Shown here: in pieces, positions 1 to 29,815 of the stretch
Layout: every line of letters starts with the position of its first letter
How positions within the stretch are numbered: the first letter of the stretch is position 1
Source of the DNA: a virus
Taxonomy: Duplodnaviria > Heunggongvirae > Uroviricota > Caudoviricetes
Reading direction: 5' to 3' (one strand)
IMG/VR virus record: IMGVR_UViG_3300031088_000793
DNA length: 29,815 nt
Notes under the pieces: model-generated
Told to the model about the DNA's origin: nothing
Databases searched by the model: none
The model's input: only the letters and a program-made list of their open reading frames with translations
Translations under genes and position numbers: made by a program

Positions 1-1008
1 TCAGCCCTCCCGGTTGAGTTTGTCCAGGGTGCCCATGATCGAGTCCTTGCTCACTCCGAAGATGAAGCTGCCCCGGCGCTGAGCCTGGAGGATCACCGTG
101 TCCCGGTAGCGCTTCACCGTCTGTCGCCAGCTGACCTCAGAGAGCTCCTCGGTGCTCAGCACGAAGAGCATCTTGGGAGAGACCGGGAGGCTGTAGACCC
201 GAGCGCTGCCGAAGCGGTCCACGAAGGGCGGCACATAGGGCGTGAAGGGCAGCATGTGCTGAGCCTTGAGGAAGCGCGCCTGCATCTTGGGACCGACAGC
301 GTCCATGTTCACCAGGATGGCGTCCAGGATGTCGCTGAGCTTGCTGTGGACGAAGCGCTGTCCATAGCGAGGGTTCCGGACGGACTGCACGAAGAAGAAG
401 AGCGCCACGAGGCCGTGGTCGATCTCTCGATCCTGGCGAGTGCGGCCCTGAGCGTAGAGGCTCTCGATCATGCAGAAGAAGAACTCAGCGCCGTCCTCGT
501 AGAACCCAGCTCCGTTGACCTTCTCGTGGATGAAGCTCGTGTCCCTCGTCTCGAAGCCCATGACGAGCTCGTCTGCGAAGCTCACTCCGGGGATGGAGAC
601 GGAGCGGCTGTTCTTGCTCTCACTGGTCATCGTGCCGAAGGGGCCGAGGTAGGCCAGGGGCATCCAGTGCTGCTTCTTGGGAGCGCCCATGGAGCCGTAC
701 TCGTGGATGGCGCCTCGAACGGCAGCTGCGAAGAGCGTCTTGACAACGGCCGCGAAGATTCCGTCATCGCCGCTGACGAACTTGCTGGCGAAGTGGATGG
801 GGTTGTTGAAGAACTCCAGCAGGGAGCCTGTGAGCTTGGGATCGGCCTTGGCGATGGCTCGGAGCGAGACGATGCGCTCGCCGAGGGTAGAGCCGGTGAG
901 CTCGATGCCGAAGAGGGCTTCCAGTGCGGTGAGCTGGTCGCCGAAGATCGCGGATGCGGCCTTGGTGGTGGTGTCCATGGGGTAACCGTACACCACGGCC
1001 GAGATCAC
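1..1008 (-). CDS. DUF4238-like domain protein (start may instead be ATG at 978)
   Basis: Complete ORF ending TGA at 1-3. KKQHWMPLAYLGPF matches the DUF4238 N-terminal QH[YW]xPxxYLxxF motif and YSLPVSPKMLFVL matches the C-terminal LP[LV]SP motif. About 100 extra N-terminal residues. Recognised by eye, no HMM run. Confidence 0.6.
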   Translation of the reverse strand: MISAVVYGYPMDTTTKAASAIFGDQLTALEALFGIELTGSTLGERIVSLRAIAKADPKLTGSLLEFFNNPIHFASKFVSGDDGIFAAVVKTLFAAAVRGAIHEYGSMGAPKKQHWMPLAYLGPFGTMTSESKNSRSVSIPGVSFADELVMGFETRDTSFIHEKVNGAGFYEDGAEFFFCMIESLYAQGRTRQDREIDHGLVALFFFVQSVRNPRYGQRFVHSKLSDILDAILVNMDAVGPKMQARFLKAQHMLPFTPYVPPFVDRFGSARVYSLPVSPKMLFVLSTEELSEVSWRQTVKRYRDTVILQAQRRGSFIFGVSKDSIMGTLDKLNREG

Positions 1009-1038
1009 CGCAACCGTGAATAGCCCTCCGGATCAGCT

Positions 1039-1251
1039 CTAGGACTTGATGCGCTCAGTGATGACGAAGGCGAAGCCGTCCTCGTCGCTGGAGATTGTGG
1101 CCCAGTCGTCGTAGCTGATGTCGAGGCCGAGCTCCTTAGCCTTGTTCTGAGCCCAGGTGTAGGCCATACCGAGATCCTTCATGTCCCCGCCGTTGGGGAC
1201 TTCGAAGCGGTGCTCCTTCACGGTGACAGTGGAGGTGGTTGCTCTGGTCAT
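1039..1251 (-). CDS. small hypothetical protein (70 aa)
   Basis: ATG with GGGAG RBS; TGATAG promoter-like motif at 1294-1299; same strand as neighbours. Confidence 0.75.
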   Translation of the reverse strand: MTRATTSTVTVKEHRFEVPNGGDMKDLGMAYTWAQNKAKELGLDISYDDWATISSDEDGFAFVITERIKS

Positions 1252-1318
1252 GGAAACTCCCGGGAATCTGCAGCATGGATGGAACTGTCAGCTCTATCAT
1301 GCCAAGTATCCTATGCGG

Positions 1319-1735
1319 TTAGCCCGCGAAATCGCGCGTACGGTTAGGCCAGTAGGATGGAGTATTGAGAGCTACAGCGAGCTCTTCGACTGAAGCAAAG
1401 TCGAAGAAGGGATCACCATTGCTCTCTCGCATATAGCCGTAGCCTCGAACTCCAGGCGAACCGTACATGCTCTCAGGATTGACTTTTTGATCCCGAACCT
1501 TGATTAGCCTGACGGCTCCACAAGACTTACCATAGCAGCACTGGCGCTCGATGGTCTCGGGGAGCTCATCGAAGCTCGCATCGGGGCTCACGGGAGTCTG
1601 AGGTGTCAGAGCCCAGAGGCGCTCATCGGCATCGGCTGAGCCGAGGAGCTCCTGCTGCAGCTCAAGGAGCTCAGGATCGGAGGCCCAGAGCTCGGCGATG
1701 GTGGGAGCAGGCCTACGCTCGGAGCTGCCGGCCAT
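1319..1735 (-). CDS. hypothetical protein (138 aa)
   Basis: Start overlaps the upstream stop (TGATG at 1733-1737), indicating translational coupling. Confidence 0.75.
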   Translation of the reverse strand: MAGSSERRPAPTIAELWASDPELLELQQELLGSADADERLWALTPQTPVSPDASFDELPETIERQCCYGKSCGAVRLIKVRDQKVNPESMYGSPGVRGYGYMRESNGDPFFDFASVEELAVALNTPSYWPNRTRDFAG

Positions 1736-2163
1736 CAGGAGAACTCTCCGCTGAGGAAGAGCTTGCCCGACTGGGGATCGATCCAGTGGCGAGAGCGCCA
1801 GGCATCGGCCTGAGGCTCATCCCAGATCTTCAGGCTATCTCCGCCGAAGCTGTGGTTGGGGTCGTGCTCGTGGTCCCGGAGCCACTGGATCTTCTTCTCC
1901 GAGGAGGCGGCGCCGTCCTCGAGGTACTCAGCGATGAACTCCTCGGTGTCCACCTCCGTGCCGTACTCGTCCCGGATTACCACGGAGTCGGTGTTGTGGC
2001 GAAGGAACTTGACCCAGCTCTCGATGTCGGGGAAGTGCCGACCGGAGACGGTGCTGAGGCCGTAGACATCGGGAGAGGACCGAGTGGCTTTGCCGATGTG
2101 CATCTTGTAGAAGACTCCGCTGGAGCCGCCGAGCTCGAAGTGGGCGTAGAAGTTTGTGCTCAT
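1735..2163 (-). CDS. phage-type hypothetical protein (M[GS]TNxY...HIGK...DEYG...EFS family)
   Basis: MSTNFY, HIGK, IRDEYG and terminal GEFS resemble a widespread uncharacterised phage family, recalled from memory and not searched. Confidence 0.7.
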   Translation of the reverse strand: MSTNFYAHFELGGSSGVFYKMHIGKATRSSPDVYGLSTVSGRHFPDIESWVKFLRHNTDSVVIRDEYGTEVDTEEFIAEYLEDGAASSEKKIQWLRDHEHDPNHSFGGDSLKIWDEPQADAWRSRHWIDPQSGKLFLSGEFS

Positions 2164-2172
2164 AGTGGTTCG

Positions 2173-2181
2173 ATCCTATCA
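2173..2181 (-). promoter_or_regulatory. extended -10 promoter (TGA-TAGGAT)
   Basis: TGn-TANNNT 9 nt upstream of the ATG at 2163, with no RBS; likely a near-leaderless transcript. Confidence 0.55.
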
Positions 2182-2302
2182 TCTGACTGCAGCTGAATCA
2201 ATGGTGCTGAGGTGGCCATGTTCCTGAGCTAAAGCAGCTCGCTCGAATCACGAACCACAGAGCAGCTCTCCTGCGAAAGTACCGGAGAATGGCCAAGAGC
2301 AA

Positions 2303-2339
2303 CAGCCTAGAGCATCGATCTTGCCGATGCTCTAAGCTG
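2303..2339 (-). terminator. intergenic hairpin
   Basis: TAGAGCATCG (2308-2317) / CGATGCTCTA (2325-2334) perfect 10-bp stem, extended by CAGC/GCTG, downstream of the 2425-2952 gene. Confidence 0.55.
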
Positions 2340-2424
2340 CGCGCTCAGAGCGCAGAATCAGCACTCTGGAGATGACCCAGAAAGTCGAATCCGAGGGATC
2401 CGAGTCCGACCTCTAGGAGGTGGA

Positions 2425-2952
2425 TCAGCCGATCTCGATCCGGTGGTTCCGCAGGATGTTGCCAGCCTCGATGGCCTCAGCACTGTCAGCAGCGAGGTCC
2501 GCTCCGAAGCCAGTGAGGTCGCGGCTCGTCTGGTCGGCGGGGATTCCACCACTGGAGGGGAAGAAGCCGCCGTTGGAGACGAAGTAGGCCTGCTCGCCGC
2601 TCTCGAAGCGCAGCACGGTGAGCGTGTCGAAGAGCTCGTAGCCCTCGAGGCCGATGTAGGTCCCTGAGACGACGACCAAGGGAGCGGTTGCTCCGGTGGC
2701 CAGGGCGAGATCTGCCTCACTGAGGAAGGTCGGTCCTGAGACCACGGTTCCCATGACGGGAAGCTTGTCGACCGGGATGGAGGACTCGGACGCTGCGGGT
2801 GTCTCAGTGACCGGGGCCGTCACTGCGGGAGCAGGAGTGCTCCTGGAGCTGGCGAGACCCGAGAGGAGCGAGGAGGCTGCTCCAAGGATAATCACTGCTA
2901 CCAGGACGATGACGATGGTCTTGTTCCGGGTGCTATTGCCGTTGATGGCCAC
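2425..2952 (-). CDS. membrane-anchored extracytoplasmic protein, paralog of 3026-3547
   Basis: GTG start with GAAGGGG RBS; N-terminal hydrophobic helix (IVIVLVAVIILGAASSLL); Pro/Ala/Thr linker; shared C-terminal domain with ADQTSRDLTGFG. Confidence 0.85.
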   Translation of the reverse strand: MAINGNSTRNKTIVIVLVAVIILGAASSLLSGLASSRSTPAPAVTAPVTETPAASESSIPVDKLPVMGTVVSGPTFLSEADLALATGATAPLVVVSGTYIGLEGYELFDTLTVLRFESGEQAYFVSNGGFFPSSGGIPADQTSRDLTGFGADLAADSAEAIEAGNILRNHRIEIG

Positions 2953-2978
2953 AGGGACCCCTTCTGTCTATGATGGAT

Positions 2979-3022
2979 ACTGTTCTCCCCCATGCTACCG
3001 AAGTGTCATGGGGGAGAACAGT
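2979..3022 (-). terminator. intergenic hairpin with cUUCGg apex
   Basis: ACTGTTCTCCCCCATG / CATGGGGGAGAACAGT perfect 16-bp stem; the minus-strand loop contains cTTCGg. Confidence 0.7.
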
Positions 3023-3025
3023 GGG

Positions 3026-3547
3026 TCAGCCGAGTTCGGCCTTGTGATCTGCTAGCATCTTCGCGGCGTCAAGGCCAGCAGGACCACTAATCGGGACGGA
3101 TTCTCCGAACCCAGTTAGATCACGAGAAGTCTGGTCAGCAGCAATACTGAACCCTACGGGGAAGGGTCCATCCATCGTTGCGAAGTAGGCCTTTTCTCCA
3201 GAGCTGAGATCTAGTACCGTGAGCGTATTGAAGAACTCGTACCCCTCAGCCGGAATATAGCGGCCCCCCACTACTGTCACCGGCGTATCCATCGAAGCGG
3301 AAGCCGTCTCAATCTCAGTGGCGGTGAGTTCTGTGGGGGTCACCACAGGTGAAGCTTCAACTGGTGCAGGTGCAGCAGGTGCTTCGGCAGGCTGAGAAGC
3401 AGGATCACTAGCTACTTCAGATGGGGATTGAGACATACCCTGCTCATACCCCTCTGATACGCCATCCATAAATGCCGAACAGCCAGTCAGTCCGAATAGC
3501 GCCAAAGCGCTCACGCTAATCACAACTGTTTTCAATGTTTTGGACAC
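3026..3547 (-). CDS. lipoprotein, paralog of 2425-2952
   Basis: GTG start at 3547 with GAAGGGG RBS; signal peptide with lipobox LTG-C; C-terminal domain aligns with the neighbour (GYEFFNTLTVL...ADQTSRDLTGFG). Confidence 0.85.
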   Translation of the reverse strand: MSKTLKTVVISVSALALFGLTGCSAFMDGVSEGYEQGMSQSPSEVASDPASQPAEAPAAPAPVEASPVVTPTELTATEIETASASMDTPVTVVGGRYIPAEGYEFFNTLTVLDLSSGEKAYFATMDGPFPVGFSIAADQTSRDLTGFGESVPISGPAGLDAAKMLADHKAELG

Positions 3548-3572
3548 AATGAACCCCTTCAAATGGGGGCCA

Positions 3573-3611
3573 CTGTGGCTCCCTTCATCGATCTATCGAA
3601 GGGAGCCACAG
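3573..3611 (-). terminator. intergenic hairpin
   Basis: CTGTGGCTCCCTTC / GAAGGGAGCCACAG perfect 14-bp stem, 7 nt after the stop at 3619. Confidence 0.7.
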
Positions 3612-3618
3612 TTCCGAC

Positions 3619-4515
3619 TCAGGCTCGCCAGAGGTGATTCGTGAGGGTCCGGAGCGCCTCGAGCTTGGCGTCGTCCGAGAGCTTGTTACCCTCGACAGAA
3701 GCCCACCAGTTGGCGAGGTCAGTCGCGGTGATCTTGGCCTGACCCACCGACTTCGGCATGTCCCGGACCATGCGGCCCCGGCGATCAGCGTAGGGCTGAC
3801 CGTTCTGCTTCTTGTCGAGGACCTTCTTCACAGCACCCTGGTAGGGAACCTCGTAGAAGGTCACATCGAAGTCGCCGTCGCCGAGGTAGCCGTACTGACG
3901 GAGCGAGGCCGAGTAGCCATTCCGACCAGCGACCTCGTTGCCCAGGGCATCGACGAGCTTCCTGATCTCCGCCCCGGTGAGATCCAGAGGCAGGTTGTTG
4001 CTGATCGAGGCTCGGAGTCGGTTCCGGTCGTAGTAGCTGCCGCGCTGCTCTCGGTCTCGGATGGGAAGAGCCTTGGCGTGGAGGTCGCTGGCGAACTCCT
4101 TGCCGATGAGGATCTCACCCTTGAGGTCGTAGGGCACCTCGACGAGCTCGTACTCGAGCTCCGTCCGGGTCTCCACGGGCTCAGCGAGCTTGCGCTCGTA
4201 GAACCGCTTGAAGTTTTCGGAGATCTTCTCGTAGCTCTCCTCGTCGAGCTCCTTGAGCTCGCTGCTTCGATCCTTGGGGATGTAGCTCAGCACTTCCCGG
4301 CTCCAGCTGGAGCTCACGAGCTGAAGCTTTCCCTCGGTGGCGAAGTGAGCCCGGTAGCTGTAGGTCCCCAGAGCCTCCATGATCTCAGTGGTGAGGGCGT
4401 GGGAGTGCTCGCTGACCTCCACACCGTCGTTCAGGAGGATGATGCTGCGCAGGTTGCCGGGCGCGAAGAGCACGGTTGCGTTGGGGAAGCGGTAGATGAT
4501 GTTCTTGGCGGCCAT
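3619..4515 (-). CDS. hypothetical protein (298 aa)
   Basis: Long ORF coupled to the upstream gene by TGATG; no motif recognised. Confidence 0.85.
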   Translation of the reverse strand: MAAKNIIYRFPNATVLFAPGNLRSIILLNDGVEVSEHSHALTTEIMEALGTYSYRAHFATEGKLQLVSSSWSREVLSYIPKDRSSELKELDEESYEKISENFKRFYERKLAEPVETRTELEYELVEVPYDLKGEILIGKEFASDLHAKALPIRDREQRGSYYDRNRLRASISNNLPLDLTGAEIRKLVDALGNEVAGRNGYSASLRQYGYLGDGDFDVTFYEVPYQGAVKKVLDKKQNGQPYADRRGRMVRDMPKSVGQAKITATDLANWWASVEGNKLSDDAKLEALRTLTNHLWRA

Positions 4516-4934
4516 CAGCTGTTCTCCTCTGTGGTCTTGGCTGCAGCGCTCGCCTTGACGAGCTTCGAGACGGCGATCTCGACAGAGCGGATGTAGTCCT
4601 CAGCCAGCTCCCGGGTGAGGAAGAAGAACTGAGGCGGGTTGGCTTTGAAGAAGGGAGACTCGATCTTCGAGCTCGTGAGGTCGTTGGCACGGAGCTCCAT
4701 GGACCAGACCGTGGGCTCGGACTCGATCTGAGCCTGAGTGGGATCCAGGGGATCCACGGGCCGCGTGCTCGACTGACGGTAGACGCTGAGGATGACCTTG
4801 AGGAAGTCCTTGTGGACCACCGAGAAGTAGCTCTCGCCGAGCTCCTCGACGGTCTTCTCGACGCCCCGGACGACCGCGTTGAGGATCACGGAGTTCGAGA
4901 TCACGGTGGGCAGAGCGATGGTTGCTGTGCTCAT
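4515..4934 (-). CDS. hypothetical protein (139 aa)
   Basis: TGATG overlaps at both ends; AAGGTG/GAAGG RBS-like sequence upstream. Confidence 0.8.
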   Translation of the reverse strand: MSTATIALPTVISNSVILNAVVRGVEKTVEELGESYFSVVHKDFLKVILSVYRQSSTRPVDPLDPTQAQIESEPTVWSMELRANDLTSSKIESPFFKANPPQFFFLTRELAEDYIRSVEIAVSKLVKASAAAKTTEENS

Positions 4935-5434
4935 CAGTTGGCACCTTCCTTCAGAGCGACGAGGGCATCGAGGTACTGCAGGGTGGCCTCCCGGTGGCTG
5001 CCGGAGTCGGCGGCGATGTCCAGGGACTCGAGCTCGGGGAGGAGCTCACGGAGCGCCACGGCGAAGCTGTAGATCTCCTCGCTGATGGGCGCCTTGAGCT
5101 CCTTGCCCGTGACGATGCTGTAGGACTCCTGCTCAGCGAGGAGCTTCTGCGCCAGGCTGGGGTGGGAGATCTTCTGCTCGTCCTCGGTGAGGTAGCGGGT
5201 CTCGCTCTCGACCCGGACAGCGCGCACGGGGAAGACCTCGGGGACCTCGCCGTTGTTGAACTCGTCGTCCTGGTTCTCAGTGAGGCCTCGGTCGTAGTTG
5301 ATCCGGTAGAACTTGCCGTCCTCCGCCTTCACCACGGAGGCCATGTTCTCGTACCAGCGACGCTCGCCGCCGCCCTCGCTGGTGACCTCGCGCTCGTAGA
5401 CGAGGTCCTTCTTCTCTTCTGCTGTTAGGTACAT
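4934..5434 (-). CDS. phage-type hypothetical protein (RRW...GKFY...GLTExQ family), probably leaderless
   Basis: ERRWYENMASVVKAEDGKFYRINYDRGLTENQDDEF resembles a common small phage family. ATG at 5434 lies 6 nt after a TACTCT -10 box. Confidence 0.75.
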   Translation of the reverse strand: MYLTAEEKKDLVYEREVTSEGGGERRWYENMASVVKAEDGKFYRINYDRGLTENQDDEFNNGEVPEVFPVRAVRVESETRYLTEDEQKISHPSLAQKLLAEQESYSIVTGKELKAPISEEIYSFAVALRELLPELESLDIAADSGSHREATLQYLDALVALKEGAN

Positions 5435-5440
5435 GTGTCC

Positions 5441-5446
5441 AGAGTA
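5441..5446 (-). promoter_or_regulatory. -10 box TACTCT (leaderless start)
   Basis: TANNNT exactly 6 nt before the ATG at 5434. Confidence 0.45.
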
Positions 5447-5474
5447 CACCATGGAGCTCAGCTCCACAACCACC

Positions 5475-6290
5475 TCAGAGAACAGCTAGCTTCTGCGGTC
5501 CTGCCTGGAGTATCCTGTCGAAGTAGCGGAATGTCCAGCTCGTGATGCCGATGGCCTTGGCGGCAGCTCGGACATGGGTAGGAGTCGTGTAACCTAGGGC
5601 GAGGAGGCCGAGGAAGGCGGTGGGGGTCATCTCAGCGCGCTTGAACTGAGCGAGGACACTCAGTGTCTTGGGATCGGCACTGGGATCAACTGCCCTCAGG
5701 AGCTTCAGCGCCTGCTCTAGCTCCTCTGGAGTGAGTAGCATGAGCACATAGTAGCCGTAGACCTTCCAGAGCGCAGTGTCGTGGCCCTTGGCATAGGCCT
5801 CATGCTCGTAGGCTGAGATGTCCACGATGGGCCTCCTAAAGACCCGGGAGTGGATGTAGCCCACGGGGAGTTCGCTCCTCCAGATGAGCTCGTGGTCCAC
5901 TGAGCGAGCCATGGGCCTCGCATCCATGAGCTCGTCGGAGCGCTGGAGCGCCCGATCCCGCTGATCCTCGGGGAGCTCGTAATAGAGACCGATGAGCGCG
6001 CCTAGGTCGTAGAAACCGAGCTGGGGCTCCTCCCGGTTTCGGCCGCTCACCAGGGGATTGATCTTCACATCGAGCTGGTAGAGCGCGAGGCCGAGATCCC
6101 GGGGCGCCACAGCGAGGCCATCCTGAAGGCTACCCTCGTAGGCAGCGATGATCGAGCTGAAGGGCTTGAGCTTACGAGTTGGAGCGTTGGCCTTGAGCTT
6201 TGCGCGGCCCATGAACTCTCGCTTGAGTTCTCCTAGGATCAAGGTCAATTCTTCGAAGAGGTTCTCCAGAGGAGTGGGCTGTGCTGTCAT
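5475..6290 (-). CDS. hypothetical protein, paralog of 6378-7205
   Basis: Shares TPLE, VDHELIWxSELPVGYI, YAKGHD, LGYxxP and GITSW..YFDxIL with the neighbour. Confidence 0.85.
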   Translation of the reverse strand: MTAQPTPLENLFEELTLILGELKREFMGRAKLKANAPTRKLKPFSSIIAAYEGSLQDGLAVAPRDLGLALYQLDVKINPLVSGRNREEPQLGFYDLGALIGLYYELPEDQRDRALQRSDELMDARPMARSVDHELIWRSELPVGYIHSRVFRRPIVDISAYEHEAYAKGHDTALWKVYGYYVLMLLTPEELEQALKLLRAVDPSADPKTLSVLAQFKRAEMTPTAFLGLLALGYTTPTHVRAAAKAIGITSWTFRYFDRILQAGPQKLAVL

Positions 6291-6377
6291 GGAGATGTTC
6301 TATCGAAGCTCCGGCACTCGCGGCGCCTAGGGAGAAAGCATACCGCGGAGTTTGATTGAGCGCTCCAGGCTCTGCAG

Positions 6378-7205
6378 CTAGGCTACGGCAAAGGCTAGAG
6401 CTGAGCCGCCCGCGAGGATCTGATCGAAGTAGCTCCGGTTCCAGCTCGTGATCCCCAGAGTCTTGGCAGCCCGGCGAAGCTGAGCAGGTGAGCCGTAGCC
6501 CAGCCGGAGGAGCTTCAGCAGGAGCTCGGAGCTCATGGAGTCAGCCTTGAACGCAGCGAGGTTGCTCAGCTCTCTGAGCTTTCTCCCAGGATGGTAGTGC
6601 TTCAGAAGCCTCACGGCCTCGGCGAGCTCCCCAGGATCGAGGAGCTCGAGGACCTGTGATCCGTACTCCTCTGCGAGGGAGCTGTCGTGCCCCTTGGCAT
6701 AGACCGTGTACTCCAGGATGGAGACAGATCCCGCATGGTAGGGACTCTCTGACTCGGGATTGGAACTGATGTAGCCCACGGGGAGCTCGCTGGACCAGAT
6801 CAGCTCGTGGTCGACGACTCGAGCTCGATGCTTATGGGCGATGAGCTCGTTGGAGCGCTCAGCGGCAACGGGCTGATGCTCAGGAGGAAGACTGTAGTAG
6901 GACTGAAGAAGCCTGGTGGCGGAAGTTATTTCGAGGGCAGGCGGCGAGTAGAAGCTGAAGGACTCTTCAGCTCCCCGCTGCATCGCTAGTCCGGTGATCG
7001 CATGCTTCAGCTCATCGGGGAAGGATCCCGGCACGCTCAGCGAGGATTCCTCATAGGTGGCGACCAGCCTGCTGAAAAGCCTCAGCTCCAGAATGCGCTT
7101 GAACTCCTCTGCTCTGGAGCCATAGATGTTGGCTCGGAGCTCGAGATTGGGGCCGATGAGGGCGTCGAAGAGCTCCTCGAGGGGAGTGTACTTTGCTCTG
7201 GTCAT
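6378..7205 (-). CDS. hypothetical protein, paralog of 5475-6290
   Basis: Same shared motifs; ATG lies 6 nt after TGA-TAGCAT. Confidence 0.85.
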   Translation of the reverse strand: MTRAKYTPLEELFDALIGPNLELRANIYGSRAEEFKRILELRLFSRLVATYEESSLSVPGSFPDELKHAITGLAMQRGAEESFSFYSPPALEITSATRLLQSYYSLPPEHQPVAAERSNELIAHKHRARVVDHELIWSSELPVGYISSNPESESPYHAGSVSILEYTVYAKGHDSSLAEEYGSQVLELLDPGELAEAVRLLKHYHPGRKLRELSNLAAFKADSMSSELLLKLLRLGYGSPAQLRRAAKTLGITSWNRSYFDQILAGGSALAFAVA

Positions 7206-7211
7206 CCGGCG

Positions 7212-7220
7212 ATGCTATCA
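7212..7220 (-). promoter_or_regulatory. extended -10 promoter (TGA-TAGCAT), leaderless
   Basis: TGn-TANNNT with a 6-nt spacer to the ATG at 7205; no RBS. Confidence 0.6.
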
Positions 7221-7246
7221 TGCTGAGCTCAAGCTGGCAACGGCGA

Positions 7247-7281
7247 AGGGCGCCCGCTGACGATCAGTCAGCGAGCGCCCT
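7247..7281 (-). terminator. hairpin after glf
   Basis: AGGGCGCCCGCTGAC / GTCAGCGAGCGCCCT, 15-bp stem with one non-canonical pair. Confidence 0.6.
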
Positions 7282-7296
7282 CAGTGTCGCCGGAGC

Positions 7297-8478
7297 TCAG
7301 AGGTGAGCGGGGTAGCGAGGCACGCTGTTGAGGTGAGCCTGGAGCTTCCGCTCGTAGAGGTGGATGGCCGCATTGACTGCCTGGTGCATGTCGTAGTAGA
7401 GGAAACCAGCAAGGCGGCCTCCGAAGAAGATCCCCTTCTCCTCCTCAGCGCGAGCTCGCTCCTTGTAGGCAGCTGCGAGCTCACTGCTCGAATCGCTGTT
7501 GATCGGGTAGTAGACCTCGTCGTCCTCTCCGGCGAAGCGCGAGTACTCCCGGGTGATCAGCGTCTTGCCGGCGACCTTGTTCTCAGCTGACTGGGGGTCG
7601 TAGTGCTGGTGCTCCAGGATCCGAGTGAAGGGCACATCCGCGTCGTTGTAGTTCATCACTGCGGTGCCCTGGAAGTCATCCACATCCACGACCTCATCCA
7701 CGAGGTCTACGGTGCGCCAGGGAAGCCTGCCGAGCTCGTAGCCGAAGTACTCGTCGAGGGGTCCAGTGTAGACCGTGGGAACTCCGCTGAAGGCCTCTCG
7801 CTGTGCGAAGTAGTCCTGGCCGTAGCGGATCTCGATGTTGGGGTGCTTCGCCATGGACTCAAACATGGCTGTGTAGCCCTTCGAGGGCTGACCCTGGTAG
7901 CGGTCGTTGAAGTAGCGAGCATCGAAGCTGTAGCGCACGGGGAGCCGAGTGATGATCCCGGCGTCGAGCTCCCTGGGATCGGTCTGCCACTGCTTGGCGG
8001 TGTAGCCCTTGACGAACTTCTCGTAGAGCCTTCGGCCGATGAGGCTGATGGCCTTCTCCTCCAGGTTGCTCGCAGACTCGCTGTCGATCTCTGCGGCCTC
8101 CGCGGCGATGAGCTCCCTCGCCTCGTCGGGAGTGAAGTAGCGGCCGTAGACCTGAGCGATGAGCCCGAGGTTCATGGGGAAAGAGTAGACCTGACCCTCG
8201 CTGTTGGCGAAGACCCGGTGCTCGTAGGGTGTGAACTCGGTGAAACGGTTGAGATACTTCCAGACCCGCTCGTTGGGGGTGTGGAAGAGGTGGGATCCGA
8301 AGACATGCTTGGTGATCCCCGTGGCCTCGTCGAGCTCGTCGTAGCAGTTTCCACCGATGTGGTCCCGGCGCTCGAGGATCAGCACCTTTCGGCCCTGGCG
8401 GGCAGCGTGCTCGGCCACCGTGAGCCCGAAGATTCCGGCGCCTACGATGAGGAGGTCTGGCTGGTCAGTTGCTGTCAT
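7297..8478 (-). CDS. glf: UDP-galactopyranose mutase (FAD-dependent, EC 5.4.99.9)
   Basis: LIVGAGIFG FAD-binding motif, HIGGNCY, GSHLFHT, KQWQTDP, RLPVR, RYFND, YYP and GRLA..Y.DMHQ are all Glf hallmarks. Start set at MTATDQPD (8478). Confidence 0.95.
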   Translation of the reverse strand: MTATDQPDLLIVGAGIFGLTVAEHAARQGRKVLILERRDHIGGNCYDELDEATGITKHVFGSHLFHTPNERVWKYLNRFTEFTPYEHRVFANSEGQVYSFPMNLGLIAQVYGRYFTPDEARELIAAEAAEIDSESASNLEEKAISLIGRRLYEKFVKGYTAKQWQTDPRELDAGIITRLPVRYSFDARYFNDRYQGQPSKGYTAMFESMAKHPNIEIRYGQDYFAQREAFSGVPTVYTGPLDEYFGYELGRLPWRTVDLVDEVVDVDDFQGTAVMNYNDADVPFTRILEHQHYDPQSAENKVAGKTLITREYSRFAGEDDEVYYPINSDSSSELAAAYKERARAEEEKGIFFGGRLAGFLYYDMHQAVNAAIHLYERKLQAHLNSVPRYPAHL

Positions 8479-8534
8479 GGTGCTGCTTTCTCTGGAAGTA
8501 CTGCGTCTGCAGCTACTATATCTAAGCCTGATCG

Positions 8535-8585
8535 GACGGTGACCCTGAGAGACCGAAAGCATCTCGGTCTCTCAGGGTCACCGTC
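8535..8585 (-). terminator. long perfect hairpin directly after the Rhs gene
   Basis: GACGGTGACCCTGAGAGACCGA / TCGGTCTCTCAGGGTCACCGTC, 22-bp perfect stem with a 7-nt loop. Confidence 0.75.
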
Positions 8586-8595
8586 TATTGGTAGC

Positions 8596-11500
8596 TCAGA
8601 TATCTCCTGCTAATTTGGCCTGGTAAATCCGGTTCTCAAAGGAGGGGTTGTTCGGTCCGTTCTCTATGAGACCATCGATGGTATACTGCTCATTTCTTCC
8701 ATACCGTTGATCTAGGATGGCTCTACTGGTTTCATTGTAGAGAGGAGTCCAAATCGCAGGATGGACGCCGTACTTGAGATATGAGGATCCGTTCTTACTG
8801 ACACTGCGTATGGAGGGAACAATGCCAAGTATGTCAAATCCAAGGTACTTTTTGGAGGCAGCACTCACCATGCTCTCTATCCCCTTCTTTGCTGCTCGGT
8901 TGATCAGCTGAAGCGAGTAATTAGCCGCCTTTGAGCCCAACTCACGAGTCAATACTTCGGCGCCCCTACCCTTCAGGATCTTCGTCGCTCCCACAGCTAC
9001 CTTTGCGGCCATAGAAGCTGCCTTGATCGGCCCCAATCCAGGAACAAGGAACGAACCCACAGTGCTAACTGTTTTCACATTCTTGTAGAGAGCAGAGCAG
9101 TTGTCTACAGATCCAGGCTGGATGGCGTTTGCCAAATCAGAGGCAAGGGGGACGGGAAGGAGCCCATCCACAGCAGCCGCTGCGGTGGTCAGAGTATCCT
9201 TCATGGACCAAAGCCCAAGAGGATCCGTGAAGCTCAGCGGATTCCCGCTGCCGTAGGAGTAGGGCTCACCCGTGATGAGCAACGCGGGATCTACGCTGAG
9301 GAAACTCGCCGACTTGGGATCGTACCAGCGGGCTCTGAGGTTGTATAGACCCGTGTCCGGATCGAGATATTCGCCCGCAAAGCCAAATCGTGTCTGAGCA
9401 GCTCCTGTGACGCCTGGGGCGGTTGTCTGTGTGAACTTAGAGCCGTACTCATCGTAGCTACGATTCCATAGTGCTGATCCATCCTCGGCTGTGGCGAGCA
9501 CAACGCTCCCTCGCTCATCTCCGTAGAGATAGGTCTTCTCTCCTGTGGACTTATCGATCTGTAGGAAGGGAGTTGAGTCAGCACCGTAGATGTAGTCGAA
9601 GTCTGAGTCCTCGATGAGCTCAGGCGCTGATCCCGAAACAGTGTCCCAGCTGAAGTGCTCAGTGGGATCGCCACTCACTGAGCGGCTGGAAAGAAGACCC
9701 GCCGCATCGTAGCCGTAGCTCACCGTCTTAGTCGGCGAAAGCTCTACAGATTTGAGTGTGTTTGATTTGCTCCAGCTGTAACTAGCTGTCCCGGTGGATG
9801 AACTAAGTCCAGTGCGGTTTCCCCTGCCATCATAGCTGTAGCTCTGAGTGACTCCATCGACAGTTGCCTGAGACAGCCTGCTCGAAGAGCCATCGTAGCT
9901 GAAGCTGTTCGCGCCGATGCTCTGAAGGTTATTCAGTAGATCGTAGCCGTGAGATTGAGCCACATTGCTGAGCTCATCTTTTGAAGACCGTATAGTGCCA
10001 AAGTCACTGTACTGGTAAGACTTATCCTGAGTCACAGTCCCACCGAAGCTGGCGACAGCCTTGCTGATCCTGCTATCTGCATCGAAGTCCAGTGACCTGC
10101 CGTAGAGCTCCCCAGAGCCGTTCGAGACCATGATCTTCTTGGCCCTGTTCAGCGCATCGAACTCAGTGGTCTCAGTGGTGCCGTTGCCGTAGCTCACTCC
10201 GGTACGATTGTAGCGGTCGTCGTAGCTGTAGTCCGCTAGAGTATCCGCACCGAGCTTGACTTTCTGGATATCTCCTAGGCCATCGTAGCTGTAATCTACG
10301 GTGGTGCCGGATGGATAATCAATCGAAGTGACCTCTCCGTAGCCGTTATAGCCGTAGCTGACCTTGTCCTGAGGCGACCCTCGGGAAGTCAGATCACCTG
10401 AGGGGCTATAGCTGTACTCAGTGGTGAGACCTTCGGGAGTAGTCGATTCGAGGAGCTGATCTTTGAGATTGTAGCTGTTCTCGTAGACCTGACCGCTGCC
10501 GTAGTCAGTCGAGATCAGATTGCTGCTCGAATCGTAGCTGTAGGCTACCTCACTCTGATCGGCTCTGATCTCCTTAGTAGCCCTATTGAGTCCATCGTAG
10601 CCGTAGGCAGTGAGCTCTCCCTCTCGATCCGTGACGGACTTGAGGTTGCCCTCTGAGTCATAGCTCCTGAGCTCAGTAGTGCCGTCTGCGTAGGTCGTCC
10701 TCGTGAGGTTCCCGCTGTCATCGTAGCTGTAGGCCGTCTTGCGAAGGCTTTTCTCATCCATCGACTTAAGCTTACCAGCTGGACTATAGCTGTAGTTTGT
10801 CCAGATTCCAGAAGGTGTGACCTTCTGAGTGATGTTGCCGAGCTTGTCGTAGACTAAGCGAGTCACTCCTCCAGAGGGATCGGTGATCTTCTCGAGTCTA
10901 CCGTCTAAGCCGTAGCCGTAGAGCGTCCGATTGCCTGCAGCATCCACATCGGCCGAGAGTAGACCGTCTGTGCTGTACTCCTTCAGCGTAGACTTGCCAT
11001 TGGGAAGGGTTACCTTCTTGAGCAACCCCGTGCCGTTGTACTCATAGGAAGTCTTTGAGTCCTTGGGGTTAGTGGTTGAGATGAGCCGCTGGTTAGCGTC
11101 ATACTCGTAGCTTGTAGTGCCGTGGGAAGTGGTCACGGTGAGAGGGTTGTCCATGCTGTCATAGCTGTACTGAATCTTCGTTCCATCTTTGGCCACAGAT
11201 TCAGTTAGACGACCCGCGCCGTCGTAGGAAAACTCCTCGGTAGAGCCGTTCTCATAGCGTATTCCACTGATGAGTTCTGGATTGTTCCTCTGGTAGCTAA
11301 ACTCAGTCTCGTTACCGAGGGGATCCGTGATCTTCACTGGGTTGCGAGCGCTATCGTAGCTGTAGCTTGTGGTTTTGCCACGGGTATCTGTAGTCGACTG
11401 AAGTAGCTCAGAGCTGCCGTAGCTGTAGCTTGAGCTCAGGCCGCTTTTCTGGCCATTGGGGTCCGTGCGGCTGGTGAGTACTCCCTCGCTGTTGTGTTCA

Positions 11501-13983
11501 AGGCTTGTGACCTTGCCATCGTAGTCCGTACTCTTGACCAGGATTCCGTCAGTGTCGTACTCGCTGGTAGAGATGTTTCCTGCGGGATTGAAGGTTCGAG
11601 TTAGCAGATTCTGATCGTTGTACTCAAATCTGTAGATCGATCTCCCAGGAGTGGCAAGATAGGTCAGGTTACCTCTGCTGTCGTGGCGATAGCTGATCGA
11701 AGCTCCACTGGGAGTGGTCTCCGAGGTGAGCTCTCCATCCGAAGAGTAGCTGTAGCGGTAGATCCTTTCATCAGCCGTGTCCTTGGCGAAGACACGCTGA
11801 GCGAGTCTCCCCGAGCTATCGTAGCTCTCAACGGTTTTGCTACCATCGGGGAGCACGATCTGAGTCACAGAATTGTAGAGATCGTTGCCGTAGCTAAAGC
11901 TCGTCAGACCGCCTCGAGGATCCTTCTGGGAGCTCACTCGTCCGTCTGAGCCATAGGTTGTTTCGTAGACGCCGCCGTTGGGATGGGTAATGGTCCTGAT
12001 GCGGTTGTCCGGGTAGTAGCTGTAGCTCTTCTTCGCGGCAATCCTACTGTCCGCCACTTCAGTGAGATTGCCATCCGTGTAGCTGTAGCCGACTGTGTGA
12101 GAACCGTCGGTGATAGAGCCTATAAGGTCGCCTGCCCAGCTGATGGTGATCGTGCTGGAACCGTTGCTCACTGTCGAAAGCTTGCCAGCAGAGTAGCCGA
12201 GAGTAGCTTCGTTGCCGATACGATCCACGAGCTTTGTAAGCCTACCGGTGCCATCAAAGATGAACTGCTCCTGGTCCCGGGTCCTCGTGAAGGTGTAGCT
12301 ACCTGAAGCGTCTTCAGACAGCGTGGCCCTAAAGCCATTAGGCGCGGTGAAAGTTCGCTGACCATCTTCGCTGGCGGAGAAGCTCACAGTGGAACCATTT
12401 TCCTGATTCACGGTGAGCCGGGTAGAATCGCTCAGACTGGAAGCATTGCCGCTGATTGCCATGCCGTAGCTAAAGGTGGTGCCGTGGCCGAACGGGCCGC
12501 TCTTGGTGTTTCGAAGGCTAGAGTAGGAGCGACCAAAGTTCAGGTCCATAGTGCCCTCTGCCTGAAGATCGGAAGAGTTCTCGAAGAGCTCACCGTTGAG
12601 ACCGTTGATCGGATCCCCGTGGCACTGTTGCTGACAATCGGCTGTTGAGGGATTGGAACCATTCTGGAAGCGGCTGGTTCTGAAGAAATCTGCGGGAGAA
12701 GCTGGGGGTGCATCTTCTGCATCCGCGCTGTCACTGGATGCCATAACCCCTTGGAGCTGAGAGGCATACTCGACCGTCTGATCACGCTTTGCAATGATCC
12801 CCTTGACCCGTGTGACATCGGGACTAGTTAGGCAGCTGATAACGGGCTGGGGAGGTCCGTGGTCTGGCGACTTATCACTACAGACAATTTTGCCTGTATC
12901 AACATCGGAAAGATAAAGCGACTGAATCTCAGAGATCCAGACATTCCTGCTGGTCTTAAAGTTGGCAGTTATGTACTGAGTGTTATTGGGCTGCGGGGTT
13001 TTGATCGTTTCGCCGATTGTGATGGTCCACTTGCGGGGAGGTATGGTGACCACCTCGCTGACGGCCTGAATGTCCTCAAGTTGATCCGGAGTTGTAGCGT
13101 TGCTCTCGCGCTTTGCTATATAGATCTGGTATCTGAGGGTCTCTGTCTCGCCGATGTTTCTAATCAGCCTACTTTCGCTCAATGAGCCCCACCCATTGCC
13201 CTGGCCAGCGATGGGCATGTACTCCATCGCACTGGTGTTCAGATTGTATAGGTAAACCCCATAGTAGGGGTAGAAGTCTGGAATGACAAATGTGCTCACA
13301 TTGAGTGGCTGGTTTGTTTCATAGCCAATCACCGCGACATCTTCAGAGTATGTCCTGATGTGATCAGGATAATGGCTAGTGGTTATTTCCCACTTACCCC
13401 TTTCGATGGTGATCTCATTGCTCTCTGCGATTATTTCCGGGATCTGATCAACGGGAATAGCTGAAGCGCCGTAGCCCACTCCAGACCGGGCTACCACTAC
13501 TTTGAAATTCTTGGATGACTCCTTGGTAAAGCGCGGTATCTTCCAGATATGTTGAACTCCTCCCCCGATGTAGTAGGTCTTTTGAGCGGTGACATCTACA
13601 AAGTAAAAGTAGTAGTCAGCGCTTCTACCCTGAGCGATGTCTGCGGGGAGGTTTCCCGGATCCACGGTAATCGTAGGGGTATAATCATCCGTGTAGAAAA
13701 TGGAAGCGCTTGAGCTAATCGAGAATGAGTACTGTGACTGTTGTGCACTTCTGGCCTGGCTGGGAGCCGAATCCGTCACAGCTTCAGATTCTACGCTCTC
13801 AACGGGTTCTGCCACTTCTGTGGGCGCGGCTTCAGGAGTAGGAACCACCGACGCTGAAGGCTCACTACTCGGTGCAGCACTGGCCGATGTGGGCGTGGCG
13901 ACTACGAAGCCAGCCAAAAGAGAAGCTGCTGCAACCATACCGACTGATCGCAGCAGCTTCGAAGATAGAGTCTGAATTTTCAA
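8596..13983 (-). CDS. secreted Rhs/YD-repeat protein (1795 aa)
   Basis: TTG start with GGGGAG RBS; Sec signal peptide (ASA-A); DUF6531-like DPINGLNGELF...FGRSYSS; many Y-x-Y-D-x-x-G repeats; core end YNLRARWYDP...PYSYGSGNPLSFTDPLG; about 205-aa C-terminal tip. Confidence 0.95.
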   Translation of the reverse strand: MKIQTLSSKLLRSVGMVAAASLLAGFVVATPTSASAAPSSEPSASVVPTPEAAPTEVAEPVESVESEAVTDSAPSQARSAQQSQYSFSISSSASIFYTDDYTPTITVDPGNLPADIAQGRSADYYFYFVDVTAQKTYYIGGGVQHIWKIPRFTKESSKNFKVVVARSGVGYGASAIPVDQIPEIIAESNEITIERGKWEITTSHYPDHIRTYSEDVAVIGYETNQPLNVSTFVIPDFYPYYGVYLYNLNTSAMEYMPIAGQGNGWGSLSESRLIRNIGETETLRYQIYIAKRESNATTPDQLEDIQAVSEVVTIPPRKWTITIGETIKTPQPNNTQYITANFKTSRNVWISEIQSLYLSDVDTGKIVCSDKSPDHGPPQPVISCLTSPDVTRVKGIIAKRDQTVEYASQLQGVMASSDSADAEDAPPASPADFFRTSRFQNGSNPSTADCQQQCHGDPINGLNGELFENSSDLQAEGTMDLNFGRSYSSLRNTKSGPFGHGTTFSYGMAISGNASSLSDSTRLTVNQENGSTVSFSASEDGQRTFTAPNGFRATLSEDASGSYTFTRTRDQEQFIFDGTGRLTKLVDRIGNEATLGYSAGKLSTVSNGSSTITISWAGDLIGSITDGSHTVGYSYTDGNLTEVADSRIAAKKSYSYYPDNRIRTITHPNGGVYETTYGSDGRVSSQKDPRGGLTSFSYGNDLYNSVTQIVLPDGSKTVESYDSSGRLAQRVFAKDTADERIYRYSYSSDGELTSETTPSGASISYRHDSRGNLTYLATPGRSIYRFEYNDQNLLTRTFNPAGNISTSEYDTDGILVKSTDYDGKVTSLEHNSEGVLTSRTDPNGQKSGLSSSYSYGSSELLQSTTDTRGKTTSYSYDSARNPVKITDPLGNETEFSYQRNNPELISGIRYENGSTEEFSYDGAGRLTESVAKDGTKIQYSYDSMDNPLTVTTSHGTTSYEYDANQRLISTTNPKDSKTSYEYNGTGLLKKVTLPNGKSTLKEYSTDGLLSADVDAAGNRTLYGYGLDGRLEKITDPSGGVTRLVYDKLGNITQKVTPSGIWTNYSYSPAGKLKSMDEKSLRKTAYSYDDSGNLTRTTYADGTTELRSYDSEGNLKSVTDREGELTAYGYDGLNRATKEIRADQSEVAYSYDSSSNLISTDYGSGQVYENSYNLKDQLLESTTPEGLTTEYSYSPSGDLTSRGSPQDKVSYGYNGYGEVTSIDYPSGTTVDYSYDGLGDIQKVKLGADTLADYSYDDRYNRTGVSYGNGTTETTEFDALNRAKKIMVSNGSGELYGRSLDFDADSRISKAVASFGGTVTQDKSYQYSDFGTIRSSKDELSNVAQSHGYDLLNNLQSIGANSFSYDGSSSRLSQATVDGVTQSYSYDGRGNRTGLSSSTGTASYSWSKSNTLKSVELSPTKTVSYGYDAAGLLSSRSVSGDPTEHFSWDTVSGSAPELIEDSDFDYIYGADSTPFLQIDKSTGEKTYLYGDERGSVVLATAEDGSALWNRSYDEYGSKFTQTTAPGVTGAAQTRFGFAGEYLDPDTGLYNLRARWYDPKSASFLSVDPALLITGEPYSYGSGNPLSFTDPLGLWSMKDTLTTAAAAVDGLLPVPLASDLANAIQPGSVDNCSALYKNVKTVSTVGSFLVPGLGPIKAASMAAKVAVGATKILKGRGAEVLTRELGSKAANYSLQLINRAAKKGIESMVSAASKKYLGFDILGIVPSIRSVSKNGSSYLKYGVHPAIWTPLYNETSRAILDQRYGRNEQYTIDGLIENGPNNPSFENRIYQAKLAGDI

Positions 13984-14012
13984 GATGGTCTCCCCACTAG
14001 GCCTACTGAGCT

Positions 14013-14018
14013 ATCATA
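14013..14018 (-). promoter_or_regulatory. -10 box TATGAT for the Rhs gene
   Basis: TANNNT about 30 nt upstream of the TTG, overlapping the recurrent TGATAG motif. Confidence 0.45.
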
Positions 14019-14179
14019 CCGAAGATGAAAGCAGGCACACAGTTTCATTTGAAACTCATCACAGTGGGAATAATCTGCTGAAGTTCATAGCTCCTTGCTC
14101 AAGAACAGCTCAGCATCCTATCTTCGGTATCGACCTGATCGACAGCTCCGTCGGAAGCGCCGCTCAACAGCCCGAGGAT

Positions 14180-15187
14180 CTACTCTAGGCGCAGATGGTC
14201 GATTCCGCGAGGAACGATGCCATCGATGGCTTCCAGCGCCTTAGACAGCCTTCCCTCGACCGTGGAGTCCGTGAGCTCGAGGAAGGGGAGATCATGGGCC
14301 TCGAGCACACTCTTCCAGTAATCGTCCGACTGTTCCCGGCGATCTCCGCCGTAGCGGATAGGATCTACCTCGAAGGGGATGTCGCTGTTGAGGATCAGGT
14401 AGAGGTCAGCACGGAGCTCATCCGCATCCTCCCTCAGCCCTGCTGGCACGGTCTCAGGGGACCAGAACTCCCAGTAGCCCAGGGTCGTGTAGAGGTCAGT
14501 GTCGAGGATCACGGCCTGAGGCGTGGGATCCATGGCCTGGAGACCCTGCTGCAGAGCCTTCTGTCCCCGCCAGATCCCCCGCATCTTCTGTTCATCGAGC
14601 TCCCCGGGATTGCTCTCCAGGTAGCCCCGAGCGTACTCGGGAACAGCGATGGTGTTCTTCAGCGCGTCCCGGAGCGCTCGAGCCAGAGTGCTCTTGCCGG
14701 TGCACTCAGCTCCGAAGATCACGATGCGGCGCTGGATCAGCCTCTGAAACTCGGGGATCACCCAGCCCCAGTTGTCAGCGAGGTTCTCCCGGATGCCCGT
14801 GGCCTTGGTGTAGCGGATCGTCCGCTCCATGTCGTAGGGGAAGAACTCGCCTCCGAGGTAGCCCGCGATCTCAGTTCCCCAGGGCTCGCTCACTACGAGG
14901 AAGTCTCCGACTTCGAAGCCCTTGGATCGAAGATGCTCCGCCCACTGGAGATTGGTCTCACCCACAGAGTCATCCCAGGCGGGGATCTCCAGAGGTAACA
15001 CCTCGACGCTGGGATCTGCAGCGAAGCGATCCCGGAGAGACTGCAGCCGCTCCTGCCGATAGGGTTCACCCTCTCGGAGCACATGGACGACCCTAGTGGA
15101 GTCGCCGAGCGCAGCTGCGAAGTTGATCAGATCCGCGTGGCCCAGAGTGGGCGGCATAGCGGAGAGTAGCACAAAGCTCGTTGCCAT
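14180..15187 (-). CDS. nadR: NadR-like bifunctional nucleotidyltransferase / ribosylnicotinamide-kinase-like (AAA_28) protein, without the HTH
   Basis: N-terminal PPTLGH ([H/T]xGH nucleotidyltransferase motif); C-terminal IFGAECTGKSTL Walker A, VPEYAR, ILDTD and DPIRYG, as in the NadR kinase domain. Confidence 0.8.
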   Translation of the reverse strand: MATSFVLLSAMPPTLGHADLINFAAALGDSTRVVHVLREGEPYRQERLQSLRDRFAADPSVEVLPLEIPAWDDSVGETNLQWAEHLRSKGFEVGDFLVVSEPWGTEIAGYLGGEFFPYDMERTIRYTKATGIRENLADNWGWVIPEFQRLIQRRIVIFGAECTGKSTLARALRDALKNTIAVPEYARGYLESNPGELDEQKMRGIWRGQKALQQGLQAMDPTPQAVILDTDLYTTLGYWEFWSPETVPAGLREDADELRADLYLILNSDIPFEVDPIRYGGDRREQSDDYWKSVLEAHDLPFLELTDSTVEGRLSKALEAIDGIVPRGIDHLRLE

Positions 15188-15249
15188 CAGACAGTCTTCT
15201 TTCATATCCTTGTTGTTTGAGTACGGCCGATCAGGAACGCCGTGGTTAG

Positions 15250-15258
15250 ATACTATCA
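15250..15258 (-). promoter_or_regulatory. extended -10 promoter (TGA-TAGTAT)
   Basis: TGn-TANNNT between a hairpin and the nadR-like gene. Confidence 0.55.
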
Positions 15259-15292
15259 ACTTCCCCGCAGCCCTGGACCGAAGACCGCAGCG

Positions 15293-15331
15293 GAAAGGCG
15301 CTCCAAGCCCGTCGGACCTGGAGCGCCTTTC
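15293..15331 (-). terminator. hairpin after the GH16 gene
   Basis: GAAAGGCGCTCCA / TGGAGCGCCTTTC, 13-bp perfect stem. Confidence 0.65.
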
Positions 15332-15363
15332 GCTATGGAACTGCTAGGCAGAGCTGGCTATGC

Positions 15364-16476
15364 TCAGGGAGCGTAGCTGTAGGAGGTAGCCCAGTCCACC
15401 TCGATGTTGCCCTTGGTGCTGGGGTCGGGGAAGCGAGCCTGCCAGGTCTCAGTCTCGGCCTGGAGGGTCCAGCGGAAGTCGGTGCTGGGCGACTTGGTGG
15501 TGGAGTTCACCAGCTCACCGTCCCAGAACCACTTGACGCCCGAAGGAGTCCACTCAGTGGTCGCCACATGCCAGCCAGTGGCGTCGGTCTTGGAGAAGAT
15601 CTCCTTGGCGGGCTCGAAGTTCATGCCGGAGCTCGTCAGAGTGCCGGGCACAGCGAGGCCGGGGCGCATGTGGCCGTCGAGGTTACCCTCGGGCCAGTCG
15701 ATCTCACCCTCATTCCAGTTGTCGCTGCTGGGCCACTGCATGAAGGCGATCTTGTAGCCGACCATGGTGTCAGCGCGGAAGCGGATCGAGTAGCGACCGT
15801 AGGTCTGACCGTTGTAGTCATTGAGCACAGGTGTTGCCACGAGGGGCTTGCCGTTCTCAGTGTGGAGGTTGTAGTTGAGCTTGCCGTTGGCCACGCTCAG
15901 AACCCTGTCGGGAGCGTAGGTGCCGTTGCCCGAGGTGTCCTTGAAGCCATCGTAGCCTCGGAGCGACTCTCCGTAGACATTGCCGACCTGGCCCAGAGCG
16001 GCGGGCTTCGTGAAGTCCTCCTTGAAGTTCTGCTTCCAGCCCTTCAGGTCCCCCACGGGCATGGTGGTGCTCACCGGAGTGGTCTCAGCCTTCACGGTGA
16101 ACTGCTTCTTGGTGCCCTCCCACCAGCTGTTCTGGTACTGAACGCAGGGGAAGTAGGTGTAGGTGCCGGGAGCGAAGTCGGCGGTGGCCTTGTAGGCGGT
16201 GCCCGTGCGCTTGATTGGAGTCTTGGTGAGCTTCGGGTAGTCGAGGTTGTTCTGCCAGGCGTCTCGAACGCAGACGCTGTAGTTCTGCGAGGTGACCTGG
16301 ATGGCCGACTTCACATTGGCGGCCACGGTGACCTTCGATCCAGAGACCGAGGCACTGGAGGAGACGGTGGAGAAGAGAGAGGCGGCGCTCGCCGGGAGCG
16401 CGCCGGTGGTCAGGATCAGGGGGAGTGCGGCCACAGATGCCAGGGTAAGCAGCAGCCTTTTCTTTGAAGTTTTCAC
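15364..16476 (-). CDS. secreted glycoside hydrolase family 16 protein with an N-terminal beta-rich domain
   Basis: GTG start with AAGGA RBS; signal peptide (ASA-A); catalytic E-I-D-x-x-E motif (GEIDWPEG); YGRYSIRFRAD, WHVATTEWTP and WFWDG. Confidence 0.88.
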   Translation of the reverse strand: MKTSKKRLLLTLASVAALPLILTTGALPASAASLFSTVSSSASVSGSKVTVAANVKSAIQVTSQNYSVCVRDAWQNNLDYPKLTKTPIKRTGTAYKATADFAPGTYTYFPCVQYQNSWWEGTKKQFTVKAETTPVSTTMPVGDLKGWKQNFKEDFTKPAALGQVGNVYGESLRGYDGFKDTSGNGTYAPDRVLSVANGKLNYNLHTENGKPLVATPVLNDYNGQTYGRYSIRFRADTMVGYKIAFMQWPSSDNWNEGEIDWPEGNLDGHMRPGLAVPGTLTSSGMNFEPAKEIFSKTDATGWHVATTEWTPSGVKWFWDGELVNSTTKSPSTDFRWTLQAETETWQARFPDPSTKGNIEVDWATSYSYAP

Positions 16477-16504
16477 GGGTTTCCTTCGATTCGGGTGTTT
16501 GACC

Positions 16505-16533
16505 ACACTACGCGGCAAATGCGATAGCGTCAA
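16505..16533 (-). promoter_or_regulatory. SigA-type promoter TTGACG-N17-TAGTGT
   Basis: Near-consensus -35, a 17-nt spacer and a TANNNT -10, upstream of the GH16 gene. Confidence 0.7.
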
Positions 16534-16705
16534 AAGGAGCCACTTTGCATATGAAAACTGCCACGCTGAGCCGCGGGCCATATCGAATGCTCAGAGAACT
16601 GTGCTCACTTCCTAGGCCTGGTTCTAACCCAGAGCGCTATGCTGCCATCCGCACTGTAGAGCGCTCATCCCAGAGTGTCATCACACCGGCCCACTCTCCG
16701 CCGAC

Positions 16706-17392
16706 TCAGCTCCGCCAGTAGGCAGGCACCGCGACCGTGGGCAGCTTCCGCTTCATGGCCAGGTCGAGGAGCTTAGGCCGGAGATCCAGCGCAGCGATGA
16801 GCCCCGTGGTCCTAGTGAAGTCGAGCTGGTAGCTCTTGCCACTGGGAGCCACGAAGTCAACCGGAGGGAGCGTGCTCATGTTCTCCACATAGCGCCGGAC
16901 CTGATCGGCAGCTCCAGCCGCAGCTACCCGCTTGATCTCCACGGCGATGGGCGCTCCGTCCGCGCCCACCGCCAGGATGTCAACGGCTCCAGCACCTGTC
17001 TGAAACTCGCGCTGAAGAGTGACGATCCCCGATCCCAGAGCCTCAGGATGATCGAAGAGCCACTGCTGAAGCTGAGCCTCAGTGCCGTCCACCTTGAGCC
17101 CCGGCTCGTTGCTCCTGTCGAGGAGCTGCTGCTCGAAGGATCCGTGGATCCGGTGGATGGTGATCTGCAGGAGCTCGTGGCGAGCGTCGAAGCTCCAGAC
17201 CTCCTCCCCATCGCCGTTGACCGTGACGAGCTGAGAGGCCGTCTTCATGTAGTTCAGCGGCTTGTTGCTGTTGTCATTGTGGATTGAGACTGAGCCATCG
17301 CTCTTGATCAGGATAGCCCTCGTGCCTCGCTCCAGGGTGCTGTCACCTCTTCCCGAGTAGACAGCCGAGCAGTCTGCTATGATGACTCGCAT
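16706..17392 (-). CDS. nucS: mismatch-specific endonuclease NucS/EndoMS homolog
   Basis: MRVIIADCSAVYSGR...IKSDGSVSIH...KPLNYM N-terminus; EAQLQ, REFQT and VDIL...VEIKR PD-(D/E)xK motif; actinobacterial type. Confidence 0.92.
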   Translation of the reverse strand: MRVIIADCSAVYSGRGDSTLERGTRAILIKSDGSVSIHNDNSNKPLNYMKTASQLVTVNGDGEEVWSFDARHELLQITIHRIHGSFEQQLLDRSNEPGLKVDGTEAQLQQWLFDHPEALGSGIVTLQREFQTGAGAVDILAVGADGAPIAVEIKRVAAAGAADQVRRYVENMSTLPPVDFVAPSGKSYQLDFTRTTGLIAALDLRPKLLDLAMKRKLPTVAVPAYWRS

Positions 17393-17487
17393 GGGTTCCT
17401 GTTCCGGTAGAGCTCAAGGGCTTAGGATCAGCCTCAGCGCTAGGGCCGAGCTTCGCTGTTGATGAGTCTACCCTAACGAGAAAGGGC

Positions 17488-17521
17488 CGGAGAGGAGGGG
17501 CTCTGACCTCCCTTCTCTCCG
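17488..17521. terminator. imperfect purine/pyrimidine hairpin
   Basis: CGGAGAGGAGGGG pairs with the 17509-17521 pyrimidine tract (13 bp, 2 G-T), 20 nt after the stop at 17541. Confidence 0.4.
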
Positions 17522-17540
17522 ACCCAGCTTGGGATCTCCC

Positions 17541-20015
17541 CTAGTCCCTGGGGACCACCTGACGGCGATCCAGAGGCGGGAAGAAGGTCTCTGCAGGACC
17601 CCGAGTGAACTTGCCGGGGTCACCGGAGCTCAGCGCACCCTCGGCCTGAGTGATCCTCCTGAAGAAGTCCGAGGGAAGGATCTCGAAGCCCCAGACCGTC
17701 TCGTAGATTCCTCGGAGCTCGCTGAGGGTGAAGCCACCAGCGGGCAGGAAGTCGAAGACGATGGGGGAGTACTCGAGCTTGGCACGGATTCGCTCCAGAG
17801 CATCCCGGAGGAGCACAGCGTGGTCGAAGGCAAGCTCCAGCTCTCCAAAGAGAGCCTCATCCACGGGGACGAAGCGAGCCTTGGCAGCATCGTCACCTGC
17901 GAGCACTGCTGGAGCCTCGGGGAGGAGCGCAGCGTAGAGCGTCGAGATGATGTAGCCCCGGCGATCCCTGCCCGGGTAGCCGTAGGTCCGGACCTGCTCG
18001 ATGTAGCCACCCTCTGAGAGGTTGACTCCGGTCTCTTCCTCGAGCTCTCGGAGCGCAGCACTGTCGATGGACTCTCCTGTGTCCACGAAGCCACCGGGGA
18101 GCGCCCACTTGCCGAGCTCGGGGTGATTACCCCGCTCGATGAGTAGAACCTGAAGCTTCCCGTCGAGGATGGTGAAGATGCTGAGATCCACCGTGGCTCC
18201 GACCGAGGGCCAGCGAGACTGGTCGTAGTGCTTGAGGAACTCTTCCTCGGTGAGTGCCGCCGTCCTATAGCTCTGCACAGCAGCGCTGAGCTCCTCACTT
18301 CGCTCCGCGGGGAGACCTTCCACGCTCCCCTCGTAGCTCTTCCCAAGGAGAAGCTCCTGAGCGAGCCTCTGCAGCTCAGAGCTGACAGCGCTTCGGAAGC
18401 CCACTGTCAGGGCATTCTTCATGACCTCGCCACTGATGAGCTTGCCTAGATCTGTGACCAGGGGAGGGGTTGGGTTTCTCCCGACGACATCCTCGATGAT
18501 GCTCTTGAGCTCATCGATGTCATCCTCGCCGAGGGGAATCGCTCGCTCACCGCGCTCTTCGAGGAGGAGCTCATAGCGCTCTGCGGGCGTCAGCGAAGCG
18601 AGCTTCTCATCCCTCGTGGGCTCGGGGTCCAGGGGATAGCTCTCAGCGAGCCTCCTAAGCTGAGCCTGATGGGCGTTGCCTTCCCGGCGGAGCTCCTCGT
18701 CGCTGGTGTGGGGAGCAAAGTTCGGCCAGGGCCGGTCGAGGAGGAGCACTGAGATCAGGTTGGCCACATCGTCGGCGGCCTCGATGGTCATCCACCAGTC
18801 AGGGCCCAGAGCTCGGGACTTTCGGATCAGGGGATCGGCTTCGGCCACGAGGTCCTGGAGGAGGATCTCGGAGATCTCAGCGTAGATGATTCCCTCTGCG
18901 ATGAGCGCCAGGGTAGCGATCTCCCGCTCGTCGGCGGGCTCACCGTCGTAGTCGTCGAGACCTCGAAGCTCATCTCCGAGGATCTGGTGGACATGGCCCG
19001 CGTGGAGGCCTGAGTGACCGTGGTCTCCGTGAACTTCCTCGACGGTGAAGTCCTCGATGGCCTCTGACTCGTCCTCTGCGGAGATCTCAGCGACTCCCCA
19101 CTCCCCCTCGTCGGATGTATCCGTGGGCTCATCCTCGGGGCTTAGATCGTCAGCTACGGTCCAGAGCTCCGGGTGCGCCTCCAGCTCAGCGTGGGTAGCG
19201 ATGACCTCGGGGTCGTTGACGACGAGCTCCTCAACATCCGTGAGCACTCGAGGTGCGTAGTCCTCGGGAAACTCCTCCTCGAGCTCTACGCTGAGGTCGC
19301 GCTCAGCGCTGTGGACCCGGCCCTCGATGAGCTCTCCGAGCTTCTGGACGAAGCTCTCCCGCTCGGCCTCGGTGATCGGGTAGTCGTCCTCTGCGGGCTC
19401 ACCGAGGAGCTCGCTCAGAGCCGAAGGGCCGAGGCTGTCGAGGTAGAAGTTGGTGGCAGCTTCCACCACTGCCGGATCTGACCAGCTGTAGCTCCGAGCG
19501 TCCTGGGCGAAGTCGGGGACGCTGCTGCCCACGAGCTCTGCGAGCTCATCGAGCTCTACCGAGGCGCCGATCTTATCCTCGATGGCCGACTGGAAGGACT
19601 CGAGCTCTTCCCGGCAGAGAGGCTGGGGATCCTCGCCATCGAGGTCACCGATTGCCATCTGCTCTTCGAGGGTCTCCTTGAGGCCGTAGATCGCAGCAGC
19701 CTCGGTGAGCTCAAAGTCTTCGATGTCGGGGTCCGCATCCTCATCCCGGGCTCCGAGGAGAAGGTCCCGGAGGATTTCGTCGAGCTTCAAGTAGACAGTG
19801 AAGGAGGCCCAGGCGTCCTTGGAGCCCCAGCCTGAGTACTCAAGTTCCTCGCTGTGATTCCGAACGAGGTCCAGAACTGGCTCCGCGAGCTCCAGGATAT
19901 CCCGGTAGAGCTCAGGGACTACTTCGGTTCCGAGGATGAGCTCCGAGAGCTGTCGGAGCTCTACTTCTTCTTGCTCAGAGAGCACGAGTGCTCCCTGCTG
20001 TTCTCCGTCTGTCAT
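17541..20015 (-). CDS. fusion: ~620-aa acidic helical region + NrtR-like Nudix (ADP-ribose pyrophosphatase) + eroded winged-HTH
   Basis: ATG at 20015 with AAGGA RBS. C-terminal TVDLSIF, VLLIER, WALPGGFV, Nudix box GESIDSAALRELEEETG, PGRD, LAFDH and FTLSELRGIYE match NrtR. The N-terminal part is very Glu/Asp-rich. Confidence 0.85.
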   Translation of the reverse strand: MTDGEQQGALVLSEQEEVELRQLSELILGTEVVPELYRDILELAEPVLDLVRNHSEELEYSGWGSKDAWASFTVYLKLDEILRDLLLGARDEDADPDIEDFELTEAAAIYGLKETLEEQMAIGDLDGEDPQPLCREELESFQSAIEDKIGASVELDELAELVGSSVPDFAQDARSYSWSDPAVVEAATNFYLDSLGPSALSELLGEPAEDDYPITEAERESFVQKLGELIEGRVHSAERDLSVELEEEFPEDYAPRVLTDVEELVVNDPEVIATHAELEAHPELWTVADDLSPEDEPTDTSDEGEWGVAEISAEDESEAIEDFTVEEVHGDHGHSGLHAGHVHQILGDELRGLDDYDGEPADEREIATLALIAEGIIYAEISEILLQDLVAEADPLIRKSRALGPDWWMTIEAADDVANLISVLLLDRPWPNFAPHTSDEELRREGNAHQAQLRRLAESYPLDPEPTRDEKLASLTPAERYELLLEERGERAIPLGEDDIDELKSIIEDVVGRNPTPPLVTDLGKLISGEVMKNALTVGFRSAVSSELQRLAQELLLGKSYEGSVEGLPAERSEELSAAVQSYRTAALTEEEFLKHYDQSRWPSVGATVDLSIFTILDGKLQVLLIERGNHPELGKWALPGGFVDTGESIDSAALRELEEETGVNLSEGGYIEQVRTYGYPGRDRRGYIISTLYAALLPEAPAVLAGDDAAKARFVPVDEALFGELELAFDHAVLLRDALERIRAKLEYSPIVFDFLPAGGFTLSELRGIYETVWGFEILPSDFFRRITQAEGALSSGDPGKFTRGPAETFFPPLDRRQVVPRD

Positions 20016-20065
20016 CTGCGGTTCCTTCCGCTCGGTGCTATGCTGGGTATGTTCTGGGGAAGCGC

Positions 20066-20266
20066 TCAAAAGGGTGGCCAGCTCCCTGCGCTTCGAAGCT
20101 TCCGATGCCACTCGCTGTGGACCTTCCTGCTCACAACTGAGCCTCCACAGCTCATGCAGGCGTAGATTTTCACAGGCTCTTCCGTCTTCGGGTTGATCTG
20201 AGGCACTGCCCGGTAGTGAGGGCTCGACTCATCCCAAGGGGATTCCGTCTCTTCTTCTGTAGCCAT
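20066..20266 (-). CDS. small CxxC...HxxWH zinc-finger-like protein
   Basis: Strong AAGGAGG RBS; CMSCGGSVVSRKVHSEWH. Confidence 0.8.
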   Translation of the reverse strand: MATEEETESPWDESSPHYRAVPQINPKTEEPVKIYACMSCGGSVVSRKVHSEWHRKLRSAGSWPPF

Positions 20267-20295
20267 CGGTGCCTCCTTCCTGTGGTTCTACGGTA

Positions 20296-20514
20296 CTAAC
20301 TATCAGCGCTGTCGCGCTCTGAGGCTCGATACTCACGAACAACTCGAAGGGACCTCAGCCCCACGATGAGGATGAGTAGCCCCGCAGCGTCGAGGATCAC
20401 AGCCAGGGCTATGATCAGCCCCCTCGGCTCTTGGGCAGAGGTCAGTGAGCCGACGGCCGGCCCGGCGAGCATGAGGAGGAAGCCCAGCGCTATGGCTAGG
20501 AGCGGTCTAAGCAT
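20296..20514 (-). CDS. 72-aa two-TM membrane protein
   Basis: GGAGG RBS; two hydrophobic helices and a charged tail. Confidence 0.8.
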   Translation of the reverse strand: MLRPLLAIALGFLLMLAGPAVGSLTSAQEPRGLIIALAVILDAAGLLILIVGLRSLRVVREYRASERDSADS

Positions 20515-20532
20515 GATGCCTCCAGAATTTCG

Positions 20533-20541
20533 ATGCTATCA
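20533..20541 (-). promoter_or_regulatory. extended -10 promoter (TGA-TAGCAT)
   Basis: TGn-TANNNT upstream of the RBS of 20296-20514. Confidence 0.55.
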
Positions 20542-20552
20542 CGGATCTCAGC

Positions 20553-20771
20553 TCAGCGGCGCGCTTTTATGCGGTCTCGGAGAGCCCTGTAGACTCCGCC
20601 GACGCCGAAGATAAGGAGTACGATGGCCGTCACTCGGATCGGGAAGGACAGTGCGCCGAGGATCCAGCTGTAGTTCTGACTGTCTGCGGGGTTGTTCACC
20701 ACGAGCACCAGATAGCACGCGAGGGCCAGAACTACGATCCCCGCAGCGAGCTGAATCAGCGACTTCCTCAT
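20553..20771 (-). CDS. 72-aa two-TM membrane protein
   Basis: Two hydrophobic helices and a basic tail; AGGA RBS. Confidence 0.8.
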   Translation of the reverse strand: MRKSLIQLAAGIVVLALACYLVLVVNNPADSQNYSWILGALSFPIRVTAIVLLIFGVGGVYRALRDRIKARR

Positions 20772-20786
20772 GGAGTTCCTATCGGC

Positions 20787-21005
20787 TCAGTTCGCAGCCT
20801 CGAGCCGAGCCTCTCGAGCATTGACGGCAAGAAGCGTCCGGTCGATGCCCACAGCTGAGATCACTGCGCCGCCGATCACGGTGAAGAGAGCCACCACTGG
20901 GCTCTCGACAGAGCCGAAGGTTCCGGCGGGTAGGCCGTGGACCAGGGGTCCGAGGAGGAAGGTCAGCAGGAAGCCGCTGATCATCACGGTGAGGGGAATA
21001 CGCAT
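20787..21005 (-). CDS. 72-aa two-TM membrane protein
   Basis: Two hydrophobic helices; AAGGA RBS. Confidence 0.8.
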   Translation of the reverse strand: MRIPLTVMISGFLLTFLLGPLVHGLPAGTFGSVESPVVALFTVIGGAVISAVGIDRTLLAVNAREARLEAAN

Positions 21006-21032
21006 AGCTCAGTCCTTAGTCTCGATGGTGAC

Positions 21033-21647
21033 TCAAGGATACGCTATCGACACTCCCTCTCGGGGGAAGTCCACCGTGAAGGCCTTAGCGACTAGCTCTG
21101 CGCTGATCCCCTCTGTGTAGTTTAGGAGGACCTGAGTCCTGAAGCCCTCCCGGGCTGCATCGATGGCAGTTGAGGCCACACAGTAGTCTGCCGCCAGCCC
21201 CACCACATCCACGGAGCCCACGCCAGCTTCCCGCAGGATGTCAGCGAGCTTCACTCCGTAGTCGTTGCGGCCCATGAAGCCGCTGTAGGCGTCCTCGTAC
21301 TGGCCCTTGAGCACGATCTCCTGGTTCACATTGAGCTTGCTCAGCGCCTCTGTGACTCCGGGGAGGATCTCAGCACCGGGAGTGTCGGCCACGCAGTGCC
21401 GGGGCCAGCTATCGACGAAGTTGGGAGTCTCGGAGAAGTGCTTTCCTGGATCCACATGCCAGTCCTGAGTGGTGACGATGAGATCGTAGGGATGGGGCTC
21501 GACGAGGAGCTCAGTGGCGATGCGCTCAGCGAGGGCTCGGCCACCCTCAACAGCGAGGCTGCCGCCCTCCACGAAGTCTCCCTGGACATCCACGATGATC
21601 AGTGCCTTGCTCAGATCGGCCATGGGCTCTACGCTGTGCTTCCACAT
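21033..21647 (-). CDS. pncA: nicotinamidase/pyrazinamidase
   Basis: IIVDVQGDF (catalytic Asp), TQDWH, HFS, WPRHC, Lys in VLKG, and GLAADYCV (catalytic Cys). ATG at 21647 lies 1 nt after the upstream stop, with an AAGGAAG RBS; alternative start 21623. Confidence 0.93.
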   Translation of the reverse strand: MWKHSVEPMADLSKALIIVDVQGDFVEGGSLAVEGGRALAERIATELLVEPHPYDLIVTTQDWHVDPGKHFSETPNFVDSWPRHCVADTPGAEILPGVTEALSKLNVNQEIVLKGQYEDAYSGFMGRNDYGVKLADILREAGVGSVDVVGLAADYCVASTAIDAAREGFRTQVLLNYTEGISAELVAKAFTVDFPREGVSIAYP

Positions 21648-21648
21648 G

Positions 21649-22467
21649 TCAGTTAGCTTCCTTCTCGGTGGTGATGGTGCGCTCTGAGGTTCGACTATTC
21701 GCCTCGGGGAAGTGGATCCACTCTTCCTCTTCCTCATCGCTCTCTGCGACCCGGATGAACCAGGGAGCGGTGGCTGAGAGGAGCGCTTCGAGCTCTTCCC
21801 GGGAGATCAGCCTCTGATCCTTTCCGCCCTCGACGCCCCGATAGCGGATCTGCTCGTAGCCCTCGTTGCTGACGAACCAGCCACCGATGGAGAGCGGTGC
21901 GCCTGTGTCCCGATTGTCCGGGTGGTCCGGAGTGTTGTAGAAGCTGTTGGTGATGTCCCAGTTCAGGGTCAGCCCCGGAACCTTCGGAGGAGTGCGGCCC
22001 ATGCGCTTGTCGAAGTTCAGGTCGCTCCAGTTCGCCGTGTGCTTCATTGTCCAGCCGCTCCTGGCACCCTCGAGGAAGAGAGGCCAGTGTCTGAGGAGCT
22101 CCTCCTGGACGGTGGGCTCTTCCTGAGCCGCCCAGGCGCCGAAGTGCTCATTGAGCTCGGGGAGCGGCTCTCGGAGCCAGCCGCGAACCTGCTCCAGATT
22201 CCAGTATGTTCCCATGGGAACGCCGGAGTGCTGCTCAGGGATGTAGGCCCGGGGCTCATCCTCGCCGCGCTGCAGGGTGAGCACCACGGAGCTCAGCTCC
22301 TCAGAGTTGGCCCGGCGCTTGGTGAGCCAGATTGCCCAGTCGATGGGGCTGACGAAGTCTGAGCCCAGGTAGTAGAACCCCAGCTCGACCTCGCTGAGCC
22401 CCAGGGAGATCCCCTCCTTGGCGAGCTCGAGGAAGGCCTCGGGGATGTCGTTCTCGATGGTTCTCAC
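21649..22467 (-). CDS. Trp-rich hypothetical protein (272 aa)
   Basis: GTGA overlap with the upstream gene; no motif recognised. Confidence 0.85.
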   Translation of the reverse strand: MRTIENDIPEAFLELAKEGISLGLSEVELGFYYLGSDFVSPIDWAIWLTKRRANSEELSSVVLTLQRGEDEPRAYIPEQHSGVPMGTYWNLEQVRGWLREPLPELNEHFGAWAAQEEPTVQEELLRHWPLFLEGARSGWTMKHTANWSDLNFDKRMGRTPPKVPGLTLNWDITNSFYNTPDHPDNRDTGAPLSIGGWFVSNEGYEQIRYRGVEGGKDQRLISREELEALLSATAPWFIRVAESDEEEEEWIHFPEANSRTSERTITTEKEAN

Positions 22468-22739
22468 TGGCTCTTGCTCTCTGTCGGTTCGGTGGTCGCA
22501 GCGAATAGTGCGGCCCTGACCCCATCGATGAGCATGTCATCGGAATCTAGTCCGTCTAGCTCGGCATGGTCGATGATGCTCCGAGCTGCGAGGGGCGTAC
22601 TGAGGTCTACCTTTGAACAGCTCACCTCCCGGATGATCAGGTAGTCGAAGGGTGGCTCGTAAGCCTCGGGAGTGTCAATGCCGATCTCTGTCTCCAGCTC
22701 GACGGTGACCTCCAGGGTGATCTTTGCGAAGCGGCTCAC
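22464..22739 (-). CDS. small acidic hypothetical protein (91 aa)
   Basis: GTG start with AAAGGA RBS. Confidence 0.8.
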   Translation of the reverse strand: MSRFAKITLEVTVELETEIGIDTPEAYEPPFDYLIIREVSCSKVDLSTPLAARSIIDHAELDGLDSDDMLIDGVRAALFAATTEPTESKSQ

Positions 22740-22757
22740 TGTGCTTTTCCTTTCAGC

Positions 22758-23048
22758 CTACGGGAGGATGGTCTCGGGCTCACCCTGGATACGATCTGCC
22801 GTGGCCTGCTGGGCCTCGGTGAGATCCTGGGCTCGAGCGCCGCTCGTGAGCGCCCACCAGAGCGTCCCATCCATGGGACAGTCGCCACAGGTCCGGGGCG
22901 AGATGATGCCGAAGTGACCCATCCGTGGAGGATAGTCCCAGCCAGAGTCGAAGGCCTCGCTGGGAAGGAGCACCTCGTCCTTGCCGCAGATCTCGCAGAT
23001 GTGGCGGAGGGCCCTCTCCCCGGAGGTTCGGTCGGGTGCGATGCTCAC
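22758..23048 (-). CDS. zinc-ribbon-like protein (HICxxCG...GWDYPP...CxxC...WW)
   Basis: CEIC and CGDC pairs around GWDYPPRMG. GTG start at 23048 with GAGGA RBS, overlapping the upstream TAG by 1 nt. Confidence 0.75.
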   Translation of the reverse strand: MSIAPDRTSGERALRHICEICGKDEVLLPSEAFDSGWDYPPRMGHFGIISPRTCGDCPMDGTLWWALTSGARAQDLTEAQQATADRIQGEPETILP

Positions 23049-23188
23049 TAGCCAGCCATCCTCGACGCGTAGATCGAGACACCGGCGAGCACATCCGCGG
23101 ACTTCTCCGTGGTGGTGGGATCGTACTGAGCCTTCCGGGCGAGCCTGTCGAGCTCGCGCCATTCAGCTGCTGTCAGCCTTTCAGCCAT
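23048..23188 (-). CDS. 46-aa microprotein MAERLTAAEWRELDRLARKAQYDPTTTEKSADVLAGVSIYASRMAG (absent from the ORF track)
   Basis: Strong GAGGAG RBS before the ATG at 23188; the TAG overlaps the next GTG; fills the gap after pncB. Confidence 0.65.
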   Translation of the reverse strand: MAERLTAAEWRELDRLARKAQYDPTTTEKSADVLAGVSIYASRMAG

Positions 23189-23228
23189 GGGATTCTCCTC
23201 TGTCAGTGATGCGGTCTAAGATTGAGGC

Positions 23229-24605
23229 TCAGGCGCTGTAGCCCTGAGCCTCAAGGAAGGTATCGCCAGCGACCACCGAGAGCGCCTCAGCGGGAAGCAT
23301 CTCGATCTGACGCTGAAGCGTCTCCCGGCTGCGCTCGAGACCGGAGCGGAAGCTGAGGCCCTTATCGCCCTGGTAGAGCACTCGCTGCGGGTCGGCCATC
23401 CGGGACTGAGCGAACTCCTCGATGAGCTCAGGCTCACCTGCTGCCCGGTCGAAGAGGGTCTCAGCAGTGAGCTTGCCCTCCTGGTCGAAGAAGCGACGGA
23501 CGGTCTTCCTGCTTCCCAGGGACTTCTTGCCAGCCGCACGCTTGGCCACGGGGACCATGGTGCCATCGGCAGCCTCGCGCTCGACGAGCTTGTAGACCAT
23601 GCCGCAGGTCGGGTGACCCGAGCCGGTGGCCACTCGCGTGCCCGCTCCAGCACCGTCCACGGGAGTGCCGCGCTCGACCATGTTGCTGAGGCTGTACTCG
23701 TCGATGTCACTGGAGAGGATGATCCGGGTCGAGGTGGCACCCAGGGAGTCCAGGAGCTGGCGGGCCTTCACCGTCTCCTCGTGGAGGTCACCGGAGTCGA
23801 TGCGGATGGCTCCGAGCTCGGTACCTGCCACCTCGACGGCGTTGCGGATGCCCTGCTCGATGTCGTAGGTGTCCACGAGGAGCGTGGTACCAGCGCCGAG
23901 GCTGTTGACCTGCGCCTGGAAGGCATCGCGCTCGTCCTCGAAGGACAGGGTGAAGGCGTGGGCTGCGGTGCCAGTGACGGGGATCTCGTAGCGGTAGGCG
24001 GCCTCGATGTTGGAGGTGGCGGCGAAGCCAGCGATGTAGGCAGCGCGAGCGACGGCCACGGCCGAGCTCTCGTGAGTCCGGCGGGAGCCCATCTCGATGA
24101 GAGGGAACTTGCCAGCAGCTGCCTGCACCATGCGAGAGGCTGCACCGGCGATGGCAGAGTCGTGGTTGTAGATCGAGAGAAGCACGGTCTCGAGGAGCAC
24201 GCACTCGAGGAAGCTTCCCTCGACTCGAAGGATGGGGCTGTAGGGGAAGTAGAGCGAGCCCTCCTCGTAGCCGGTCAGGGTGCCGGTGAAGCGGAAGTCG
24301 GCGAGGCGGTCGATGAGCTCATCGCTGATGGCGGGGTGCTGTGCGAGGTAGTTGAGCTGGTACTCGCCGAAGTGGAAGTTCTCCACGGCATCCAGCGCTC
24401 GGTCGACACCCGCGACGACGCCGTAGCGGCGGCCCGTGGGGAGCTTCCGAGCGAAGAGCTCGAAGGTCGTGCGCTGGTCGGCAGTTCCGGCCTGGAGGGC
24501 GGCGGAGGCCATGGTCATCTCGTAGAAGTCCGTCCTGAAGGCGGAGCTCTGGAGATCCTCGAGCTCGCTAAAGGCGTACTCGGCATTGGGGTCAGATATG
24601 CTCAT
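23229..24605 (-). CDS. pncB: nicotinate phosphoribosyltransferase
   Basis: TDFYEMTM, FELFAR, EMGSRRTH, GTAAHAF (phospho-His motif), LLVDTYD, IRIDSGDL and MVYKLVE; actinobacterial PncB type. Confidence 0.93.
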   Translation of the reverse strand: MSISDPNAEYAFSELEDLQSSAFRTDFYEMTMASAALQAGTADQRTTFELFARKLPTGRRYGVVAGVDRALDAVENFHFGEYQLNYLAQHPAISDELIDRLADFRFTGTLTGYEEGSLYFPYSPILRVEGSFLECVLLETVLLSIYNHDSAIAGAASRMVQAAAGKFPLIEMGSRRTHESSAVAVARAAYIAGFAATSNIEAAYRYEIPVTGTAAHAFTLSFEDERDAFQAQVNSLGAGTTLLVDTYDIEQGIRNAVEVAGTELGAIRIDSGDLHEETVKARQLLDSLGATSTRIILSSDIDEYSLSNMVERGTPVDGAGAGTRVATGSGHPTCGMVYKLVEREAADGTMVPVAKRAAGKKSLGSRKTVRRFFDQEGKLTAETLFDRAAGEPELIEEFAQSRMADPQRVLYQGDKGLSFRSGLERSRETLQRQIEMLPAEALSVVAGDTFLEAQGYSA

Positions 24606-24611
24606 GGTTCC

Positions 24612-24617
24612 ATCCTA
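24612..24617 (-). promoter_or_regulatory. -10 box TAGGAT (leaderless pncB)
   Basis: TANNNT exactly 6 nt before the ATG at 24605; no RBS. Confidence 0.55.
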
Positions 24618-24640
24618 CGCCATAGCTGCGGAAAACACAA

Positions 24641-24679
24641 TCGGGCGGGATCCACCGTTTCCAGTGGATGCCCGCCCGA
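24641..24679 (-). terminator. intergenic hairpin
   Basis: TCGGGCGGGATCCAC / GTGGATGCCCGCCCGA, 15-bp stem with one bulge. Confidence 0.6.
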
Positions 24680-24701
24680 CCTCTAGCTACAGCTGCCTAA
24701 G

Positions 24702-25238
24702 CTACGCAGTAGCAGCCGCAGACGCTCGAGACTTAGCGTTTCTGTACTCATTCACATAGCCTTCGTCCTCATAGGAGCCGTTCATCTCGTCTAGGGCTTC
24801 TAGGGCATCCTCCAGGTTGCCATAGACTCCCTGATCCGAGCCATCGGCATCGGTGAGGTCCCAGGTACCGTTACCTGTGGAGCTAGCGAGGAGTATCTCA
24901 CCCTGGGGTCCGACGAGGTGGGGTCCGTTGTCTCCGTCCTCGAAGTCGCCGACCTTGCGCCAGCCCTCCATGGGCGGCACATTGTCCACGATGATCGCAG
25001 CAGGAGTGTCCTGGAGCCGAGGAACTCCAGGAGTTGCCTCCCTGCTCACACCTGAGAGCCCACTGTTGGCGGAGCTGTCCTCGAGGACCTGCTCAGCGAA
25101 GCGTCGAGCCTCCGTAGCGTCAGAGAACTCGCCGTGGGGAGCGCCATCCCCATCGACTCCCTTGGCTGTGCAGCTCTCCGGGGACTGTGCTGTGCAGATT
25201 CGAGGAGTTCCATCCTCTGAGACATGGTATCTTGCCAT
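24702..25238 (-). CDS. H-C-C-H N-terminal module protein A (178 aa)
   Basis: MARYHVSEDGTPRICTAQSPESC...HG; AAGGAG RBS; acidic C-terminal domain. Confidence 0.85.
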   Translation of the reverse strand: MARYHVSEDGTPRICTAQSPESCTAKGVDGDGAPHGEFSDATEARRFAEQVLEDSSANSGLSGVSREATPGVPRLQDTPAAIIVDNVPPMEGWRKVGDFEDGDNGPHLVGPQGEILLASSTGNGTWDLTDADGSDQGVYGNLEDALEALDEMNGSYEDEGYVNEYRNAKSRASAAATA

Positions 25239-25265
25239 TGTGCTATGCTCCTTAGTTAGCTAGGC

Positions 25266-26708
25266 TCAGTCGCCCGAGACAGGGCCACGCTTGGTCTTGA
25301 AGATGGTCCGGAGGTCCTTGAGGTCAGCCTGCATGGCCTTCTCGTTGTAGTCCGGAGCGTTGGTCTTGGACTGGACATTCTCAATCATCCGGCCACCCAC
25401 AACATCGAGGAGTTCCTTCTTGTTGAGCTGGTAGTTGTCCTTGGCGGTGTTGAAGTTTCGTCCAGGGTTCTTCGGGTCTACGATGACCTTGGCGCTGGTC
25501 CAGTCCTCCCAGGGGTTACCGCTAGTATTCTCCCACTGACCGTCAGAGATCTGACCCTTGAGCTCATCCTCGAGGAGCCACTTCTGAGCCTGAGTGCGCA
25601 CTCGGATAGTGTGGCCCTCGTCAGGAATCCTGTGGCCAAGGCCGTTCTCCTCGAGGGCAGTCTGAGCCTTGACCTCAGCATCCCTCACCTTGGCAACGGT
25701 GTCCTGTGCATCCTTGAGCTCAGCCTTCTGCTCCTCTGAGGCTGTGAAGTAGGTAGCGCCGTTGGGGTTGACACCAGGAATGTTGCCGTAGCCCTTTGGG
25801 GTAGGGCCAATGTAGTAGGCCCGGCCTTCTGCGGCCGCGTTGGCAGAGTTGTAGGCCCTGTGGCGAGCGTGGACATCCTTGAGCCTAGCCTCGACGACCT
25901 TGACCGTGTGCTTATAGCCGTCGTACTCGTCTACTAGCTCATCTTCCTGCTCCAGGGTGATCTGAGGCTTCGGAGCGTCGGGGAGGTTGGTGGCAGAACC
26001 ACTCTGAGCCCGCTTCCAGCCGCCGTAGCCCTCGCGGAGCTTCTCGGCAGTTGCCGAAGTGCTGGCCTTCTTGCCATCAGCTGTGAAGGCCTCGACCGAG
26101 CCATCCTTGTTGACCCGGACGATCTTGCCCTGGCGGTGAACATAGAGCTCTTCCTGTGAAGCCTCGCGCTCCTCTGCGGCGATGAGTGCCATCTCCAGAT
26201 CAGTGGGGTCATCTGCGGGGTTCTCAGTGTCCCACATCTCGAGCTCTCTCCGGAGCTCAGCTGCGGTGTAGTTCTCGAAGCGAGCGGCGGTGTAACCCTT
26301 GGACTTAGCGGCCTGGGCCTCAGCGAGGGCAACCTCTGCATCCTCGTAGATCTTGCTGTCAGTGATGGCGCTACCTCGACCAGCCTTCATCTCTTCGGTC
26401 ATCTCGTCCCTGATAGCCTGAAGCTCACTCTGAGCCTTAGCATCGTCGGGGCTGTCGATGACCTTCTGAGCGGCTGTGGCGAAGCGACCGGCGAATGCTT
26501 CTCCAGCGGAGGCCTTTTCCTCGTCATTCTTGGAGGCTGTGACGAAGGCGCCGAGCTGCTTCTCGAAGCGCTGCTGCGACTCCTGGGTAGCCTCCTCCAG
26601 GGTGCCGTGGAAGCTATCACCTGCCTGAGTCTTCGGGCAGCTGTCGGGGCTGGCAGCGCTGCACTTGCCCGGCATGCCGTTGTCGCTGATGTGGAACTTT
26701 GCGGCCAT
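25266..26708 (-). CDS. H-C-C-H N-terminal module protein B (480 aa)
   Basis: MAAKFHISDNGMPGKCSAASPDSCPKTQAGDSFHG; GGAGG RBS; multi-domain body ending in a GQISDGQWEN...W..W domain. Confidence 0.88.
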   Translation of the reverse strand: MAAKFHISDNGMPGKCSAASPDSCPKTQAGDSFHGTLEEATQESQQRFEKQLGAFVTASKNDEEKASAGEAFAGRFATAAQKVIDSPDDAKAQSELQAIRDEMTEEMKAGRGSAITDSKIYEDAEVALAEAQAAKSKGYTAARFENYTAAELRRELEMWDTENPADDPTDLEMALIAAEEREASQEELYVHRQGKIVRVNKDGSVEAFTADGKKASTSATAEKLREGYGGWKRAQSGSATNLPDAPKPQITLEQEDELVDEYDGYKHTVKVVEARLKDVHARHRAYNSANAAAEGRAYYIGPTPKGYGNIPGVNPNGATYFTASEEQKAELKDAQDTVAKVRDAEVKAQTALEENGLGHRIPDEGHTIRVRTQAQKWLLEDELKGQISDGQWENTSGNPWEDWTSAKVIVDPKNPGRNFNTAKDNYQLNKKELLDVVGGRMIENVQSKTNAPDYNEKAMQADLKDLRTIFKTKRGPVSGD

Positions 26709-26755
26709 GGTGTTTCCTCCAGATCGTGGTTATTCCCAGCTATCTCTAATGCGGA

Positions 26756-26800
26756 AGGGGCAGTGAGCTCGGATCTTCCGATCAGTTGCCCACTGCCCCT
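26756..26800 (-). terminator. intergenic hairpin
   Basis: AGGGGCAGTG / CACTGCCCCT 10-bp stem with an inner TCGGA/TCCGA stem. Confidence 0.55.
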
Positions 26801-26812
26801 AGAGCTTGAAGC

Positions 26813-27634
26813 TTAGCCTCGGCCCTTGCTGTTCCATCCAGGCTGAGACCTGTCAAACTCATCCACGGTCTTCCTAGTGGCAAGCCGCACAGCATCAGCG
26901 CTGAGGTCACCGCTTACCTCGAGTCGAGCCTTTAGACTTCTCTTGAGCTCAGCCCGCTCCTTGACCGAGTAGTTGCCACCGAGCGTCGAGATCTGATCCA
27001 CCGCTTCACGCTCTACTCGCTTCTCAAAGGGTGGAAGCTTAGGCTTAGGATCACCGAGGGGTGCTCCGTTGAGCTTTGACCCACTGGGAGTACTAGCCTT
27101 CGAGGGGGCCGCGGGGGAGGACTCTGAGGAGGGACGAGGAGGATCCATCTCGTAGGTGCCCTTCTCTCCAGCCCTGTAGAACCCGTCGCCGGAACGCATA
27201 TAGGCACCCGCTTCGCTTCCCTCCGCGTCGTAGAGAGGGAAGACCTCCCCATCCTGAAGCTCTAGCTCGCTTCCGAAGGTATCCTGGCTCCAGCTCTTGA
27301 CCTCCTCTGAGGAAACAGCCTTGAGCTCACCGAGGTCGTAGCCGTCTCCCTCGAACTCGACCTTCAGCCTACCGCCCTCTACCCGGTACTCGGAGCTGTC
27401 CATCATGTCCGTGGAGAATGCCCTGCGGTCCTCCACAGGAGAACTGCTCGCGGGGCTAGAGCTCACTGGTACTGCGCCATGGCTCGCTTCAAAGCGCCTC
27501 TCGGACTCAGCACTAGCTTCAGCTAGCGTGCCATGAAAGCCATCGCCGGCCTGAGTCTTGGGGCAGCTCTCAGCGCTGGCAGCGCCACACTGCCCGGGTG
27601 TGCCGTCATCCTTGATGTGGAACTTTGTAGCCAT
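26813..27634 (-). CDS. H-C-C-H N-terminal module protein C (273 aa)
   Basis: MATKFHIKDDGTPGQCGAASAESCPKTQAGDGFHG; GGAGG RBS; Ser/Pro linkers separate two further small domains. Confidence 0.88.
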   Translation of the reverse strand: MATKFHIKDDGTPGQCGAASAESCPKTQAGDGFHGTLAEASAESERRFEASHGAVPVSSSPASSSPVEDRRAFSTDMMDSSEYRVEGGRLKVEFEGDGYDLGELKAVSSEEVKSWSQDTFGSELELQDGEVFPLYDAEGSEAGAYMRSGDGFYRAGEKGTYEMDPPRPSSESSPAAPSKASTPSGSKLNGAPLGDPKPKLPPFEKRVEREAVDQISTLGGNYSVKERAELKRSLKARLEVSGDLSADAVRLATRKTVDEFDRSQPGWNSKGRG

Positions 27635-27803
27635 GGTCTTCCTCCGAAATCGTGGGTTCCTTGGAGAGCTATCTAACGGAGTGCTGGTCGCTAGGAGCCC
27701 GCCTAAGCGATCCGAGCTCAGAGCCGTCGGGATGTGCGAGGGGCAGTGGAAAGTGTCTCACCGGCAGCCCTGGAGGCAGCTAGGCACAACTGCTAACCAA
27801 CGG

Positions 27804-27843
27804 CAGAGGGAGCCGAGTACCCGAAGGTTCCCGGCTCCCTCTG
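27804..27843 (-). terminator. intergenic hairpin with cUUCGg apex
   Basis: CAGAGGGAGCCG / CGGCTCCCTCTG 12-bp perfect stem; the minus-strand apex reads ccTTCGgg. Confidence 0.7.
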
Positions 27844-27849
27844 AGCCCG

Positions 27850-28149
27850 CTATTCGAGCTCTAGATCATCGCTAGTCGAGCGGAAGCGATCCACCGCGTG
27901 GGTGTTGGCCCTGCGGTCACACTCCCCACAGACCATGTCCTTGGAGTGAGGCTCCTCCCGGAGCTCACTCTCGGGGCACTCTTCGGCACAGAGGTCGCAG
28001 TAGGATGCTTCCTCCGACCGATCTTCGTAGTCGCTCCAGCTGTTCTCTTCCTCGGAGATCGGTTCCTGAGCCTCAGTGGACTGAACTCCGTAGAGCCCCT
28101 TGAGTGCTTCGGCTGTCTCTCCATCGAGGAGACCGGTGAGTGCGGTCAT
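27850..28149 (-). CDS. acidic CxxC...CxxC zinc-ribbon-like protein (99 aa)
   Basis: CDLC and CGEC pairs; AAGGA RBS. Confidence 0.75.
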   Translation of the reverse strand: MTALTGLLDGETAEALKGLYGVQSTEAQEPISEEENSWSDYEDRSEEASYCDLCAEECPESELREEPHSKDMVCGECDRRANTHAVDRFRSTSDDLELE

Positions 28150-28227
28150 GGTGTTCGTGTTCCTTCTTTCGACTTGCTACAGTCCAGAGCCCGCTGGCTC
28201 CGGGTCTAGGGGAGGATGAGCGACTGC

Positions 28228-28503
28228 TCAGCCCTTGGCGTGGCCGTCGGCCTCGAGCCACTTGAGCACTTCGCCCATCTCGGGGAGCTTGGTGGCCTCC
28301 TGAGGAAACTCGACGGGATTGGCCTGGGAGATCCGGGTTGCCCGGTACTCACCGTCATCGAGCCGGATGACCTGGAGCACCTGAGTGCCGTTGCCGGCCT
28401 CGAGAGTGTGCTCCGTGGAGAGGAAGATCCTGTAGCCCCTCCCCTCAAGCTGCTCAGTGGCCTCTGCCTGGACGAGTGGGTATTCGGTTGCTGTGAGTGT
28501 CAT
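28228..28503 (-). CDS. hypothetical protein (91 aa)
   Basis: GGAG RBS; same strand as neighbours. Confidence 0.75.
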   Translation of the reverse strand: MTLTATEYPLVQAEATEQLEGRGYRIFLSTEHTLEAGNGTQVLQVIRLDDGEYRATRISQANPVEFPQEATKLPEMGEVLKWLEADGHAKG

Positions 28504-28583
28504 CAGCTTCTACTCCATCTGTCTGTTACTGCTACTTGCGGGTAGGTTTGGCGCCATATCGCCTGTGGTCGGATGCTGGAATC

Positions 28584-28889
28584 CTATGGACTGCGGTGCT
28601 CCTCTACCTCGATCCGGACGGCGGCCGCAAAGCTGCCGACGAGTCTAGCCAGCGCTAGGGAGAGGAGCACGAGGAGAGCCACGGAGGAGATCGGACCCAG
28701 GAGGTCGGGGCCGACAGAGCTCAGCGCGGGTGGAATCACCCAGAGCGCGAGGAGAAGGAAGGCCACGCGATGGCCCAGCACGACCAGGGAAGTGGCCCGG
28801 ACCGAGGAGCTCTCAGAGGTCGCTCTACCCGATCCGGGGAGCGCAGGGCGAGCGAGGCTGAAGCCGTAGCTCTCAGTTCCTTCGGCCAT
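28584..28889 (-). CDS. two-TM membrane protein (101 aa)
   Basis: Two hydrophobic segments (VAFLLLALWVIPPAL and ISSVALLVLLSLALA); GAGGGG RBS. Confidence 0.65.
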   Translation of the reverse strand: MAEGTESYGFSLARPALPGSGRATSESSSVRATSLVVLGHRVAFLLLALWVIPPALSSVGPDLLGPISSVALLVLLSLALARLVGSFAAAVRIEVEEHRSP

Positions 28890-28967
28890 CGCTCTATCCC
28901 CTCTGATGCTCAGTGGTGGTTCCGCCTTTGGACTACCTTACACACTTCCCCGGTTCGATCACCGATC

Positions 28968-29815
28968 TCAGTACTTTCCGTTGGTCACGGCCCTGATGTA
29001 CTCGTTGGTGTAGTCGTCGGCGTACTTTTTGTAGCTCTTGGGAGAGATTCCACTACCCTTGGGATAGCGCTTCTGCTTCGCGCTGATCTCCCTCCGGATA
29101 CGCTCACGCTCGAGGTCCTTCAGCGCTTCCCATCTGCGCATGTCAGAGAGCTTCTCCTGCCACTCGGGACAGACGCTCTGGTGCCACTTGTTCAGCTCAT
29201 GGGAGAGCCCTGTGCAGACAGTTTGCTGGTCCAGGCCGCTGCCACTGATCGAGAGCCCCTTGACCACTCCGCAGCTCTCGCAGCGCTGGAAGTTCAGCAG
29301 TGTCGCGTGCCCTCTCCCCACGGGGATCTGGGTCACAGCGTAGGGGAAGCGGCCGGAGCTGAATGCAGCCCGGCTGTAGCTACCCTCGGCGATGCCGACA
29401 GCTGCGAGGCTGCTGTCGATGGTGTCTCGAAGCCACTGAGGGATGCCCGAGACCCGGGAGGCCGCAGCGTAGTCGGCGGCGATCTCGCTCCGCCTGAAGT
29501 GATCAGCGAGGATCTCGTTGAGATCGAGCTTGAAGAGCTTTCCCTCGGTGGTCCGGGGCTTTCCGCTCCCCGTGATCCTGAGCTCCTGGATGCCGCAGAC
29601 CCGGTTCGAGCTCTCGGGATCGAGCTTGGCTATGAAGATCAGTTTCTCCAGTGCTCCGCCGATGGGAAGAGTGAAGCTCCGCTCCATGAACCCGGAAAGC
29701 GTGGGTCGGACCCCCTCCCAGCCGCTGGGAGTAAGGAGAGTGTCGAAGAATTCCTCGAGGTCGTAGAGCTTGGCCTTGCCGAGGATGGACCTGCCTCCGT
29801 GGATCTGCTCAACCT
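28968..29815 (-). CDS. hypothetical Cys/His-containing protein, 5'-truncated by the window edge
   Basis: The frame of the 28968-29687 ORF stays open upstream to the window end (VEQIHGGRSILGKAKLYDLEEFFDT...GF-MERSF). Contains CESC...C...H...C. Confidence 0.75.
   Translation of the reverse strand, partial: VEQIHGGRSILGKAKLYDLEEFFDTLLTPSGWEGVRPTLSGFMERSFTLPIGGALEKLIFIAKLDPESSNRVCGIQELRITGSGKPRTTEGKLFKLDLNEILADHFRRSEIAADYAAASRVSGIPQWLRDTIDSSLAAVGIAEGSYSRAAFSSGRFPYAVTQIPVGRGHATLLNFQRCESCGVVKGLSISGSGLDQQTVCTGLSHELNKWHQSVCPEWQEKLSDMRRWEALKDLERERIRREISAKQKRYPKGSGISPKSYKKYADDYTNEYIRAVTNGKY

Follow-up and report, generated by a model that had tools for sequence, protein, structure and literature searches.

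A probable NAD+ salvage island in two parts, carried by a very large phage-like element

The stretch of DNA analysed here (29,815 nucleotides at its full length, hereafter the window) is contained in a 673,309-bp metagenomic contig and, in our judgement, probably carries an NAD+ salvage island that consists of two separable parts and resides on a very large phage-like element. Part A, common to all relatives, would be a captured and expanded pncB-pncA-nrtR operon, in which eleven tightly packed genes are predicted to extend from a probably leaderless pncB promoter through an NrtR-like gene: PncA would deamidate nicotinamide, PncB would yield NaMN, and the NrtR-like protein would bind ADP-ribose and probably also cleave it. 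The last two steps, those of NadD and NadE, have no genes nearby; the host, in which they would be essential, is assumed to provide them. In mycobacteria, which cannot do without NadD and NadE, nicotinamide is salvaged via PncA and PncB (PMC3944813). Part B is variable and would be a NARP3-type pnuC-nadR cassette minus pnuC in this genome, of which a presumably bifunctional NadR-like enzyme (NR to NMN to NAD+) is left, preceded by the former promoter and leader of pnuC. In combination, the two parts could sustain the NAD+ supply during infection, with the greatest use where nicotinamide and ADP-ribose are set free by host NADase defences. That the set recycles both NADase products had been proposed in the initial annotation, and the intact PncA and PncB and a Nudix box that is invariant in its family are consistent with that idea.

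Genomic context of the island

Within the readable region of about 35 kb (the window and 4.8 kb beyond it), about two thirds of the open reading frames are without a family match and a few hit PHROGs of unknown function. Almost all genes share one strand, no tRNAs were found and no housekeeping genes occur among the genes of the region, which does encode RHS, Glf, GH16 and NucS proteins. The mobile, non-chromosomal setting that had been assumed for the window is supported. The description of the surroundings as 'phage-style' may hold in part: it agrees with the many reading frames without a family and the few PHROG matches, but no capsid, portal, terminase or any other virion or packaging gene was seen in the 35 kb, and the label 'phage' therefore rests on context. 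The host of the element probably belongs to the Actinomycetota, i.e. the high-GC Gram-positive bacteria.

Neither NadD nor NadE is encoded among the reading frames of the 35 kb, and the window lacks Adps, Namat and Nampt as well as any Pribosyltran domain, with pncB as its only gene of the NAPRTase family. Genes for NadD, NadE, Prs, PnuC or Nampt may be located elsewhere on the 673-kb contig.

The pncB and pncA genes and their small neighbours

The four NAD-related genes all lie on the minus strand within 10.4 kb with their catalytic motifs intact, and their assignments as PncA, PncB, NadR-like and Nudix were borne out by family matches and motifs. The first gene of the unit, pncB (23229-24605, minus strand), encodes a predicted nicotinate phosphoribosyltransferase of 458 aa that scores above two NCBIfam equivalog cut-offs (NF006698, 564 bits versus 531; TIGR01513, 412 versus 297). 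It is 50-62% identical to PncB of Actinomycetota and 71-73% to related phage copies, and the phage Nampt-type family phrog_448 matches it at no better than 6e-13. Judged by this family assignment, its substrate would be nicotinate and not nicotinamide or ADPR-PP. Upstream of pncB (24603-24677, minus strand) we read the terminator hairpin of the preceding gene, followed by a -10-like TAGGAT (24612-24617) six bases ahead of the pncB ATG; both the hairpin and the -10/ATG block are kept in the related loci L003 and L006. The spacing between TAGGAT and ATG suggests that pncB has a leaderless start.

Four orphan genes are tightly packed between pncB and pncA (21649-23188, minus strand, from the gene calls) and encode proteins of 46, 96, 91 and 272 aa (23048-23188, 22758-23048, 22464-22739 and 21649-22467, respectively), of which the 96-aa protein has two CxxC pairs. 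The 272-aa protein is 47-50% identical in relatives and belongs to a family of 47 cluster representatives that has no match in Pfam; its AlphaFold model has a pLDDT of 90.3, the top PDB match of this model has Z 5.8, and NADAR genes are found two to three genes away from distant members of the family. The pncA gene (21033-21647, minus strand) encodes a predicted nicotinamidase of 204 aa that matches M. tuberculosis PncA (3pl1) with an E-value of 5e-49 and NCBIfam PRK11609 at 2.6e-23, under the cut-off. Its Asp/Lys/Cys triad and Asp-His-His-His metal site align with those of 3pl1; the triad is catalytic and the four residues are the metal ligands of PncA enzymes. Downstream of pncA, the translations show a tandem of three membrane proteins, each of 72 aa with two helices (20787-21005, 20553-20771 and 20296-20514), and a 66-aa CxxC protein (20066-20266), all on the minus strand and none with a family match, and their slots (20066-21005) are likewise occupied in L092. 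None of these proteins is PnuC, to which tblastn found no match in either the window or the 34.6 kb of L001.

The NrtR-like Nudix fusion

The next gene (17541-20015, minus strand) encodes 824 aa as called, or 856 aa if the reading frame is started at an upstream GTG. By its matches to Pfam, NCBIfam and the PDB, the protein that had been described as an ADP-ribose Nudix enzyme is a homologue of NrtR, with a Nudix domain (residues ~612-736; Nudix box at 18024-18092) and a winged helix (residues ~750-815) behind a phage-specific, acidic helical extension (residues 1 to ~590). It matches Pfam NUDIX at 1e-21 and the NrtR-type repressor family NF050029 at 4e-42 (144 bits, below the cut-off of 400), and its top PDB match is S. 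oneidensis NrtR (3gz5, E 4e-34, residues 4-212 of 240). The structure model of the whole fusion is poor (pLDDT 64), and a low-confidence model gives a fold match of Z 6.7 to 3gz5 and AraR (5bs6). Across 18 full-length relatives the complete Nudix box GX5EX7REUXEEXGU and the helix motif FxRR are invariant, the winged-helix tail is kept, and the extension, in which neither a recognisable domain nor a fold match was found, is retained along its whole length. The conserved winged-helix tail of an NrtR homologue argues against the proposed role of the Nudix protein as a simple feeder of ribose-5-P.

Among NrtR proteins, ADP-ribose pyrophosphatase activity goes along with an intact Nudix signature, and ADP-ribose frees NrtR from DNA (PMC2330246). 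For the NrtR-like protein, binding of ADP-ribose is the most likely activity, probably together with its hydrolysis to AMP and ribose-5-P. NrtR operators are recognised as 21-bp palindromes with a GT-N7-AC core at regulated promoters, and every chromosomal donor-type copy (see below) is preceded by such a 21-bp operator, TTATAGTCA-N3-TGACTATAA. A matrix of the donor-type operator yielded no site scoring at least 8 in the window, where 95% of shuffles peak at 13.9 or lower, and promoter palindromes of other kinds were not seen either; a diverged operator or a target farther away may exist. With no donor-type operator in the window, regulation of the unit by the NrtR-like protein is unsupported. 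The DNA-reading helix of the fusion differs from that of the donor NrtRs, and donor-type operators are carried by the pnuC-nadR promoters of related elements.

Beyond the fusion gene lie a gene for a NucS-like endonuclease (16706-17392, minus strand; Pfam NucS_N and NucS_C), which adjoins the fusion gene in all related loci and is 76-79% identical in L003-L006, and a gene for a GH16-domain protein (15364-16476, minus strand; 370 aa as called; Pfam Glyco_hydro_16, 2.7e-8), which also occurs in L003 and L005.

Synteny and ancestry of the operon

The order pncB, pncA, Nudix fusion is kept in five related metagenomic contigs (50-346 kb) at 40-73% protein identity, so that the clustering of the NAD genes cannot be ascribed to chance, and the arrangement pncB...pncA...fusion-NucS was seen in L003, L005, L006 and L092. 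For the full set of four genes the picture is mixed: pncB, pncA and the fusion are syntenic in the five contigs, but the nadR-like gene is absent from three related module loci. Compact chromosomal pncB-pncA-nrtR operons of the same order were found in four Nocardioides genomes, in Nostocoides and in two MAGs, one of Frankiales and one of unclassified Actinomycetota, and their NrtR is 41-45% identical to the C-terminal part of the fusion. A PncB tree from a quick search, whose sampling carries a bias from the search patterns and which has a long phage stem branch, unites the four phage copies in a single clade (SH-aLRT 100), and this clade groups with the PncBs of exactly these pncB-pncA-nrtR operons (support 96). 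The unit is best read as a bacterial operon taken up a single time and enlarged afterwards.

The nadR-like gene and the deletion of pnuC

The nadR-like gene (14180-15187, minus strand, with an alternative ATG at 15205) encodes a predicted NMN adenylyltransferase and ribosylnicotinamide kinase of 335 aa. The protein matches phrog_3462 'nicotinamide-nucleotide adenylyltransferase' (1.8e-40), Pfam AAA_28 (1.5e-23) and TIGR01526 (8e-29), and its PDB matches are the NadR entries 8x7f and 1lw7 and a 357-aa adenylyltransferase, 9x6f. The motifs PPTxGH, xATxIR, Walker A GAExxGKxT and DTD are invariant among 16 relatives; since the TIGR01526 score of 101 bits is far under the cut-off of 341, the protein is to be regarded as a divergent member of the family. 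It begins at the adenylyltransferase motif, and the N-terminal HTH is absent. The NadR-type adenylyltransferases characterised so far use NMN and NR (PMC13464706; PMC2330246). As these enzymes act on NMN and not on NaMN, the deamidated branch would end at NaMN and require NadD and NadE. The homologue of M. tuberculosis is inactive (PMC3944813), so activity of the NadR-like enzyme cannot be assumed, and in the NARP3 study a NadR-like enzyme gave no rescue without a transporter (PMC13464706). Because of these two observations, a lone nadR-like gene may contribute little.

Orthologues of the NadR-like protein (55-89% identity) directly follow PnuC in L090, L091 and L092 (contig sizes, in ascending order, 50, 765 and 828 kb), and its closest cultured relatives are from Microbacterium phages (40% identity), again with PnuC nearby. 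The related 765-kb element also has a Pribosyltran and NAPRTase pair that adjoins pnuC-nadR. Where L092 has the 703 bp with pnuC, this genome has 16 bp, and the region ahead of the nadR-like gene (15188-15329, minus strand) has 78% DNA identity to the region upstream of pnuC in L092. This comparison indicates that pnuC has been cleanly deleted in this genome and that its control region is now fused to the nadR-like gene. The former pnuC control region contains, on the minus strand, a putative terminator (15293-15329), a -10 element TAGTAT (15250-15255), a conserved leader hairpin (15223-15243) and, ahead of the nadR-like gene, an A-rich tract with a Shine-Dalgarno sequence (15207-15218). The stem of the hairpin covaries in 12 instances, and its loop is invariant before phage pnuC and nadR genes. 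By its context, the nadR-like gene appears as a separate, variable cassette.

Alternative explanations

The initial annotation had arranged the genes in a single linear deamidated route, from PncA via PncB to the NadR-like enzyme as an NaMN adenylyltransferase, with the Nudix domain mainly turning ADP-ribose into ribose-5-P for PRPP. The location of the four genes on one strand within 10.4 kb and the intact Nudix box would suit such a route, but we hold it to be very unlikely: the characterised NadR enzymes and phage Bas30_86 act on NR and NMN, the NadR-like orthologues are coupled to the NR transporter PnuC, the nadR-like gene, which three related module loci lack, comes with a terminator, a promoter and a leader of its own, and NaAD would still require NadE, which was not seen in the 35 kb. 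A general auxiliary metabolic set, providing NAD+ for the element's own consumers and a long infection cycle independently of host NADases, is possible, if rather less probable than the two-part island. Salvage or Preiss-Handler genes occur in widespread 'NAD-jumbo phages', which also have many NAD+-consuming enzymes (PMC11662467), the module copies a housekeeping host operon, and no recognisable defence or anti-defence gene adjoins it; the similarly annotated NARP1, NARP2 and NARP3, however, counter SIR2, DSR and Thoeris-type NAD+ depletion, and the predicted ADP-ribose-binding protein in the unit fits the sensing of NADase products. The auxiliary-metabolism and counter-defence readings are compatible and not exclusive.

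It seems quite improbable that the element is not a phage at all but a megaplasmid, another extrachromosomal element or an unusual part of an actinobacterial chromosome with ordinary cellular NAD+ salvage. The lack of virion and packaging genes in the 35 kb, the typically cellular RHS, Glf, GH16 and NucS, and related contigs of up to 830 kb, compared with 716 kb for the largest phage genome quoted (PMC11662467), would agree with this. The many reading frames without a family, the strong strand bias and the lack of housekeeping genes and tRNAs oppose it, as do relatives that bear a T4-type RNA ligase and NARP1-/NARP3-like cassettes, typical of large phages, the Microbacterium phage homologues of the NadR-like protein and the long separate branch of the phage PncBs, outside any bacterial genus. 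An unlikely, though somewhat better placed, reading makes the enlarged NrtR-like protein the key effector, which takes over NrtR-controlled promoters of the host or else targets immune signals derived from ADP-ribose by binding or cleavage, its N-terminal extension supplying a new partner or target. It draws on the full-length conservation of the 590-residue extension in 18 relatives, the unlike DNA-reading helix, the absence of a donor-type operator from its own locus and the presence of such operators at the pnuC-nadR promoters of related elements; moreover, a preprint describes phage enzymes by which ADP-ribose-based signals are broken down and NAD+ synthesis is fed (bioRxiv 10.64898/2026.05.28.727677). 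The extension nevertheless has no recognisable domain or fold, and the whole-protein model is poor (pLDDT 64). That the unit is an ADP-ribose-triggered counter-defence device with several new parts is unlikely: the Nudix domain of the enlarged NrtR-like protein would sense, and perhaps destroy, ADP-ribose or signals derived from it while the extension acts on a new partner, the 272-aa protein, with its unmatched fold and NADAR-adjacent distant relatives, would be a new NAD+/ADP-ribose-processing enzyme of this pathway, and the invariant-loop hairpin ahead of phage pnuC and nadR would be a new leader RNA that senses an NAD+ precursor.

Comparison with known systems

The salvage I operons of Nocardioides, Nostocoides and Frankiales (a family described by Rodionov et al. 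2008, PMC2330246) match part A of the two-part island in their three genes and in the order and orientation of these, with identities of 50-58% for PncB, 41-53% for PncA and 41-45% for NrtR, and most of the donor-type NrtRs also have an intact Nudix box. The element differs from them in eight inserted small genes, the 590-residue NrtR extension and the lack of the 21-bp operator. In the cultured jumbo phage Bacillus phage G (NC_023719, gp273-gp283, 200-207 kb), genes for an NrtR-like protein (gp273), a PncA/isochorismatase (gp275) and a nicotinate phosphoribosyltransferase (gp277) are likewise adjacent. The Nudix protein of phage G is of normal length, the gene order is reversed, and phage G alone of the two encodes NadD (gp281) and NAD synthetase (gp283), which completes the deamidated route; as identities to the element are only 27-38%, the acquisitions were independent. 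A study of 2024 described Preiss-Handler gene sets from jumbo phages (PMC11662467): its metagenomic NAD-jumbo phages (Microbiome 2024) have pncB clustered with other NAD+ genes, phage pncA is mentioned, and the example pncB-nadD-nadE, from gut phages, is complete, whereas NrtR fusions, inserted orphans and an actinobacterial operon ancestry are not described there.

NARP1 (Adps and Namat) and NARP2 (Nampt and Nmnat) resemble the island as phage-borne systems that rebuild NAD+ from nicotinamide and ADP-ribose (bioRxiv 10.1101/2024.02.11.579819), but the phosphoribosyltransferase of the element scores as a nicotinate enzyme and its predicted route is deamidated and incomplete. NARP3 (PnuC and a NadR-like enzyme, Bas30_87/86), the function of which was shown experimentally for Bas30_86/87 (Sci Adv 2026, PMC13464706), shares with part B an HTH-less NadR-like enzyme with both active sites, and in related giant elements the orthologues overlap the end of pnuC. 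The transporter gene has been deleted at this locus, whereas the pair is intact in L090, L091 and L092; the NadR-like protein matches 9x6f, likely the structure of Bas30_86, only distantly (E 2.6e-10), and the host of NARP3 is enterobacterial while the host here is probably actinobacterial. The claim of a 'third route' is pre-empted by NARP3, by the jumbo-phage Preiss-Handler sets known since 2024 and by Bacillus phage G, which holds NrtR-like, PncA, PncB, NadD and NadE genes together. Rather than a single new linear pathway, the island would comprise two parallel salvage branches, both kinds of which have already been reported in large phages.

Gene content and genomic setting

The four NAD genes named in the initial annotation are real, as is clear from both family matches and motifs. 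PncB (23229-24605, minus strand) scores above the cut-offs of two NCBIfam equivalog models of nicotinate phosphoribosyltransferase, and PncA (21033-21647, minus strand) matches M. tuberculosis PncA with an E-value of 5e-49 and retains the Asp/Lys/Cys triad as well as every metal ligand. The third gene encodes an 824-aa protein with a perfect Nudix box (17541-20015, minus strand). The NadR-like protein (14180-15187, minus strand) lacks an HTH domain and combines the adenylyltransferase motifs PPTxGH and ATxIR with a P-loop kinase domain; PPTxGH, ATxIR and the P-loop motif are invariant across 16 relatives.

The window sits inside a 673,309-bp metagenomic contig (ENA ERZ27247443, k141_645502), and a second, independent Logan assembly of 23 kb has its genes in the same order. 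No relative was recovered from IMG/VR with either PncB or the NadR-like protein as query, nor did a megablast search of GenBank phages with this region give a match. Nearly all long ORFs of the window lie on the minus strand. This one-strand layout, the fact that most ORFs are orphans, the lack of tRNA and housekeeping genes and the phage-type cassettes in the related contigs are all consistent with a phage, or phage-like element, of very large size and argue against a non-viral extrachromosomal element, which the contig may nevertheless be, given that no virion genes were seen in the roughly 35 kb of readable sequence. The PHROG-only matches and the NadR-like homologues in phages point the same way.

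An RHS-repeat protein of 1795 aa (DUF6531 + RHS; 8596-13983, minus strand) is encoded in a stretch with a G+C content of 0.51-0.56, versus about 0.61. The gene is present at the corresponding locus of two related metagenomic contigs (L005, L006) and absent from that of two others (L003, L092), and is therefore a variable insert. A role of its C-terminus as NADase toxin was rejected, as the last 299 residues matched no toxin or other family at a threshold as loose as E = 1; nor is the gene followed by a small immunity-like one.

Ancestry of the pncB-pncA-nrtR operon

The closest cellular PncBs were found in Actinomycetota (50-62% identity), and in seven of those genomes (Nostocoides, a Frankiales MAG, four Nocardioides and one unclassified Actinomycetota MAG) pncB is directly followed by pncA and a 227-309-aa nrtR, in the same order as in the window. 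The NrtRs of these donor-type operons, in most of which the Nudix box is intact, are 41-45% identical to the C-terminal part of the 824-aa protein. In a PncB tree, obtained by a quick search with a sampling biased by search patterns and showing a long stem branch, the four phage-type copies form one clade (support 100) that joins exactly the operon-bearing bacteria (support 96). The order pncB, small ORFs, an orphan of ~275 aa, pncA, small ORFs, the Nudix fusion and NucS is common to L003, L005, L006 and L092 (346, 120, 111 and 50 kb, respectively), and in L003-L006 the identity to the window proteins is 71-73% for PncB, 60-61% for PncA, 66-68% for the NrtR part and 40-42% for the N-terminal extension of the fusion. 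The shared gene order, the PncB tree and the conservation in the relatives together indicate that the pncB-pncA-nrtR part is a host operon that was captured once, retained under selection and expanded.

The NucS-like endonuclease (16706-17392, minus strand) follows the NrtR-like gene in every related locus and is, at 76-79% identity in L003-L006, the most strongly conserved protein in this neighbourhood; no tie to the NAD+ genes was evident. L005 departs from the conserved unit in having a gene for an HNH-domain protein of 384 aa (L005:6280-7434) inserted immediately behind pncB.

The NrtR-like fusion and control of the unit

The C-terminal 240 residues of the 824-aa protein share homology with NrtR, which represses NAD+ genes and responds to ADP-ribose; among solved structures, S. 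oneidensis NrtR (3gz5; E 4e-34 across Nudix domain and winged helix) is the best match. NrtRs whose Nudix signature is intact have ADP-ribose pyrophosphatase activity, and NrtR is freed from DNA by ADP-ribose (Rodionov et al. 2008, PMC2330246). All 18 full-length relatives of the fusion (46-67% identical, all metagenomic, on contigs of up to 346 kb) have kept the Nudix box, the FxRR helix motif and the wing. The sole lesion in the protein of the window is a six-residue deletion ahead of the wing, so that its DNA-binding part has not been lost. The first ~590 residues are conserved in blocks and are predicted, in a poor whole-protein model (pLDDT 64), to form two helical domains with a disordered acidic linker between them; searches of Pfam, PHROG, NCBIfam and the Atlas, and fold comparison, returned no match. 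The acidity of this extension was dismissed as a weak clue to DNA mimicry, because all proteins of the locus have a pI of 4-5.

A 21-bp palindrome, TTATAGTCA-N3-TGACTATAA, which holds the NrtR core GT-N7-AC, occurs upstream of every chromosomal copy of the operon. With the donor-type operator matrix this palindrome was missing from the window and the related module loci, and at the pncB and nadR-like promoters neither this matrix nor a generic palindrome scan found anything. Upstream of pncB, a terminator is followed by a -10-like hexamer (TAGGAT) with the pncB start six bases on, and the ten genes that follow have gaps of at most 50 bases between them. We infer that the pncB-led genes form one transcription unit that is probably leaderless.

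A chromosomal-type operator is found at the pnuC-nadR promoter of two related giant elements, at L091:9211-9231 (matrix score 26.0) and, weaker, at L090:9219-9239 (12.9; training sites 17-34), and was recognised by eye only in three further related loci (L096, L098, L099). Its position at the promoter suggests that ADP-ribose may induce the NARP3-type cassettes of these relatives, acting via an NrtR of host or phage origin. The lineage of the window appears to have lost this operator.

Orphan and membrane proteins within the unit

A 272-aa orphan (21649-22467) ends one base short of pncA, and its family, with 47 cluster representatives, has no Pfam match. Its model (pLDDT 90.3) has an alpha/beta structure with no convincing solved or predicted counterpart: the best Foldseek E-value in the PDB was 0.02, only unnamed AFDB clusters were retrieved, the best VIA score (Z 5.8, chorismate-utilising enzymes) gave no clear fold relative and the Atlas features (0.81) were at noise level. 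In two phage-like contigs, distant members of the family have NADAR-domain genes 2-3 genes downstream (L008:5696-6157, L009:1904-2425), a proximity that hints at a tie to ADP-ribose biology but does not assign a function. One of these contigs also carries a D5-type primase and the other a Fic gene.

Between pncA and the NrtR-like gene lie three tandem, paralogue-like genes (20296-21005, minus strand), each encoding a 72-aa protein with two hydrophobic helices and no family match; L092 fills the three slots with proteins of 79, 76 and 72 aa. That they might represent a split PnuC was rejected, as they show no similarity to PnuC.

The NadR-like cassette and its leader

The initial annotation had treated all four genes as one set. 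The order of pncB, pncA and the fusion is indeed kept in L003, L005, L006 and L092; the NadR-like gene is missing from the module locus of L003, L005 and L006, and is a cassette distinct from the pncB-pncA-nrtR part. Its orthologues (55-89% identical) on contigs of 50, 765 and 828 kb lie immediately 3' of, and overlap, a PnuC gene, and on the 765-kb contig a NARP1-type Pribosyltran + NAPRTase pair is found just upstream. The nearest cultured relatives (40% identity) are from Microbacterium phages, with PnuC nearby. These orthologue loci match the arrangement of NARP3 (PnuC + HTH-less NadR-like protein), which imports nicotinamide riboside, converts it to NAD+ and defeats Sir2-HerA and DSR1 (PMC13464706).

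In L092, the closest relative, pnuC-nadR occupies the same locus; compared with it, the window is missing 703 bp including pnuC and still has the terminator, promoter and leader that precede them (78% identity). In a further locus, L093 (NadR-like protein 92% identical), the leader is joined to the NadR-like gene without PnuC as in the window, where PnuC was undetectable within 34.6 kb of readable sequence. By analogy with NARP3, the NadR-like enzyme most likely serves a separate riboside/NMN branch; since the NARP3 enzyme alone did not rescue infection (PMC13464706), its contribution without a transporter is uncertain. Another coupling of a deamidating with a NadR-type enzyme is present in a published huge phage genome (735-kb uncultured phage, LR756501.1 423199-424986), where a PncA-like gene directly adjoins a NadR-like gene.

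A conserved 5' leader precedes the phage pnuC or nadR-like genes (window 15207-15255, minus strand; L090:9256-9308, L091:9262-9312, L092:8848-8898, and L093-L099), in one instance upstream of a PnuC just 25% identical to the others. It consists of a 5-bp stem, an invariant 11-nt loop (GUUCCUGAUCG), an A-rich tract and a Shine-Dalgarno sequence, with which the UCCU of the loop could pair. The outer stem pair is paired in 12/12 instances (three pair types), the inner pair in 11/12 (two types) and the position next out from the stem in 0/12. No Rfam family was recovered at E <= 10; a weak Ms_IGR-8 match (13917-13960) is merely the terminator hairpin of the RHS gene. The leader is a candidate new cis-regulatory RNA, possibly sensing an NAD+ precursor.

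Proposed route and relation to known systems

NAD+ depletion is among the commonest anti-phage strategies. To our knowledge, the only rebuilding routes that have been tested are amidated (NARP1, NARP2) or riboside-based (NARP3), and we know of no nicotinamide recycling in Actinomycetota hosts other than via PncA and PncB. The single linear route from PncA via PncB to the NadR-like enzyme that was initially proposed is not supported: the deamidated branch would lead from nicotinamide to NaMN and end there, the NadR-like orthologues adjoin PnuC, and the NARP3 enzyme is riboside-converting. NadD and NadE, of which the latter was expected from the host or elsewhere on the element, were not found in the window or 4.8 kb beyond. 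In mycobacteria nicotinamide is salvaged by PncA + PncB, NadD has a ~1000-fold preference for NaMN, and NadD and NadE are indispensable (PMC3944813), which makes it plausible that the branch relies on the host trunk and is completed by host NadD and NadE.

Huge phages of Actinomycetota appear to have answered NAD+ depletion by copying their host's ADP-ribose-linked operon and adding a NARP3-type cassette. This raises the questions whether a partial deamidated route leaning on host NadD and NadE protects against NADases, what an ADP-ribose sensor gains from the extension, and whether the orphan protein and the leader hairpin are new players in NAD+ control. In the literature searched, no paper challenges NADase defences with PncA and PncB from a phage. 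Four features seem to be undescribed: descent from an actinobacterial operon, the fusion to NrtR, the conserved orphan genes in the unit and the loss of pnuC. A 2024 survey reported 174 jumbo phages in which a salvage or Preiss-Handler set is complete, with a pncB-nadD-nadE cluster among these sets (PMC11662467), and 7 kb of the genome of the cultured Bacillus phage G contain genes for an NrtR-like Nudix protein, PncA, PncB, NadD and NAD synthetase.

Follow-up and report, generated by a model that had tools for sequence, protein, structure and literature searches.

Three adjacent genes with a common N-terminal module

The analysed stretch of DNA (29,815 nt; hereafter the window) contains an array of three adjacent genes, all on the minus strand, and the carrier of this array is a 673-kb uncultivated phage-like element. 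Gene C (26813-27634) encodes 273 aa, gene B (25266-26708) 480 aa, and gene A (24702-25238) 178 aa. The ORF list and an alignment agreed with the initial annotation, which had reported three consecutive genes of these lengths with a common N-terminal module, here termed the HCCH module. Each gene opens at the first start codon past a stop in the ORF list and is preceded by an RBS (GGAGG or AAGGAG). The module is encoded by the first 55 codons (minus strand; 27470-27634 in C, 26544-26708 in B, and 25074-25238 in A). In C it is followed by a Ser/Pro linker, a domain termed domX (residues ~63-166), and a helical C-terminal part (residues ~178-273); in B, by an acidic helical linker and a conserved C-terminal body (residues 180-480). 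Gene A has a divergent module (A-type), a Ser/Gly/Pro linker, and a domain termed domY (residues ~60-178).

When the first 56 residues were aligned, B and C showed 66% identity, and A showed 42% identity to either; H, G, P, C, A, S, C, H, and G were invariant among the three modules. B and C were also ~78% identical at the DNA level across 143 nt, from 21 nt ahead of the ATG, and their leaders have TTAGA..ATAGCT..CACGAT..GGAGGAA in common, in agreement with the similarity originally noted. Past residue ~56, BLASTP revealed no significant cross-similarity among the three proteins (A vs C, E 0.036). Searches of Pfam, NCBIfam, PHROGs, PADLOC, and PDB sequences revealed nothing in A, B, or C that could be recognised as a toxin or enzyme domain. 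The PDB sequence search with C and A gave nothing significant, and a RemA-like match of gene A residues 11-65 (E 0.14) was rejected as noise. Gene B has about 24 orthologs of 361-480 aa. The AF2 model of its residues 180-480 had a pLDDT of 86; fold searches with this body returned generic coiled-coil matches only and no informative fold, and residues 365-446 matched the uncharacterised phrog_24869 (E 3e-5).

A GC-rich hairpin with 9-bp stems (GGGGCAGTG/CACTGCCCC; 26757-26799, minus strand) lies between C and B, ends 6 nt before the promoter-like motif of B described below, and is likely the terminator of C. This hairpin-then-motif layout recurs in many relatives. Gene A starts 27 nt behind gene B, and a hairpin with a T-rich tail past gene A (24642-24678, minus strand; core stem 24644-24656) is the likely terminator of the B-A unit. 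Another hairpin (27806-27841, minus strand) follows an upstream 99-aa gene and bounds the conserved stretch to the left of the slot that holds the array. Rfam gave no match across the array, and structural genes are absent near it.

The module family

Comparison of their sequences indicates that A, B, and C belong to a previously undescribed family, set by an N-terminal module of ~55-60 residues. The profile scan and catalogue of C-termini proposed in the initial annotation revealed this wider family, with differing C-termini. This exhaustive profile search gave 176 cluster representatives at E<=1e-3, about 120 of them true members (clusters at 50% identity). Matches of 679-5187 aa, in which only positions 4-20 matched, repeatedly, were left out of the family; we read them as probable repeat proteins, of the YD/Rhs type or a related one. 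The module starts at or before residue 17 in every true member, and member proteins range from 58 to 616 aa. The module of gene C matched the family HMM with E 2.8e-32.

Residues H6, C16, A18, and C24 were invariant in 125/125 aligned modules, H34 was conserved in 124/125, and G11 in 123/125. Judged from their conservation, the candidate ligands, with the spacing H-x9-C-x7-C-x9-H, most likely bind a single zinc ion. The module has no CxxC, and its ligand candidates are single residues, unlike the two CxxC/CxxH knuckles of a zinc ribbon or treble clef. Behind the module helix lies the stretch G-x-h-x-T-x-S-K, which is moderately conserved. In the AF2 model of the B module (pLDDT 75), the module is one compact small domain with a beta-hairpin (4-7/13-16), a loop, and an amphipathic helix (37-52). 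The initial annotation could not assign the module to a named domain, and the searches agreed: the module has no family in Pfam, NCBIfam, PHROGs, or PADLOC, its profile found nothing significant among PDB sequences, and Foldseek gave no PDB match. Its top AFDB match was the N-terminal stretch of a 291-aa protein that is probably a family member. A VIA-wide fold search with the module reached a best Z of 3.4. The similarities to the bL9 N-domain (Z 3.0-3.4, rmsd 3.5-4.0 A, 49-60 residues aligned) and to the Cauli_VI/RNase H1 hybrid-binding domain (TM 0.73 by query, 55 residues; Atlas) are too weak to count for a domain of this length. The bL9 N-domain/RNase H1 hybrid-binding fold consists of a three-stranded sheet packed on a helix and binds RNA or hybrids.

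The C-terminal parts are shuffled mosaics and form 57 similarity groups among 184 members. domX was 57-70% identical between proteins with modules only ~42% identical, and the partners of C's domX carry an A-type module. domX (from C) and domY (from A) co-occur in single proteins of relatives, in either order. The original statement that the three proteins share nothing past the module thus holds within the window, but not in relatives, where the C-terminal domains of A and C are found in one protein. A constant metal-binding tag with swapped cargo had also been proposed, and the data support a constant, probably metal-binding module on swapped bodies within a wider family. The sister-strain ortholog of C (P0037) has 438 aa, and its extra stretch has distant similarity to a central part of B (28% across 130 aa; E 2e-4 in a pairwise comparison).

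Bodies elsewhere in the family include PARP (P0052), LRV repeats (P0138), Tpt1/KptA, ADP-ribosyltransferase, LPD1, PriCT_1, and a Zeta-toxin kinase (54-member viral cluster); a PBECR2 match in P0013 was weak (E 0.049). Effector domains of the polyvalent type occur singly in the wider family. The suggested logic of polymorphic effectors therefore fits some members (those with PARP, ADP-ribosyltransferase, Tpt1/KptA, or Zeta-toxin kinase) but not A, B, or C, which have none of these domains. The suggested likeness to MuF was not upheld, since PF04233 was unmatched in Pfam scans of A, B, C, and 122 members.

A promoter-like motif upstream of module genes

A promoter-like motif precedes gene C (GTTAGATA; 27670-27677, minus strand), 43 nt ahead of the ATG, and gene B (ATTAGAGA; 26743-26750, minus strand), 42 nt ahead of the ATG; gene A has no motif of its own. 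TTAGA was found at -32 to -79 (mostly -36 to -51) in 29/36 non-identical module genes, and RTTAGAKA sites (with [GA] before TTAGA and [TG]A after it) preceded a module gene in 23 of 28 cases in high-GC loci; because many loci are orthologous, neither set of counts is fully independent. Five of the seven motif-less module genes are A-type and lie directly behind another module gene. In locus L003, the sole GTTAGAT in 17 kb precedes a module gene, as do both GTTAGAT sites in 11 kb of locus L007.

A conserved G/A-A 7-8 nt past the motif would fit a transcription start. A sigma-70 consensus scan of 24400-28300 revealed no promoter. The motif ends in A, in contrast to the T at the end of SigA-type -10 boxes. 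Some loci have a second CTTAGR ~32 nt upstream. In a low-GC IMG/VR phage, the corresponding motif is GATATA, which also precedes 8 non-module genes; the signal is therefore best regarded as a promoter class and not as a private mark of the family. The module may be one half of a portable 5' cassette, of which the other half would be the promoter-like motif ~45 nt before the ATG, followed by the RBS.

Turnover of the array upstream of pncB

The array occupies a slot between conserved flank genes and pncB that holds 2-4 module genes in relatives. The left flank (27882-28561) is conserved in loci L010, L011, L013, L016, L017, and L018. The sister-strain locus L009 is 96-98% identical to the window and has one more A-type gene (338 aa), which sits in a unit of 1119 nt with a 170-nt leader-plus-module repeat on both sides. 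This repeat corresponds to the module-coding segment of A with its 27-nt leader, and window positions 25092-25261 match two places in L009. Inside C, L009 carries 560 nt where the window has 65 nt. In L010, a single gene stands in place of C and B. Judged from these alignments, the array is evidently rebuilt when copies of the leader-plus-module repeat cross over unequally.

Distribution of the cassette

A complete 325-kb IMG/VR phage has 11 scattered module copies, and the 475-kb contig Ga0308157_10000058 has at least 3. Contigs of chromosomal appearance have the cassette between housekeeping genes: pyrD and the genes for a tadA-like deaminase and cation efflux, and, nearby, those for aspartase and RNase H. 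Actinobacterial chromosomes thus likely also carry the cassette, which suggests that it originated in, or is common to, actinobacterial hosts. A tblastn search of INPHARED cultured phages gave no true match for four different modules and so lent no support to the idea that actinophages have this motif. Two pattern scans of GTDB species genomes gave no match (a result limited to the patterns used); in IMG/VR, the high-GC patterns gave no match and the low-GC pattern matched one contig. For the huge IMG/VR phage G001, three Pfam TerL models, HK97 capsid, and portal were unmatched, although hallmarks of huge phages may escape such models; its viral status comes from IMG/VR (terminal repeats, CheckV 100%).

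Possible role of the cassette

We propose, with about even confidence, that a portable promoter-plus-handle cassette is placed on co-regulated accessory or host-directed proteins that dock onto one partner. The module would be non-catalytic and would serve as a common handle, joined to each body by a flexible linker, by which the protein set docks onto a single common partner, either protein or nucleic acid. Cassette-to-cassette recombination would set the unit ahead of different bodies and add or remove whole genes, making the slot upstream of pncB a fast-changing array. Because A, B, and C have no recognisable enzyme, "host-directed" is an extrapolation from other members.

Alternatively, as the initial annotation suggested, the module may be a capsid-packaging or injection address that sends the body into the phage head. 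The module may be cleaved there, and the body would enter the next host along with the DNA, like T4 Alt and the T4 internal proteins. Family members have multiplied in huge phage-like genomes, and their genes use one promoter class, as late genes do. The G-x-h-x-T-x-S-K stretch behind the helix could be a protease site, and some members carry domains of the packaged or injected phage effector type (ADP-ribosyltransferases, Zeta-toxin kinase, LPD1; PMC5512222). However, the cassette also occurs amid housekeeping genes in chromosomal-looking contigs, the array has no structural genes nearby, and a folded domain of 55 residues (AF2) is unlike the T4 leader of ~10 residues. We therefore consider an address unlikely.

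A lower probability still is assigned to the possibility that the module is a self-recognising nucleic-acid-binding domain, whose binding site would be the TTAGA-type motif within the promoter or leader of its own gene. Operator and repressor or activator domain would then be together in each gene, and this would explain why motif and module always move as a unit. The linkage is strict across genomes of 48-61% GC, including chromosomal copies; the module is predicted to fold as a small beta-beta-alpha stabilised by metal and weakly resembles nucleic-acid-binding domains (bL9 N-domain, Cauli_VI/RNase H), and some loci have the second CTTAGR. Those structural matches are, however, far below significance, and an ordinary -10 box would account both for where the motif lies and for the purine conserved 7-8 nt past it. 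Moreover, the low-GC phage keeps the module but has GATATA, also before non-module genes, and operonic A-type genes have no motif. In a similar reading, which we regard as improbable, the module is a zinc-dependent domain that reads the TTAGA-type box as DNA or at the 5' end of its own mRNA, and the bodies would be enrolled in a feedback-controlled regulon common to Actinomycetota and huge phages.

It is equally improbable that this is an ordinary paralog family, in which the module is a stable N-terminal fold inherited by duplication without a common partner and the motif is a local promoter copied along: unequal crossing-over between tandem paralogs does copy leader and 5' end together, and most bodies have no known function, but five invariant or near-invariant residues are kept across ~120 clusters with unrelated bodies, the motif is kept where flanking DNA is unalignable between lineages, and copies are scattered, not just tandem.

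Under the proposed promoter-plus-handle cassette, the findings have a practical use. Huge phages have hundreds of genes of unassigned role, and the handle marks a definable subset of them, 11 in the complete 325-kb phage. Together with its recognisable upstream signal, it offers a way to extract a co-regulated accessory set, and a single bait could be used to seek the common partner. The array shows, between closely related strains, how such a gene set is rebuilt. Because copies are likely present on the chromosomes of actinobacterial hosts, function could be tested in cultivable bacteria, beyond uncultivated phages. The RTTAGAKA motif, the mosaic C-termini, the strain-level turnover of the slot, the likely chromosomal cassettes, and the 11-copy phage are new here.

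Comparison with known systems

Polymorphic toxin systems (Zhang, de Souza, Anantharaman, Iyer, Aravind 2012, PMC3482391) resemble the present family in having a constant N-terminus, recombined C-termini, strain-variable arrays, and some toxin domains of the ADP-ribosyltransferase type. In contrast to these systems, the module is a cytoplasmic-looking HCCH domain of 55 residues with no secretion or trafficking family match in Pfam, NCBIfam, PHROGs, or PADLOC. No immunity gene lies behind A, B, or C, the next genes being module genes or pncB. A, B, and C lack a toxin domain, and the family resides in huge phage-like genomes and, probably, in the chromosomes of actinobacteria.

The capsid-targeting leader of T4 (IPI-III, Alt) has ~10 residues, is unstructured, and is removed by the prohead protease. 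Both this leader and the module recur at the N-terminus of otherwise unrelated large-phage proteins, and in both cases the genes use a single promoter class without a -35 box (a putative one for the module). The module differs in being a folded, predicted metal-binding domain that probably also occurs in cellular chromosomes. Bacillus phage G has a lineage-specific expansion of a zinc ribbon, with ~35 copies and a possible role in DNA binding (Iyer et al. 2021, PMC7824862). Its domain is a classical zinc ribbon with no sequence relation to the module (no INPHARED match); what the two cases have in common is that a single huge phage has many copies of a small zinc domain.

Polyvalent proteins string 2-15 effector domains per polypeptide (Iyer, Burroughs, Anand, de Souza, Aravind 2017, PMC5512222). 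ART, Zeta toxin, LPD1, and a primase C-terminal domain are common to them and to the wider module family, and so is a presumed role in early host takeover; a search of that paper found no N-terminal zinc module of this kind. Pfam scanning of A, B, and C matched no effector domain typical of polyvalent proteins, such as MPTase, ART, PBECR, or LPDs. In contrast to the long domain strings of polyvalent proteins, the present family has one handle with one or two body domains, and the handle is common to many separate genes.

A conserved N-terminal module in genes A, B and C

The window comes from a metagenomic contig of 673 kb (ENA ERZ27247443, k141_645502). Three neighbouring minus-strand genes, C (26813-27634; 273 aa), B (25266-26708; 480 aa) and A (24702-25238; 178 aa), each use the first start codon that follows a stop codon and have a good ribosome-binding site; A starts 27 nt behind B. 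The initial annotation had described a common N-terminal module with unrelated C-termini, and both points were confirmed. The first ~55 residues aligned easily, with 66% identity between B and C and about 42% between A and either of them; past residue ~56, no significant similarity was detected among the three proteins (A vs. C, E 0.036). The DNA-level likeness claimed for B and C was also recovered, at about 78% identity over 143 nt from 21 nt before ATG. No enzyme family match was obtained for A, B or C. Residues 11-65 of A (gene at 24702-25238, minus strand) showed a weak, non-significant sequence match in the PDB to a RemA-like regulatory protein (7bm2, E 0.14).

No model of the module was present in Pfam, NCBIfam, PHROGs or PADLOC, and the PDB contained no sequence relative. 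A profile of 14 modules was searched against 1.84 billion cluster representatives, giving 176 matches at E<=1e-3. Proteins of 679-5187 aa that repeatedly matched profile positions 4-20 only were taken as repeat proteins and left out; about 120 true members (58-616 aa) were left, and in every one the match started no later than residue 17. Across 125 aligned modules, H6, C16, A18 and C24 were invariant, H34 was found in 124 and G11 in 123. The consensus was [KR]-[YF]-H-[IV]-x-x-D-G-x-P-x-x-C-x-A-x-[ST]-x-x-S-C-P ... H-[GF] ... E-E-A ... E-x-x-[FL]-E ... G. These findings indicate that the module represents a genuine family without a name, and a wider set of members with varied C-termini does exist.

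AlphaFold2, run on the module alignment, predicted one small domain (pLDDT 75) with a hairpin (residues 4-7 and 13-16), a short helical turn and a helix (37-52). Residue conservation suggests that the module binds zinc. Its four single candidate ligands (H6, C16, C24, H34), spaced 9, 7 and 9 residues apart, differ from the pattern of a classical zinc ribbon. Fold searches gave no significant match: the best were weak (bL9 N-domain and MbtH-like proteins, Z about 3), and the RNase H hybrid-binding domain, with TM 0.73 over 55 residues, was likewise not significant. Among shape neighbours in the ESM Atlas were clusters of hypothetical proteins labelled Uroviricota and a viral cluster of 54 members whose body is a Zeta toxin. 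The proteins of this cluster have the same architecture as a fusion of the module to a Zeta-toxin/AAA_33 kinase body (E 9e-17) encoded in locus L038 (1501-2538, plus strand) of IMGVR_UViG_3300045988_177154.

Diversity of the bodies

The bodies (the remainder of each protein) of 184 members with body >=40 aa formed 57 similarity groups (38 singletons). The body of C starts with a domain termed domX (residues ~63-166). Proteins with the divergent A-type module contain a domain 57-70% identical to it, and the modules of domX-sharing proteins were only about 42% identical. domX and domY, the body of A, occurred together in either order: module-domY-domX in P0065 and module-domX-domY in P0071. Judged from these comparisons, the bodies are shuffled mosaics; the notion of a constant N-terminal part on swapped cargo was thus upheld both by the 57 groups and by the exchanged domain order.

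Pfam named few bodies in the wider family: PARP (2, including P0052), Tpt1/KptA (1), ADP-ribosyltransferase exoenzyme (1), LRV/HEAT repeats (3, including the LRV fusion P0138), LPD1, PriCT_1 and DUF7448. The body of B (residues 180-480; window 25269-26171, minus strand) gave a confident AF2 model (pLDDT 86). It is made up of a small beta domain, a long, prefoldin-like hairpin in the form of an antiparallel coiled coil carrying a beta insert, and an alpha/beta domain matching phrog_24869, of unknown function. Fold searches with this model returned generic coiled-coil matches only, none of them informative.

The array is a variable slot

A relative (L009) is collinear with the window at 96-98% identity, with two differences. 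Inside C, 560 nt replace 65 nt of the window (27055-27120); the resulting ortholog (P0037) has 438 aa, and its extra part distantly resembles the middle of B. Between B and A lies an additional A-type gene (338 aa) in a 1119-nt unit bounded by a 170-nt leader-plus-module repeat, such that window 25092-25261 matches twice. In L010, a single gene stands in place of C and B, and the junction is again in the leader-plus-module repeat. Other relatives carried B380+A271 (L002/L014), B412+A353 (L018) or B406+A355+374 aa (L017), given as module type and length. In all of these, the slot is bounded by pncB and, on the left, by one and the same flank (window 27882-28561). In about nine further cases, genes of the B and A types were found together on a contig. 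The array is evidently a variable slot. Judging from the junctions, unequal crossing-over at the cassette (promoter-like motif, leader and module-coding 5′ end) would be the simplest mechanism of change.

Just upstream of the array, window 27850-28149 (minus strand) encodes an acidic protein of 99 aa that contains two Cys pairs (C-x2-C ... C-x2-C); together with a 91-aa gene (28228-28503) it forms the conserved left flank in at least 6 relatives. A 134-aa protein with C-x2-C ... C-x2-C pairs and no family match is encoded directly downstream of pncB (22758-23162, minus strand). A 1795-aa Rhs-repeat protein (8596-13983, minus strand; 10 RHS repeats and DUF6531) lies between glf and an AAA_28/NadR-like gene.

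Distribution of the module

The module had no match among cultured phages in INPHARED, and scans of GTDB species genomes, limited to sequence patterns, found none. Contigs with close relatives reached 475 kb and were rich in unknown genes, and one of them had at least 3 scattered copies. In IMG/VR, a complete genome (324,925 bp, 29% GC, terminal repeats, CheckV 100%) had 11 scattered copies (220-444 aa), one with a Zeta-toxin kinase body.

Two sets of module-bearing contigs look chromosomal. In L007 (48% GC), two module genes 3 kb apart (2047-3891, plus strand, 614 aa; 6725-8251, minus strand, 508 aa) have as neighbours pyrD, a cation-efflux gene and a gene for a tadA-like deaminase; the clusters closest to this pyrD are from Actinomycetota. 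L003 (NCBI assembly, 57% GC) has one module gene near RNase H and aspartase genes. GTTAGAT is kept upstream of the module genes in both, and 11 kb of L007 contains just two such sites, each before a module gene. The idea that the module is a capsid-packaging or injection address drew no support from the analysis and is unlikely; it is weakened by these chromosomal-looking copies and by how large the folded domain is.

The array in the window adjoins NAD-salvage genes. A 28%-GC phage-like contig (L006) with a T7 Gp5.9-like gene carries a stand-alone Tpt1/KptA (PTS_2-RNA) gene (18693-19289, plus strand) 8 kb from a module-HEAT gene. The repeated nearness of module genes to NAD-using or NAD-making genes may be due to chance.

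A predicted promoter upstream of module genes

Upstream regions were compared for 36 non-identical module genes, identified by the family HMM in 21 JGI metagenome loci and several assembly loci. TTAGA, flanked by G or A on its 5′ side and by [TG]A on its 3′ side, was found 32-79 nt (mostly 36-51 nt) before ATG in 29 genes. Five of the seven motif-less genes were A-type and directly behind another module gene, as A is behind B. Of the 28 RTTAGAKA sites in high-GC loci, 23 lie before a module gene; the sites before B (26743-26750) and C (27670-27677) are the only two on the coding (minus) strand of the window. In these loci, just one gene without the module clearly follows the motif; it encodes 213 aa and starts 37 nt after the site at L014 7491 (plus strand).

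Between lineages, DNA flanking the motif could not be aligned. The space between the motif and a terminator-like hairpin upstream is often just 6-10 nt, leaving no room for a -35 box, and G/A-A is conserved 7-8 nt downstream. This geometry fits a special class of promoter, predicted to have only a -10 box. SigA boxes have T at the position of the motif's final A, a difference that speaks against the housekeeping sigma factor; a consensus scan of the array region found no sigma-70-type promoter. In the 324,925-bp genome the upstream motif was GATATA, 28-43 nt before ATG in 9 of 11 copies. GATATA also precedes 8 non-module genes there, and the signal is therefore a putative promoter class including the family, not a private mark. 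A nucleic-acid-binding domain that recognises its own gene would account for the tight motif-module linkage; weakened by these low-GC data, it is less probable still than an address.

Proposed role and relation to known systems

The best-supported reading, to which we give about an even chance, is that of a portable promoter-plus-handle cassette. The cassette would enrol varied bodies into one co-regulated set, and the zinc module (the handle) with a flexible linker would dock them onto one shared partner. A family without shared function, the least probable reading, fits poorly with residues invariant across unrelated bodies.

Neither the domain nor the linked motif was found in family libraries or in the literature searched. 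The window contributes a tandem slot with strain-level turnover, a mosaic of body domains, chromosomal-looking copies, and a motif that represents a putative promoter class. The constant N-terminus on exchanged bodies itself follows a known logic, which the module family shares with polymorphic toxins (PMC3482391) and polyvalent proteins (PMC5512222).
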